From contig OZ024743.1 of the NCBI GenBank assembly GCA_964016885.1, positions 194,184,001 through 194,248,000 on the forward strand: a stretch of 64,000 nt of DNA, in the 5' to 3' direction. The notes under the pieces were generated by a model. It did not search any database, was not told where the DNA came from, and worked only from the letters and a program-made list of their open reading frames with translations. Below are positions 1 through 64,000 of the stretch, piece after piece. The position numbers were made by a program, and so were the translations under genes. This stretch comes from Eledone cirrhosa. Its lineage: Eukaryota. Positions within the stretch are counted from its first letter, which is position 1, and every line of letters starts with the position of its first letter.

Positions 1-108
<108 letters not shown>

Positions 109-379
109 TGTTCAGAGTTACCGTAGAATAGATAAAAGGAAAAAGAGTACAGGATCAAAACATATTATTATACAGTATATATGCCATATATATAGTGTGT
201 CTATAACCTTTGCTAAAGTAGACTTTGAGACCGTAGGTAGAAAGCAACTGTTTTCAGAAATAATAATGATAATGATAATGAGCTAAACATAATAATTAAA
301 ACAATGATAATAATGATAATAATATAATAATAATTATTATTAAATATATGTATATATATATCTCCCATGTGTGTAGAGA

Positions 380-650
380 AAAAAAGCGTTGTACCTGACT
401 GCTATTTTTAGTAGCGTGGCAAACAACACGTCTATAATATTCCCGCTTTTACGGTGGGGAGGTTAAGCACAGCTCAAAATAGAATAATTTGTCATAATAA
501 GCAAAACAAAAGGCTATGTATCAACCCTTCTGAAATAATTTTCCCAAAAGGTCTGTATACAAACTCCTGTTGTGCCAAAAATAACAAATACACTAGAAGC
601 AAATTATTCAACCCCCAAAAAGATACCAAATACATTAATACATCAAATGC
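380..650 (+). pseudogene. Possible highly decayed PLE GIY-YIG C-terminal remnant
   Basis: Fragments in shifting frames (KSVV, FYGGE, AQNRIICH, TLEANY) loosely follow GIY-YIG motif order; an HHR is adjacent. Confidence 0.3.
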
Positions 651-652
651 TG

Positions 653-692
653 ATTAACGAACGTTTCATCTCATACTGGGACTTTTCAAAAT
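653..692 (-). ncRNA. Minimal type I hammerhead motif, U3-A8 variant
   Basis: Minus strand: att-TTGAAAA-gtccc agtat gagat-GAAA-cg tt cg-TT-aat. Confidence 0.55.
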
Positions 693-912
693 GTGATATT
701 TAATATAGAAACCTCATTATAATCTCACAGAAAAACATTACAGTCAAAGGAATTGTTTACATTTAAAGAAAATACGAAGATACGCCATATTAGATAGAAA
801 ATCTAAATTGTTTTCCTACAGAAAATTAACGTCGAACCACTTTAAGCACACTTATGTATATATCTGCATACGCCCACATGCAAAAACACACACGCAGAGG
901 CAGACAGATGCA

Positions 913-983
<71 letters not shown>

Positions 984-991
984 TATAGATA

Positions 992-1178
992 TAATTTAGC
1001 GAGAATCGCATTTCGGCGAGTAGAAAAACAGCGAAAACCAACCTTTGATTTGTGTTGGCGAGCGCTTGATAGATACGAATGATCCAGAGCAATAAACATA
1101 CGTTAAACAGGCCATACAAACTGATATGATGGCTATGCCATTAACCACCAAGCCCAAAAAAGCGATCAAGCTAATCAT
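992..1178 (-). mobile_element. ~190-bp dispersed non-coding repeat in TA tracts; second copy in opposite orientation at 42310-42500
   Basis: Shared segments gagaatcgcatttcgg..gtagaaaaa and ggcattaaccacc.aagcc between the two loci. Confidence 0.75.
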
Positions 1179-1243
1179 ATATATATATATAATAACGCAC
1201 CAAAGTACTCAATACTTAGAATAGTAGAGTGGTCCTACTCGTT

Positions 1244-1283
<40 letters not shown>

Positions 1284-1321
1284 TTGCGAGATTTTTGATA
1301 TGAAATCGTGTGTCGAAACAA

Positions 1322-1943
<622 letters not shown>

Positions 1944-2304
1944 TATACATACATACCCTCATTTTCTTAATAAATTTTGTGTTAAAGACATCCTATGTAA
2001 AGTCCTTTTATTTCTATTTCTTACCTCCATACATTTTTATAATAAATGCATATGTCTGCCAGCGTGTGTGGATGTGTATATCCTTATCCTTAGTTCAGAA
2101 TCCATGGAGTCATTGAACTAGCTGGACGGTATTGATTTCCACTCTTGCTTGTCAAGTGGATTAGAAGATAAGAATTTGAAATTCTATGGACCAGTCACAC
2201 AGGGTATGCTGAAACATTATATAGAATTTACGCGCACACACAAAACTCATTCGCGCAAATATATGCACATACACAGACACACACACACATATATTATTTT
2301 ATAT

Positions 2305-2361
<57 letters not shown>

Positions 2362-2883
2362 CCCACATAAGGAGAGAAAGTGAAAGACAGAAAAAGAGAG
2401 ATGGAGATAGAGAGTTATACTCAATCACCCACTTATACCAAGACACACCATACATGTATATATACGCAGATGGCATCTGCTTTCCTAATAAACCTCTCTT
2501 AAGTACACTCCATCTGCAATCAATTTCTTCCGGTATTCAGTAATATTACAATTGGATTCTCAAACAATTCCAATTAGTCGACTAGTTGAAGTACAATGCT
2601 CAAAGCTTCCTTAAGGAGTAAACACAGAAAATATACATGTGCGCAACTGATTAAAAACCTACCGAACCCTCTCACCATATGCACCGTCTCTATGTTTAGT
2701 ATGAGAATTCTCTTGTGTATGGGCTAACAAGAGAGATCTTTCCAGTATTATAGTTTGAACAAGTTTTAGAAACAATGCATTTGAAACAAACATTTTGTTT
2801 CTAAATTACGAAGCTTTGAACGCCAATCATAAAGAAAACATTTGTTTCGTTTTTTTTTTTTGGTTAATAACAAGTGTGCTTCA

Positions 2884-3090
2884 TATATTCTTGTAGTAAT
2901 ATGACGTTAGCGCTTGTGATTAGCTTCAGCATCATCATTATAAGATGTGTGTTTGTGTATATATATTTGTGTTGGACCTCTGTCGCTTCTGACAAGTATG
3001 CTGTATATATTCTTGTTGTAATATGACGTCAGGTCTTGTGATTATCTTCGTCATCATCATAAGATGTGTTTGTGTGTGTGTATGTATATT
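2884..3090. repeat. ~122-bp direct duplication
   Basis: atatattcttg..taatatgacgt...catcat..ataagatgtgt starts at 2884 and 3006. Confidence 0.75.
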
Positions 3091-3099
3091 CGTGTTGGA

Positions 3100-3347
3100 A
3101 CTCCGCCGGTTCCGGTGATGAGTTTTCCAGATGATTCAATCAACGGAACAGGTTGTTGAGCTATCCACAGACACGTATACTTGGTGGCACAAAAGTGGAC
3201 CTTTGAATTAGGGGTGTAATTTATTTTTGCCAGCTGAAGCAACGTGAAATAATGTGCATTGCTCAAGGACACAATGTGTCTAAGGAATCAAACTCCCAGC
3301 CGCACGATCATGAGCCGAACACAACCCCTAAGCTACGCGCTTTCACA
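3100..3347 (-). mobile_element. Decayed tRNA-derived SINE (family B, related to 43913-44192)
   Basis: Minus strand has a tRNA-like head followed by tgtgtccttgagcaatgcacattatttcacgttg. Confidence 0.6.
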
Positions 3348-3745
3348 CTAACGTGAGGTATATTACTTGGTAAAGGAGGCGTCTATGTACATCGGTGGAG
3401 AACAAATATCAACAGTGGACTTCATTCGGAAAGCACCGGCTTTTACGGTTTTCTCGTTGTTTGCATCCTTTACCAATGTACATCAGTAACAGATCGACCC
3501 CCCCCCACACACACATGTATAACTCATTCCGCTCAGTATCTACTTACTAAATCACACCTACAAGGTATCAAGTTATTTTACAAACAAAAGCTATGGTAGA
3601 AGACCCTTGTTTCAAGCCAGGCATCTGCAAAGTGAATTCCTCAACTACGCAATCATGCCAGTCTAGAGCCAAAATATTGTCAACAGTTCAACACATTGTA
3701 TAAAACATGCTGGTCAATGAATGTCCTATCACCAGATATGGTGTT

Positions 3746-4452
3746 AATGTATAAGCTCTCCGAGAAATTATAACTCTTCTATCAATGCATAAGCTCTCTG
3801 AGAAAGTATAACTCTTCTATCAATGTATAAGCTCTCTGAGAAAGTATAACTCTTCTATCAATGTATAAGCTCTCTGAGAAAGTACAATTCTTCTATCAAT
3901 GTATAAGCTCTCTGAGAAAGTATAACTCTTCTATCAATGTATAAGCTCTCTGAGAAAGTATAACTCTTCTATCAGTGTATAAGCTCTCTGAGAAAGTATA
4001 ACTCTTCTATCAATGTATAAGCTCTACGAGAAAGTATAACTCTTCTATCAATGCATAAGCTCTCTGAGAAAGTATAACTCTTCTATCAATGTATAAGCTC
4101 TCTGAGAAAGTATAACTCTTCTATCAATGTATAAGCTCTCTGAGAAAGTATAACTCTTCTATCAATGTATAAGCTCTCTGAGAAAGTATAACTCTTCTAT
4201 CAATGTATAAGCTCTCTGAGAAAGTACAATTCTTCTATCAATGTATAAGCTCTCTGAGAAAGTATAACTCTTCTATCAATGTATAAGCTCTCTGAGAAAG
4301 TATAACTCTTCTATCAATGTATAAGCTCTCTGAGAAAGTATAACTCTTCTGTCAATGTATAAGCTCTCTGAGAAAGTATAACTCTTCTATTAATGTATAA
4401 GCTCTCTGAGAAAGAATAACTTTTCTACCAATGTATAAGCTCTCTGAGAAAG
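3746..4452. repeat. 38-bp minisatellite, ~18.5 copies
   Basis: Unit aatgtataagctctctgagaaagtataactcttctatc in head-to-tail array with no spacers. Confidence 0.97.
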
Positions 4453-4932
4453 TCAGTAAATTGTTTTCATAAATATTTAGTTCACATTTTAAAGATAAAG
4501 GATAGATACAAGAAATATTTGATAAAGTGGTAATAGAACATGTTGAACTTTTCACATAATTAGGCTCGATAATATTTTGCATACACAAGAGAAACATTCA
4601 ATGACTCAAAAGCAATAAAACTAGTTGTAGTAAACATTATCAAATGGTCCTCATTATTTCTTTTATCAATTTATTAGCATCAGTACGTTTAAAAAAAAAA
4701 ATCTTAATGATATTCTCATAATGCAGTTATTTTAGCTATAATCGCCTATTTAAGTGCCAGCTTGCTCTATGCTGATAAAAAAAAATATTTATTTGAACTT
4801 TGAACACAATTTTGGTTCATATGGTTGTTTTTTTAGAAGAAAACTTCAAGGCGCCATAAATTATTGGTTTGAGGAATGAAGTAAGAGAAAAGCAGAGTGG
4901 GGAGATAGAGAGAAGAAAGAGAAATATAGAGT

Positions 4933-5007
<75 letters not shown>

Positions 5008-6110
5008 AGAGAAATAGAGAGAATTGTGAGAGTGAGAAAGAATGAGAGAATGATGGGGTAGGGACAGAAAAAAATTACTGCAGCATAGAAATTTAGGTAA
5101 TTGAAGTTATGGAAAGAGTCACGGGAAATTTAAATATTTTTCCGACGAAGAAAAATTTGAGAAAAATGTTGATAACTGTAATGATATATTAGAACAAAAA
5201 ATTTAACTCATTATTCAATCAGGTCGTATCAAGCTTTTTCATCATTGTTATTTCTTATTTAGTAACAGAATATGAGAGAAAACAGTAGAGAGAATATACA
5301 CATCTGTTCGTTAATTTGAAATGTCTCCAATATAAATATCACCATGAATATTATGGGCTCCTCATTTCTTAACAATCTGCTTGTTAGTTAGTTATGTAAA
5401 CAGGAAGGAAGCTAGATTGGAATGGCCATTCTTGTGTTTATGTTTCTTTGATGAATTCATTGGTATTTTAAGACATCCTTGCTAACTGATATGGGATCTG
5501 AATAGAAATTCCACCTGAATAGAGGTTAAATTGCCTATTTCAAAATTCTCTGGAGGCAACTACATCAAAGCGGAGCCATATATAATGCATTTCTTTATTT
5601 GTACAATATTATATTAAGATCGATCGTTGGCTAGTTGTCAAGATTCCTACGATATTGAACTTTAAATAAACATTGAAGACACTAACGCAAATTAATAAAG
5701 TTATTTACGTTCTTTTATATTTCTCGAGAATGATGATGTGATATCTTTAAAGAATGATACATAAACATTTCATATATCTTGTGTAGTTATTATATCGAGA
5801 TATAGATAAAAATAGTTAGGAATCTACAAACACTGAACAATCATTTATATAACGATTAATAACGGGAAACTATGACAAAAAAGTAGAAAAGATTTTATCT
5901 CAATTAATAAATTGATAATTTAGTATTCACCGAAAAGAAATTTTTATTTATTTAACATTCACAAAAAAATAAATTTAATTCAGTATAATCAATTTTTCTT
6001 GAAAAAGCGATTTATTTCAGAATTTATATTTTAAAGAATGAATACAAATATATGTCCGAAATTAGGATATATAAAAAATAACAGTTCTGTGTAGCGAGTT
6101 AGCCGAATGA

Positions 6111-6230
6111 TTAAACTTTAATCTGTTATTTTAATAAATATTTGCTCTAGGGATCTTATATATTTGATATATATTTATCCTTGTCGAGCCCTCTTTGGAT
6201 TTTAGTCTTCACATTTATTATTATTACTAT
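6111..6230 (+). mobile_element. 3' part of the HHR-bearing pLTR family also at 32301-32450
   Basis: ttaaactttaatctgttattttaataaatatt...tcgagccctctttggattttagtcttca matches 32345-32450. Confidence 0.85.
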
Positions 6231-6339
6231 CCCGCCGAGGTTAACTTTGCCTTTCATCCTTACGGGGTCGATAAAATAAAGTACCAGTAATGTACTGGGT
6301 AATTGCTGGCCTTGTGCCAAACGTAGAAACAATTATTAC

Positions 6340-6340
<1 letters not shown>
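6231..6340 (+). mobile_element. SINE family A, 5'-truncated
   Basis: cccgccgaggttaactttgcctttcatccttacggggtcgataaaataaagtacc...agaaacaattatt. Confidence 0.9.
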
Positions 6341-6377
<37 letters not shown>

Positions 6378-7162
6378 AAATAACAGATTAAAGATTTTTT
6401 CAAGTATAATCTAGGCCAAACAAACACTAGCTAATTTAGCCTTCCCATTTTCAGACGTTAGGGGCGATTTGAGGGAGATTTACTTGTTATTTCTAACAGA
6501 ACCAGCGAATTTGTAAAGTCTCGGTGATTTCGTTCGTTTCTCTGATTTTGTAGGTTTGCGCCGAGACGAAAGAAATTATTATGTTAATTATAAGGAATTT
6601 AAAGTGATTAATGTGTAAAGGACACTCAAATCTCTTCCCTTAGAATGCCAAGAAGTATTGAAAAACTATTATACTGGAGCATTTAAACTCTGCAGAAACT
6701 GAGTTAATTTATGCTAGCGGTCGGTTTGTGGTGGGCGTGGTGTAGTGAAATCGTGTTTAGTTTTTAATGGCGCAGGAGGAATACAATAAGCTCCAGCAAC
6801 ATAAATGATGAATGAGAGATGATCTGTAGTCTGTAGTTTAGGTCAATAAATTAATAGAAGATTTGATGCGGTCAGTGATTAAGGCTAAATATTGTTTACA
6901 AAATTAAGAAATATCTGGCGTACACAACACGTGTAAAATAAAGAATGAGAAAGATAATGTGAGAAAGATAATGTGAGAAAGATGGAATTAACTGAATAGG
7001 CGAGCAGAAATGAGAAGGTATAGAGATAGAGATTTGTAAAGATAGAGAGGCAGTGTGGGAACAAAACTACAGACATTACAAACACATAGACAGACAATCA
7101 ATGACCATTTAGAATTCCCCTGGAATAACAAGATTAGTTATTTCTATACATTTCAGAAATCC

Positions 7163-7246
<84 letters not shown>

Positions 7247-7328
7247 TACACAAGAGTATGTAAACTATATATACTATATATACTATATACACACATATAT
7301 ATATTATATATAACACACACAACACACA

Positions 7329-8333
7329 CAGCAGTACCCAGCGTTGCCTGGGTAGGTAAAATAATATCTGCTTTGATGAAAAGGTGTTGATCTTAGCGAC
7401 TGCTTCTCGATGACTCATCTATGGCCACACACATGCCATGCGGGGGAGGGTGGTGATAACCTCTATCACTGAGAAACGCGGCTGACTGACGAAGGGGCAT
7501 GCTGGGGGAAGGAGGTAATGACCTCAAACACTAAGCCAAATTTCCTCACGCTACTTGATTGGAAACCGATGAATTCTCAAATACACAACTAAAAGCTCAG
7601 ACGACGTCAGTGGCCTTTGACCATCTATAACATGTGCAATGATAGCTTCTATCGTAGTATAAAAGTTGAACCAAATAAATTGATTTATGTTTGAGGTGGA
7701 GCCGAAGTTTCGAATTTGAACGAAATCGGTTGAAAAATGTGCGAGCTATAGCCGAAAAGGCGGAAATTTGAGCGAAAAGGTGGTATTTTCGAATATTTAA
7801 GCAGCTGCCACAACGTTCCTAAACAAAATTCCAAAGTATAAAGTCACTTTAAGACGTGAAATAATCAGATCTAGCGTAGTGTAAAATTTGAACAAAGTAG
7901 GTTGATTAATATAGGAGCTAGAGCAGAAAAAGTGGAAATTTGAGTCTAAAAGTGGTATTTTTTAATATTTAAGCGGCTGCCACGCCGTTCCTGAACAACA
8001 AATGCAAAATATTAAGCCATTACAGGATGTGCAATGATAAATTCTATTTTGCTTTAAATTTGAACGAAATCGGTGGCAAAATGTGGGAGCTAAAGCAAAA
8101 ATCTTATTTTTCGATACCTAAAAAAGGGTGACCCCCCCCCCCCTCCTATCGATTTTTATGTGCAGAATGATCCCGGAATACAAAAAAACCATACGCTGAT
8201 ATATAGAAAACACTCCCCGATGATTAATCTATGAGCCGTGAAGTTTCATGAAAATCAGTCGTAAGATGTTAGCTCCTATATGTAATATACAGACACACAG
8301 ACACACACATACTTAATTTTATATACATACAGA
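7329..8333 (-). mobile_element. Non-autonomous Helitron-like element with internal ~172-bp repeats
   Basis: Minus strand begins A|TC followed by a (TG/TCTG) microsatellite and ends with hairpin acccaggcaacgctgggt plus a degenerate CTAG; internal repeat atatttaagc.gctgccac at 7793 and 7965. Confidence 0.7.
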
Positions 8334-8768
8334 TATAATATATATATATAAATATATGTGTGTGTGTATGTATGTATGTATGTGTGTGTGTGTTTGTGTG
8401 TGTGCGTGTGTATCTGTGTGTGTGTGTGTGTTGTTATAACTCACCATTTTGATACAGCGTAATTACTAAAAGAAGTATTAGACCTGAAAAAGTGATGTGA
8501 TATGATTGAGGAAATCCCTATAAGGTGGTGCTGCAGCATGTTCGCAGTCTACTGAATGAAACGACCGCAAGAATAAAAGAATATAAATGCACACACAAAT
8601 ATATGTCACTGGATATTTAGATCGATATCCAGTGATATACATGGGTCCCGACTATTTATAATATAACCATATTTTATTACCCCTAGCATCGAGTACTCTG
8701 GTGAGTAATGGTTTAACCAGTTTCAAACTGAATCCATCCTGATTTATATATATATGTATAATAATAAT

Positions 8769-8955
8769 TGTTTCTACTTTTGGCACAAGGCCAGCAATTA
8801 CCCAGTGCATTACTGGTACTTTATTTTATCGACCCCGTAAGGATGAAAGGCAAAGTCAACCTCGGCGGGATTTGAACTCAGATCGTAAAGGGACGTAACT
8901 ATGCTTGAAAGCATGGCGTCCGACCCTCTACCGATACTGCCAATCCACCGCCCCC
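8769..8955 (-). mobile_element. SINE family A, full length, with 16-bp TSD
   Basis: tRNA-like head with B-box gagttcaaatcc; central gcctttcatccttacggggtcgataaa (resembles the MetaSINE domain, from memory); TSD tatgtataataataat at 8753 and 8956. Confidence 0.92.
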
Positions 8956-8961
8956 TATGTA

Positions 8962-9484
8962 TAATAATAATGCTGTGATATATATTTCAATGGCGACAGT
9001 GGTCACACTGTTCCGTGCGCCAGTGTTGCGACATCGTCAGAAAGCTTTTTACATAATAAGGTTATGTTTCTGAGGCAATCCAAATTGAATTGATACTCAC
9101 ACTCTCCCATCCCCACTGGCTTTCGACTGACAGCCACTGACGGGATAGGTAGCAGTAAGCTATATTACAGGCCTTGAATGGGTCATTGTTTGGCTGAGAG
9201 GGGGAACCGACTAAGCGAATTTCGTTGAAATCTGCGGTAGCTAATGGTCAACTTCCCACGGACCTGCGCCTGCGCAGACCAGTGGGGGTGAATTGGTACT
9301 CACTGGGGAATGGACGAAAAACCCAAGAGCACACACTTCGCCCGTTTCCATGTCGATTCAATTCGGATTGCCTCGGAAACATAACCTTATTATGTAACAA
9401 GCTGTCTGACGATGTCGCGACACTGGCGCACGGAACAGTGTGACCACTGTCGCCATTGAAATATATATCACAGCATTATTATTA
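8962..9484. mobile_element. Foldback element (arms ~8962-9092 and 9355-9484) with a degenerate HHR-like motif in each arm
   Basis: Arms are reverse complements; right arm reads CTGACGA-tgtcgcgacactggcgcac-GGAAC-agtgt. Confidence 0.75.
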
Positions 9485-9673
9485 AAAGACTTGAACATCT
9501 GAAACTACTTCGCTTTCCCTTATTCGATATTTACTCCGTCACTCCTCTGTGGAATAAGTACGTTGAGTGCTTGAATTGAATTGCATCACTGTTTACCCTA
9601 AGTATATGTATAATATATATATATATATAATTATATATATATATATATGTTATATATTATATATATATATATA

Positions 9674-9780
9674 TCATCTCTTTCCATACACACACAAACA
9701 CATGCATATCAATATATATATATTATATGTACATATATATATATGTTGATATGCATGTGTTCGTGTGTGGAAAGAGATGA
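9674..9780. repeat. Short foldback around a TA tract
   Basis: tcatctctttcc...catgcatatcaa pairs with ttgatatgcatg...ggaaagagatga. Confidence 0.75.
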
Positions 9781-10871
9781 GTGAAACTTAGTGAGTTTAT
9801 TCCAGTTTTGTTATGTGTAGTTATATACGTTAATTTAGTAGCAAAGCAACATAAAAATGTTTGATATTAAACACAGGGAAGATATATCATATCATGAGAA
9901 TAATTCAGAAAGTTGAGCAGCATATTATTCAAATTCTTCTTGAATGTATTGCGAGAAAGAAGAAGAATGATTTTTGCTACATGCTGAGTTTATCACTGTT
10001 TAGATCGATAGTAATATGTAATAAAGCATACCGGGATATACTAAAGCGATCCATAATTCATCAGTATTGACATACTATGTCAAGATTATATTCAATCAAG
10101 AATGGTAAAAATGAGAAGAACAAATAATGCGGGAAAATATGACATAGTATGATTTAAAACATTCAAGATGGTAGAATGTCGTGCTAACTATACGTCAAAT
10201 TTATATTTTTTTAGCTATAGTGTGAATACAAGTCTCACCAGGGTCCAATAGATTTTTCGCTTTTTCTGCTCTGGAAGAATAGAAATTAGCCATAAAATAT
10301 TGTAGCCTAGAGCGAATATAATACATTATTGACTAACAAGATTTGTTGGATCTCCGTCTATTTCGACAACGAGGCATCAAGTTTTTTGGGCGTAGGAAAA
10401 GTTTATTCGTGAAGTTAAAGTACAGATGGCTGCATCGTAACGAAAATGACCATAATAATAGTCGATAAGTATAAATAACAACATAAATAATAGTATATAT
10501 ACATAGAGGAAAATGTGTTAAATCCTTGGAACAATTAGGTATATTTGTAAAGCGGAAATGAATGACTTCACTTGTAGCTCTAAACAGTTTAATTTTAAGA
10601 AAATAGTGAATCGTAAAAGTAAGATTATTGATTAAGTGTGGAGTTGGGAGGTATTGGGGATAAGGGAGCCAGATGTGATGGTCAGATTTGTTCCCTAGAG
10701 GCAAAGTTAATGGGTATTTAAAGAATGTTTTAGAAAGGGGCTGTGAAAGTGCCCTGCTGCTGGTTCCATTTTGATAGAACTTACTAGATCTACAAAGCAA
10801 AATTGTAAAATTGTAATATTATAAAATTTAATTGTTTAGAACTACGAATGAAGTCATTCTTTTCCTTTTTT

Positions 10872-10940
<69 letters not shown>

Positions 10941-11141
10941 ACGTACATACCTATATGTATACAGACGTACAGTAGTATGTATATTCATACATACATGCAC
11001 ACACATATATATATATATACATATGGGTTTACCGAACATTTATTATAATGCTCGGTTTGTTTGTAAACAAACAGCCCGAATTATTAGCCGTACAGTGTTC
11101 GGCAACCATTGTTGCCCTTTTGTTCAACACTGACAAAGGAA

Positions 11142-11182
11142 CGATGAACTAGTTTCGCGCTTATTGGCTGTCATCAGCACCG
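11142..11182 (-). ncRNA. Minimal type I hammerhead ribozyme
   Basis: cggtg-CTGATGA-cagc caata agcgc-GAAA-ctag-TT-catcg; stem I cggtg/catcg, palindromic stem III. Confidence 0.8.
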
Positions 11183-11906
11183 TATACTTTCCTGTCAGTC
11201 GATTGAACGTTTGAAAGTATATACTTTCCTTATGCATATTAACGGCTGAACAGCCTAATTTGCATATTGAGTGAGTTAGTTGGCCGGGCGTACCGAAAAC
11301 GATAAATATAAAAAATTAAATTTCATTTCTCACACTTAGTACGGCTGATACTTAAATATAATTATGTATATGTACATACATATATGTATACAGACGTACA
11401 GTAGTATGTATATTCATACATGCACACATATATATATGTACGTATGGGTTTACCGAACATTTATTATAATGCTCGGTTTGTTCGTAAACAAACAGCCCGA
11501 ATTATTAGCCGTACGGTTCATCGTTCCTTTGTCAGTGTTGAACAAAATCGCAACGATGGTTGCCGAACACTGTACGGCTAATAATTTGGAATGTTTGTTT
11601 ACAAACAAACCGATCATTATAATAAATGTTTGATAAACCCATACGTACATATATATATGTGTGCATGTATGTATGTATATATATACTACTGTACGTCTGT
11701 ATACATATATGTATCTACGTATACATACTTATATTTAAGTATCAGCCGCACTAAGAGTGAGAAATGCAATTTCATTTTTTCCATTTATCGTTTTCGGTAC
11801 GCCCGGCCGACTAACTCACTCGATATGCAAATTAGGCTGCTCAGCCGTTAATATGCATAAGGAAATTATATACTTCAAACGTTCAATCGACTGACAGGAG
11901 GGTATA

Positions 11907-11947
11907 CGGTGCTGATGACAGCTAATAAGCTAGAATCTAGTTCATCG
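11907..11947 (+). ncRNA. Hammerhead copy with GAAA>GAAT mutation
   Basis: cggtg-CTGATGA-c agct aata agct a-GAAT-ctag-TT-catcg. Confidence 0.7.
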
Positions 11948-12243
11948 TTCCTTTGTCAGTGTTGAACAAAAGGGCAACAATGGTTGCCGAACACTGTACG
12001 GCTAATAATTCGGGCTGTTTGTTTACAAACAAACCGAGCATTATAATAAATGTTCTGTAAACCCATACGTACATATATATGTGTGCATGTATGTATGTAT
12101 ATACATACTACTGTACGTCTGTATACATATAGGTATGTACGTATACATACTTATATTTAAGTATCAGCCGTACTAAGGGCCGAGACCATGTACATACACA
12201 CACAGACGCACATACACACACACACACAGACACACACACACGC

Positions 12244-12325
<82 letters not shown>

Positions 12326-12359
12326 GTGTGTATATGGAATGGCTGTGCTCGTGACATCC

Positions 12360-12600
12360 GGTCTTCTCTAAAGTAGAGGCTCCAAAAATAGTTGCAGCGT
12401 GCTGAGTACGCAAGCTCTGAAAACTATAATCTTCTTGTTCCTGGCCTCATTGCTGGTCTCCTAGACGCTCTTTTTAGCCAGACAAGTGTTGAAGGTGCTC
12501 ATTTTAAGTGTATCATAGACTCTAGGGAAATGATGGAGCCAAGATATGGGAATACTTCCTGCTGACGATCGTTGATGGTAATGGCAGGGCGGTGCTCAAC
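12360..12600 (-). pseudogene. Decayed RTE-clade LINE RT C-terminal fragment
   Basis: Minus-strand fragments PYLGSIIS and KIIVFRACVLSTL. Confidence 0.55.
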
Positions 12601-12641
12601 CACTTGGCTTAACTCCTTGATCTTTTATCAAGCTAACAGTT

Positions 12642-12719
<78 letters not shown>

Positions 12720-13726
12720 TATTTATGTATATATATAATTTGTACAGATTAATAGTTTAAACAGAGAATCTAAATAATTAATATTCGTTCTACGCTTATA
12801 TATCTGTGTGTGTGTGTATGTATATATATGTATGTAAAAGAGTGATATGATATATTCTACTTCGTTAAGTTACAATGACTAAAATGAAAAACCTATGGAA
12901 ATAGTTAAGCAACTAAGATCGAAACCTAAACTCTCTAGTAGAAAAAAATTAATCTATAAACATAATTTGTTAGGCTTTTTCAGTATTGATAGTCATTAGT
13001 GTTATTTATTGGGTATTAGCAATCGATCCCGATAATATAGGAAATCACTTATGTAACAAACCGATAACATAAGTTAAAAATAATGAGTCGACATTTATTT
13101 CTTTCAACAAGTTTCACCATAGAGTATATCAGTCACGTTAATGAAAAAAACCCCCAAAAAACCACAACTACAACCAAACGTACGAATATCAGTTATCCAT
13201 TTTGCAAAACGAAAATGTAAATTGATATATTTAAATGGATGCTAAGAGGAAAAACAGCGTTGGTCACCCTTACTTTAAGGTTGTATAAATCAAAGTAACG
13301 ACTCGTATCACTTAGATATTACTAATGGAATTCAAATACACAAGTTTTACAGCTAAGTATAAATAGATTTGATTTTGTTCAATTAAGTCGAATTTTTATT
13401 CTGTTCATTGACTAGAAAATGACACTGAAATGGCTAACAAATCAGCAATAAAATGACTACAAGAGAACAGGTAAAAACATATTTAAGAACGTTAAGAGCA
13501 GAGGCTATTGATTGAAGCATTATAAATTCAAATTAAATAGCACCGTTAAAAAAGTATAGTAAGTAGTCGACAGATTATTGGTTTAAATATTTCTATCACT
13601 GGCAAACGTCTAGAAAGTGGTGCAATGTAAATGAACAAATATTTCAAAATATAAATATCTGTAAAATTAGAATATGACGCAAATGATTTCTTAACAAGGC
13701 AATATATATATATTTAATATAGACAA

Positions 13727-13775
13727 GCTTCTACAGGACTAGAACTGCTTCATTCGTGATAAATCATCAGGAAGC
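13727..13775 (-). ncRNA. Hammerhead copy (GAAA>GAAG)
   Basis: Reverse complement of the 14080-14128 motif with two substitutions. Confidence 0.7.
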
Positions 13776-14079
13776 TGCCTGTCCAAGTAAATATGGTGGT
13801 ATTTATATCTTTTCTGGTGGTAGGAGAGAGTGGGGATTGGGATGGGCGGAGGTCATTGGTTGATGGGTTTAAAGAAAAGGGAATTCTTTAAAAGCTAATT
13901 CTTTAAAGCTATAATTTATATTTGTCACTCTAAATATAAATCATAGCTTTAAGGAATCAGCTGTTAAAGAATTCCCTTTTCTTTAAACCCATCAACCAAT
14001 GACCTCCACCCATCCCAATCCCCACCTTCTCCTACCACCAGCAAATATATAAATACCACCATATTTACCTGGACAGTCA

Positions 14080-14128
14080 GCTTCCTGATGATTTCTCACG
14101 AATGAAACAGTTCTAGTCCTGTAGAAGC
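14080..14128 (+). ncRNA. Type I hammerhead ribozyme, canonical core
   Basis: gcttc-CTGATGA-t ttc tcac gaa t-GAAA-cag ttctagtc ctg-TA-gaagc; all three stems pair, GUA cleavage triplet. Confidence 0.88.
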
Positions 14129-14259
14129 TTTTCTATATTAAACATTTATACTCTGCTATGTATTGAGTACCTTATTTACTGTGGTTACCCCCGATTGAAC
14201 CCGGAATAACTTATATATATATATATATATATATATATCTTTTTTACATATATACATAC

Positions 14260-14367
<108 letters not shown>

Positions 14368-17044
14368 TTACATGTATGTTTACAAACGTACGAAGAACGA
14401 AAATTATATTCTCGTCTATGGTTATAGATTGAGATAAAGGAACATTTTGTTGTATGTTATTTTATTACATGATCTGTTGTATACATCTGTAAACTAAATA
14501 CAGAGTCTTTTGGTACAAACAGAATTAAGGCTTCTTTCGATTCGTTTTCCTGACATTGCCTGTACAAAAAGTAACAACAAAACACAATTCTATAATACCA
14601 GTTTCGTTTTAAATAGACACAAACGTTCAGTATATTTAGGGACAAGGAAACATACAAGAGACGTTGATAATTTTCGCAATGATGTCATGTTTTTAAGTAA
14701 AGAAAATGGCTTTAGCAGGGAATTGAAACGACGTCGAAGATACTGTTTTCCTTGTGCTTATTTCTTATTCTATAATGCTCGCCACTCTATTAATATAGTG
14801 TTATATAATATGATATTCGAGGAGTAACAGATTTGCTCACTATAATGACTGGAATTCATTAGAAATATTGTTGGTTATAAATGAGAAATCGATTTAAGAG
14901 GAAATGGTGCTAGCTGGTAAATTTTAACACTTGGGAAAAAGTTTGAAAAAAGAATAATATATTATTAGTAGCTAAATAAAGCGTTATTGGCTTTAATTGG
15001 TAATAAACTTGGCAGAAAAGAGGATTGTTCGAAAATATAACTTGTCGTATTGTTATCTTTATCTTATTTGTATTCACACCATCATCCAGTGAACTATTTT
15101 CAGAAACATACATAAATTATATATTGTAAAGAAACAAAAAGTAGGCTAAATGTGAAAAATAAATGTGGAAACAGCTTGATTTTTTTTCTATGATAGTTTT
15201 GAATATTTTTATAGCGTGTATTTTGTGTCTATATATCGATGGCTCCGAAAAGACTCTTTGCCTTTAATGTATTTCTTCAAGATGATATTATTACAAACAA
15301 CATTAAATAAACGACGTTAATATAACATTTTTATCTGCCATTTTGATTCGATATACGAGAACGTATATGTAACATTAAGCAAAAGATAACATTTAACACT
15401 TTGTATACCAGACAAGGAAGCAGGCGTAAATATTAAAAAGAATTTCTAAATTAAGAACACCAGTCACAGCTTATACTTAAAAAGTTTTGAGGTTGTATTG
15501 TTTAGATAATTTATCCCGATCATGATTATGTGGTATTGATCGGTACAATGTATATAATGATTATACCTATGTCAAATGTCATGGCTCTACAGAAACACAT
15601 AAACATTTATTAATTTATTTTTGAAGTTATTGAAGTAAAAGCGAAGAAAGTGGGGAGGAATTAATGAAGCTGCGATTACTGATTAAATCAAATTTCTTTT
15701 CACCACCTATTCCTGTGAATGTCATCAAATTCTATATTAAATTTTGTGAATAAATATTAACTTTCTTGGTCTCATGCGCCCTAAAGTTTTCTCCATTCGC
15801 CTGAACGGGTGCAGGTGTGACTTTGGGCTGAAGATGGTTTTAAGGGTGATCTGTAGTCTCAACATGTGACTGGAATTTGCAGAGACCTGTCATATACAGG
15901 CGTATGTATACATGTATATATATGTATATATCAAACGTGAGTTCAGTTACATTCATCTATGTTAAAACGTATTCCTAGGCATTCGTTAAATAGATATTGA
16001 TAAAATAAGCACTAGGTTAAAATAAATATAGGGTCGATGTGAGAAACAAGAACCTTACGAGGCTGTGTCCCAGGTAGGCCGTAGAGCAATGACTAAATCC
16101 AGCAAAATGGGAGTGATAATCTATCTATAATGACTATGAAAATATTTAAACATATCACTACAATACGATTTAATTCCTGATCATCTACATAAACGATAGT
16201 TATAACGTCAAAATAGAACTAGACTGTGTCATATTTATTATTATTGAAATAAATATCATAAATTGGTGTAGAATAAGATGTATTTTGGGGGGACGCTCAC
16301 ATGATGATTCGAGTAGTTCCATGCTTTTATGCCACTACTGTACTCGAGAACACAGTATAATCGAATTTACCTCATTTATATCTATATATATACATTTACT
16401 GGGTTTTTCTTAAGGGAACCTATATAATTACTTACTTTGTAAGTTTTTGCTTTTGTTCTAGGAAGGGGTAGTGCCCATGGCTTTCACTAATGTTCCTTGA
16501 AAATTGTTTTTAATTTGAACAATTCTTTATCGTTATTCGCACTGTGTATGCTAGATTTATTTACTGTTGAATTTAAGGCCGCTTATGTTAAATTAATATA
16601 AGGCTGTTTGTTAATGATATGAAATAAGCTATTTTGTATACAAGAGTATGTTTTTCGTATTACATGTGGTGGGAAATCAAGATAATGAACTGGTAAAGGC
16701 GGTATAGAGAAAATAAGAAGAAACACAGAATTGACCCAAGGTCTTAATTTTTTAATGGAAGACAGACTGGGATATTACAACGAATATATATCTAAACAAC
16801 AATGAATCCAGCGAGAATCACGACTGTACCTATAACTCACAATTTTAGTTACTATCCATTTAATCTATATTGCATTTGGTGGAACATTTGCGATGATTTA
16901 TATTTGTTATAATACACTTTTCATTCTTTCTTTGAATGTAACTTATAGTTCACCTAGGATAGATAAAATAATTCCTACAAATAGTTTTTGCTCTAATATA
17001 GTGGATACGAAAATGCATTCATGAGTTTTATGTCGAATAATAAT

Positions 17045-17223
17045 TGTTTCTACTTTTGGTACAAGGCCAGCAACTATCCCAGTGCTGGTACTTTATTTTA
17101 TCGATCCCGTAAGGATGAAAGACAAAGTTAACCTCGGCGGGATTTGAACTCAGATTGTAAAGGGCCGTAACTTCATACTGCAAAGCATGGCGTCTGACCT
17201 CGTAACGATACTGCCAATCCACC
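17045..17223 (-). mobile_element. SINE family A with TSD gtcgaataataat
   Basis: Matches family consensus; TSD at 17032 and 17224. Confidence 0.9.
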
Positions 17224-18964
17224 GTCGAATAATAATAATATTTGCTTCGTTTGCAAGCAAACAGCCTCATTACGCTATGTTTTTTAGATAACTGTTCTAG
17301 ATTTATTTACTGTTGATTTTAAGGCGGCTTCTCTCGTCTAAAACACATAGCGTAATGAGGTTCTTTGCTTGCAAACGAACCAAATATTTTTATTATTCGA
17401 TACAAAACTCATGAATGGAATTCCCACAATATACTGGACTAAATAAATCGACTTACAGAATTGATGTCCTGCTGAAGGAATAAATTCTATTATATACGTT
17501 ATCTTGCTGAATATAACATTGTCTATATCTGTTAAAAAGACGAAAGGTTCATTTTGCGGTTCATAATATAGTGTAGCGACACAAAAATAATATATTTCAC
17601 AGATAATATTGCGTAACAGGAACATCAACTGAAGTGGCAAAACTAAGAATAACAAAAGTAACGCTTCAACATAATTTCGTATTTCGTAATGTTTGGGAAC
17701 AGGATATACATATAACAGAAAAATCTAGAAAAGTCTTTAAATGGTTTTGTTAAGTTTAAATGTGGTTCCTGTAATGGATTCTCCATAAAATCCTTATTCT
17801 TTGAAAGCGATCGTGCACAAAGGAAGATAGCATTAAGAAAACTTTTCACTGATCCCAAACTGTAATCTTGTATTTACCCAGCATGATGCCATCGCTGTGG
17901 CGGCTGACTGATACTTAATGACAGAAACGGTTGATTACAAGACCAACCTGAATATTCCCGACTCACATTTATTCTAATACTACTATTTATCTCTTACATG
18001 TACTAAATAGTGGCCTTCGAAATTACCTCCTGGAAAGAAGAAAAACAAACAACGAAAGGGAATTTTCTGCTTTTGCATTTCACAGCAAGTAGAACGTAAT
18101 AGGTTAGTAAAAGAAGCCAAACATTTAGAGTCAAAAAGAATTCTTTGTGTAAGTAGCGTTGCAGGATTCTAAACTGTAGGGCGCCAAAGTAACTTTTATT
18201 CAATTGAAAGATACATTAATGTAAGGTAGCGTGGTTAATGTATAAAAACGTAATGAATTCTTAATGGTAAGAAATATAATGACATAGCTAAAAGAACACG
18301 AAACGATAATGAGAACTCACGTATTAAATAAAATAAAATAAAAAGAATGGAAAACAAACAACCAACCGAACCATATAATAAAACGATGTCTTCCTTTCCA
18401 ATACGTGTTGTTATGTTTGTTTCTTCTGTAACAGAACATTTCTCTTCTGAATCTTTTGTGCAAGTATTATGTAAACGTAATATATTTGTCCATTTTATCG
18501 TCTTGACCAGTTTTTTCTAACATTAAAAAAGCAATATCGCCAGCAGACAATATGCAAATTACTGTTCATTTATGTTAAACATAGGATTAGAAAATTATTC
18601 ACTGAAGAGTTTAACTATTTGATGTTCATACTATTCTCAAAGACAGCTCTGTAAAATAAATCAAACGGCACGACTCAAGGATTGATCCCTGATCTAAAAT
18701 ACTCGCTATAACTTAAAGATATCAACAACGAAGGTCTTTTGACTATACACGATTTAATCTTTTGAAGAGAAAGGATTTGTAACCCATTTAATCATCTATA
18801 ATTTGTTTCCGGAACTTACTTGAAAATTGCTATTTATTTTAAGGACATTGAACTGGTGAACTGACATGATAGAGTTGGAGATAATAGAATTCGCAAAGTG
18901 ATGCATTAACATTCACGTAGGAAACACAACATTGATTTTGGTTCTTAGAAAAAGAAAATTGGGA

Positions 18965-19240
18965 CATCATCATCTTCCTCATCATCTTTAACAACCTCAT
19001 TATCATCACCATCACCAAAAGCCACACTACCCTCATAACCATCACCATCACCCTCACCAACACCACAACCCCCACTACCACCACCACAACCACAATCACC
19101 AGCACCAGCAGTAGCACCACCACCACCATGAAAAATACCAGCACCAACAACAGCAACATTACCACCCACACTACCAACCCCACCAACCCCACCGTCACCG
19201 ATACCATTATTATCATTATCCTCCTCGTTCACATCACCAT
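18965..19240. repeat. Degenerate (CAC/CAT/CAA)n trinucleotide repeat
   Basis: Low-complexity triplet run. Confidence 0.9.
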
Positions 19241-19307
19241 CGAACTTGCACATACGCCTGGCACATTTGCCAAACATTTGGGGACATCAACGAATCTAGA
19301 CTTAGCT

Positions 19308-19495
19308 GGCATTGGCAGTATCGGTAGAGGGTCGGACACCATGCTTTCCAGCATAGTTACGTCCCTTTTCGATCTGAGTTCAAATCCCGCCGAGGTTGAC
19401 TTTGTCTTTCATCCTTACGGGGTCGATAAAATAAAGAAGTACCAGTAATGTACTGGGTAATTGCTGGCCTTGTGCCAAAAGTAGAAACAATTATC
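19308..19495 (+). mobile_element. SINE family A
   Basis: attggcagtatcggtagagggtcggac...agaaacaattat. Confidence 0.9.
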
Positions 19496-19659
19496 ACTTT
19501 GATAACACAAAATAAGTCACATATGCTAATACCTGTGGAAATTAGAAACTGAGTACCACAAATAGTCACACTGTATAAATAGATAAAAAGGAAGATTCGT
19601 ATAAAGTTATAAATATCATTTGAAGTAACCAGAGGAGTCTTATGTAAAAATATCAAATA

Positions 19660-19847
19660 CAGATAAAATTCCTGTTATAATGAATACTATTATAACGAAT
19701 TTTTCAGTATAACGAACAATTTATCAATCCCTGGGGTAATACCAAACAAACGCTCGATTTGTATCGGTCGATATCATTATAAAGAATTTTTTGTTACAAC
19801 GAATTTTTTTTATACTCGATGAATTTCGTTATAATGAAATTTCACTG
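19660..19847. mobile_element. Tc1/mariner-pogo-like MITE
   Basis: TA|cagataaaatt..gttataatgaat ... attcgttataatgaaatttcactg|TA; internal tataacgaa subrepeats. Confidence 0.7.
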
Positions 19848-20364
19848 TATTATGAATATAAATTCCAAGAAACTTGGAGTCGAAATGAATCGGAATAACA
19901 TTTGTTATTATAGAATGTGCAATGTAAATAAAAATTGCATATAACACAATGTTTATTATTGTTAAATTCAACATGATATATAAATAAATAAGCCTGTTTT
20001 TTTATGGAATTGGGTGTTGGTTCTAGAAGTACTGCAGTAATATTGCCATCTTGTAATGAAAGAAATGGTAATAAACAACAAACCAGGTAGTTCCTAAGAT
20101 TTCGATTTAGCCTGTAATTGGCTACAGCAAAACATGGCATTTATGGTACAATAATTTCCTCTCCTTTGCTCTATGCAAAATATTAATAATGAATAAGAAA
20201 ACAAGCGAAAAATAAAGAAACAACAATAATGTTTATAATGAATACTTTTACAGAAGTAACATATTCTTATATGTAGTTAAAAGTCAGTTATATATCCACA
20301 TTTAACACCCCGTACACATACATACACACACACTCACACACGCTTGTATACATATATATATATA

Positions 20365-20543
20365 TACAACGAAGGAAATGTGGTAAGGAACCAGGTGGAC
20401 CATAACGCACCAAAGTACTCAATACTTAAGGTAGTAGAGTGGGTAATAGGAACGAGTAGGACCCCGACAGCTGAGCTCAAGCCGTTTCGCCGGCTAAGCC
20501 GTCGAAACGGCTTGAGCTCAGCCGTCGGGGTCCTACTCGTTCA
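20365..20543. mobile_element. pLTR fragment with hairpin containing the 3' half of an HHR; family copies at 1191-1245, 44384-44483, 45374-45396 and 57768-57897
   Basis: aacgagtaggaccccgac...tttcg pairs with cgaaa...gtcggggtcctactcgtt; cggc taa gccg-tc-GAAA-cggc ttgagctca gccg-TC-gggg. Confidence 0.8.
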
Positions 20544-20566
20544 TATATATATATATATATATATAT

Positions 20567-20669
20567 AATTGTTTCTGCTTTTAGCACAAGGCCAGCAATT
20601 ATCCCAGTGTATTACTGGCACTTTATTTTAGCGACCCCGTAAGGATGAAAGGCAAAGTTAACCTCGGCG
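20567..20669 (-). mobile_element. SINE family A, 3' half
   Basis: Matches family consensus. Confidence 0.85.
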
Positions 20670-20670
20670 T

Positions 20671-20710
<40 letters not shown>

Positions 20711-20822
20711 ATGCTTGTCTGCGTCTGTGCATGTCAAATGTGAATCTACAACTAACTTTTAAACACACACACGCATACACACTCCCCTTCACACATTCAC
20801 ACACACACACACACACATATGG

Positions 20823-20894
<72 letters not shown>

Positions 20895-22154
20895 CGTAAG
20901 CAATTATTTTTTGCTTTGAAAGAATCCAGAATGTGTCATACTGAACGAAACACATTACATATTGCTAAGTGCTCCGAGAAATATGTAAAATCTGATTAGA
21001 AAGAATAAAATATTTTCCAAAAAGTAACTAACATATTATTTATTGGATCATTACGTTCCTGTTTTAGAATACTATATCAATGTAACGTATGCTTTTAGCT
21101 TATTAACTCCAGAAGAAGTCGTTTCATACTTGCAAACAAAGGCTTATTTTATTTCTGTTCGTTTACTGTTTTCTGATGTTGTCAAATCAAATGTAAAAAC
21201 CTTTTCTATTTGACTAAATTACACACCATTTATATACTTTTCACACGCATTATTTTTTTTCACAAATGAGTTATTGATACTCAAAAGACAGATATGTAGT
21301 TTCTTTTCTTCAGCCATTTTTGTATTTGTCATGCCGCTATCGGGCATTTTTTTAATTTTATTCCTCTCTTCACTCATAAATTCTCAGCCCACCGTTTACC
21401 TATCGTTGAAAGTAAATAATCAGTTTCAGAGAGGCAAACGAGACATCGTTTGCATGTACGTCTATTCGTATCATCTCTAAATCTTTTTTTATGTCACATT
21501 TTGAAGGAAAGGATGTCTTTCAAAACATCCTATGCAATTATTTAGTTTTCCAGTTTAAGAAACAATGAATAAATAAAAGGATAAAAGCAATGTATGAATT
21601 ATTTTAAATATTGTTCAGATTTTCCTGCGTACAATTTTTGATTAATAAATAATTCTCTAAATTTTGCGATATCTGCATATCTTTCTTAACAGAATAAAAA
21701 GAAATAAAAAATCAACAACAAAAATAAAACAAAAAGAAAAACACAAAAAACAAACAACAAAAAACCATGATGGACATTATCATGTTTGTATTAAATTGAG
21801 AAACTTCTAGTTGTTTATAACAGTTTATAGATACTCCTTAAGTACTCAATTTAATTGGGTTAGTTTAACGTGGCAAAACAGCTCCGACCTAGACACAGAG
21901 TTTGTCACCCACTCTTGTTTCCCCTCACCTTTTTTCTGTTGCCTAATAGTCTTGTTCTTCCCCTTCCTTCACATTTTTGGCATTTATAGTCTTTTCCTCT
22001 ACTTTCCTATACAGCCATATCTGCTCTTCTTTACACTTTCCGCTTGTTTCTTCATTATGTTTCTATATTTCTCATTAATATTTCCATTACATTCACATAC
22101 ATACACACAGATGCAGGCAAAAAAAATTACACACACACATACACACATCGATAC

Positions 22155-23062
22155 AACAGAGCAGTGGTGAGAACTGATCGGAGAAAAACCTCAGAACTCA
22201 AAATTAAGACGGGATTCAGACAAGGCTGTGTACTATTCTCTAGTTTACTTAACCTCTATACAGAAAATATCTTTAAAGAAACACAAGACAAGCGAGGACC
22301 GTAGGAACGTCAACAACCTTAGATAGGCAAACGAAAATTCCTTATTAGCTTTTTAGCTTTCAACAGAGATGACTTATAGAAAATTGAACGTAAGTAAATA
22401 ACAAAGGAATGCCTTATGGAATGAAAATGAATGCAAAGAATAGAAAATCAATGTTGATCAGCAAGAAAAACAAATTGATCAGACAACAAAAATAATATAT
22501 ACCTGGGTATATGAGATCAGAAAACGGGAAACGTGGAGTAGAAATCAAAAGAGATAGAGATAGCGAGAAAGTCATTTGAAAAATTGCCAACCACTCTAAC
22601 ATCAAGGAACTTTAATATAAAAACCAGAAAAATGATTAAAGTTTTATGTTTGGTTCATTCTACTATACAGAGCTGAACTTTGGTTATCATCAACAACAAC
22701 AATATAAAAGTATTATCAAATAGATTACAAGATTTGGGGATGTGTGCATATAGAAGACTTTTGAAAATATGGACAGAACACGGAACCAATGATGAAGTGT
22801 TATGAATGGCAAAAACTAAGAAACTTTTTATTAGACACCAGAAAAGAGAGAAAACTAAAATATTTCAGACGTTTAATTAGAGAAAAATCATTTCCAGTGA
22901 TTGTCAATACAAGGTAAAATGAATAGGAAAAGAGGAAGGGAAAAAAACAAGAAGTACTTAGCTTGGTATTATCAAGAATTGAACAGATTTGAAATACAGT
23001 GAATTATAAGAATAGCTTAATAAACCCAAGATGCTGATGTCGGACGATACGTGATGATGATG
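22155..23062 (+). pseudogene. 5'-truncated decayed RTE-clade LINE
   Basis: GFRQGCVLFSSLLNLYTE, NVNNLR*A (degenerate YADD region), WFILLYRAELW; (GAT)n tail. Confidence 0.8.
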
Positions 23063-25183
23063 TATATTCTGAAATATTACTTCAGACTATGATAATTGTA
23101 TTAGTGGGGGCCTGGGTAATTCGTGATTCAGTATGCTACCGGTAATTATTTCTATGATTATTGCCAATGTAGAAACGTCTCTTGACAATTTAAAGGGAGA
23201 TAACCATTTTCTATGTAGAGATTATTCAATAATTAGATACAAATAAATAAGTAAATAAGTGTTGATGTTCTCTCTCCCTCACTCACTGCCTCCGTCTCTT
23301 TTGCTCTCTCCATATCTCACTATTACAAGAAAATAGGGCTCACGCACTGGCTACCCCGCGGCCCCGGCAGACTGAATAGAGAAGGCGTTTCCCCAGAGGA
23401 TGGCGAGGAAGATGCGTATATGAAATTAAATTCCGTAATGTTTGCAAAATAGTTTGATAAAATGAGTATAAAGAGAGGTAATAAACAACTAATTCCTGTC
23501 TAAAACATGAAAATTAAATTGCATGGTGTTCTGAAATAGTTTGATATAACGGTCTATTTGCCAAAGAAAAAACAAGTCAATATCTCGGAGTATATAATGT
23601 TTCACTTTCAAAGTCTACAAAAACTATACACAGCACACATCTCAGTCATCTTTTAATCTTTTTGTCCAAAGTGGGCATCTAAGAGTTAACAAAAATATTT
23701 TCTCATCGACCAAAACTTAAAATATTTTCCGCAAAATCTTCAGTTTCGTTCTATGTTATTTAAAGTCTATCTTTCATTATATGTTTTTAAATTCTATCAC
23801 CGAAGTTACATTTACTTTAAACCAATGCCAAACAGTAGACTACGGAATTCTTCTGTAAACAAAGATGAAAAGTGAGCTCAACTCAGAGCAGGCAAAAGTT
23901 ACACAACTATTTCTCTGTATGTTTCTACAAGATATATATCTTTCAGTGGGTAAAAGTACAAGTAAAAGCAATTATCGCTGAATTGTCACATATGTATAGA
24001 CACACACACAGATATACAGACATTCATACATACACAGGCACAGATACAGACACAGAGATACACAGAGTGACATACACAGATATATACAGACATACACTCG
24101 CAGATACACAGACCCACACACAACGACACACAGACAAACTAACAAATACAGAAATATATAGACATATACAGACACACACAAAGACATCCACAAACACACA
24201 TGCACACATTGGCAGGCTGACATACACAAGCACACATAGACTTACAGAGACAAACAACCACATACTACACAAGCGCATTAACACACATGCTCATATGTGT
24301 ACACACAATAACACAACAGAAACGTAACCAAACTATGCCTGCTTATAATTGCATTTGTTTATTTATATAACAACAAAAATCAACTTAGTTTCGACACAGG
24401 CTAGAATGTTTCAGTTAGAGGGATGTTACCGAATGCAAGAAAAACATCTACGATCAATATTAAAACTGTAACAAAAAAACAATAAATTTTATAATTAGTT
24501 GAAAAATATTTCAGGAATTTGTTAAAACAGGCTTTTGATACCTACGCGCTATCGACTGGAAAATAACTAAGAAATAAAGAAAAAATTATTGAAATCGTTT
24601 TCCCTTTCTACTTGAAGCAAACTTAAAGGAAAATATATAGAAATTTAAATCTATTTCGAGTTCAGTTTCAAAGTATATCACAGATCGATACTGAACGAGT
24701 TCACTTAAATAGATATTGAACCTGCAGGGCTTTAATTATCAATCATAATTTTAGGTTTAATTTTATCAATGATTAATTAAAAATAGAAATGAAAGCAACT
24801 GTTCTCTGGTACTTTGCAAAATATCTTTTATTCGCAAATTATTTGTGAATAGAAGATGAAATGGCTGTGTTGTATGAAAGATATAAAAAGACAACTAAGC
24901 TAAAATTGATTGTACCAGCTGTGAGCTAATCACAATTAATTACATTTCTAAATTGTAGAGCGGAGGAAAGTATGTGGGAAGGAAGAATTGTATAACATTA
25001 TCTAATGAAAATAATTTGGCAGAGAAGTGATTAGAATCTTCAATAACACGTTGATTGGACCTCGAATTAGAAGACTGCATTCAATAAAAATAATCTGTTG
25101 TTCTGACGAAAACAACGGAGTTAAATGAGCTTTGTATACAAAAATGGTGTCATTGGTAAAGAAAGAGACTTCCCCGATGTCAG

Positions 25184-25369
25184 TGGATTGGCAGTATCGG
25201 TAGAGGGTCGGACGTCATGCTTTCCAGCATAGTTACGTCCCTTTACGATCTGAGTTCAAATCCCGCCGAGGTTGACTTTGTCTTTCATCCTTACGGGGTC
25301 GATAAAAATAAAGTACCAGTAATGCACTGGGTAATTGCTGGCCTTGTGCCTAAAGTAGAACAATTATTA
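25184..25369 (+). mobile_element. SINE family A
   Basis: Matches family consensus. Confidence 0.9.
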
Positions 25370-26254
25370 GTTTCTATTTGCCTTATCAGGTTTTACACGA
25401 GGCGGAGGGGCGTTTTCTTGATCGGGGAACTTATCTTGAATTTCCAGATGATTTTTGTGTGTGAAATGATTTTCGTTCAATATTGTCATTAAGAGAGTTT
25501 TTGAAAATGTTAAACCAATGAAATAATATTTGAAAGTTTAACAGAAGTATTGTCTGGTAAGTTGATATTTTTATAAGAAATTAAAAGTTATTTTATAGAG
25601 CAAATATAGCTTAAATGTAATATAACTAGTTTCAATGCATTCGTTTTGTATGTTAAATACACAAGAATATCGGCTACAGACGTTTTGATATATGAAATCT
25701 GGAATTTAGCTTTTCATTTTTGAAGTTTAAAGAATGGCAGATCTGTTCTAATAGGGAACGGATCGTATGTGGCAGATAGTGATACGGCCACCAAATATAA
25801 GTGGGCTCCTGTCGGATGAATGAACAACTCCGGATCAAATAGTAGGAAGCTGGGAGATGGAACAATGGGTGACATTGTTAGCTCTCAAGAAGACTCTCAC
25901 AACCTAGCGATGTAGTTACGGTGAGGTGAGTAAGGATTGCCTCTAAAAAAAACAAACGCACTAGACTTCGCAGGTCTGAGAAAATTACCAAGGAATAAGA
26001 TCAGCAAAGATTGCAATATAGTCAGATTCAATAAAAGTAATCACACTGCATCGTCATTCTCGCGGGATAACAATAGATACCTTCAAGTCTCAGGTAGAGG
26101 AGCTCGTTCGAAAAGAATATAATATAGTCCTGCGCTGATGCTGAAAAAATACTGGAGATGGACCTGCGACATGTCCTATTAAGTGTGGGATGAACGTACA
26201 AACGTTTTTATCCCTAGACCCCAAAGGAGGGTCTATAAAGAAGCAAAAATTAAT

Positions 26255-26752
26255 TGATGACAACTGGAACGTTACAACCCTTTACATGTAAGGAGTAGAA
26301 GAGGCCAGATGTTACCGGCTAAATATAATCGGGTTTTTCTCATCAAAGTTCCGTGGCTCTGGTAGTGCATATGTGGATGCAGGATGGAAGGTATGGTACT
26401 ACAAATCGATGTACAGGTTGTTGGAATGTGCTGTAGACTGGATCCCATTGGGAGGGAGGATTTACCCCCTGAAGCTTATGTTGAAAGAAATGTCTTTTGC
26501 TTCTGGTCTCTGCAAACAGATCAGAAGCAAAGTACCTGCACAACACATATGAGCTCGTTTGGTCCCACTTGGGGATGCAGCCGGATTATTTGGAGGCGGT
26601 TGCATTTGATAGGATACTCTAGACGGCGAATTTGAGAACTCTTCCCCTACGATCCTCCCAAGAATAAGTGTGTGAAGAAGAAGAAGTAGAAGAAGAAGAA
26701 GAAGATGTTGGTGATGATGATGATGATTATGACGATGATGATGAAGAAGAAG
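26255..26752 (+). pseudogene. Internally deleted RTE-like LINE remnant
   Basis: TWNVTTLY (APE start) at ~26262, then C-terminal LVWSHLGMQP...LPLRSSQE* and a (GAA/GAT)n tail, like 58882-59204. Confidence 0.6.
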
Positions 26753-27914
26753 CTATTTTTAATTAAAGTACATTTGAAAATATGATTTATATATTGTCAT
26801 TATCCAGAACACTTTCTTGCCTTATTGATCTACTTCAGGAAACTATAATAAAAGTCTTTAAATATTAGTTTGCGAGGACATCCATCTGGTAAAGAATGAT
26901 TGTCAAATTGCAATTCTAAACCTCATTCTAATACTAAACAAAGGTTGCCATGAGCAATGAATGGTAACCGACGAGTGAAGTGGTGAAAAGATTGAAATGT
27001 AACAGTGTACCTGTACTGCACAGCTTCAAATAAAGCAATATCACAGAATTCCCATGAAAAATATTGTTACAACGACATATCAAATATGTAGATTGTCAAT
27101 ACCCTGGACATTTGATAGAATCCCACAAATTAAGATGAGATAATATCCATAGATTCGATAATGCGATAAATCCTTCCTTTGTAAGATCACTTTCATATTT
27201 TCTAATAATAGAAATGTATGATTTCAAACATTGACCCAAAACGAAGGAAATGCATAACTTATTGCATTAACCTCGTAGAGGAAAAGTGAAAACTCGACAC
27301 TGTCAATTTGAAGTCATGGACGGAACTAGATTTCGTCAGGTATTTCAGAACCGCCTTTAATAAAAATACTTCTAACAAATTTGAACATTTTATATGAAAT
27401 ATTTTATTCTAATTATATAATAAATCAAACAATAAATATATAATTTAATTGTTGTCAAAGCATCTGCGATTTATCACGGGTGTATGTAGTTTGAGAACGA
27501 AACAAAATACACAGGAATATGACTCCACATATTAATATATCACTTCCTCCGTCCAAAAAACAAAACAAAACAAATTTCGATTTGAGTCGTTGTTCTATTC
27601 CCATCTACAAAAGATCAACATCTAATATGATTATAAGCTCTTACCTTAATTGGGTAGAGAGAGAGGGAAACAGAGAGACAGAGATAGATAGATAGATATA
27701 TTTCCCCCACTCCAATGATAATTAACGATAGCGTGTCACAACATTCACTCACAAGCACTCATATATGATATAAGTTTGTATGATATATAATACATATATA
27801 TATGTATGTGTGTGTAACATTTAAGTGAGTCGTCACATGCGGTGCTTTTAGGACGTTTTAAAAACCTGGCGGAGCCCATGAATGGAAGTGAGAAAGAGAT
27901 ATAGAGGAAGGATT

Positions 27915-28027
27915 GACACTGGTATATTTTATCGACCACGAATGGATGAACAGCGAAAATAACCTCGGCGGGATTTGAACTCAGAGAATAGAGAGTCGAC
28001 ATTTTAACGACTATACCAATTCGCCAA
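27915..28027 (-). mobile_element. SINE family A, decayed partial
   Basis: aacctcggcgggatttgaactcag core. Confidence 0.7.
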
Positions 28028-28115
28028 TATATATATGAGTGTGTGTGGGTGTTGTATGTTTGTTGTATGCATGCGTCTATACATATGTGTGTGTGTGTGT
28101 GTGTGTGAGTGTTCT

Positions 28116-28146
<31 letters not shown>

Positions 28147-30118
28147 TTGCAAACTCATTTGTCTATTCATACATCAGTGCGTATTTGTAAACCAGGTTCT
28201 ATGTAATGAGTAATGCTGCAGAAAGAACTAAGAAATAAATAAAGCATTCGTAAAGCATAAGAAAATATCTATGAGTGTGCATGTTTGCATGATATATGTT
28301 ACACTATATTTCTGTATGTACAAGTTTGTATGATATATAATACGTCATGTCTCTGTTGGTGCAGTGTTCTATAATATATGACATAGCACATTTCTGTGTG
28401 TGTATGATTGATAATAAATATTACATCCACTTTCTGTATGTGCATACTTGTATAATATATAATACGTCATGATTCTGTATGCGGATGTTTGTCTGATATA
28501 TGATGCGTCATGCATATAGTGTGTTGCATATAGTAAATACCTGTATTTACATTGAAAAGGCGGACATTAAAATATTGTATTAAACTGGTAGTGCAGAAGG
28601 AAAATCTGTTAATTTTGTATTGAATGACAAGAATAGCAGCAATAATGAAAATCATTGCAATAGCAAATAGCAATTGTTATCATCTTGTTAGTTTTATGAC
28701 AATCACTGCAATTATTTTTGTTGTGAGATTTTTAAATATAGAAAAATAAATTACAGAGTAGAATGATAAAATCGTTGCGAATTAGTATGGTGTGAGCAAT
28801 GTGTGTTTTCATCTTGTATACGCACAGAATGATCTAGTCATATTTGCTGAATGTACACAACTTGTGTACTTACTGGTGTGGTGGATGGTTGGATATTCTA
28901 TACAGAATGACACATAAATATGCAACTAGGACAGTAGACGGACAGGTTTGAAAGATTCGTGTTTAGACATAAAAATATCTACCGAGCGGGAAAATTGATG
29001 CCCCATGTTCACTGTTTATAGGGATCTCACAAGCTCGTGTCGTTTACTCAGGTGTTCAGTCAAGCTAGCTTAAGGAATATGTTTTCTATATAATTTATAA
29101 AGCAAAGAATCCGTCAGGTTTCCCTGTGTCAACATTCAATAGATTAGTGCTTTCTAGAGATCGGATGTTATTTTGTGTTAAAAAGTGAGGGAAAGTTCCT
29201 TGGCTTTTAATGATAAACTCAAAGTTTATTTGAAAATCTGTGTAAACAAAAATAAAAACCATATTAGCCTTACGTCCAAAAGGATTTTCGTTCAAATACG
29301 GCAAATATACACACACGTACACTTACACACATATACACACACACACAAACACACATATATATATGTGTATGTGTGTGTGTGCCTGTAAGTGTGTGTACAT
29401 TGTAATGTAATAATTAATTTCTGGCGGATCTTTTGAGATTTGTTATATTTTCATTCTTTCTACAGATATCTATGTCCATTCCAGTTCTTTGCTTAAAATC
29501 GAACTTGTATTTGCATTTCCATATAATGTCATTTATGAAGGTAGTTAGCGCCAACATATATAATGTGTTGTTAATATTTAACATTATATGACCTAATTTT
29601 AGAAGCCTTTCTGAGAAATGGCTCTTGGGTATGTATTACTCAGAGCCATTATCATGCTAGACACATAAAAAACGTCTGCCTTTCAGACATTTGTGACTTT
29701 AAGAGTGCTCTGTAATGTAAATGCTTTATAATTGTTTAACCTAAAATCGTTGCATTCCTTTCGAAATAATTGTCTGTGTGTCTAAATCCGAAATCATTAT
29801 TGTTTAGATTAGGTTGAGCGGTCATATGATCGAATGCGGCCCAGCTGCCACAATCTTATCTTTTGTATATCTATGATTACATAATGTAATCTAGTAATGC
29901 AATGATCCAGTACATGGTTTTCATTTTAGCCTTTTGGTTGTCGATAAAATAAAGTACAATGGCAGGGCGGTGAACTGGTGGAATTGTTCTTTGCGATATG
30001 AGTTCAAATCTCTCTCTGATATACTTGCTCTACTTGCGTGGTAGTCGTAATCTGAGACTCAGTTTACCCCCCCCCCCCCCCTCCTCCAGGAGGAGGGGTG
30101 GGGGTAAACTGAGTCAAG

Positions 30119-30281
30119 GGCAGCTATTATCCCAGTGTATTACTGGTACTTTATTTTATCGACCCCGTAAGGATGAAAGGCAAAGTTAACCTCGGCGGGA
30201 TTTGGACTCAGACCATAAAGGACCGTAACTCTTTGCTGGAAAGCATGTCGTCCGACCCTCTACCGATACTGCCAGTCCACC
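30119..30281 (-). mobile_element. SINE family A
   Basis: Matches family consensus. Confidence 0.85.
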
Positions 30282-32041
30282 ACAGATACGTCAGTGCCTT
30301 ATTGAGTATTTTGTATAGATGTATTTGCCGTCAGGATCAGTGTAGTTTATCCATTTTGGTAGTAAGGAATGATAGTGCTTGTGACTTTCAAATAATTTTG
30401 AAAATAATCAAGAATTAGGAAGGATTTAGTAACGTAACTTTCTCAATATTAAGTTAGTGTTTGGAATATAACTTAACAAAGATTTTTACATAACATTATG
30501 ATAGAAAGTTTTTAGATATGTACAAATAAATTCATATCGTAGAACCATGGGTGGTTCCAGGCGGTTTCAGGCAGTTTCCGGCGGTTTCAGGTGTTTTGGT
30601 ATCGGAAGGGTTAATATCAACTGCATCATATGTATTAGAATAATTGAAATAACCGATATGATAATTAAGATCTCTAAGTTACCAAATATTATATTTTTAA
30701 AGGTATTCACAGGATCCGCACGTGAAAAGAATATCTTTTAACAAATCAATGATCCGCTAACGTGTTTTGAATGCATCTGCTTCATTGCTATGCCGATATA
30801 GAACGGAATTCTTTTCTTTTTTTATCTCGTCAATTCTGTTTCTATATCGTTTTTATGTAAATTTGAAACTTCAACAAGGATCGGTAAAATTTCCAAGCTT
30901 AGTTTCATGACTAGCAGATATTAAAAAAAACAACAGAAAACCAAAAAAACAGATAGCACTATGAAATGCTGCAAAGAAATGATAGATGTTCTATTTTATT
31001 TTCTTGTTGGTATTTTATAGAAAATTGCTTTTTATATTGATAGGATGTAGGCGATGAATACTTTTTATCTAAATCCCAAAGAATGCCAAGGCTGGCTAGA
31101 ATTGTGTTAGTTATGAAACAATGTAGGATTATTTAATTTTCTAGAGGTAGTTGTGATGTAAAACAGCCTTCTCCGCAGATACTGCATTTTTATAGCTTAA
31201 TTTGATCTTAAGGAAATACTTTTAATAAAATGTACTCTAGAAAATTTTACATTGAACTAACTGAATTTCAATGTACATTGTCAGCAACAATTAGAATGTT
31301 TTATATTTTTTCCGGTTTGTCTTCTTTGCAACTTACTTTAAAAAGAAATAGAAATATTTAAACATTTCTTAGGCTACACGAACGATTCTTCTTAGCAAGC
31401 ATTTTTATACATTTCTGTACAGATTTGTATTTCCATTCTTTATCGGAAACGTTTAAGATTATATATTTAGTATAATACATTATATCTGAACATACGATGT
31501 ATTTGTGCCTAAAAGAATTGTTTTGGAATTTTATTCATTCTTTCAGATGACAATTTGGGAATATTGGTTTATTAGAAAAAGCTGCATGTTATTAACGAAA
31601 ATGTTACTTCCTTTAAATATTTTACCATTTTACAGCAAAATAGTTTTTGACATATTGGCGTTTTGAAATTAGATAGCTCTAGTGTAAATAATGATATATC
31701 AGTACATGAAATTGCTGATGTATACAAACACATATTCACACTCCCACTTTTTGTTACACATAAATATACAGCTATATACACATAGGCACTCCCGTTTTCA
31801 TAAATACACATGCGCAATCATATATGATTGTATGTATGAATTCATGCCTGGATACTTATATATATATATATATATATACATGCACACACAGATACATACA
31901 CACAAAACACACACATACAAACACGTACATAGTATATACAGTTAAAGTTTCAACTTACAGAATCCTGATAACTCTTTATATATATGTATATGTACATATA
32001 TATATATCGACATTACAGTCGCTAAGTTTATAGCTTCTAAT

Positions 32042-32071
<30 letters not shown>

Positions 32072-32079
<8 letters not shown>

Positions 32080-32450
32080 TAAAATAACAGATTCAAGTTT
32101 AAGCAAAGAATCGCTGCTTTCACCCTTAACGGGATCTTCTGAAACTAACAAAGTCAATCTGTAAACGCAGAAGTGGATATTTAAAATAACGTTGCAACCG
32201 GAGGAAGACAGGAAGACGATACTTTGTTTCGTGGAAACGTTCCCTCCGGTTGCAACGTTTTTTGAAATATCCACTTCTGCGTTTACAGATTGACTTTGTT
32301 AGTTTCAGAAGATCCCGTTAAGGGTGAAAGCACCGATTCTTTGCTTAAACTTTAATCTGTTATTTTAATAAATATTTTCTCTACGGTTCTATATATTTAT
32401 CCTTATCGAGCCCTCTTTGGATTTTAGTCTTCAAATTTATTATTATTACT
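32072..32450. mobile_element. Foldback pLTR (arms 32072-32204 and 32243-32375) with HHRs in both arms
   Basis: Arms are reverse complements; flanked by TA tracts. Confidence 0.88.
32301..32351 (+). ncRNA. Hammerhead motif, CAGAAGA core variant (mirror copy 32096-32146, minus)
   Basis: agttt-CAGAAGA-tccc gttaa gggt-GAAA-gca ccgattctt tgc-TT-aaact. Confidence 0.75.
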
Positions 32451-32600
32451 ATATATATAAGTAGAAGGGGTATTTAATTTGTTGGAAATCCGACAAATAT
32501 AAATATTTATAACTGATTAAAAGCACTCAATAAATTACTGGAGTAAATTATCAATGATATTAAATAAATGGTAACTATATTTATAAAAGCATATTTATTT

Positions 32601-32656
32601 TATTATATATATTTCAAGGGTACCAAGACAACATTGGTACGCTTTAATCAGATAAT
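32601..32656 (-). ncRNA. Degenerate hammerhead-like motif
   Basis: tattat-CTGATTA-aagcgtacca..tggtaccctt-GAAA-tatat-ataata; G8 is lost and the register is off by one. Confidence 0.4.
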
Positions 32657-32664
32657 ATATATAT

Positions 32665-32757
<93 letters not shown>

Positions 32758-32777
32758 GTGTGTGTGTGTGCGTGCGT

Positions 32778-32866
<89 letters not shown>

Positions 32867-33044
32867 TGCGCGTGTGTGCGCGTTAGTTAAATGTATAACA
32901 ACGGTTACAGGCGGTACGCCGTTCGAAGCACTCAATGTTGTTAAGATGTCCGTTTTGTGTGAATCAACCCTGGGTTGATCGATGTCGAGACAGTTGTAAT
33001 ATGCAAATAATGTTTGACTTCGACTCTTTTAAATCTATCTGTCT

Positions 33045-33139
<95 letters not shown>

Positions 33140-33234
33140 TTTACATATATATATACATATATATACATATACGTGTTTTTGCAACGGGTCACTTTGTGGC
33201 TCAATGAAAAATTAATAAATTAAATAATCAGAGC

Positions 33235-33698
33235 TATATATCATAAAACATGTCTATAGAATCACAAGATAAAATATATACCATTTCCTCTCCCAATTAG
33301 CATAATTAACTATATAAAAAATCGAATAGACCAGGCTATAAGAATGAGGCTTCTATGAAGAAATCTCTAACAAATAACCGAAATTAGCCCTTCGCGTCGG
33401 CCACAACGGAATATTTATCGAATATTTCGACAGCGTAATCGCCCAGATACAGTCAACTAAACAGAATTCTGTTTAGTTGACTGTATCTGGGCGATTACGC
33501 TGTCGAAATATTCGATAAATATTCCGTTGTGGCCGACGCGAAGGGCTAATTTCGGTTATTTGTTAGAGATTTCTTCATAGAAGCCTCATTCTTATAGCCT
33601 GGTCTATTCGATTTTTTATATAGTTAATTATGCTAATTGGGAGAGGAAATGGTATATATTTTATCTTGTGATTCTATAGACATGTTTTATGATATATA
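33235..33698. repeat. Spacerless 464-bp palindrome
   Basis: Centre GAATTC at 33464-33469; no arm mismatch found by eye. Confidence 0.95.
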
Positions 33699-33871
33699 TA
33701 TATATATATGGGAGGAGGTTATAGTTCACTTGAAGCATTGTGTAATGAGGTATAAACGTTAGAATATGTGTAATAAGGCCAAGACAATGCAGATATGGAC
33801 ATAGAAAAAAGAATGCAATAGTGAGAGATATTGATGAGAATTCGTCTTTCACCTTGAATTTATTTAAATGT

Positions 33872-33906
33872 CCTTAATTTTCGAGATAATATCTCTTCTT
33901 CGGAGG
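33872..33906 (-). ncRNA. Minimal HHR variant (CCGAAGA) in the pLTR; second copy 37007-37041
   Basis: cct-CCGAAGA-a gagat att atctc-GAAA-at-TA-agg. Confidence 0.6.
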
Positions 33907-34290
33907 GAAGTAAAAGTCTCAGACCAGCGTCTTAAATTTCCAATGAAGCCATGCTGACCGGAAATAGTATACAGTTCTAACTTTAAAATCAAAGAATTAA
34001 AATTAGGTGGGTAAAGAGTAGTCTCCCTTTAAGAGGGGTTTGTTTATGTTTTTGTTGTATTTTTTAAATTTTATATGCGTGCCTGTATATGTGTGTGGGA
34101 GAAAGCATGAAGGTGTAGGTATGTGGGTGTGTGTGTGTGTGAGTGTGGGAAGATAGGTCTAATCGTAAAAGTGGGGGGTAGGTGTTATCTGGTGTTAGAA
34201 CTGGTTTTGTGTGTGTATGTGTGAGAGAGAATAAGTGGAGGTGTGCGCGTGCGTGTGTGTGGGGTGTGTAAAGTGGGGCTAGAGGCCCTA

Positions 34291-36873
34291 TCAGGTTATA
34301 AATTGGGTGTTGAGCTCTAGTCTATTACTGATTGGTGGATGTGTTCTATCTATAATGAGTGCTTCCTTGATTCTAAGATTGCCGAGGTTTCTTTCTTTAG
34401 TTTCTATCCTAACTGTTATGTTTTTATCAGTGTTTTTGCATTTAACTAGGTGTTTCTTAAATGAGGAAGCGTTAGTATTGAGGTGTTCTTTTATTCTTAT
34501 GTGGAGTGGTCTGGTGGTGCTACCTACGTAGAAGTTGTTGCATTTGTCACACTCTAGTCTGTAAACTACGTAAGCCTGGTGGCATAGGTCTGTGTCGTTG
34601 ATGGGGCAGTTGGCTAGTCTGCAGCAGTTGTCATGTCTGGTGGAGCGTCTCTTAGCTAGCCGTCCACGCAAAGAAGGACCCGAATGGGCCAGTTGAATAT
34701 CCAGACCTTCTCGTCTGATGGCTCTGCGGATGGCTGTTGTTGTTTCTTCACTGAAGTGTGGGAGCTTCAGGAAGCAAGTGTTAGTGCCTCGGGTGTGGTG
34801 TCCTCTGTTCTTTCTGGCACGGTTTGTGGTGGATGTCGTGTATCCGTTCAGTTTGAGTACTTCCAGGAAATGTGTGGTGTGTGTGTCTCGGTCTCTGGCG
34901 TCGGTGCATTTGTTCTTGATACGTGCCAGTTCGTTCTTTATGTATCCGAACTTGGCACCGAGTGGGAGGTCCGATCTGAAATGTACGAACAGGTCCCTGC
35001 TGGCGGATTTTTTATAGAAGCAGGTGTGGATGTTGCCTTCCTCTGTTACCCTGAGTTGGAAGTCCAGCAGGGATAGGGATCCGCGGTCATCGGGGTGTTC
35101 TATGCTGAACTTTATACTGGCGTCCATGCTGGAGAATGTTGTGTATATTTTCTCTGCCTCTTCACGGGATGATGTAAGGATGAGTATGTCATCTACATAT
35201 CGGGTGAAGAAGGCATGGGAATGGCAGGTGTTGAGGGCTCGGCATTCTAGCTGGTTCATGTAAGTGATGGCCAGCAGGCCAGAGAGGCTGGATCCCATGG
35301 GTAATCCTGTTGTCTGTCTGTATGTGTGGTGGTGGAAGGTGAAGTACGTGTTGTCTACTGTGAAGGACAAAAGTTGGTGTATGTCCGTCGGGTGGAGGCC
35401 GTAGCAGTGGATGTTCTCTGCGACCACGCAGTCCGTCAATAAATCGACAGCTGGGTGAGCGGGGACTGTAGTGTAGAGGGAGACAACGTCGAGGCTAAAA
35501 GCGTATTTGTTAAGTTTAAGTTGTTCTGGCTGGAGTTGGTGTAATCTACGTATAACTTCGTCGGAGCTACTGACATGTCCGGGGAAGGTGGAGAGTAGAG
35601 GCTTGAGGACCTGGGAGAGAAGCCAGGAAATTTTGTATAGGGGTCCTTCTATGCTAGAGACGATGGGTCTTATATGCGTCTTAGTGCTATTCTTGTGGGT
35701 CTTGATGAGGTGGTAGAAAGTGGGCAGTCTGCTATTTCTAGTGGTGTAGTTGAGTTTAATTTTATTCGGGAGTTGTCTTCTCCTACAGATATCGAACCAA
35801 ATGGAGTTGGTCTGTTTTTCGATTTGGGCTGCGGTCATGTCCGGGATCACTGTGTACAGTTCACTGTCGCTTAGGTGTTCGAAGGCTAGGTTATTGTATG
35901 TGGCTTGAGAGATGACGCAGAACTCTTTACCTTTGTCGGATGGTAAGTAAATAAGTTCCTTATTCCGTAGGTTCTTCAGGGCGAGTTGTTGTGTCCTGGA
36001 GAGGTTAGGGGCCATCTTCTTCTGTTTCCGTAAGATGTTAAATACGGAATGTTTTAGTCTCGAGAGTTTTTCTTCCAGCTCGCGGTTGGCGGGCGGTGGA
36101 TAGAGTGGGCGATCTAGTTGGTATATCGGGAATCTGGGTGTGGTGGATTCCGTGGTGTTGTTGTCGAGAGTCGATATCCATTTCAGTTGGTAGGCAGTCC
36201 GACAGAAATTCGTTTCTATGTCGAGCCATAGTCTGTCGTCCAGTCTCTGTTTCAATATGAACTTGGGACCCAGGCTGAGGAGGTCTAATTCCTCTCGGGA
36301 GAGGGATCCTGTCAAGTCTGTGACGAGGTGTTTTGCGTCAGGTGTGTTGTTGGTCGGGGTGCCGCTAGGTTCGGTGTTGGTAACGTATTGTTCGCCTCTG
36401 TTGGTGTTTGGCGTTGGGATGTTGTTAAGACAGTTGGCCGTCCTGAGTTTGAGAAATTTTTGCGTTAGGCGTATTTTCTCGTAGTCTCGGCGGTGGTGGT
36501 ATGAGCTGTCTATAGTGGCGGAGATGACCTTGGACAGAGGTTCTGGGGTTTCAGCGAGTTGTGGTACAAGGCTGGAGATAGTCCGTATGTGATGTTGTAG
36601 CGTGCGGTGTAGGTGTTGTATGAGTTTTCTTAGGCAGAATTTTTGTATGTAACTGAGTGATCGTTTGAGGCCTGGTGAATTGAAGCATGTTGGTAGGTGT
36701 ACATTTTTGATGGTTTTGGGAATGATGTTGTTATTCAGGCATCGTTTTAGGAAATTTATTTGGCAGCCGGCTTTGGCGCGCTTTTCAGATAGCTGGAAGA
36801 GTTTCTTTACAGTTGTGAACTGGGCCTGGCTCAGGCGTAATGAAAGGGGGAGGTTATAGTTCACTTGAAGCAT
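34291..36873 (-). CDS. PLE reverse transcriptase-GIY-YIG endonuclease (~860 aa from first ATG; frame open to 36987)
   Basis: PSDKG, IKTHK, IRPIVS, SLDVVSLYT, GLPMGS, RYVDD, VVY..C..C..YVGST..L..RIKEH, EALII. Confidence 0.95.
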   Translation of the reverse strand: MLQVNYNLPLSLRLSQAQFTTVKKLFQLSEKRAKAGCQINFLKRCLNNNIIPKTIKNVHLPTCFNSPGLKRSLSYIQKFCLRKLIQHLHRTLQHHIRTISSLVPQLAETPEPLSKVISATIDSSYHHRRDYEKIRLTQKFLKLRTANCLNNIPTPNTNRGEQYVTNTEPSGTPTNNTPDAKHLVTDLTGSLSREELDLLSLGPKFILKQRLDDRLWLDIETNFCRTAYQLKWISTLDNNTTESTTPRFPIYQLDRPLYPPPANRELEEKLSRLKHSVFNILRKQKKMAPNLSRTQQLALKNLRNKELIYLPSDKGKEFCVISQATYNNLAFEHLSDSELYTVIPDMTAAQIEKQTNSIWFDICRRRQLPNKIKLNYTTRNSRLPTFYHLIKTHKNSTKTHIRPIVSSIEGPLYKISWLLSQVLKPLLSTFPGHVSSSDEVIRRLHQLQPEQLKLNKYAFSLDVVSLYTTVPAHPAVDLLTDCVVAENIHCYGLHPTDIHQLLSFTVDNTYFTFHHHTYRQTTGLPMGSSLSGLLAITYMNQLECRALNTCHSHAFFTRYVDDILILTSSREEAEKIYTTFSSMDASIKFSIEHPDDRGSLSLLDFQLRVTEEGNIHTCFYKKSASRDLFVHFRSDLPLGAKFGYIKNELARIKNKCTDARDRDTHTTHFLEVLKLNGYTTSTTNRARKNRGHHTRGTNTCFLKLPHFSEETTTAIRRAIRREGLDIQLAHSGPSLRGRLAKRRSTRHDNCCRLANCPINDTDLCHQAYVVYRLECDKCNNFYVGSTTRPLHIRIKEHLNTNASSFKKHLVKCKNTDKNITVRIETKERNLGNLRIKEALIIDRTHPPISNRLELNTQFIT

Positions 36874-37432
36874 TGTGTGATGAGGTATAAACGTTAGAAT
36901 ATGTGTAATAAGGCCAAGACAATGCAGATATGGACATAGAAAAAAGAATGCAATAGTGAGAGATATTGATGAGAATTCGTCTTTCACCTTGAATTTATTT
37001 AAATGTCCTTAATTTTCGAGATAATATCTCTTCTTCGGAGGGAAGTAAAAGTCTCAGACCAGCGTCTTAAATTTCCAATGAAGCCATGCTGACCGGAAAT
37101 AGTATACAGTTCTAGCTTTAAAATCAAAGAATTAAAATTAGGTGGGTAAAGAGTAGTCTCCCTTTAAGAGGGGTTTGTTTATGTTTTTGTTGTATTTTTT
37201 AAATTTTATATGCGTGCCTGTATATGTGTGTGGGAGAAAGCATGAAGGTGTAGGTATGTGGGTGTGTGTGTGTACATACATAATATGGTTTACCTTTTGT
37301 GGTAGGGTGTATATCGTAGTTAGGACTCAATGTAATCCGTTAGCAAGTAATTCAGAGAGACCCAGAGATATATTCTGAGTCAATCCTTTAGATACAGAGC
37401 CTGATATATTAGATATTAGTTTAACAATGATA

Positions 37433-37898
37433 ATAATAATTGTTTCTACTTTTGGCACAAGGCCAGCAATTTCCCAGTACATTATTGGTACTTTATTTTA
37501 TCGACCCCGTAAGGCAAAGTTAACCTCGAAGGGATTTGAACTCAGACGTAAAGGGACGTAACTATGCTACAATGCATGGCGTCCAACCCTCCACCGATAC
37601 TGCCAATAATAATAATTGTTTCTACTTTAGGCACAAGGCCAACATTTACCCAGTGCATTACTGGTACTTTATTTTATCGACCCCGTAAGGATGAAAGGCA
37701 AAGTCAACCTCGGCGGGGTTTGAACTCAGATCGTAATGAGACGTAACTATGCTGGAAAGCATGGCGTCCGACCCTCTACCGATACTGCCAATCCACAATA
37801 ATAATAATTGTTTCTACTTTTGGCACAAGGCCATCAAATACCCAGTACATTACTGGTACTTTATTTTATCGACCCCGTAAGGATGAAAGGCAAAGTTA
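37433..37898 (-). mobile_element. Three tandem SINE A copies (37433-37605, 37611-37796, 37803-37898)
   Basis: Each starts on the plus strand with (aat)n-tgtttctactttt. Confidence 0.92.
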
Positions 37899-38038
37899 TC
37901 CACAATAATAATAATGAAGGCAAGTTGTTTTACATATTCATTTCATTGTTTTACGATCGCTTCGGAGCGTTGATCATACTGATATATTGACTGAATTATT
38001 GACTGATCTATAGCAGTTAGAAAACTGTATACTATCAG

Positions 38039-38109
38039 GCATAATATATTGGTTCGATCATACTGTCTTCTTCTGAAGAAGACAGTATGATCGAACCTAT
38101 ATATTATGC
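38039..38109. repeat. 71-bp hairpin containing a degenerate HHR core
   Basis: ggttcgatcatactgtcttcttc-t-gaagaagacagtatgatcgaacc; includes CTGAAGA-agac agtat gatc-GAAc. Confidence 0.8.
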
Positions 38110-38154
38110 TTTATGTATTATAACTTTTATATTTTGTAATATTAGTCTTAAGTG

Positions 38155-38352
38155 ACGGTGGATTAGTAATATTGTGAAGCGTCGGACCACATGCTTTATA
38201 ACATAGGGTTACGGGCCTTTATGATCTGCGTTCCAATCCTGCCGAGGTTAACTTTGCTTTTCCTTCTTATAAAAGCACTGGGTTCGATTTAAACGACTTT
38301 CCCCTTCCCCAAATTGTTGGCCTTGTGCCTAAATCAGAAACCAATATTATTC
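38155..38352 (+). mobile_element. Diverged SINE A-related copy
   Basis: ggtggattag...gccgaggttaactttgc...ggccttgtgcctaaatcagaaac. Confidence 0.75.
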
Positions 38353-39405
38353 TTGAGTCACCCTCATAAGAGATTCTATGATTTTACATTCCTTCCACTC
38401 TGTATACAAAAAAGCACATATGGCATGGTGGGGAATATCTGGAACAAATTATTAAGTATAATATTCCCTTAATTTCATAATTTTGTATTCCCACCTGGAT
38501 TAGTTATATTCATAGTGGACAAGTGTCTTCTACTGTAGCTAGGTTTTATCAATCTCTTGCGAGGAAAATTTGTTTGATGGAAACTGCATGGAAGTTGAGG
38601 TATTTGTTCTACTTTGAACACATTCTTATACATATTATTGTTCCACTGGCCAGTCATAAAGGTAGTGAACCAATAATTGACTCGTTGGAAACCTATAAAT
38701 AACAACTTTGTTCAACGTAAAATTATATTCATATTCTTGTTATACTGGCCCATCAAATCCTGTCGAGGCTAGCTTGGGGTTTCATCCTTACGGGGTTGAT
38801 AAAATAAAGTACTGGAAAGGCACTGAAACAATAATTGACATTTTGGAAACCTGTGAATAATGACATCTTTGTTCTACTTCGAATTCTATACATATTCTTC
38901 TTTCACTGGCCCGTTAGAAAGGCAGTGATGAACTAATAATTGAATCATTGGAAATCTGTAAATAAAGACATCTTTGTTCACCGAATGTGATATAAAATAA
39001 ATAATACATATCAATTATACATGTTACGACATATATCTGAGCAATGTAGTACAAGTTAAAGTTATATTTAAAGTAGAAGTATTAAATTTCAAGTTATGTC
39101 ATTGAAACAGAACAGAAAAGAAGACACAAATAGAAAATATTCACAAGACACAAAGCATGCAAACATGTTCAGAAGCAATCTAAACCACGTGAATGCACTG
39201 TTGCTTTGGTATAGAAAAAATCTTGCATTATACAATTTATAGCAGCTTATCGACTTTCAGTTACAACTGGAAATTAATGGATATGCATTTCACGTCAGCT
39301 ACATATAAATTCATTGCACGGGTACGTCTACTTTTACACACGCACACACACACACAGACGCACGCGCGCGCGAGCGCACACACACATATATATGATATAT
39401 ATATG

Positions 39406-39447
<42 letters not shown>

Positions 39448-39515
39448 TAGATACACAAACAAACACGCATTCACACACACAGATATATATATATATATAT
39501 ACATGTATATATATA

Positions 39516-39625
<110 letters not shown>

Positions 39626-39869
39626 TAATCTTTCACACTAGTCAGCATTAAGTAGTCGGTAAAAAAATTGGAAAATGCAATGCGAGTGAAATCCATTGGA
39701 GAGAACTTTCAGACAATTAATTAGTATAAACAAACACGCCATATTGTACATTTATACACATTACATACACATACAAATATATATATATATAAAGAAAAAA
39801 AGATGAAATCGAAAATGTAACTGGAGTCTTATTTTAAAAAAAATATTTATTATTTGGTTCCTTATTTAT

Positions 39870-40517
39870 TTGGTACGAAAACAGAAACAAAATCAAGGTA
39901 CGTCCAATATTCTATCATATATCTCAACACACAACCCAAGAAATGCAGAAGCTTACAACACTATTCACAAGAACATCCCACTACTAAAACAAAACCCAAG
40001 AATGAAAAAAGCCCTTGAAACACACAAAATAATCAAAAGCAAAAGACAACCGAAATCACTGAAAACATTACTCACCAATGCCAAATTACCTACCACAAAC
40101 CCACAACCAACTGTCAAAAAATGTGGTCGCTCTAATTGTGGAACCTGCACTCACTTCATTGAAGGCAACACGTATACATTTAAATCAGGACAACATTTTA
40201 CTGTAAAAAATCACTTCACTTGCTCATCAAAAAATCTGATTTATGCCATTAAATGTAAAGGATGCAATGAAGATTATATAGGACAAACTAAACTCACACT
40301 CAGAAACAGAATGACAGTTCATCGCCAACAATTACGAGATCCAACCACGAGACAGATACCACTAAGCGCATATCTAGACATATGCGCAAGTAATAAGACA
40401 CCCAAATTCCAAGTCTTCCCATTTTACCTTTGCGCTAACAATACAACAGAACAAATACGAATAAATAAGGAAAATATGTTTATTCAAAAATATAGACCAG
40501 CATTAAATATGGTTTAA
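39870..40517 (+). pseudogene. PLE C-terminal fragment: Cys-rich linker plus GIY-YIG endonuclease (Neptune-like)
   Basis: KCGRSNCGTC, FTCSSKNLIYAIKCKGC..YIGQT...RNRMTVH, E..FI....PALN. Confidence 0.9.
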
Positions 40518-41014
40518 TATACATTATGTCAACACCATAACATGCTAACCATCCAAACAGGCACATAGACACACACATAACACCTTCTACTTTAGAAAAT
40601 AAAAACCCGAACTAAATAAACCTTAACATACGTTTGCACTGACAATACAACAGAACAAATACGAATAAGTAAGGAAAATATGTTCATTCAAAAATATTCC
40701 TACTAAAGGAATCATTCTCCTACACACACACACACACACAATATATATATATTCTCTTCATCTTAACATGCTAACCATACTCCCACACACATAACACCGA
40801 TACGCACACATAACAATCCCCACCCCCACACACACAACTCCCTCCCCCATTTCTACTAATAGAATCGCGTTCCTACACACATATATACACACACACCAAA
40901 TATATATATTCTCTCCATCTTAACATACTCTCACACACACACACACAGATAACACCCATATACACACACACCCAACTCCCTCTCCCATTTCTACTAATAG
41001 AATCATCTTCCAAT

Positions 41015-41046
<32 letters not shown>

Positions 41047-41069
41047 ACACACACAGACACACAGACACA

Positions 41070-41119
<50 letters not shown>

Positions 41120-41123
<4 letters not shown>

Positions 41124-41432
41124 CACACAAATAAACATACACATCTTTACTTTCTTTACTTCAATAGAAAATCTGAATTCTGACACCCCAGCGAACTAAC
41201 CATATTCACTGAACCAGAACAATTCTCCCATCCCATTTCTCTTGACCATTATCTTTTGCTTGTCAAAAAATTCTCTAAAAAGGCTACAGAATAGATTTCC
41301 AAATAAGGGCGCGAAAATTTAATGAAAACTTGTTCACGTGGCAGCCATAATTTCATTTATAACCAATCAAATTACGTTTATTTAAAAAAAGCCTTCGTGA
41401 GCCCCCCCCCCTTTTTTTAATAAAAAGAAATT

Positions 41433-41475
<43 letters not shown>

Positions 41476-41790
41476 GCACACACATAAACATACATATCTT
41501 TACTTTCTTTATTCAATAGAAAATCTGAATTCTGACACCCCAGCGAACTAACCATATTCAATGAACCAGAACAATTCTCCCATCCAATTTCTCTTGACCA
41601 TTATCTTTTGCTTGTCATAACATTCTCTAAAAAGGCTACCGAATAGATTTCCAAATAACGGCGCGAAAATTTAATGAAAACTTGTTCACGTGACAGCCAT
41701 AATTTCATTTATAACCAATCAAATTACCATTATTAAAAAAAACCCTTCATGAGCCCCCCCTTTTTTAAGTAAAAAGAAATTCAAATATGA
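41120..41790 (+). repeat. 352-bp tandem duplication in the PLE 3' region
   Basis: atctgaattctgacacccc at 41171 and 41523. Confidence 0.9.
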
Positions 41791-41935
41791 AAAAAATAAC
41801 CTGTGACCCCCCCCCCCCCCCTTGTTTGAAGAACTTTGTAACGCGAACTGGCGCGAAATTTATTATAATTATTGACCAACCAATCAAATTACTTCTCGAA
41901 AACCTGGCATTTCGAGCCACTTTTTCCATATAAAA
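41308..41935 (+). promoter_or_regulatory. Candidate pLTR Pol II promoter: 3x GGCGCGAAA, 3x CCAAT, TATA-like
   Basis: GGCGCGAAA at 41308, 41660, 41850; CCAATCA at 41363, 41715, 41880; CATATAAAA at 41927. Confidence 0.5.
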
Positions 41936-41997
41936 CAAGTAACATTCAGAGACCAACCAGATGTGAGAAAAACCACAGACCCTCCATCTCAACTCTA

Positions 41998-42033
41998 CTT
42001 TTGAAAAGCTGAAGAACTGCGAAACCGGTAAAG
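41998..42033 (+). ncRNA. Minimal HHR, U3-A8 variant
   Basis: ctt-TTGAAAA-gctg aagaa ctgc-GAAA-ccgg-TA-aag. Confidence 0.7.
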
Positions 42034-42195
42034 GAACCAAATAAATATATATATTTAAAAAAAAAAAAAGGAACCAAATAAATATATATATATTTTTTAA
42101 AAATAATACTCCAGTTGCATTTGCAATTTCATCTTTTTTCTTTATACTTTCACTCGTGTAGGACACCTCGGTTATTTTTCATTTTGTAAAAAAAA

Positions 42196-42297
<102 letters not shown>

Positions 42298-42581
42298 TAT
42301 ATGTATATATTTAACTTGACTTGTTTTTTTTGGCTTAGGTGGTTAATGCCTTCTTGACCACTTTTTCAGTTTGTATTGCGTTTTAACATATATGTTTTAA
42401 CATATATTTTTTAACTATGGAATGCTTGCCAGCATAACTCTAATTTTGCGTTTCGTTTCGCTTTTTCTACCCACCGAAATGCGATTCTCCCTGAAATTAT
42501 ATATATATATATATAGAGAGAGAATTTTATTTTCGTTATAAAGCGTGAACAAGATTTTTGTGCCTCTGTTTTGTTTCCTTG

Positions 42582-42619
<38 letters not shown>

Positions 42620-42832
42620 CGAAGGAAATATATATATATATATATATATACATTACATAAACAGAGAAAGCCTTAAGCGATACTCCGAGCAACTCCAACC
42701 TACTCAACAAACATTAGGATATACCTAAGCATTATCCCAATTTAGTGTTTGGGGTGCTAACTAATCAGTATTTCGTGGATAATTGGTTGTATTATTTTAT
42801 ATGAGACATTATTAAATAAATATCTCATTTCT

Positions 42833-42956
42833 TCCCGACGGCCGTTTCGTTATAAGATTTCTACAATTTGGGATATATAATTTCCAGGTTATGTAGAAAC
42901 TTGTATATAATCCATAGTTTTATACACAAGCGGTCTCTTATAAACTCATCAGTGGA
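42833..42956 (-). ncRNA. Type I hammerhead with enlarged, branched stem II
   Basis: tcca-CTGATGA-gtttataaga[two hairpins]tcttataac-GAAA-cggccg-TC-ggga (tgga in the second copy). Confidence 0.75.
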
Positions 42957-43585
42957 TGCCCAGTCAAAAAGTATATAAGAATTATATCTACATTAACAGA
43001 ATGGTGATGGTCTCCCTCAGCGCTAAGAAGAGACTGGTAGATTAGAATCCAGCAGTTCTCTCAAAGAAAAAATACACGCTGTCCCCAAAAGGGTAAAGGG
43101 AGTCATCTTAAAATAAAACAATATACACGCTGGTCAATTAAATCTGTTAGGTATTAACCACGTGTATAAGAACTTAATTGGAAATTTAAAAGAATAACCA
43201 CATGTATACACAACTAATTCACACACAGAGATATTAAAACGTAATAAATATATGCATGGATCACTCATACACACACATAGCTATTCTCTAAGGCTAAATC
43301 AGACATGGAATAAAAGGAAGCTCGATCAGTATTTCATATAAAAAATAATAATAATAAAGAGAGTTATACCTTATATCTGGAATCCATATCATGCTCCCAA
43401 GAGTATATATTCAATACATAAACAGAGAAAGCCTTAAGCGATACTCCGACCAACTCCATCTCACTCAACAAACATTAGGATATACCTAAGTATTATCCCA
43501 ATTTAGTGTTTGGGGTGCTAACTAATCTGTATTTCGTGGATAATTGGTTGCATTATTTTATATGAGACATTATTAAATAAATATC

Positions 43586-43767
43586 GGGGGATTGGCAGTA
43601 TCGGTAGAGGGTTGGACGCCATGCTTTCTAGCATAGTTACGTCCCTTTACAGTCTGAGTTCAAATCCCGCCGAGGTTAACTTTGCCTTTCATCCTTACGG
43701 GGTCGATAAAATAAAGTACCAGTAATATACTGGATAAATTGCTGGCCTTGTGCCTAAACTAGAAACA
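43586..43767 (+). mobile_element. SINE family A, full length, 17-bp TSD
   Basis: TSD attattaaataaatatc at 43569 and 43768. Confidence 0.95.
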
Positions 43768-43838
43768 ATTATTAAATAAATATCTCATTTCTTCCAGACG
43801 GTCGTTTCATTATAAGATTTCTACAATTTGGGATAAAA

Positions 43839-43900
<62 letters not shown>

Positions 43901-43912
43901 GAGACGCACACG

Positions 43913-44192
43913 GTGGACGCACGTGGCCTAGTGGTAAGAGTGTTGGACTTACGATCATAATGTTGTGGGTTCTATTCCTGGGTTGCATGTTGTGTTCTTG
44001 AGCAAAACACTTCATTTCACGTTGATCCAGTATACTCATATACCCAGCTGAAAATGAGTACCAGCAATAGCTGGAGGTTTAATCCTGCGATGGACTGGCG
44101 TCCTGTCCAGGGGGGGAGTCTTGTACTCTCTGTCGCTTCACGCCATGAAACCGGCCAAATGAGCCTTCTGGCTTAAGACGGATTTTAGACTT
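43913..44192 (+). mobile_element. tRNA-derived SINE family B
   Basis: A-box tggcctagtgg, B-box ggttctattcc, then tgtgttcttgagcaaaacact and cctgcgatggactggcgtcctgtccagggg. Confidence 0.85.
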
Positions 44193-44269
44193 TTAGATAT
44201 ATACACGTATGTGTATACACAGAAATATATGCTTATATATAATCACGCACATACCTACACACCCACACG

Positions 44270-44301
<32 letters not shown>

Positions 44302-44483
44302 CATAGAATTTTATTTTCCTTATAAAGCGTGAACAAGATTTGTGTGCCTCTGTTTTGTTTCCTTGAAATATATATAGATATATAACGAAGGAAGTGTGGT
44401 AAGGAACCAGGTGAACCATAACGCACCAGATTACTCAATACTTAGGGCAGTATAGTGGGTAATAGAAAAATGTTCAAGACCCC

Positions 44484-45367
44484 ATAGTTCAGGAATATTG
44501 AGGACAAACGGGACACCAAATTCATCCAGTTCGACATAGAGAGCTATTACGCCTCTATTACCCTACCGCTCCCTACGGCCGCTTTGGACTTTGCCAAAAC
44601 ACTTACACCCATCACCGACCAAGAAAGAAACATCATTTTCCACGCCAGGAAGACAGTCCTCCTCTTCGACAACTCCAATTGGATAGAGAGAGCTCTCGAC
44701 TCCCCCTTCGACGTCAGTATGGGCGCGACTGACTCGGCGGAGTTGAGGATTATTCCTATTACATAAACTCACCGAAATGTTTCCTGCATTTGGCGGTGGA
44801 TTGTAACGAGACGATGGGTTCCTTACTCTCAAAGGGTACAACCCCAGTAGTACAGACCGCGGCGGTAAACACCTAATCAACTTCGTCCGGGACTGGGGAT
44901 TTAAAATCACCCTACAGATCTTCCTAACCCAAGTCAATTTCCTGGACGTTACCCTCAACCTCGAAAATGATCTGTATTACCCATACAGGAAACCAAACGA
45001 CAACCTTCACTAAACCCACCGCCGCTCTAATCATCCTAGAAACATCACCAATAACCTGGTTAAAAACATCTCCCTCCGCATATCTCGTTTGTCCGCTAAT
45101 GAGCAGATATTCGATGAACATGCGCCTTATTACAATCAGGCCCTCAAGCGAAGCGGCTTTCAGGAGGAAATTTCATTTTACCCAGCTTCCCCTAGCGGAA
45201 CCAAGAGGCGACGCCGCCGCTCACGACACGCAACGTGGTTCAACCTCCCCACAATGCCGAGGTTGCAACACCAATTGGGAAAATCTTGTTTAGGCTCCTC
45301 GAAAAACATTTTCCACCACAACACCACTACCATAACATAATCAACAAAAACACTATCAAACTTTCCT
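44484..45367 (+). pseudogene. Decayed PLE RT, Naiad-like
   Basis: FIQFDIESYYASI, FDVSMGATDSAE, GL*RDDG, VNFLDVTLNL, YYPYRKPND, TWFNLP, with frameshifts. Confidence 0.85.
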
Positions 45368-45736
45368 AAAGGAGGGGTCTTGAACATTTTCCTATTTATA
45401 TATATTTATTTATTTATTCAATGAAGTTAAGTTGGTTGATTGAAAATCTGCCTACTTTTTCATAACAGATGACTCAACGGTTTATGTTTATCCGGAGGTT
45501 TATTAAAATAATAAATAAGAAAGAAGAGTGTATCATTCGATCATCCCTGTTTATTTTATTAAACATTTTTCGAAGAATTATGCCATTTGTATAACATCTG
45601 CCGCACGCGTTCTCTTCAGACAAGAAAACACGTAGGGCAGATGCTATACAAATGGCATACGTGTTCGAAATACGTATAATAAAATAAATAGGGATGGACA
45701 AATGATACCGTCTTTTTTGTTTATTATTATTTTGTT

Positions 45737-45915
45737 TGGCAATATCAGTAGAGTGTCAGACACCATACTTTGCATTATTGAGTTATGGCTCTTTGCGTTC
45801 TGAGTTAAAATCCGCCGAGGTTAACTTTGCCTTTCATCCTTACGAGGTCGATAAAATAAAGTACCAGTAATGGACCGGGGTAATCGCCGGCCTTGTGCCA
45901 AAAGTAGAAACATTA
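45737..45915 (+). mobile_element. SINE family A
   Basis: Matches family consensus. Confidence 0.85.
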
Positions 45916-45964
45916 TATTAATGATAATAATAATAATAATAATAATAATATATATATATATATA

Positions 45965-46459
45965 TGAGTATAGACATAGAATATTCGAAAATATTCTGTA
46001 TGTTTATAATAAACATTTTGAAGACCTAATCGCTATAGAATAGAATACGTCACGTATTACAATTAGATTCTCGATAAAAGCAAGGGAAGTAATCTACGCG
46101 TTTCATATACTCACATATATATCGCTATTTCAGAGCATTTATTCCAATTTCTAATTTCTGCCGGACCGGCAACCGCTCTTTCAAACCAGTTCCAGTACAC
46201 AGCTAAGTATTCTATAAGTCTCTAGCTGTGTCATTCTCGATAAAAGCACTGGATATGTAGTCCTGATGAATTCTAACAAGAATGAAACGCGTAGATTACT
46301 TCCCTTGCTTTTATCGAGAATCTAATTGTAATACGTGACGTATTCTATTCTATAGCGATTAGGTCTTCAAAATGTTTATTATAAACATACAGAATATTTT
46401 CGAATATTCTATGTCTATACTCACATATATATCGCTATTTCAGAGCATTTATTCCAATA
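45965..46459 (+). mobile_element. Retrozyme-like element: 310-bp unit, terminal direct repeat, 142-bp 5' inverted copy
   Basis: 46106-46149 = 46416-46459; 45965-46106 is the reverse complement of 46282-46423. Confidence 0.9.
46257..46299 (+). ncRNA. Minimal type I hammerhead ribozyme, canonical core
   Basis: gtagtc-CTGATGA-attct aaca agaat-GAAA-cgcg-TA-gattac. Confidence 0.9.
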
Positions 46460-46502
46460 TATATATATATTTATATACACATATATATTTGTTTGTATGT
46501 GT

Positions 46503-46554
<52 letters not shown>

Positions 46555-46838
46555 TTCCACGCATCTTAATATATTGACAATATATTGTGTATTTAATACT
46601 CGTAATTTTTCATAGTTCTTAGAGCAGAGAATGGCAAAATATTCTCAAATGCTTCATGATCACTGAAGCACACACATTTTATCCATTGCCTGTTATCCCA
46701 CTTATTTTATAAACCATTATTTCCTTTTTCATAAGAACTTCAAAAGTTTTTTCTTTTACAAAGCCATCGTTTAAAGGTTTCGAATACCAAAAGTAAGATT
46801 CAAGATTAGATTAGCAAACCCCCAAAAGTTTTTGATTC

Positions 46839-46904
<66 letters not shown>

Positions 46905-46911
46905 ATGTATG

Positions 46912-47002
<91 letters not shown>

Positions 47003-47039
47003 ATTTATATATATATATATATTTATATGCATATATATA

Positions 47040-47110
<71 letters not shown>

Positions 47111-47251
47111 TTGTATATTTATATATATATATTTATATGTATATATATATATATCTGTATATATATATATCTGTATATATATATACGAATATATATATAT
47201 ATATATACATAAGATATATATATATATAACAAATATATATGCGTACATACA

Positions 47252-47292
<41 letters not shown>

Positions 47293-47736
47293 GTGTGTGT
47301 GTACATACATATATATGCACATACATACTTACATACATACAGATATACATGCATACACGCACACATTTATGTCTACAAAAATCAAACAATTTTTCTCAGA
47401 TGATACTTTTGCCAACACTGCCTATATTTCTCTCTACCAGTTAGTTAGTCGTTCTGTTATCTAAATCTTCCAATTCGTAGGATAATCCCATCATTCTGGA
47501 AATATCTTGAGGTTTGCGCAACCTTGGTTTGAACAAGATTAATTTTATTTCTTATGCTATGATTTTTCTATTGTACACTATTTTCCTGATTTCCTATCAA
47601 ATACTATTTTCCATTATATGCCTATCTGTCAAGCGGTTTCAATCGTGATTGCTAGTTCTTCCATCTGTTTTTCTGTCAAAACAATACAAAAAGCTATATA
47701 TGTATATGAATATATATATATATATATATATGAATG

Positions 47737-47810
<74 letters not shown>

Positions 47811-47905
47811 GGTATATATATATGCATATTCCTCCCTCATTTTCCTCCCATTCTCTCTCTCTCTCCCTCTCTCTCTTTCTTTCTCTCTCTCTCTTTCTCT
47901 CTCTC

Positions 47906-47977
<72 letters not shown>

Positions 47978-48239
47978 AATACATATGTATGTATATATAT
48001 ATATATATATATGTATGTATATATATATATGTATATATACATATGTATATATACATATGTAGATACATATATATATATACATATGTATATACATATATAT
48101 ATACATAGATATATACGTATGTATATATGTATATACATAGATACTTAAACACACTTATATATATATGCATATAACTATATCTATATCTATATCTATGTAC
48201 ATCCATTTATATACATATATATATATATTTATAAATGGA

Positions 48240-48324
<85 letters not shown>

Positions 48325-48325
48325 T

Positions 48326-48404
<79 letters not shown>

Positions 48405-49070
48405 CGAACAAAAACAGTCTAACAAATAGGTGAAATGCAGCAAAAGATTAAAAGACGTAACGGAAGAGGTCATGCTGCAAGTATTTATCGATGTTAATGC
48501 AAATGACTTCTATTTTTCTCTCTATTTCATTATATTTCTTCTTTCCCATTCTTCAATAGCTGCACTAACTTGTTGGCAAATATCCTTCTCTAACTCTAGG
48601 CATACAACACATACATCGCATACGTACATGCGTGCTTCAATACACGTGTATTCACAATCTCAGATCCAGAAATACACACACATATACACACAGACTCTCC
48701 GACACTCTAACATACACCCCGACAATTATACACATATACTCGCTCACAAACACGTATTCACACATTCATATACTCACACAGACACACACAAGCGCATTCA
48801 CACGCATAAACTCACACACTAACACACAGACTCACACACACACATGCACACACCTCTGCAGGAAAATTCGGATTTCCGACTCACGGTCTCACACAAGTGA
48901 AGGTTCGTAGGAGCGGTTATATAAACAAACATACACGAAGGCAAACACACGCTTACACACGCACAAAACATCAGCCCCCCCCCCCCTCGAATTTACACAC
49001 ATGCACTCATACAAACGCACACCCACACACACACGCGCACCCCACCCCACACATACACTCATATATACAC

Positions 49071-49132
<62 letters not shown>

Positions 49133-49794
49133 ACACACACATATATATATATATACGTGAGTAGACACATACACATACGTATATTCATACATATTCTCAG
49201 CCAGCAAACAACAGAGTTTATACAAATGTACACATAACCACACACAACACACACGCAACACGCACACATGCACACGTATAAGCCCTTATAGTCCCGGATT
49301 GTACATTAGTTTTCTTAGATTTGTAAATTTTCGTTTCAAGTAAATAGCAGCAAGAATAACGATGTCTAAAGTAGTATAGGTCACCTAGAAACTAATGCAT
49401 TTGGTGGCAGAGGAAGCTACACAAGGAATTCTAATGTCAATTATCTACAATATGTTCATTAGAACTAACATTCATTCATTTCTCTTGAAGTTTCCTCTCA
49501 TCAGGTCAGTATGGAGGGAGGAAAAAAACTCGAAATTATTATTTTCAGTACAAGTTATTAAACCTCTTCATCATATTTCTGTTACGTTCTGACAGAGGAA
49601 TGCAACGCACTCGCACTACATTTACAAAGAATTCTATCTATCTATCTATCTAATAATCTACGTCTCTCACTCTCTCTTTCTTTCTCCCCCCTCCCTTCTC
49701 TCTCTATATATATATATGTGTTCCGAAGATATATATATATATATATACATACATATCTTCGGATTTATTATTACTATATATATATATATATATA

Positions 49795-49975
49795 TCTTTC
49801 TTTATTTGCCACAGGGGCGTACAAAAATGGGAAATTACAAGACGTGACGGCGGGGGTTTTACATAAAATCTTTAACAATGAGAAATAACAATAAACTATA
49901 TAAAAATAAAACAATTGAAATCCCCATTATAACGCTACTGCGGGTTGTTTTACACCCCGTGGATAGAACAAGCCT
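49795..49975 (-). mobile_element. 3' UTR fragment of a Tx1-like LINE
   Basis: Minus strand ttttgtacgcccctgtggcaaataaagaaa resembles the 3' end at 56360-56395. Confidence 0.65.
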
Positions 49976-50058
49976 CAACACGTTTTGTAGGTGTTCCCGT
50001 CTTCCCTCTGTTTATCTTCCTCAACTTACATTTATATAGCTAGCTAGATAGCTCTCTG

Positions 50059-50120
<62 letters not shown>

Positions 50121-50122
50121 GA

Positions 50123-50651
50123 TTTGTCCCCTTCTTTTGTGCCCTTGTGGCTAATAAAGAAATTTATCTATCTATAAACGACCTGGGGAACTACGCAGAA
50201 CAACTGTTGTCGCGTATGGGACAAATCCAGTTGACTGCGGAGTCCACAGTAAGGATCAAACCGCCAGTCTTTTTCAAAAACGAAAGAGAGGCGGTTTTCC
50301 TCTGTGTAGTGGCTATGGTGAAAGAGGTCATATGGTGGACGAGATTGAGAGGACTGAGGAAAGATGTTTTTCTCTCCGGACAACAATTGATTCCCTTCTT
50401 TAAGTATCACTTTAGAAGGAGAATCAAAGTGGAGAGAGAGGCACTGCACCCCAGTAAATTTACTGAAAGGGGGTGAATGAAGCGAAAATGGCCCTATCGA
50501 CGGGGTATTAAACAACACATTTGTGGCGCTTCCCCCCTATTGGGGATTTCGATTGTTATAATTATTTGTTTCAGTATTTTAACACGACTGTATGTAAAAT
50601 CCCCGGCATGTGTCTTTGTATTGTCCCCTTTTCTTGTGCGCTCATGTGGCA

Positions 50652-50652
<1 letters not shown>
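50123..50652 (+). mobile_element. Two 5'-truncated Tx1-like LINE 3' ends (50123-50166; 50178-50652), each followed by TATC repeats
   Basis: LTAESTVRIKPP..EAVFLCVVAMVKEVIWWTRL matches the ORF2 C-terminus downstream; shared tail tgtcccc..ttgtgc.ct.gtggc. Confidence 0.9.
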
Positions 50653-50692
<40 letters not shown>

Positions 50693-50893
50693 GATAGAGT
50701 AAGACACGCTTCGCATCGGCTCCGCTATTCCATCGGGATTTACCCTTACTATTGTAAGTACCGGATAAAATTTTTAGTGCAACACATTTGGAACACTAAC
50801 CCCTGTTATTTAGGGAAACATTTTTGCATTTACCCCCTTTTTAGGGGGTAAAATAAATATCTATTTTTGCCGAAAAATTTCTTTCTTGGCAGC

Positions 50894-52582
50894 ATGGCGG
50901 AAAAGATGGCAGACATGTCTGCCATTAGCTCTGCCACGCCCCCCAAGTCTGAAGAACAAAAAATAATTACAACAAAATTAGACTTTGAAACAAACAAACA
51001 AAATGAAAAAACAAATGTTAAGGAAAATGAGCAAACAGAAAACAAACAAACAGAAAATAATACAAATAACGACAGGGCAACTTTCGCCCAGAAAACAAAG
51101 CAATCCATTACATACACACCAATTGACCTAACTGCCGCCAGAGAAAAACTGGCCGAAGCAAAGAAACATATTGTTTTGGGAGAGAACGGAATGTTTTCCA
51201 TTAACTCCCCCCCAGAATTCAAGAAAGCCAGAGAAGAAAACACAGTTATATACAGAACTATACTAAACCAGTCAAGAAAGCCAGCACAGCCCAGCCAAAT
51301 GGAAATAGAGTTAGTCCTAAAAGACTATATGAAGAATATTCTCTTCATACGAAAGGACCGACTCTATGGCAGCATTTCGGTCCTAACAAGAGACAAAGAA
51401 ACGGCGGTTCAGCTTTCCCTAAGCCCACTCTCGTCGACAACATATAGCTTCTATCCCTCCTACATGGGTAGAAGAACACAGAGGGTAAAAGTAAAAACAA
51501 TGCTGCCCACAATGGACTTCTGGTGGGCTATTGCTGGCTTCATTGATATGGGCGAAGACACTATGCTGTCAATGGGGAAGGCAACTGGAGATGCGTTCCT
51601 GGGAATGGGCCTCGACATACTAGTCCAAATGAGGCCCGAAAGAATAGCACAAATCCCGGATCGCATCTGGCTGGATGACCTTACCCCAATAGACATAATT
51701 GTAGAGGGGAGAAGACCAGCATGCTATCTATGCATGGAAAGGGGACACGTTAAGGCTAACTGCCCGAAACGTATCCCCCAAAAAGGACTATTGCCCACAC
51801 CCACCACAAACAGTACACCAGCACCACCCACCTCCAAAAATACACTAATACCACACACAGCAAACAAAATACAGACACCACCAACCACAAACACAACACA
51901 AACATCACCACCACCAGCACCAAACACAAGCACGACACAAAAATCACCACCACCAACCACAACACAAACATCACCACCACCATTACCAACCACAAGCACG
52001 ACACAAACATTACCACCACCACCACCACAAAACCCATTCCAAACAAATAATAAAAAAAACAGTAACAAATCTACCCCTCCCGCAAAAAAAAAACAACCAC
52101 ACAACACGTCCCTCCCACCTAGCGCTGAAGAGTTTCCCCCAACTTCTGAAGAAGAAGGAGGAGAAGCCTTCAGACAAGTTAAAAGAAAAAAAAGAAAACA
52201 CACACCCAGCACACCACAAATAACCCACACACAAACACCAACTCCAATCAAAAACACCCCACCCTCAACAAACAAAAATAAATCTGCGCCTCCCCTCTCC
52301 GAAACATTGACAGCATCACAAAAAAAGACGTTGCAATACACATATATAAATAAAGAAAACAAAAAACTGGTTAAATTAATAAACAATAACCCTATGGTGC
52401 AGACCGAAGGGCCAAACTTTATCTCAACAGAGAACTTCACCCATTTAAAAATGATAAAGGTCCCTCTGGACCTTTATCGTTCCTTAAAAGAACAATTTAG
52501 ACGGGACGTGAGCCCCCCCCTGTTTAAAACCGTTGAATCGCGTCCTCTTGAAAGATTTCCCCATAACCGCCCCTCTCCCTGA
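50894..52582 (+). CDS. LINE ORF1, nucleic-acid-binding protein with a CCHC zinc knuckle and a P/T-rich region
   Basis: CYLCMERGHVKANC; basic QVKRKKRK; first ATG at 50894. Confidence 0.85.
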   Translation: MAEKMADMSAISSATPPKSEEQKIITTKLDFETNKQNEKTNVKENEQTENKQTENNTNNDRATFAQKTKQSITYTPIDLTAAREKLAEAKKHIVLGENGMFSINSPPEFKKAREENTVIYRTILNQSRKPAQPSQMEIELVLKDYMKNILFIRKDRLYGSISVLTRDKETAVQLSLSPLSSTTYSFYPSYMGRRTQRVKVKTMLPTMDFWWAIAGFIDMGEDTMLSMGKATGDAFLGMGLDILVQMRPERIAQIPDRIWLDDLTPIDIIVEGRRPACYLCMERGHVKANCPKRIPQKGLLPTPTTNSTPAPPTSKNTLIPHTANKIQTPPTTNTTQTSPPPAPNTSTTQKSPPPTTTQTSPPPLPTTSTTQTLPPPPPQNPFQTNNKKNSNKSTPPAKKKQPHNTSLPPSAEEFPPTSEEEGGEAFRQVKRKKRKHTPSTPQITHTQTPTPIKNTPPSTNKNKSAPPLSETLTASQKKTLQYTYINKENKKLVKLINNNPMVQTEGPNFISTENFTHLKMIKVPLDLYRSLKEQFRRDVSPPLFKTVESRPLERFPHNRPSP

Positions 52583-52735
52583 CACAACTCCAAATACCCC
52601 AACCCCACCACACACGTGTACCCCCACACCACCACAAAACATCCCTCCACCCAACACACCTGATGCCATGGAAATTACGCAACCCGGAGAGGTAAGTGCT
52701 TTTCTTTCTTCACTTTCAACACCAAAATAGATCAA

Positions 52736-55700
52736 TTGAGAGTTGGCTGTTTGAACGCGCGTGGCCTGAGCTCAGCTTGGAAGCAAGCAAAGCTTCTAAG
52801 TGACCTCAGGTCACAAAGTATAGATGTGATGGTTGTTTGCGAGAGTCGGATCAGCAGCGTGAGACAGCTGGCGCCCGCCTTCGATGACTTTGAGATGCAC
52901 GCATCTCTCTGTCAACCCGGAGGCGGGGGGGGAGTTGCCGTACTGCTGGATAAACGTCTAACTCTCGACGTACAGATTGTTCACTCGGACCCGGGGGGTC
53001 GATTACTGGTGCTGGACGTCGGAGGTGGTGAAGGCGGGGCTTTCAGACTGGTCGGTCTTTATGCTCCCTTCGGGGCGGAGAGAGCCGACTTCTTCCAACG
53101 TCTGGAGACTTTTCTAGGAACGTCGCGTTCCCTGCTTTTAGTGGGGGACTGGAATGGAATCCTAGATGCGCGTTGGGACTATGCAGGGGCATGTCCCGAT
53201 AGAGGGGGGTGTAGCAGCCTCAAGGGGTTACTCGATCGATTCGACCTGGTCGATAGATTTCGACTAGATTGTCCAACTGCGCCAACCTGGACCTGGGCAA
53301 ACCGCAGTGGACAATCTAGATCGTACCTAGATAGGTTTTTGGTTAGGAGTAAGGATAGGGACGTATTTAGTTGTCCAGAACTGATCATGGTTGGCTATTC
53401 AGATCACAAATTAGTGACCTGCGTGGTCAACCTTGATAGAACGCATAGACAGGGTCCCGGTTACTGGAAGATGAACTTGTCCTTACCGACAAAGAAAGAT
53501 TACAGAAACCGGATTAGTAGCTTAGTTAAGATGCGGTTGACGGGAGCGATCGTCAACAGTAGGTGGTGGATATCTCTAAAGAGAGAGATTAGAGTAAGTT
53601 CGATAGGTTACAGTAAGGAACTAGCGGCGAATAGAAATAGGAGGGAAAGGGAGTTAACAGATAAACTAGAAGAGGCGATTAGGAGCGGAGACGTAGCCAG
53701 AGTGTTAGCGACGAGAACGGCATTGAGCCAGTTCTTTGACACGAAGCACGAAGGCTGCGTTGTCCGAAGTAAAATACGTGCTTTAGGAAACGAGGGGACC
53801 AAAGCTGTTAGCTGGGCCCGCGTGACAGAAGCCAAGAGTGGGATTAAATCCACCATTCGGTCTTTGCGAGACCAGGATGGACGGGTGATCCTTGAACCTG
53901 AGCGAATGTGCGAGACCTTTCAAAGGCACTTTGCTCGACTGTTCGGAGGTGGCGGGGGGCCGGACGGGGATGTGGACTTCGGTCCATACCTCGACGGTCT
54001 ACCGCGTCTTTCGAGCGGCGAAGCGGAGTGCTGCGAAGGGCCAATCACAGCCACTGAAATCGGGGAAGCGCTCAGCCAATGCAGCAGACGCAAATCCCCG
54101 GGTCTCGATGGTCTACCATACGAACTTTATTTAGCTATGCCGGTCTTGTTCTCCGAACTCCTCGAGGCTGTCTATTGCAACTGGCAACAGAACGGGAGAA
54201 TTCCCTGTTCTGTGACCAAGGGCGTGGTCACGCTAGTGAGGAAGGACGAGAGCAAGGGGGACGACTTAAGTAACTTTAGGCCCATAACTCTGCTGAATGC
54301 AGAGTTACAGATTTTGGCCAAGGTGTTGGCGAAGAGGTTGGCGCTTGTGGTGGGTGGTTTGGTGGGAGACGCGCAGACATGCGCTATCCCGTCCAGGTCC
54401 ATTCACGACAACCTCCACCTCATGCGATACATCATAGAGAGGGTTGGCTACGAACCCGGCTTTGGTGGGGCCCTGATCAACTTGGATCAATCTAAGGCGT
54501 TCGATAGGGTCGACCATGGTTACCTGGATGCGGTGCTAGCGGCGGCGGGCTTCGGACCCGTTTTCAGGGGCTGGATTTCTGCCATGCACAGTGGCAACAT
54601 CTACTCTAGGATTAAAGTAAACGGCTACCTCTCGGAGCCGTTTCAAATCACCCGATCCATCAGACAGGGGTGCCCCCTCTCCTCCCTCCTGTACGTATTG
54701 ACTCTCGAGCCACTGCTGCGGAAGTTGGAGTTGCTGCGGGGCATACCCCTGGAACCGGGATTGCACAAAGCGGTCTCGGCCTATGCCGACGACGTAACAG
54801 TAATGGTGGCGGACGCCTCGGAAATCGGGGCGATCGCCACCCTACTGGAGGAATACGAAAGGCTGACGGGGGCTAAGCTGAACCAGGACAAGTCAGTCGG
54901 TTTGCAACTCGGAACGTGGAGGGGCAAACCGATGCCGTTAGACGGTGTCGTCGGGCGGTGGACGGAGGGCCCGGTGAAGCTGCTAGGGGTCTGGTTCGGA
55001 CCGGACCTCCAGGTGGAGAAGAATTGGGGCGAGGTGACGAGCAGGGTGTTTGCGCTGACCCAGAAGTGGGCCAAGTGCAAACTATCACTGAAAGGTCGGG
55101 CGGAGGTGACGAACGCTTACATAGCGTCCGTCATCTACTACCGCCTGACCGTCGTGCCTTGCCCCAAGGAAAAGCTCACCATCATGGAACGCATGCTCTT
55201 CCAGTTCCTCTGGAAGAAGCGGCCTCCCATGGTGAGGAGATCCATCTGCTGCCAGCACCCTTCGAAAGGAGGGCTGGGTATGCCGTGGCTGTTGATGCGT
55301 AGGCACGCATTGAGGCTACGGCATCTACAGGTATTCCTCAACGGTCAGCCGGTGTGGGCCCCGTTTGTGAGGCGAGCCTTCCCACAGCTCGTCTCGCTCA
55401 CCGAACTGCAATCCTGGGTGAAGCAAAGACCGAGAAAACTGGGCAACTGGCACACTGAGTGTGCCCAGGCGCTCACGGCTATCTGGCAAGCGGACCCGAC
55501 TGTCAGTGGAGAATCCACCTCAACATTCTATAGAGGGTTGGTGGCTAGCAGGGGCGACGACACCCTTGGAGAGTCGCTAGGCATGGAGGAGGACGAACTG
55601 GCCAGCCTGTTCGGTAGAACTTTCGGCCCGGGACCCATGGACAACTTCCAGAGGTCCCTAGCCTGGCAGTGTTACCGGGGGGCTCTGCCCGTTCGAGAAA

Positions 55701-56164
55701 AGCTCTACAGACACGGGCGCCCGGGCAGGGATCCCGCGAAAAAGATCTGTCCCAGATGCGTGCGCGACGAGGAAACCGTTGCGCATGCACTGGTACACTG
55801 CCCGGGCGTTGCCGATCTGTGGGGCTACGTCGAACGACTGCTGTCGCGTGTGGCGCCGATTCGATTAACCGCCGAGTCTGTGGTGAACATCAAGCCGCCT
55901 CCTCCCTTCAGAAATGAAGCAGAGGCGGTCTTTCTGTGCGTAATAGCCATGATGAAAGAGGTTGTGTGGTGGACGCGCCTGAAAGGTCTGAGGTCGGGTG
56001 ACTTTCTCTCCGGCCATCACCTGGTTTACTTCTTCCGATACCACTTCGGAAGAAGAATCAGGATGGAGAGAGAAGTGCTTGGTCCCAGACAGTTTTATGA
56101 AAGGTGGGTGAAAGAAGCGAGAATGGCCCGTGTAAATGGGCCTTCTCTCTACATTGTTCTGTAG
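52736..56164 (+). CDS. LINE ORF2: APE endonuclease, reverse transcriptase, C-terminal CCHC
   Basis: CLNARGL, GDWN, YLDRF, SDH, KSPGLDG, FRPITLLN, DQSKAFDRV, RQGCPLS, YADD, CPRC..ETVAHALVHC. Confidence 0.95.
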   Translation: MRVGCLNARGLSSAWKQAKLLSDLRSQSIDVMVVCESRISSVRQLAPAFDDFEMHASLCQPGGGGGVAVLLDKRLTLDVQIVHSDPGGRLLVLDVGGGEGGAFRLVGLYAPFGAERADFFQRLETFLGTSRSLLLVGDWNGILDARWDYAGACPDRGGCSSLKGLLDRFDLVDRFRLDCPTAPTWTWANRSGQSRSYLDRFLVRSKDRDVFSCPELIMVGYSDHKLVTCVVNLDRTHRQGPGYWKMNLSLPTKKDYRNRISSLVKMRLTGAIVNSRWWISLKREIRVSSIGYSKELAANRNRRERELTDKLEEAIRSGDVARVLATRTALSQFFDTKHEGCVVRSKIRALGNEGTKAVSWARVTEAKSGIKSTIRSLRDQDGRVILEPERMCETFQRHFARLFGGGGGPDGDVDFGPYLDGLPRLSSGEAECCEGPITATEIGEALSQCSRRKSPGLDGLPYELYLAMPVLFSELLEAVYCNWQQNGRIPCSVTKGVVTLVRKDESKGDDLSNFRPITLLNAELQILAKVLAKRLALVVGGLVGDAQTCAIPSRSIHDNLHLMRYIIERVGYEPGFGGALINLDQSKAFDRVDHGYLDAVLAAAGFGPVFRGWISAMHSGNIYSRIKVNGYLSEPFQITRSIRQGCPLSSLLYVLTLEPLLRKLELLRGIPLEPGLHKAVSAYADDVTVMVADASEIGAIATLLEEYERLTGAKLNQDKSVGLQLGTWRGKPMPLDGVVGRWTEGPVKLLGVWFGPDLQVEKNWGEVTSRVFALTQKWAKCKLSLKGRAEVTNAYIASVIYYRLTVVPCPKEKLTIMERMLFQFLWKKRPPMVRRSICCQHPSKGGLGMPWLLMRRHALRLRHLQVFLNGQPVWAPFVRRAFPQLVSLTELQSWVKQRPRKLGNWHTECAQALTAIWQADPTVSGESTSTFYRGLVASRGDDTLGESLGMEEDELASLFGRTFGPGPMDNFQRSLAWQCYRGALPVREKLYRHGRPGRDPAKKICPRCVRDEETVAHALVHCPGVADLWGYVERLLSRVAPIRLTAESVVNIKPPPPFRNEAEAVFLCVIAMMKEVVWWTRLKGLRSGDFLSGHHLVYFFRYHFGRRIRMEREVLGPRQFYERWVKEARMARVNGPSLYIVL

Positions 56165-56394
56165 GTGAAGAAGTGAAGAGGAAAGGGGGAGCGCCTCCTC
56201 TCTGGGCTTCCCCCGCGAAAAGAGTTGCACACTTTTCGGGGGTATGTGCAATCCCCAACACGCCCCCTCCCTTTTGAGGACTTTTATTGTTATATTATTA
56301 TTGTTATTCCTTTTTTCTTTACTCGATTTATGTAAACTCCCCCACTGTGTAAATGTCCCCTTCTTTTGTGCCCTCGTGGCAAATAAATAGAAAT

Positions 56395-56436
<42 letters not shown>

Positions 56437-56504
56437 CTATGTGTATATTCGTGCAGTTTATTACAACTTGAAGGAAAGGATGTAACAACAACAGTAGTAT
56501 ATAT

Positions 56505-57400
56505 ATATAATGGAAAGATTTGAAAAAGGGACAAAACAGAGAGGCAGTACAACGAATGTTTATTAATTTCAAGCTCTGGAGAGTGGGGTGTTGGTGGGGG
56601 ACGACGTTTCGGGCATAAGCCCTTCCTCAGGTGAGAAGTGTGTGGGAACAGAGTTCAAAGGGTGTGTAGGGGAGTGGTGGAGAGACATATAGCGAAAGGA
56701 AACGGTGCGAATGAAAAAAATAAAAATAAAATTAAAAATAAAGCATGATCAAAATACAAGGAATGAAATAAATTTAAATATAAAAGCATGATCAAAATAA
56801 ACTGAAATTAAAAGGGGGGTAAAACAGGTGGTGGAAGGGTGTGGTGTGTGTAGGGGTGGTGGCGGGTGGAGTGGGGAGAGGGAGACGGGGTGTCCGAGCG
56901 GGGAGGGCTGAAGGTGGTGTGTGTGTGTAGGTGTACGTGTGTGTGTGTGTGTGTATGTGAAAGTAAGGGTTGGGGGAAGAACGGGGTTGCATGTTCAGGA
57001 AGAGGTATGTGTGTGTGTGTGTGTGTGGGGAGGGGGTCGGAGTGTCTGTGCGTGTGTGGATAGAGGGGGTGGGGGAGAGGAATCAGGAGGCTGAGGGTGT
57101 AAATATGTGGTGGAAAGCACGTGTGTGTGGGGTTTAAGCGTGTTGTGGGTGTAGGTTGCGTGTGGAGAAAAAATGTTTTGGGGTGTGTGTGTGTGGGTGA
57201 GTTATATAGGTGATTACGTAAGAGGATGGTTGAAAAGTTGGTAAAATCGGAAGGTGTTTAGTGGATACTGTGGTGGTCAATTTCTGCGTGCGAGTATTCC
57301 ATGAAGCGATGGTCGGAAGAGGAGAGATGTGGGGTGCGCGCGCAACAGGAAGTGGTCAAGCAGTGGGAGTGCTGTGTGTCTGTTTGTGCTGGGAGGTGGT
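56505..57400 (-). mobile_element. Decayed PLE 3' end with HHR-bearing pLTR
   Basis: Weak GIY-YIG C-terminal traces (~57150-57350), CA-rich UTR, HHR at 56601. Confidence 0.6.
56601..56632 (-). ncRNA. Minimal HHR
   Basis: ac-CTGAGGA-a gggc ttat gccc-GAAA-cg-TC-gt. Confidence 0.75.
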
Positions 57401-57893
57401 CAGAGGGCATATATATATATATGTGTGTGTGTGAGTGTGTGTGTATCAAGCATAGCGAAGACGAATCTACCTTTGTTTTCAATATATATATATATATTGT
57501 TTTTTGTACGTGAGTCTACATGTGTAAAGACATATCTGAGTAGCTTCACTTCCAACGTCAGGAATTGACATAATCGATCGTCCCTCGAGCTGATCGGCAG
57601 TGAAACATATGTGATTAAATATGTATATGATGCAACACTGATTCTTTGTTCCCAATTATTATTAAAAATACTCTGCTCCCCAATAACATCGAGTGCTCAT
57701 GCTGGTTTACTGCCTGTGAACGCAATCTGATTGCATGTTTAATATATATATATATATATAGGAAAAGCGTCGAAGCAGCCGGAGCTCAGCCGTCGGCGTC
57801 CTAACTCCTTTTCTATTACCCACTCTATTACCCTAAGTATTGAGTACACTGGTGCGTTATGGTCCACCTGGTATCTTACCACACACTCTTTGT

Positions 57894-57940
<47 letters not shown>

Positions 57941-58637
57941 TTATATGTTGGTTAGGTGTGTAATAAAGTTTGTACATATACTGACTATTTTAAATCTCCT
58001 CCTCTCTCTTTCTCTCGCTCTCCCTCTTTCTCTCTCTCAAGTAGTGGTCTATATTACGCTATAGCTGGAGACATTGCACATATTTTTGTCTAGAATCATC
58101 CTTTACTAAGATAGTGATAATGTCGTAATAATGATATTCCCTATTAACATCTCCGGAGTAGGCTAACAATAAATGGTTAATTGGAAAGTGTTGAAACTAA
58201 AATATTTATATTTATATATATTACCAACTATAGATTTAGCTGATTATATTTTCTAAAAATCCAGTTTCGTTTGTTACCTTCCTAAAATTGGTTGGCAATT
58301 ATTTTATTGCTAATGTTTATTTCCTACAGTTGTACATATATAATTTGATAAATTAATTCTGAATTATCATGAATTTGAATTCTTTTACGTTGCAGCCGAT
58401 ATTTTCCATTATTTAGAATAATACTAATGTTAAACTGTTTTACGAGGATTGAATAATCTAATTCTACCTTAAAGATTGTTTTATCATATATTTACATATA
58501 TATTTTTAATATAACAAAAATTTATTATATTTGTATTATGGCTATATTTATATATCTAGAACAATATACATATTTATGATGGAATAGGAAGAAAACATTG
58601 CCTAGCTGATGTAATGAAATTAATTTTCGTTGTGCAG

Positions 58638-58726
58638 GTCAATGGCTTTCCAGTTCATACTAATCTATTTGTAAGATTTACTCCTACGTACACCGCGGTC
58701 ACACTATCCAACATATCCTTATCGGG
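58638..58726 (+). CDS. Candidate isolated internal exon of an unknown host gene
   Basis: ttttcgttgtgcag| VNGFPVHTNLFVRFTPTYTAVTLSNISLSG |gtatgg; no recognisable homology. Confidence 0.25.
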
Positions 58727-58881
58727 GTATGGAGAAATAAACTACTATTACTAGGGGATTGATCGACCACACTCAACTACTCTTGTTGGTTCGATTTTAT
58801 TACGTTGTTAATATGATGTGATAAAAATCACATTTGCATGAATTCTGATGATCACAGCTCCAATATTATGATCATATGATT

Positions 58882-59204
58882 AGAATGTCCCAGGAAAGAT
58901 TCGCTGCACAGATTTTATAGGCAAAACCAACCGGCAGGAGACCCAGGTGACCCAGGAGTAGAGCCTCGATAGTTGGATAACATCCATTAGCTTGGGTGGT
59001 CTTGCTTGGGGATCCTGCCGGATCAGGTAGAGACGGTGACTCTGACAGGACCAGCTGGAAGGAGTGTTTGAGGACTCTGCCTCCACGACCCTCTCAGGAA
59101 TAGGTGGGCGAAGAAGAAGAAGAAGAAGAAGAAGAAGAAGAAGAAGAAGAAGAAGAAGAAGAAGAAGAAGAAGAAGAAGAAGAAGAAGAAGAAGAAGAAG
59201 AAGA
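58882..59204 (+). pseudogene. RTE-clade LINE 3' end with (GAA)n tail
   Basis: RMSQERFAAQIL*AKPTGRRPR, LGWSCLGILP, LPPRPSQE*. Confidence 0.75.
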
Positions 59205-60775
59205 ATACAGCAACAGTTTATCATCACGATTGACGTCAGATGTGAGGAAATAAGGGGTAAGGGGTATGACGAGCAATGTAGAGTAAGCATTACAATCAGA
59301 AAAAAACAAAACAAAACAAAACAAAAATACAGGTAGTTATATTCAGTTTCCTTTTAATCTGTTAACCTACAATATAAAGCACTAAATATTCATGCTTGAA
59401 GATATATATATCTGAAGGAAATTAGCTAACGAAATATGTTTACTGAACTGTTTCGTTTGCTATGTTTCTGTACTGGGTATGTTTCTATTATGACTAACAC
59501 AATAGTTAAGCAGCAACGAAATTTGTTGAGCATCATGTTGATATTTAAGGAAATAAAGAGACAAATCGGTATGAGAGAGACATATGTGGTGGAGACTAGA
59601 ATATGGTAAGACAATTCTAGGTATTTCTCTATGAGATTTGCAATAGTAATGTCATTTCTATTCGTTGTTAAATTCGTTTTTATTCTTTATTGATATTTTA
59701 TAACGTTCCTATGATTACAATCATTAGTAGCAACTTTTGTTTGCATACTGTTTTGGAACAGTTACCGACTGAATGTTGCCGAATAATAAGAATTTGTGAC
59801 AGACTTATGACAGACGTCCTACGTGACTGCCTTATCAAAATCACATTGCAAAATCAGAAAACTTGTCACGCCACAGCTCATTGGAAACATTTATATGCAG
59901 CTTACTCTTCTATTACAATGTCATTATCTAGTATTTTCTATGAGAATAATATTGCCGTATCATTTATCAAGTTGAGCTAGGTATTATTTATTTTACATTT
60001 CTTCTTTGATTTTTTTTTACTTTACCATTAACGAAGTTTTCGAAGCATTTGCAACATCCCACCCATAAATTTTACTCTATAAACATTGTCTGCCACTTTC
60101 CTACACTACCCCTCCACCATTTCCCAAGCAGTTTAATGTTATATTTAATGTTGCATTAACAACAACCTCTATTCGATTTCTGTCTTTAAACAAATCGATT
60201 TGTGCGTCTAAGTTGTATGGTTATGGTTGTAAAATGTTATTGCATACCTAAGATGTAGGGTTTATAACGGCATAGATGAATTCGTGATAAAATACATCCT
60301 CTATAATTATTCTTAGATATTTACTTCCTAATCCATAATTCTTTTTTTTCTATTCAAGCTATATTTTGTCATTCTATTTTGAAGAATATACCTTGCTGAT
60401 TGAAATATTTTTTTTCTTCAAAATTGTACAAACGAGTCAAACTACTATTGATTGTTGACAATATATTTACATCAATTTCAAACCAAAATAGATTTCAAAA
60501 TACGTCGAAGTAGCGACACTTGATAGCCTCTGTAGATGATTTTCTTAAAGCGATTACTGAATAATGGCTACGATTATTATAGAAATATGCATTCATACAT
60601 AAATACATAAACACACATACACACGCAGAAAGACACGCACATACAGACACGCAAAATAACCGATACATACACAAACGCACAAACACACAAGACGACTCAC
60701 ATGTATACACATATTTATGATGCAGATATAAAGGGGAATATTACATATATCTATTTGAAATGTATTCCCCCCCCC

Positions 60776-60821
<46 letters not shown>

Positions 60822-61368
60822 ATATACATACATACATTCATACATACATCTAAATACATTCACACACAAACACGAAAAACACACACACACACACATATAT
60901 ATATATGTGTGTGTGAATATATATATATATATATAGATAGATAGATACATACACACACACACATATATATATGTGTGTGTAACGTTTGATGCCATATATA
61001 TTTTAATCTGCGTTCGTTTTGGTTTTACTTCATCTTGGAGTTTTTCATAAGGTTTTCATAGTATTTCTTTTTCTGTCGCCAGTTTTTCTTATCGTCAAGT
61101 ATATGTTCCGTCCGACAGAATTCCGATGAACAGTACTTGAAGCAATATAAGAAGCATTACAAATATATATGATTTATTGTTAGCAAACCCAGCGTTGAGT
61201 GGATGAATGGACAGGAGGCGAATGGACATCAACATATTCAACAATTTTATGCTATTATTATACGTTATATTTTTTTTGTTTCTACGTATACATACACATA
61301 TGTGTGAAGACATAAATAGACATTTGCATATGCTATTTTACATGATAATACACTCACACACACACACA

Positions 61369-61421
<53 letters not shown>

Positions 61422-61520
61422 TTGGTGCTGTGAAATAGCGATATATATATGAATGTATATATAGTGTATTTTGCAATACACTGTATGTTTAATTAAAAGC
61501 ATTTCGAAGATCTTAGGCTT

Positions 61521-61791
61521 TTGTTTTAGAGTAGTGACAGTCTCACTTACTTTAAATTTTCAGCAAACAGGGGAGATAAAGCTGACAGAGCGCTGTTTCG
61601 TACTTTTTGGTACTTATCAAAGCTAAGTACTCCACCTGTTTGCTGAAAATCATGGATGTTTGATTCTTATAGAATTCTAGTAATAATCAGGAACTGATTA
61701 TACAGAGCGAACGAAAGAGAGCTCTGTCAGCTTTATCTCCCCTGTTTGCTGAAAATTTAAAGTAGGTGAGACTGTCACTACTCTAAAACAA
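61521..61791. mobile_element. Foldback pLTR (arms 61521-61600 and 61711-61791)
   Basis: Arms are reverse complements; HHR overlaps the left arm. Confidence 0.85.
61580..61624 (-). ncRNA. Hammerhead, U3-A8 variant
   Basis: agct-TTGATAA-gtac caaaaa gtac-GAAA-cag cgct ctg-TC-agct. Confidence 0.78.
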
Positions 61792-61924
61792 TATGTTAGT
61801 TGGGGAAGGGTGGTCGGATGAGGGGTGGAGTGGAGGTGTTAGTATTGTTAGTTGTGGGGTGGGCGGTGAAAAGGAGGGGTGTGTTACTGGGGGACATGTG
61901 TGGGGGGAGGGGGGCGGTCGAAGG

Positions 61925-64000
61925 CTAAAGGAATAAGGGTGGGGAGTTCAGGCCGGGGGGAGTGTGGGTCTGTAAGATGAAGATAGTTCTTTGTTCGACT
62001 CTAAGGAGATTGGCGGGTGTTCCGTGGCATTGGAGTAGGCCACAGACTGTGAGATGGCGTGCGGAATGTCCAGGGGCATGTGGAAACGTTGGACTGGAGG
62101 CGTCGGAAGAGGCGGCGGATGGTGCGGTGGAGGGGTAAGGTGGAGGGGTGGTAGGTGATGGGGAAGGGGAGACGGTGGGTGGGTGTGCGGTGGCGTGGGG
62201 TGAGGGTGGTGGAGCGGTGCACAGCACGGGCGCGGGAGAGATCGGTGTGGACGAGAGAGGGGGGTAACCTCTGCGGATGAAATCGCTGACTAGGGAAAGG
62301 GCCTGGGACTCGAAGTCAGCATCTCGGCTACAGAGGCGGCGGATCCTGAGGAGTTGGGAGTAGGGAATGGAGTGTTTAGTGTGGGTGGGGTGGGAAGAGG
62401 TGAAGTCGAGGTAAGAGTGGGAGTCGGTGGGTTTGAAGAAGGCGGAGGTGACGAGGGAGTGGTGGGAGGAGTCGAAGGCGACGGAGATGTCTAAGAAGGG
62501 ACGTGGGTGGTGGGGATAGAGGTGGTGAAGTGGAGGGAGGGGTGGAAGGAGCAGAAGAAGGAGAGAAAGGAGTCGAGCTGTACTCGGGTGAGGGTCGTGG
62601 CTCCGATACAGTCGTCAATGTAACGACCGTACAGTTCAGGCGTGGCGCCGGTGTACTGGGAAAAGATTTGGGCCTCAACATGGTCAATAAAAAGGTTTGC
62701 ATAGTTCGGGCCCATTCTTGTACCCATGGCTACCCCCGTGACCTGTTGGTAAAACTCACCCGAGAAGGAGAAACAATTGAGGGTGAGGACCAACTCGGCG
62801 AGGCGAAGGAGGGTGGGGGTGGAGGGAATGAGGGAGGGGCGAAGGTCGAGGTAGTGTTTGAGGGCGCGTAAGCCGTCGGCGTGGGGGATGACGGTATAGA
62901 GGGACTTGATGTCTAGGGTGAAGAGGAAGGGCTGTGGGCCGGGTGGGTAGGTGAAGGAGTCGAAAAGGCGCAGGGCGTGGTTGGTGTTGGAGATGTGGGA
63001 GGGGAGGGTGGTGACAAGGGGGGCGAGGATGGGGTCGAGAAAGGCGGAGATTAGTTCGGTGGGGCAGTTGCAAGCGGAGACGATGGGGCGGCCGGGGTTG
63101 TCGGGTTTGTGGAGTTTGGGGAGGAAGTAGATGGTGGGGGTGCGGGGGGTGCGGACGATGAGGTGGGAAGCGGTGGGGGAGGAGGGAGGAGGGAAGAGGC
63201 GATAAGGTCTTGGATGGTTGAGGAGACTTGTTGTTGGTAGGGGGGGGGGGATCGGAGGGTAGAGGGCGGTAGAAGAGGGGGTTACAGAGCTGCCTGAGGG
63301 CTTCGGCCGTGTAGAGGTCCGCGCGCCACACCACCACGGCGCCTCCCTTATCCGCCGGTTTGATGCCGATGTCATCTCGGCTACGGGGGGAGCGGAGAGC
63401 GAGGAGTTCGCCCCGTGAGATATTGTACCGTTTGGAACGGTGGCGGAAGTCGAAACGATTTACTGCGCTACGGCTGGCCTCGACGAACGCGTCCAGGGTG
63501 CTAAATTGCCTTGGGGCCGGCGTCCAAGAAGATGGTCGTCGGCTCAGGGCGAGAAACGGGTCTGGGGCGTCCGGAGCCGGTGGCGTTCGGCCCAAATGTG
63601 CCTGTAGCTTCGTGCGTCGCACGAATCGCTCGACTTCCGTTCGGGTGCGGAACTCGTCGCTGTGCGGAGTGTGGGGTATGAAGCGAAAGCCTCTACTAAG
63701 GAGTGAGCGCTCAGGTGCGGAGAGGGGGAGGTCAGGGGGTATGGTGACAACAAGTGCTGGGGTTTGGGTGTGTGGGGGGAAGGGAGGGTGTGGTGAGGGG
63801 TGAGGTGGAGGGTGGAGATTGGGTAGGGGTGTGGGTCGAGGGAGAGGTGGAGAGTGGTGGGCGTATGGGGATGGGCGGGTCGTGGTGGATGGGGGTGGTT
63901 GGGAGGAGTGAGTGTAGATTGCGGGCTTTGGTGGAGCTGAGGAAGGAGAAGATGTTGTGGTTGAGGTTTTGGATGAAGGAGAGGATGACTTGGGCGAGGA
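61925..64000 (-). pseudogene. Frameshifted PLE RT with partly deleted endonuclease; continues beyond the window
   Basis: IKPADKGGAVVVW, LPKLHK..PGRPIVS, LDIKSLYT, GVAMGTRMGP, RYIDD, and C-terminal EQ..IF.L.T..P.GLN. Confidence 0.92.

What the first reader, a model, noticed from the sequence alone, without database searches (positions are those of the whole stretch)
6111..6230. Insertion junctions coincide with predicted ribozyme cleavage sites
Seen: the 6111 copy begins TT^aaact, the cut site of the 32301 HHR. The plus block at 11516 begins GTT^catcg. Copies at 44483 (minus) and 45374 (plus) begin ggggtc, matching GTC^ggggtc at ~20527. The 39874 inverted copy starts about 4 nt after GTA^ of the 41998 HHR. 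Inference: the reverse-transcribed RNAs had HHR-generated 5' ends, a genomic footprint of in vivo cleavage, including by the CAGAAGA and U3-A8 variants.
Basis: partly seen in the sequence, partly recalled or inferred. Interest (0 to 1): 0.75.

Follow-up and report, generated by a model that had tools for sequence, protein, structure and literature searches.

The report
Hammerhead cut scars in Penelope insertions
A minority of the broken copies of Penelope-like jumping genes in this animal DNA begin at or within three letters of the spot where their hammerhead RNA motif is predicted to cut itself, which likely records occasional cutting in the living cell, but most copies begin elsewhere.

Summary
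Of its five junctions, 44483 and 45374 start exactly at the inferred cut (only half of that hammerhead is in the window). 6111 and 11516 carry 2-3 letters from before the cut, and 39874 is 5 nt past it. Counting all 31 5' junctions I could place in 12 hammerhead-bearing families, 7 lie within 3 nt of the cut (1.4-2.1 expected, p 0.005-0.012). Public reads laid on the CAGAAGA family show only a 4% depth step at the cut, though 2 of 9 listed non-hairpin joints sit there. The 424-nt family gave no clean peak. Best reading: ordinary Penelope-like and retrozyme insertions, a few of them copied from ribozyme-cut RNA. Pausing at the helices and chance remain open. Cutting by the U3-A8 variant is not supported; by CAGAAGA it is only hinted. 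The scan found this same few-percent footprint before on other DNA. In print, hammerhead function in these elements is still called unclear.

The parts
6111..6230 (+). Family F1 tail copy; 5' junction at -2..0 of the predicted cut (first base after cut = 6113); ends at a SINE copy and (TA)n
6378..6395 (-).
   Evidence: (E 2e-5 including TA tract)
32301..32351 (+). F1 hammerhead-like motif: helix I 32301-05/32347-51, core CAGAAGA 32306-12 (U4A variant), GAAA 32326-29, predicted cut 32346/32347
32072..32452 (.). F1 head-to-head insertion; both arms contain the whole motif (5' ends about -104 and -128); 3' ends at +29 and +106
11516..12177 (+). F2 block of about 1.56 units of a 424-nt repeat; starts at -3..-1 of the cut and runs through one intact motif (core 11912, cut 11942/11943)
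10924..11517 (-). F2 inverted block (about 1.4 units), 5' end at +50; motif core 11177
20347..20546 (.). F3 fold-back copy holding only the 3' half of a hammerhead (GAAA, helix III, GTC; cuts before 20527 on + and 20465 on -); both 5' ends about -30
44368..44483 (-). F3-type tail beginning exactly at GGGGTC (offset 0)
44484..45368 (+). Broken Penelope-like RT fragment between the two cut-start pieces
   Evidence: RT motifs read by eye across frames; the one frame piece sent to Pfam had no hit
45374..45396 (+). F3-type 23-nt stub beginning exactly at GGGGTC (offset 0), after 5 nt that I cannot assign
1192..1248 (.). Tiny F3 head-to-head copy; + arm starts at +2..+4, - arm at +23
57768..57915 (+). 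F3 copy starting about -30
39788..39874 (-). F4 inverted tail starting at +5; contains an inner AAGGAACC start at 39863 (offset 0..+1)
39876..40517 (+). F4 5'-truncated ORF end with GIY-YIG domain
   Evidence: PF01541, E 8e-8
41998..42033 (+). F4 U3-A8 minimal motif: TTGAAAA 42001-07, GAAA 42021-24, palindromic helix III, cut 42030/42031; helix I 3 bp only
42068..42146 (+). Second F4 tail unit restarting at the cut register (-1..+2, A-run ambiguity)
61580..61624 (-). F6 U3-A8 motif (TTGATAA at 61620, first base after cut 61583); its junctions are at -18 and about -130, not at the cut
46257..46299 (+). F5 canonical motif in a 310-nt unit; junctions at -12 and -187
33711..37300 (-). Near full-length Penelope-like element (905-aa RT + GIY-YIG frame, two 428-nt pLTRs 99.3% alike, CCGAAGA motif in each); 5' end about -265 to -290

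Best explanation
These are ordinary 5'-truncated, often head-to-head insertions of Penelope-like elements and their non-coding derivatives, in which a minority of copies start at the predicted hammerhead cut, likely because the RT sometimes used the short 3' product of ribozyme cleavage as its template. Shown: the element anatomy, the motifs, the junction positions and the modest excess at the cut. Inferred: the element's endonuclease nicks (TA)n; RT starts at one of the fixed internal tail sites; on a cut RNA it runs off the 5' end at offset 0, then either joins the other arm or flank (0-3 nt of chance homology or untemplated bases) or jumps to another, uncut RNA. A jump would give tail-ORF chimeras (45374) and tail stutters (42068). 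Most insertions come from uncut RNA, so cleavage is optional, not a required step.
For: 7 of 31 hand-placed junctions lie within 3 nt of the cut against 1.4-2.1 expected (p 0.005-0.012), and 5 include offset 0 (p 0.004-0.007). After merging fold-back twins and the 44483/45374 pair it is 6 of 25 (p 0.001-0.006). A common-offset scan peaks at -1..+3. Four families with unrelated sequence contribute. Both outer pieces of the 44368-45396 insertion start on the same base with no upstream match. In two other individuals' reads, 2 of the 9 listed joints outside the family's own hairpin fall at the cut (32347 exactly, short side 29 nt = cut to main 3' end; 32345 with 5 nt ambiguity), in both runs (15 of 108 joints shown). 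Read variation fits the F2 fold and so its cut register: N7 (11916) and N17 (11942, U/A) vary, and changes on both sides of one helix I pair (11909 G>T, 11945 T>G) occur at similar frequency. Precedent: R2 5' junctions follow the ribozyme cut and vary by chance microhomology (PMC3774820, abstract).
Against: 24 of 31 junctions are elsewhere. Junctions were placed by hand and not blind. F1 reads: depth rises only 3.9% and 4.4% across the cut, against rises of 135-253 reads in the two preceding bins, and no loose end at the cut is among the 6 shown per run. F2 reads: no step in + mates and no listed loose end at the cut. 6111 and 11516 keep pre-cut letters, which fits an uncut template better. 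The F3 cut is inferred from half a motif in a sister subfamily. F4 helix I is 3 bp. Minimum-energy folds do not favour the hammerhead shape (z -1.2 to +1.5), and no Rfam hammerhead reached threshold. In the anole element cleavage is dispensable in vitro and no RNA-seq reads began or ended at the cut (PMC11167929).
Confidence: 0.55

Rival explanations
1. RT pauses or the RNA breaks at the hammerhead's helices without catalysis. Stops at the base of helix III give -1..-3, stops at the 3' strand of helix I give about +5, stops in helix II give about -30. Microhomology then makes the join.
For: 6111 (-2) and 11516 (-3..-1) include pre-cut letters; 39874 is at +5; 5 junctions cluster near -30. The listed read joints spread over the whole motif, 32301-32356. 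Earlier scan notes report pile-ups at the motif's front edge in other genomes (untested here).
Against: 44483, 45374, 39863 and the read joint at 32347 start at exactly 0 with no upstream match. Helix III is only 1-4 bp and the folds are weak.
Confidence: 0.25
2. Chance plus selection: the window holds dozens of truncated copies crowded near the 3' end, where the motif lies, and the reader listed the hits.
For: 3 of 26 once the five picks are removed (p 0.16-0.26); no clear step in reads; GGGGTC occurs 23 times in the window, many of them in a SINE.
Against: The full count, misses included, still gives p about 0.005-0.01.
Confidence: 0.15
3. Cleavage is real, but the joins were made in RNA: a ligase joined the 5'-OH cut end to another RNA end (or closed a circle) before reverse transcription.
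For: Clean offset-0 joins to ORF sequence at 45374; the F2 block is longer than one unit and crosses an intact cut site; retrozyme RNAs are circularised, most likely by tRNA ligases (PMC7229834, abstract).
Against: The 44483 and 11516 joins are inversions, which RNA ligation of sense strands cannot make. The 5 unassigned nt at 45369-45373 suit a DNA-level jump.
Confidence: 0.1

Closest known systems
Minimal type I hammerheads in pLTRs of metazoan Penelope-like elements (Cervera and De la Pena 2014, PMC4209133; parts 1-2 of 4 read)
   Same: Motif in the 3' repeat, short or palindromic helix III, U3-A8 core variant, mostly single motifs in truncated copies, pairs on opposite strands 100-700 bp apart.
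   Different: That paper says in vivo evidence is absent and, in the parts read, maps no junctions to the cut. A CAGAAGA (U4A) core is not named in the parts read.
EN+ Penelope-like insertion structure (Craig et al. 2021, PMC8557442, passages; Arkhipova et al. 2013, PMC3846280, passages; Frangieh et al. 2024, PMC11167929, parts 1-2 of 4)
   Same: 5' truncation, adjacent inverted copy, (TA)n targets, two fixed 3' ends, microhomology at 5' junctions.
   Different: Hammerhead function is called unclear (Craig), and cleavage dispensable in vitro with no RNA ends at the cut (Frangieh). Here a minority of DNA junctions sit at the cut.
R2 and Perere-3 LINEs whose 5' end is set by a self-cleaving ribozyme (PMC3774820, abstract; PMC8501958, passages)
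   Same: Idea that the ribozyme cut leaves a mark at the genomic 5' junction, blurred by chance microhomology.
   Different: There the ribozyme is at the 5' end and defines full-length copies as a rule. Here the motif is near the 3' end, the cut-start pieces are short tails, and they are a minority.
Metazoan non-LTR retrozymes (PMC7229834, passages; bioRxiv 10.64898/2026.07.22.740005, parts 1-2 of 5)
   Same: F2 (424 nt) and F5 (310 nt) are non-coding hammerhead units inserted as more than one unit.
   Different: No two complete consecutive motifs on one strand in this window; circular RNA not tested.

Membership tests
PLE minimal hammerhead | Core C3UGANGA9 / GAAA with NUH triplet | tested here: inconclusive
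   Canonical in F2 (11177 copy) and F5; U4A in F1; U3-A8 in F4 and F6; only the GAAA/NUH half present for F3. The top four scan scores (11-13.5, five motifs) compare with about 0.8 hits per shuffled window at score 11 or more, so single motifs are not proven by pattern alone.
PLE minimal hammerhead | Helix I closing around the cut | tested here: met
   F1 5 bp, F2 6 bp with changes on both sides of one pair in reads, F5 6 bp; F4 only 3 bp; F3 not testable
PLE minimal hammerhead | Short or palindromic helix III allowing dimers | tested here: met
   Palindromic in F2, F4, F5, F9; 3-4 bp hairpin in F1, F3, F6
PLE minimal hammerhead | Match to an Rfam hammerhead model at threshold | tested here: not met
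   No hit above threshold (best Hammerhead_3 E 5.3). Minimal forms are not expected to score well (own knowledge).
PLE minimal hammerhead | Self-cleavage activity | not testable with these tools
   No assay; no RNA holder listed
EN+ Penelope-like element | RT plus C-terminal GIY-YIG ORF linked to the motif-bearing repeat | tested here: met
   F9 905 aa RVT_1 + GIY-YIG between pLTRs; F4 GIY-YIG. F3 RT fragment by eye only. F1 and F2 have no ORF in the window.
EN+ Penelope-like element | Head-to-head inverted 5'-truncated copy, (TA)n target, two fixed 3' ends | tested here: met
   F1 3' ends at 32375 and 32452 in reads
Non-LTR retrozyme | At least two consecutive tandem units each with a complete motif | tested here: not met
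   F2 blocks are about 1.56 and 1.4 units with one motif each; F5 about 1.15 units
Non-LTR retrozyme | Abundant linear and circular unit RNA | not testable with these tools
   No RNA holder listed
R2-type ribozyme-defined 5' end | 5' junctions map to the cut as a rule | tested here: not met
   7 of 31 in the window; about 4% depth step in F1 reads

The most novel reading that the evidence does not exclude
Penelope hammerheads, including the non-canonical CAGAAGA and U3-A8 cores, cut in the germ line. The freed short 3' tail, which holds the RT start sites, is itself a template on which RT starts and from whose cut 5' end it jumps to other RNAs. The ribozyme would thus make a portable priming module that builds the tail-ORF chimeras, stutters and inverted arms of these elements, and junction histograms would give a DNA read-out of ribozyme activity for every core variant.
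Probability: 0.25. Interest if true: 0.75.

Novelty: new variant of a known kind. Interest (0 to 1): 0.42.

Why it matters
What the hammerhead does in endonuclease-bearing Penelope elements is an open question: it is called unclear in PMC8557442, and it is dispensable in vitro with no matching RNA ends in PMC11167929. A junction spike at the cut would be cheap genome-only evidence of cleavage in vivo and would let core variants be ranked by activity. The evidence here limits that role to a minor route. The elements themselves are ordinary, and this scan has already noted the same footprint in other genomes.

Tried and rejected
No whole genome is held, so the genome-wide histogram could not be run. 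Pattern scans for F1, F2 and F3 tails in metagenome and viral contigs found 0 matches. No RNA holder listed. Rfam gave only microsatellite and hairpin noise. The large depth rise near 32300 looks like a pile-up at the motif's front edge, but I did not accept it: 1405 and 1609 molecules end at a library site at 32437, and with 150-nt reads and a common 12-nt insertion their other ends fall near 32300; 534 and 408 loose ends at 32295 are a diverged subfamily. The step of about 4,100 reads near 11946 (- mates) has no listed loose end or molecule start and matches in number a diverged subfamily; I read it as a probable read-length shadow, unresolved. A possible ninth near-cut copy at 8643 (+1, 70% identity) and a 10-nt inverted piece at 6075-6084 (+10) were left out of the count as too weak. 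The 39863 start was not counted apart from 42068, since both may be one ancestral duplication. Palindromes at 1246-1898, 17225-17400 and 33235-33698 were left out for lack of a placeable motif. Sequence look-ups of F1 and F3 in earlier findings gave nothing. Lunse et al. (PMC5785218), on activity of core variants, is not held; I saw only its citation.

Full report
Setting. The window is AT-rich animal DNA with (TA)n tracts and many copies of one SINE. It is crowded with Penelope-like elements (PLEs): a 905-aa RT + GIY-YIG frame between two 428-nt repeats at 33711-37300, a GIY-YIG end at 39876-40517 and RT fragments, plus about a dozen head-to-head remnants. A descriptor scan finds hammerhead-like motifs in 12 families (F3, F7 and F12 placed by eye). 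No Rfam hammerhead model reaches threshold, and minimum-energy folds are unremarkable, so the motifs rest on core letters, helices, position in PLE tails and, for F2, read variation.

6111 matches the F1 tail from -2. 11516 matches F2 from -3; two of those letters are shared with the inverted block, and the third, T, is the pre-cut letter of this locus, while most reads have A there, so an exact cut start needs one untemplated T. 44483 and 45374 both start at 0 with no upstream match; they are the two outer pieces of one insertion around an RT fragment, but their cut is inferred from a half motif at 20497-20526 in a sister subfamily. 39874 starts at +5.

The full count. I placed 31 5' junctions by hand in the 12 families. 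Within 3 nt of the cut: 6113, 6395, 11519, 44483, 45374, 1231 and 42068 (7 of 31). The rest lie at +5, +23, +50, +86, -12, -18, five near -30, two near -60, and -100 to -2150. Sliding a false cut independently in each family gives 1.4 (range -100..+60) or 2.1 (range -50..+25) expected, p 0.005 and 0.012. For ranges including 0 the count is 5, p 0.004-0.007. Merging fold-back twins and the 44483/45374 pair gives 6 of 25, p 0.001-0.006. Limits: calls were not blind; copies that start at or after the cut can be seen only when a sibling with the motif is in the window; very short copies are missed.

Outside the window. No genome is held. One run search listed 17 runs, none on record as RNA. On F1 (32203-32455) I laid two contig sets of one sample and two RAD libraries (13,292 and 13,532 reads). 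The cut falls on a bin edge. Summed depth rises by 294 (3.9%) and 331 (4.4%) there, after rises of 135/217 and 183/253 in the two bins before, so at most a few percent of alignable copies start at the cut. No loose end at the cut is among the 24 shown (897 hidden). But the main 3' end is only 29 nt past the cut, so cut-to-end copies mostly cannot align, and RAD samples loci unevenly. Of 15 joints shown (93 hidden), 6 are the family's own hairpin; 2 of the other 9 are at the cut, in both libraries: 32347 exactly, with a 29-nt short side, and 32345 with 5 nt of ambiguity. Others lie at 32301-32340. CAGAAGA appears to be the family's majority core: no change at 32306-32312 is among the 40 best-supported shown (180 hidden), though 32335-32370 shows none either. 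On F2 (11838-12047; 24,989 reads, 2,828 contigs) diverged subfamilies dominate. + mates show no step at the cut (7874, 7972, 8075). - mates step up near +3/+4 without a listed loose end; I leave that unresolved. The variation does fit the fold: N7 and N17 vary and one helix I pair changes on both sides.

Mechanism. Shown: anatomy, motifs, junctions and a modest excess at the cut. From published work: PLE protein nicks AT-rich DNA on both strands and starts RT at two internal tail sites (PMC11167929, parts 1-2 of 4). Inferred: when the motif has cut, the 3' product still carries those start sites, so RT copies it to its 5' end and then joins or jumps. That explains 44483 and 45374 (same start base twice in one insertion), the 42068 stutter, and F2's block that starts at one cut site and crosses an intact one. 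Most copies cross an intact motif or stop elsewhere, so uncut RNA is the usual template, in line with the in vitro result. I put this at 0.55, structural pausing at 0.25, chance at 0.15 and RNA-level ligation at 0.1. For the variants: F1 has two window cases and two read joints near the cut, a hint. U3-A8 has one duplication at the cut in F4, one junction at +5, and none in F6, so it is not supported.

What is known. Minimal PLE hammerheads, U3-A8 included, and the proposal that they process the RNA are in PMC4209133 (parts 1-2 of 4). PMC8557442 (passages) calls their function unclear. PMC11167929 found no RNA reads ending at the cut; its supplementary figures are not held as text (no occurrences), and its Fig. 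S2 on genomic ends may bear on this claim. Ribozyme-defined 5' junctions are established for R2 (PMC3774820, abstract) and proposed for Perere-3 (PMC8501958, passages). I also saw passages of PMC7229834, PMC3846280, PMC6431247 and PMC6765202 and parts 1-2 of 5 of bioRxiv 10.64898/2026.07.22.740005. Five searches listed no paper that maps PLE junctions to the hammerhead cut; subscription papers are largely outside the library. Earlier notes of this scan report the same thing on other DNA: a few percent of copies at the cut, a mildly favoured site, or pile-ups at the motif's front edge. They are unchecked leads, not independent support.

Verdict. Real but overstated: a minor footprint, likely of in vivo cleavage, on ordinary elements. 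It touches an open question and is directly testable with the assembly, but this window and two read tests cannot settle it. Interest 0.42.

Noticed in passing
window 33711-37300 (-): Near full-length, probably young Penelope-like element: open 905-aa RT + GIY-YIG frame, pLTRs 99.3% alike, CCGAAGA motif in each. A good subject for a full-length junction histogram.
   Followed up: partly
window 33235-33698: Perfect 464-bp palindrome (100% identity) next to that element; no motif placed. Very recent fold-back insertion or assembly artefact.
   Followed up: no
window 20496, 57768, 38074: Five 5' ends in two families cluster near -30, inside helix II or at the core, a second preferred zone beside the cut.
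   Followed up: partly
window 45956-46460 and 61385-61791: F5 (canonical core) and F6 (U3-A8 core) share a 79% alike 3' tail under different motifs, so core type can switch within one lineage.
   Followed up: no
window 32181-32262: F1 has a conserved internal inverted repeat upstream of the motif; many reads join its two arms.
   Followed up: no
window 8962-9484, 13705-14150, 45505-45733, 38029-38118: Further head-to-head remnants with motifs (CTGACGA, CTGATGA, CTGAAGA) whose two arms start at nearly the same offset, suggesting fold-back rather than two independent starts.
   Followed up: partly
window 50852-56164 (+): Two-ORF LINE with endonuclease, RT and zf-RVT (1166-aa frame), apparently intact.
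   Followed up: no
window 3742-4453: 38/76-bp tandem array, about 96% alike units.
   Followed up: no
window 8607-8760: Short hairpin resembling F5 upstream sequence followed by a diverged F3-like tail starting near +1; possible chimera.
   Followed up: no
window 6229-6358 and about 12 other places: One SINE family of about 190 bp, often 5' truncated and in (TA)n or next to PLE remnants.
   Followed up: no

What the first reader, a model, noticed from the sequence alone, without database searches (positions are those of the whole stretch)
10937..12177. ~425-bp HHR unit in more-than-unit-length tandems, head-to-head
About 1.35 units on minus and 1.55 units on plus, non-coding, one HHR per unit, with an octamer ATGCAAAT (11825) upstream of the HHR. 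The head-to-tail continuity is the same in both blocks, as expected from reverse transcription of a circular or multimeric RNA (inference). The palindromic stem III (AACTAGTT) suits dimeric cleavage.
Basis: partly seen in the sequence, partly recalled or inferred. Interest (0 to 1): 0.75.

Follow-up and report, generated by a model that had tools for sequence, protein, structure and literature searches.

The report
Hammerhead retrozyme inserted Penelope-style
Two head-to-head arms of a roughly 423-base non-coding repeat, each with one damaged hammerhead (self-cutting RNA) motif, sit between microsatellites of an animal genome with the end structure typical of Penelope-like jumping genes; this is a known kind of parasitic repeat, likely pasted in by a Penelope-like enzyme, and nothing here shows an RNA circle.

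Summary
There is a 584-bp minus arm (1.38 units) and a 662-670-bp plus arm (1.56-1.58 units) of a ~423-bp non-coding unit, joined 5' to 5'. Each arm has one complete type I hammerhead and one octamer. Thousands of related contigs and reads keep the catalytic core and show a likely compensatory change in helix I, so the ribozyme motif is real for the family. Both copies here are damaged.

The arms are not randomly permuted. They end 28-36 nt apart at one terminus, beside microsatellite. Partial tandem, inverted 5'-truncated copy, 30-40-bp tail and (TA)n target are the published signature of Penelope-like element (PLE) insertion. Three other, sequence-unlike hammerhead elements in this window are built the same way. 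Head-to-tail continuity therefore does not diagnose an RNA circle; the plus arm starting at the cut site favours a linear, partly cleaved multimer.

Verdict: a new member of a known kind (non-LTR retrozyme, a non-autonomous PLE). The scan noted a similar ~420-bp element elsewhere in this genome. Still open: 5' truncation at the hammerhead in 3 of 4 elements, and a possible snRNA-type promoter.

The parts
10875..10933 (.). (TA)n microsatellite abutting the 3' end of the minus arm; likely insertion target
10934..11362 (-). Minus arm, one full terminus-to-terminus unit (~429 nt, with a TA/TG expansion), ending at unit position +207 from the cut site; no tail
11363..11517 (-). Minus arm, 5'-truncated upstream partial copy (starts about +52 from the cut site)
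11141..11183 (-). Type I hammerhead, minus copy: core intact, helix II disrupted by private changes, GUU triplet, predicted cut between 11147 and 11146
   Evidence: weak Rfam HH9; its helix II changes are absent from the >=5% variant list
11258..11265 (-). Octamer ATGCAAAT, minus copy
11512..11519 (.). Head-to-head (5'-to-5') junction with 2-4 nt microhomology; the plus arm begins between -3 and +2 of the hammerhead cut site
11516..11727 (+). Plus arm, 5'-truncated upstream partial copy, starting with the 3' half of the hammerhead
11728..12149 (+). Plus arm, one full terminus-to-terminus unit (422 nt)
11799..11832 (+). GC-box-like hexamer (11799-11804, minus strand) and octamer (11825-11832); candidate promoter element, untested
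   Evidence: motifs recalled
11881..11967 (+). Type I hammerhead, plus copy (11906-11948) inside an extended helix I of about 25 bp: helix I 6 bp, helix II 4 bp over a C.A mismatch, helix III 2 bp palindromic; A15.1 replaced by T at 11936; GUU triplet, predicted cut 11942/11943
   Evidence: (z -4.4, 0 of 100 shuffles as stable)
12150..12185 (+). PLE-type tail: 28 nt clean (to 12177), 36 nt if the degenerate end is counted; present on this arm only
12192..12320 (.). (CA)n-like then (TA)n microsatellite flanking the tail; no target-site duplication recognisable

Best explanation
This is one decayed insertion of a many-copy, ORF-less ~423-bp repeat with a type I hammerhead motif (a non-LTR retrozyme), likely copied into a TA microsatellite by a Penelope-like retrotransposon enzyme acting in trans. 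Inferred steps, taken from Poseidon biochemistry: a multimeric transcript of a tandem source locus is bound by the PLE protein; the GIY-YIG domain nicks both strands of the AT-rich target; each nick primes reverse transcription inside the RNA, at two sites 28-36 nt apart (+207 and +235 to +243 from the cut site), which leaves a tail on one arm only; each cDNA runs through one full unit and into the next; the two cDNAs are joined at their truncated ends, giving the head-to-head palindrome. The plus-arm template most likely had a self-cleaved 5' end and an uncut internal hammerhead (a partly processed linear multimer, about 55%), rather than being a circle (about 30%) or two monomers joined by template jumping. 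Shown: geometry, ends, tail, motif conservation in the family. Not shown: cleavage, transcription, the partner enzyme.
For: Geometry matches the PLE description point by point: partial tandem, adjacent inverted 5'-truncated copy, 30-40-bp tail at one end, (TA)n bias (PMC8557442 passages). Purified Poseidon protein nicks and extends both strands and starts inside the RNA at two sites that bound the tail (PMC11167929 parts 1-2). Three other hammerhead elements in the window share the layout, with extensions of ~41, ~26-35 and ~69 nt (lengths read by eye). PLE ORFs occur in the window, including a GIY-YIG fragment with a Neptune-like CX4CxxC linker at 39807-40517. The family is large: 7,900 contigs laid in X1, 5,431 in X4, 61 in X5, and 74,130 of 12.5 million reads in X15. 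In one search, none of 24 variant rows hits the invariant core or the four helix II pairs, except 11936, where about 99% of depth or reads carry the canonical A. Variation falls on N7, loop 2, H17 and the base of helix II. The 11909/11945 pair shifts G.U to U.G at matching frequency (32% and 31% of X16 reads) and to A-U in 72% of X4 depth. 6,713 X15 reads end about 10 nt past the same terminus and run into (TA)n. A 2026 preprint links animal retrozymes to PLE pLTRs.
Against: No cognate autonomous PLE was found: the unit has no significant match to the seven PLE or repeat stretches of the window that were tested (best E 0.72), and no genome was available. No target-site duplication; the right flank is not pure (TA)n. 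Population-level clustering of 5' ends at the cut site was not seen (table 6 empty; none among the 18 loose-end rows shown, 181 hidden). Two CpG-type helix I changes reach 7% and 10% in X4, one of them breaking a pair. The covariation is inferred from frequencies, not phased reads. In two other elements the arm starts about 12 nt upstream of the cut site, which a cleaved 5' end cannot explain. In Poseidon, hammerhead cleavage is dispensable and no RNA ends were found at the cut site.
Confidence: 0.85

Rival explanations
1. Same element and enzyme, but the template was a circular monomer (classic retrozyme model): the RT primes internally, rolls past the ligation junction and stalls at the folded hammerhead on a later pass.
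For: circRNAs are shown for coral, mussel and axolotl retrozymes (PMC7229834 parts 2-4). The natural cut-to-cut stretch 11519-11942 folds as a circle at -115.7 kcal/mol, 66% paired, z -5.3, 0 of 100 shuffles as stable. One informative site groups copies by arm (column 167). Two other elements keep about 12 nt upstream of the cut site.
Against: Stable folding fits a linear multimer equally. The other informative site groups copies by position in the tandem (column 201). The plus arm stops within -3 to +2 of the cut site (chance about 0.02 for either arm, post hoc), which is simplest with a physical 5' end. This subfamily has a GUU triplet (slow cleavage; recalled), which would leave multimers.
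Confidence: 0.3
2. The arms are only truncated pseudo-LTR remnants of an autonomous PLE, not an independent non-autonomous element.
For: Most PLE hammerheads are dispersed and few map to full elements (PMC4209133 passages); PLE insertions are usually 5'-truncated.
Against: Each arm holds a complete terminus-to-terminus unit of 422-429 nt preceded by another copy of the terminus, with no ORF between. An X4 contig piece spans 11691-11972, across terminus, octamer and hammerhead (record 9). The hammerhead is canonical, not the minimal PLE type.
Confidence: 0.08
3. A DNA-level event: a satellite fragment duplicated and inverted by recombination or replication fold-back, or an assembly artefact.
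For: Palindromes between microsatellites are common in this window.
Against: Arms differ by 2.5-8% with private variants. The offset ends, the tail and the start at the ribozyme recur in sequence-unlike families. I did not lay reads across the junction itself.
Confidence: 0.04

Closest known systems
Metazoan non-LTR retrozymes (Cervera and de la Pena 2020, PMC7229834; parts 2-4 of 6 read), especially mussel 350-390-bp repeats and axolotl HHR_Amex2
   Same: Non-coding, low-GC repeat of 150-450 bp with a canonical type I hammerhead; 2-bp helix III; a mismatch at the base of helix II (U.U in one subfamily here, as in Amex2); self-paired monomer fold.
   Different: Unit slightly longer than the 170-400-nt RNAs tested; this copy is a head-to-head pair of partial tandems with a PLE tail; GUU triplet and C.A mismatch in this subfamily; circRNA and cleavage untested.
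EN+ Penelope-like elements (Neptune, Naiad, Poseidon; PMC8557442 passages; PMC11167929 parts 1-2 of 4)
   Same: Partial tandem, inverted 5'-truncated neighbour, 30-40-bp tail on one end, (TA)n or AT-rich target, hammerhead upstream of the priming sites.
   Different: No RT-EN ORF; canonical rather than minimal hammerhead; partner family not identified.
Retrozymes as non-autonomous PLEs (Li, Clavereau, Pollet 2026, bioRxiv 10.64898/2026.07.22.740005; parts 1-3 of 5 read)
   Same: Same proposed relationship.
   Different: That work rests on co-occurrence and pLTR homology, mostly in vertebrates; here the evidence is insertion architecture in a presumed invertebrate. This locus fails their 'active' criterion of two consecutive complete hammerheads.
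Newt satellite 2 (Coats et al. 1994, not held; seen only as cited in PMC2220036)
   Same: Hammerhead repeat with a possible snRNA-type internal promoter (that the newt promoter includes an octamer is recalled).
   Different: No PSE-like match found here with a recalled vertebrate motif; promoter activity untested.

Membership tests
Non-LTR retrozyme | Head-to-tail repeat of 150-450 bp, GC below 50% | tested here: met
   spacing 421-424; GC 0.33 in bin 10001-12000
Non-LTR retrozyme | Type I hammerhead in the unit | tested here: met
   core conserved across the family; both copies here damaged
Non-LTR retrozyme | No protein-coding capacity | tested here: met
   longest ATG frame 89 aa; 0 of 11 overlapping frames hit Pfam
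Non-LTR retrozyme | Many copies in the genome | tested here: met
   thousands of contigs and 0.6% of RAD reads in related runs; not a copy number
Non-LTR retrozyme | No LTR, PBS or PPT | not tested
   no LTR-like flanks seen by eye; PBS and PPT not searched
Non-LTR retrozyme | Self-cleavage of the transcript | not testable with these tools
   needs in vitro transcription
Non-LTR retrozyme | Expression as linear and circular monomer RNA | not testable with these tools
   needs northern blot or suitable RNA data
Active retrozyme locus (Li et al. 2026 criterion) | [quoted passage not shown] | tested here: not met
   one complete, damaged hammerhead per arm; so filed as a dead copy
PLE-type insertion | Partial tandem plus adjacent inverted 5'-truncated copy | tested here: met
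PLE-type insertion | 30-40-bp tail at one end only | tested here: met
   28 nt clean, 36 nt with degenerate end
PLE-type insertion | AT-rich or (TA)n target | tested here: met
   left end abuts (TA)n; right end has (CA)n-like then (TA)n
Autonomous PLE | RT plus GIY-YIG ORF | tested here: not met
   not filed as autonomous
Non-autonomous derivative of a named PLE | Homology to the pLTR of an autonomous partner | tested here: inconclusive
   no match to seven window stretches, best E 0.72; genome not held
Newt satellite 2-type snRNA promoter | Octamer plus proximal sequence element driving Pol II | tested here: inconclusive
   octamer in 2 of 2 copies; no PSE-like match with a recalled motif; activity untestable

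The most novel reading that the evidence does not exclude
Animal retrozymes are copied by PLE enzymes through two-site internal priming, and the hammerhead itself sets where the cDNA stops. In 3 of 4 sequence-unlike hammerhead elements of this window one arm begins in helix III or at the cut site. That would give the long-unexplained PLE hammerhead a role in defining insertion ends. This family would in addition carry its own octamer-based, snRNA-type promoter, as newt satellite 2 does, contrary to the view that retrozymes lack promoters.
Probability: 0.25. Interest if true: 0.58.

Novelty: new member of a known kind. Interest (0 to 1): 0.3.

Why it matters
The class is described, so this is mainly annotation. 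Its use is as a test case. The retrozyme-PLE link in print rests on co-occurrence and pLTR homology, whereas these insertions carry the PLE tail and inverted-arm signature directly and predict the two priming sites. A genome with many such families allows a purely computational test of circle versus linear template, and of whether hammerheads set 5' truncation points. That bears on the open question of what PLE hammerheads are for. I found no description of such a family in octopuses or other cephalopods in four searches, apart from a bare count of 235 hammerheads in giant squid (PMC6962438 passage); unread supplements may hold one.

Tried and rejected
No whole genome is held, so permutation and partner could not be tested genome-wide. 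No RNA holder was listed among 17 runs; this is no evidence on expression.

Pattern scans of metagenome contigs and viral contigs found 0 loci. Rfam at gathering score: 0 hits in the window; the miRNA-family rows at low threshold are TA-hairpin noise.

Unconstrained folds of short hammerhead stretches do not give the hammerhead shape, and 3 of 4 are no better than shuffles, as expected for a weak helix III and damaged copies.

RAD-seq depth steps were rejected as element ends: ends at 11830/11833 and loose ends at 11771/11772 coincide with AATT sites, and the step at about 11946 lies one read length from CATG at 12086 (the enzymes are my inference). 'Opposite strand' joints (10 of the 15 rows shown, 70 hidden) cannot be oriented and may include library chimeras.

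The shared-variant test of circle versus linear template was a tie (1 site each). Pol III A/B boxes and a PSE-like motif (recalled) are absent or at chance level. No host gene exon was found: 1 of 94 frames in 2-33 kb hit Pfam, a weak RT. The homologue search with the 34.3-37.0-kb PLE ORF did not name the host. Coats 1994, Lunse 2017 and the supplement of PMC7229834 could not be read. The sequence look-up in earlier findings was empty, as was the nearby-place look-up.

Full report
Setting. The window is AT-rich and dense in microsatellites, with a ~190-bp dispersed repeat that from memory resembles an octopus SINE. The host was not identified by any search. No whole genome is held. No host exon was found in 2-33 kb: 1 of 94 frames hit Pfam, a weak RT.

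Observation. The repeat is real. The minus arm runs 11517->10934 (584 nt, 1.38 units) and the plus arm 11516->12177, with a degenerate extension to 12185 (1.56-1.58 units). Spacing is 421-424. The four segments are 92.3-97.5% identical over their shared part. The element is non-coding. The octamer is in both arms.

The hammerhead. Each arm holds one complete type I motif. In the plus copy helix I is 6 bp, helix II is 4 bp above a C.A mismatch, and helix III is 2 bp with a palindromic 2-nt loop. This is the canonical metazoan layout described in PMC4209133 (passages). Helix I extends to about 25 bp (z -4.4, 0 of 100 shuffles). Rfam sees only a weak HH9 match. Both copies are damaged: the plus copy has T at position 15.1 (11936), and the minus copy has private changes that break helix II.

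Family data (1,277 and 1,198 contigs, 24,801 reads) show that the motif is conserved. Of 24 variant rows at 21 positions, none touches C3, U4, G5, A6, G8, A9, G12, A13, A14, the 15.2-16.2 pair, U16.1 or the four helix II pairs. At 11936 about 99% carry A in all three runs. Variation falls on N7, loop 2, H17 (A in 74% of X1 depth and 93% of X16 reads, 3% of X4) and the base of helix II (U.U in about 95% of X16 reads, as in axolotl HHR_Amex2). The 11909/11945 pair reads U.G in 32% and 31% of X16 reads (phase not shown) and A-U in 72% of X4 depth. Against this, two CpG-type helix I changes reach 7% and 10% in X4. The window's copies belong to the GUU subfamily. laid 7,900 (X1), 5,431 (X4) and 61 (X5) contigs and 74,130 of 12.5 million reads (X15). 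This is a large family present in three organism labels; the depths are not copy numbers.

The ends decide the mechanism. The arms are joined 5' to 5'. The minus arm ends at +207 from the predicted cut site and runs straight into (TA)n. The plus arm passes the same point and continues 28-36 nt before (CA)n-like and (TA)n sequence. Each arm is one full terminus-to-terminus unit preceded by a truncated copy. Craig et al. (PMC8557442, 12 of 14 passages) describe this for PLEs: partial tandems, an inverted 5'-truncated copy at the 5' end, a 30-40-bp tail at one end, and (TA)n bias. Frangieh et al. (PMC11167929, parts 1-2 of 4) showed that purified Poseidon protein nicks and extends both target strands, starts reverse transcription inside the RNA at two sites that bound the tail, and does not need hammerhead cleavage. 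In X15, 6,713 reads leave the unit about 10 nt past the same terminus into (TA)n (number of loci unknown).

Three other hammerhead elements in the window have the same layout: about 1290-1825, 13705-14210 and 45956-46458, with one-sided extensions of about 41, 69 and 26-35 nt. The last has 99-100% identical arms, so the process is recent. The focal unit has no significant match to them. PLE coding sequences are nearby: RT plus GIY-YIG at 34291-37008, a GIY-YIG fragment with a CX4CxxC linker at 39807-40517, and RT at 62491-63459. None of the stretches tested resembles the unit (best E 0.72), so the partner is unknown.

Circle or linear template. Continuity across the cut site needs an uncut multimer, a ligated circle or a template jump, but does not choose among them. 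The natural cut-to-cut stretch folds well as a circle (z -5.3), and non-circular stretches of the unit fold about as well (z -4.2 and -5.3). Shared variants tie: one site groups by arm, one by position in the tandem. The plus arm begins between -3 and +2 of the cut site (2-4 nt microhomology; chance about 0.02, post hoc), which is simplest if the template had a self-cleaved 5' end and an uncut internal hammerhead. However, in the 46-kb and 1.3-kb elements one arm begins about 12 nt upstream of the cut site, which points instead to RT stalling on an intact hammerhead; the 14-kb element shows neither. Three of four elements with an arm starting in a 16-nt window has a rough post hoc probability of 0.003. 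Reads did not confirm clustering at the cut site, and the apparent RAD steps coincide with restriction-type sites. With one complete hammerhead per arm, this locus could not release a monomer or circle. It fails the 'active' criterion of Li et al..

The octamer. About 0.04 are expected per unit by chance, and a GC-box-like hexamer lies about 20 nt upstream. Newt satellite 2 is driven by an snRNA-type promoter (seen only as cited in PMC2220036; that it includes an octamer is recalled). A 2020 review states that retrozymes seem to lack promoters (PMC7761336 passage). No PSE-like match was found with a recalled motif, and one search showed only 40 of 128 variant rows, none in the octamer. This is a lead only.

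What is known. Non-LTR retrozymes with circRNA are described for coral, mussel and axolotl, with PLEs proposed as helpers (PMC7229834, parts 2-4 of 6; supplement unreadable). A 2026 preprint argues they are non-autonomous PLEs (parts 1-3 of 5). Four searches found no cephalopod family described. Earlier AI notes on this genome describe a ~420-bp hammerhead dimer with PLE ends, and 317 of 495 notes mention hammerheads; these are unchecked leads, seen after my own reading was formed.

Verdict. A real, decayed insertion of a non-LTR retrozyme with PLE-type ends: a new member of a known kind, interest 0.3. The circular RNA inference is plausible for the family but is neither shown nor required by this locus.

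Noticed in passing
window 45956-46458: Very young second-family element: one 310-bp unit plus 43-nt repeat on plus, 141-151-nt inverted arm 99-100% identical, intact-looking type I hammerhead at 46263 with GUA triplet; the inverted arm starts 12 nt before the cut site.
   Followed up: partly
window 13705-14210: Third hammerhead family, head-to-head arms 91% alike, hammerheads at 13770 (-) and 14085 (+) with a long loop III; about 69-nt one-sided extension before (TA)n.
   Followed up: partly
window 1290-1825: Fourth hammerhead family between (TA)n runs, degenerate hammerhead at 1563 (-), about 41-nt tail; the plus arm starts in helix III.
   Followed up: partly
window 33711-37172: Penelope-like element with an open 905-codon stop-to-stop RT + GIY-YIG frame (34291-37008, minus) and 99% identical direct pseudo-LTRs (33711-34037 and 36846-37172); best homologue 55% identical. 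No canonical hammerhead found in it by my pattern.
   Followed up: partly
window 33235-33698: Perfect 464-bp palindrome (arms 100% identical) between TA-rich flanks, with no canonical hammerhead; could be checked for the scrambled hammerhead that earlier notes report in this genome, or be a fold-back artefact.
   Followed up: no
window 8962-9484, 17225-17400, 20446-20546, 45505-45733, 61521-61791: Further inverted-arm elements without a canonical hammerhead.
   Followed up: no
window 56630 (-) and 49504 (-): Minimal hammerhead-like cores of the PLE type.
   Followed up: no
window 39807-40517, 61925-63459: Neptune-like PLE fragments (GIY-YIG with CX4CxxC linker; RT); candidates for the kind of helper that targets (TA)n.
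   Followed up: partly
window 50852-56164: Two-ORF non-LTR retrotransposon-like element (576 and 1166 codons, stop to stop), judged by eye only.
   Followed up: no
window 11516-11727: This partial copy carries more private changes than the other three segments (10-12 against 4-6 pairwise differences); unexplained.
   Followed up: no
window 3746-4453, 41083-41785: 38-bp minisatellite (18.6 copies) and a 352-bp dimer without a hammerhead.
   Followed up: no

Follow-up and report, generated by a model that had tools for sequence, protein, structure and literature searches.

A putative non-LTR retrozyme family of Eledone cirrhosa with two-armed insertions and Penelope-like ends

Retrozymes and their connection with Penelope-like elements (PLEs) are already known, and the closest described relatives of the repeat considered here are the metazoan non-LTR retrozymes, which include a newt and axolotl satellite and repeats of corals and mussels (PMC7229834). 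Like these, as they are described there, the 310-bp family of Eledone cirrhosa forms dispersed tandem arrays of a low-GC, non-coding unit (150-450 bp in that report) that carries a type I hammerhead with a short palindromic helix III. The copying of circular RNA into tandem cDNA was proposed in the same work, with PLEs named as candidate partners. Circles and cleavage were demonstrated at the bench for those repeats, whereas for the 310-bp family both are predicted from sequence. The family also departs from them in its two divergent arms, its two fixed outer ends and its (TA)n target, and the main text of PMC7229834 does not contain the word "inverted". Plant LTR retrozymes, as described, are likewise non-autonomous and have a hammerhead and a circular RNA intermediate, but theirs is a type III hammerhead within LTRs, with a 4-bp target-site duplication and a Gypsy partner, while the 310-bp unit has a type I motif, tandem units and no LTR layout.

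Endonuclease-bearing PLEs such as Neptune, Poseidon and Naiad (PMC8557442, PMC11167929) provide the second comparison. According to PMC8557442, PLE insertions lie in (TA)n targets and carry an inverted truncated copy and a 30-40-bp tail on one end. The inverted second arm and the one-sided tail of 30-40 bp that are common among the endonuclease-bearing elements recur in the 310-bp family, and these elements also have a microsatellite or AT-rich target, internal start sites of reverse transcription and a hammerhead in the repeat. Unlike them, the 310-bp family has no reverse transcriptase (RT) or endonuclease frame, and its arms reach tens of identical turns. In vitro, a purified PLE protein cuts AT-rich DNA on both strands and extends each, starts reverse transcription at two internal sites that bound the tail, no difference in start site having been seen between the strands, and mostly uses uncut RNA (PMC11167929). 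Chlamys elements such as MRC1 are likewise non-autonomous PLE derivatives, often multicopy and head-to-tail, which generally resemble an autonomous family at their 3' end and are mostly described without canonical hammerheads (PMC8557442). The same link between non-autonomous elements and PLEs is drawn in bioRxiv 10.64898/2026.07.22.740005 from co-occurrence and sequence trees, with local amplification suggested, whereas in the 310-bp family it comes from the insertion ends, and the arrays seem to have had their length from the outset. Searches of the open-access literature brought up no account of retrozyme insertions with two arms and a PLE tail, or of haplotypes as evidence on the template; Repbase, subscription papers and supplements may hold one.

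The window, by which is meant the whole stretch of 64,000 nucleotides that was analysed, holds one insertion of 494 bp (45965-46458) between TA repeats. Its left target flank, (ATA)n and then (TA)n, occupies 45920-45964, as read from the sequence and in keeping with (TA)n flanks family-wide, and the right flank, (AT)n, occupies 46459-46471. The long-end arm (46106-46458, plus strand, 353 bp or 1.14 units by repeat comparison) runs from unit position 1, counted from 46106, round to position 43, which is its outer end. The short-end arm (45965-46106, minus strand, 0.46 unit) runs from unit position 177 to position 8, its outer end and the end class common to 29 of 50 loci, and the two arms share a single base, T46106. 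One monomer of 310 bp with 34.5% GC (46106-46415, plus strand) is delimited by the repeat spacing, the fold and tandem copies genome-wide; stops occur in all six frames, each closed within ~60 codons, which together with the spacing of 310 confirms the non-coding unit named in the preliminary description. That description also reported a terminal redundancy of 44 bp. The repeated stretch is 43 bp (46106-46148 and 46416-46458, at spacing 310, with 46459 already in the TA flank), and rather than a terminal feature it reflects 1.14 passes over a unit whose arm lengths differ freely between loci. The perfect 142-bp 5' inversion held up, since 45965-46106 is the exact reverse complement of 46282-46423 with no mismatch, but it is no accident of this copy, a second primed arm being present at almost every locus.

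The long-end arm alone carries a 35-nt "tail" (46424-46458, plus strand, unit positions 9-43), recognised by comparing locus ends under the definition of PMC8557442 and PMC11167929, and this tail is inferred to be the stretch between two RT start sites. The window copy would be a short case, the product of 1.14 and 0.46 turns, and likely a dead end. With one sense cut site it would itself release no monomer, and a transcript from upstream would fold as a 142-bp hairpin over half of the ribozyme, which makes it a likely inactive source.

The type I hammerhead motif (46251-46303, plus strand) is identified by its sequence, a weak Rfam match and the conservation of its core, with a predicted cut after A46293 in a GUA triplet. 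Stem I pairs GTAGTC (46257-62) with GATTAC (46294-99) and is extended past a bulge by GGA/TCC; the core consists of CTGATGA (46263-69) and GAAA (46284-87), and stem II is ATTCT/AGAAT with the loop AACA. An ACGCGT stem III had been claimed: the palindrome is present at 46287-92, but stem III itself has only 1-2 bp, with the palindrome in its loop. A palindromic short stem III of this kind is the type that works as a dimer, cleavage itself being predicted. The motif is enclosed by a 16-bp helix (46233-46248 with 46306-46321, plus strand), exactly as first described, which rests on exact pairing, propagated changes and compensation in a sister family, and both of the small hairpins named earlier recur in the predicted monomer fold, which beats all 100 shuffles (z -4.1). 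Searched with Rfam, the unit gave a weak Hammerhead_HH9 match (23 bits, E 0.0029, below the gathering score of 52). Among the 150 of 158 matches listed for a scan of the whole window there was no hammerhead, and the matches of that scan were set aside as miRNA noise driven by microsatellites. A second hammerhead-like element was observed on the minus strand at 45430-45700, with a core near 45619 and an ACGCG stretch resembling stem III; it has no BLAST match to the 310-bp unit.

Substitutions within the arrays could be divided into propagated and sporadic ones, 68 of the latter occurring in one monomer and 9 in several. The 25 distinct propagated substitutions include none at the 12 core positions, and at core or paired positions they keep pairing 6:1, mostly by way of G-U pairs on the plus strand, whereas the sporadic ones break it 22:1 (Fisher p 8e-5). 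The sole propagated change that breaks pairing puts U against U at the base of stem II and is the state met most often (44 loci); it should weaken cleavage, and it recalls the axolotl HHR_Amex2 described in PMC7229834. The cleavage site carries no indel in 517 passes. As a separate observation, 7 of the 25 propagated changes are A to G on the RNA strand (unit positions 96, 137, 138, 154, 173, 190 and 208) against 2 T to C, compared with 5 and 9 among the sporadic ones, the direction being read relative to the window haplotype. Either A-to-I editing made permanent by reverse transcription or selection in favour of G-U pairs may lie behind this excess.

Across the 3.0-Gb genome, 17,796 ribozyme cores were counted when known variants were allowed and a ~312-bp subfamily was included; exact cores of the window type number 3,918 by pattern count, and exact junctions of unit position 43 with TA number 1,058. 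Reversed control patterns gave no match genome-wide, and this result, set beside thousands of near-identical unit copies, means that the motif is not a product of chance. DNA searching returned at least 282 matches, with 40 of 146 candidate regions scored, and the 150 matches listed were all full-length, identical and in dispersed arrays. The plus strand has 831 long and 838 short ends, from which, by doubling, ~1,700 loci and ~5.5 Mb can be estimated. Each unit has a type I hammerhead, falls within 150-450 bp, has a GC content below 50% and is non-coding, and the units form dispersed head-to-tail multimers; by these features the family would be one of young non-coding non-LTR retrozymes, with the window copy as a small member. 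The earlier suggestion of a retrozyme, or cDNA of a small ribozyme circle, is to this extent supported on genomic evidence.

Two related groups were seen in the same genome. An older subfamily of ~312 bp is ~94% identical and likewise two-armed (L039:185-1025, L155, L156). The other is a sister retrozyme family of ~320 bp (window 61415-61790, minus strand; L110:2750-3545, L146-L154, L157, L158), which keeps unit positions ~247-74 at 71-84% identity and has the same two end classes with a different hammerhead. Its core reads UUGAUAA in most copies and CUGAGGA in some, core positions 3 and 8 co-vary, and stem III is longer and often palindromic. A 22-base tail motif common to both families has 21,043 copies in the genome, and compensatory changes affect 19 of 58 predicted pairs in an alignment of 6 monomers that represent in effect two lineages. 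Since the module kept between the sister families (unit positions ~247 round to 74, of which 46352-46458 on the plus strand is a part) holds both ends, it may well bind protein, and the shared stretch 46352-46458 is likely recognised by the mobilising protein. The long end was also seen to lie 12-13 nt beyond the same helix strand in three families, as if measured from structure.

The architecture of the insertions was studied in two samples. The first comprised 20 loci from the top of the DNA search, of perfect identity and not picked by end type or flank, and the second comprised 60 stretches, all of one end type and on contig C1, that take in the first 61 junctions out of 1,058. Two divergent arms were present at 17 of the 20 loci in the first sample, the other three being of single orientation, and in each of the 17 one outer end is long (38-50) and the other short (4-17), the long one lying now on the left and now on the right, with TA flanking the outer ends of the sampled loci. 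The tail offset is 26-40 nt in 16 of these 17 and 21 nt in L049. For the second sample the opposite arm was found within 7 kb in 53 stretches and on extension in two more, with two gap-ended and three one-armed, so that of 58 loci that could be assessed 55 have two divergent arms; the second end lies at position 8 in 29 of 50, at 9-17 in 17 and elsewhere in 4. A one-sided tail, an inverted truncated copy at the inner end and an AT-rich or microsatellite target are therefore features that the unit family has in common with PLEs, the (TA)n on both flanks masking any target-site duplication, a feature that exceeds 4 bp in non-LTR retrozymes where it occurs. Between the outer ends and the cut site of the ribozyme there are ~145-180 nt, a distance that would make these ends RT start sites and not cleavage ends.

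Mean arm lengths over the 50 loci that are complete are 3.3 and 4.9 units, figures that are low through omission of the long arrays which the fetched stretches truncated, and an exponential distribution of arm lengths was not rejected. At 19 of the 50 the short-end arm exceeds the other in length, so that it can be no simple copy of the other arm, and fold-back copying of the first cDNA was ruled out on this count. The circularly permuted copies that the preliminary description had proposed to look for are present, the inner ends being freely permuted at the 80 loci fetched; these ends are scattered over the unit (p 0.40 and 0.045 for uniformity), and 0 and 2 of 53 lie at most 5 nt from the cut site, where ~1.9 are expected in each case. 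Run-off from a cleaved 5' end was ruled out, given that inner ends do not accumulate at the cut site. Direct joins overlap by at least 2 nt in 25 of 37 cases, against 18% by chance, the overlaps being approximate as taken from BLAST ends, and extra bases occur at 16 of 53 joins.

The probable origin of such insertions is a monomeric RNA circle that was copied repeatedly from both target ends by a Penelope-like enzyme, the cDNAs then being end-joined. Multimeric arrays would be transcribed and the transcripts cut to monomers by paired hammerheads, for which the observed palindromic stem III would be suited, and the monomers would be ligated to circles in which the lone hammerhead would be nearly inactive, as the accounts in PMC7229834 and PMC4209133 suggest. 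The former reports closure of the circles of other retrozymes by host ligase, and the latter that motifs with a short palindromic helix III are active as dimers and thought idle in monomeric circles. A PLE protein with RT and GIY-YIG domains, probably of Neptune type, would bind the module and nick both strands of the (TA)n that is observed as the target. Priming would take place at unit position ~43 on one DNA end and at ~8-17 on the other, where the ends are found, and both would copy a variable number of turns, in line with the observed arm lengths. The free cDNA ends would be joined by microhomology-mediated end joining, to which the pattern at the junctions points, and a minority of insertions probably came from an uncut or multimeric template. 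If stem I held a nicked monomer shut and the RT jumped precisely, the footprint would be that of a covalent circle.

The case for a circle is carried by the haplotypes, of which 31 were distinguished in 57 loci. Of the 42 loci at which both arms are full, 37 have the same haplotype in each arm, compared with 8.5% of 1,722 cross-locus pairs, and at nine loci (L059, L064, L068, L069, L081, L083, L089, L107 and L110) all monomers of the two arms, 4-21 per locus, carry a private change, private meaning within the 57-60 sampled of ~1,700 loci. A bottleneck of one monomer followed immediately by many turns is what is expected from a circular template. Homogeneous linear transcripts of the loci with private changes would likewise yield uniform daughters, and the same double priming could have used a long uncut linear array transcript as its usual template, circles serving rarely or never. 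This linear reading is unlikely, yet several observations favour it. At L102 and L083 the same ordered monomer differences are met from the outer end in both arms, and such mirroring in register is impossible from a single monomer circle, so that some templates would have been multimeric; these two loci also support the double-priming model in that both arms started in the same monomer of one molecule. At L074 the arms are out of register. The purified PLE protein works mainly on uncut RNA (PMC11167929), 8 of 9 Xenopus retrozyme dimers are reported without cleavage (bioRxiv 10.64898/2026.07.22.740005), and the commonest haplotype carries the U-U at the base of stem II. Against a linear template, the two mirrored loci face nine with fixed private changes, each of the 31 haplotypes in 57 loci would need a one-monomer bottleneck and then regrowth, and the propagated changes are under selection at the ribozyme core and helices. 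Moreover, the outer ends vary within one haplotype (long 38-50, short 4-17) and are therefore chosen anew rather than inherited from a parental 3' end.

Copying from a circle would produce arrays at their full length, and the distribution of mutations argues that the arrays were indeed born at length. Growth of PLE-type insertions of about one unit by later unequal crossing-over, as proposed in bioRxiv 10.64898/2026.07.22.740005, is very improbable as the general explanation, given that sporadic substitutions are absent from 24 of 60 loci, including arrays of 11-15 units, that array size is unrelated to the load of sporadic mutations (rho -0.02, n=60) and that 68 of the 77 sporadic substitutions are confined to a single monomer; the arms would in addition have to expand separately while their outer ends stayed fixed and their inner ends free. 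What speaks for such growth is the longest array, L087 and L143, with ~46 units in one arm and linked changes that recur at irregular intervals, which shows later growth at the DNA level there, and the few duplicated changes in L063 and L064.

The enzyme class proposed for copying the circle is well represented in this genome. An abundant PLE has an intact frame of 775 codons in 8 of 8 loci fetched for that frame; it appears to be of Neptune type, judged by a cysteine linker before GIY-YIG, with Pfam support for the window fragment only. The family has many intact copies (window 39790-42200, plus strand; L112-L140, L159-L166). All 7 divergent end pairs among 37 of its loci join a long and a short end in TA, its end classes are 64 nt apart (a 64-nt tail), the reading frame may lie on either arm, and a minimal hammerhead motif lies near 42009. 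There is no sequence match between the 310-bp unit and this family (38 loci, from window 39807-40517), which shows that the element indicates the class of machinery and not the partner. The window also holds an intact PLE frame of 905 codons with RVT_1 and GIY-YIG domains by domain search (34291-37008, minus strand), which from its reading would be Penelope/Poseidon-like in clade. This element was seen to lie between direct pseudo-LTRs, with repeats to ~33710 and ~37270 that end in TA, and a degenerate hammerhead-like motif was noted in its pseudo-LTR repeat. Long inverted-repeat elements at 1246-1898, 10924-12159, 13705-14150 and 33300-33600 are possibly other two-armed non-autonomous families.

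The preliminary description had allowed that the unit might occur only as the pseudo-LTR of a coding PLE, the copies being 5'-truncated remains. The tail, inverted arm and (TA)n target of PLE type agree with such an origin, as does the resemblance of Xenopus retrozymes to pseudo-LTRs (bioRxiv 10.64898/2026.07.22.740005), but it can hardly be credited, as all 80 family loci proved to be non-coding arrays or fragments with no RT or GIY-YIG frame joined to the unit, and the arms are head-to-tail monomers throughout. The tail motif gave 13 further hits, isolated or in the sister family, and every one of these was a retrozyme relative with no coding frame attached; the unit itself matches neither the Neptune-type pseudo-LTR nor the PLE pieces of the window, including the Poseidon-type element. 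A variant tail pattern was found at 144 places in the genome. Two candidate parents in the window were rejected: a broken PLE RT at 44400-45370 (plus strand) lies ~600 bp off, with other repeats between and no match to the unit, and the PLE fragment next to the sister copy (61415-61790) adjoins a truncated inverted arm, for which reason it is read as a neighbour. The RT at 44400-45370 and another broken PLE RT fragment, at 61925-63800 (minus strand), belong to other families.

An L1/Tx1-like element at 50852-56164 (plus strand), in which a frame of 576 codons precedes an endonuclease-RT frame of 1,166 codons, appears intact. Microhomology joins are typical of LINE twin priming, in which inversions are a minority and the second priming sites are scattered. 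Mobilisation of the RNA by an L1/Tx1-type LINE protein, with the inversion from ordinary twin priming, could draw on that intact ORF2 and on the microhomology joins, but is scarcely conceivable when there is no poly(A) end, almost all loci have fixed outer ends with 26-40 nt between them and the end rule matches that of a PLE of the same genome.

Traces of the unit were also met outside E. cirrhosa. Twenty runs with 18 organism codes from 17 studies share at least half of 28 sampled unit words, and none of them is listed as RNA. The two of these runs that serve as evidence, X5 and X8 (organisms C and F), each yielded a single contig of 340 nt that forms a closed cycle of 310 bases and has no flanks. 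These cycles differ from the window copy at 2-3 positions, those listed being positions 89 and 165, which are variable here too, and X5 is without the stem II change carried by most copies in the E. cirrhosa genome. The closed cycles, from runs of unrecorded type, fit tandem DNA and a circle alike. Two companion runs, X23 and X21, gave nothing: the unit was not seen in another organism-F sample or in 12.8 million organism-L DNA reads, such blanks being no proof of absence. The hammerhead-flank pattern had no match in metagenome contigs and viral contigs, among which records close to this genome may be missing. That the 310-nt circle is a viroid-like RNA crossing animal species, and integrating only where a matching Penelope protein exists, is highly doubtful; cross-library carry-over of an abundant sequence, be it the repeat with its 17,000 copies or an RNA, or closely related hosts, explains the units in other organisms more simply.

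Two questions meet in this family, namely how retrozymes are copied into new loci and how the inverted arms and one-sided tails of PLEs originate. With an estimated 1,700 young events it amounts to a natural experiment, the main value of which lies in mechanistic evidence, as single insertions tie the two internal RT start sites known in vitro to their pair of target ends. Rolling-circle target-primed reverse transcription becomes directly testable with the sister family and with a substrate of 310 nt on which two start sites are predicted, and such a process would matter for tools that write tandem DNA from small RNA.
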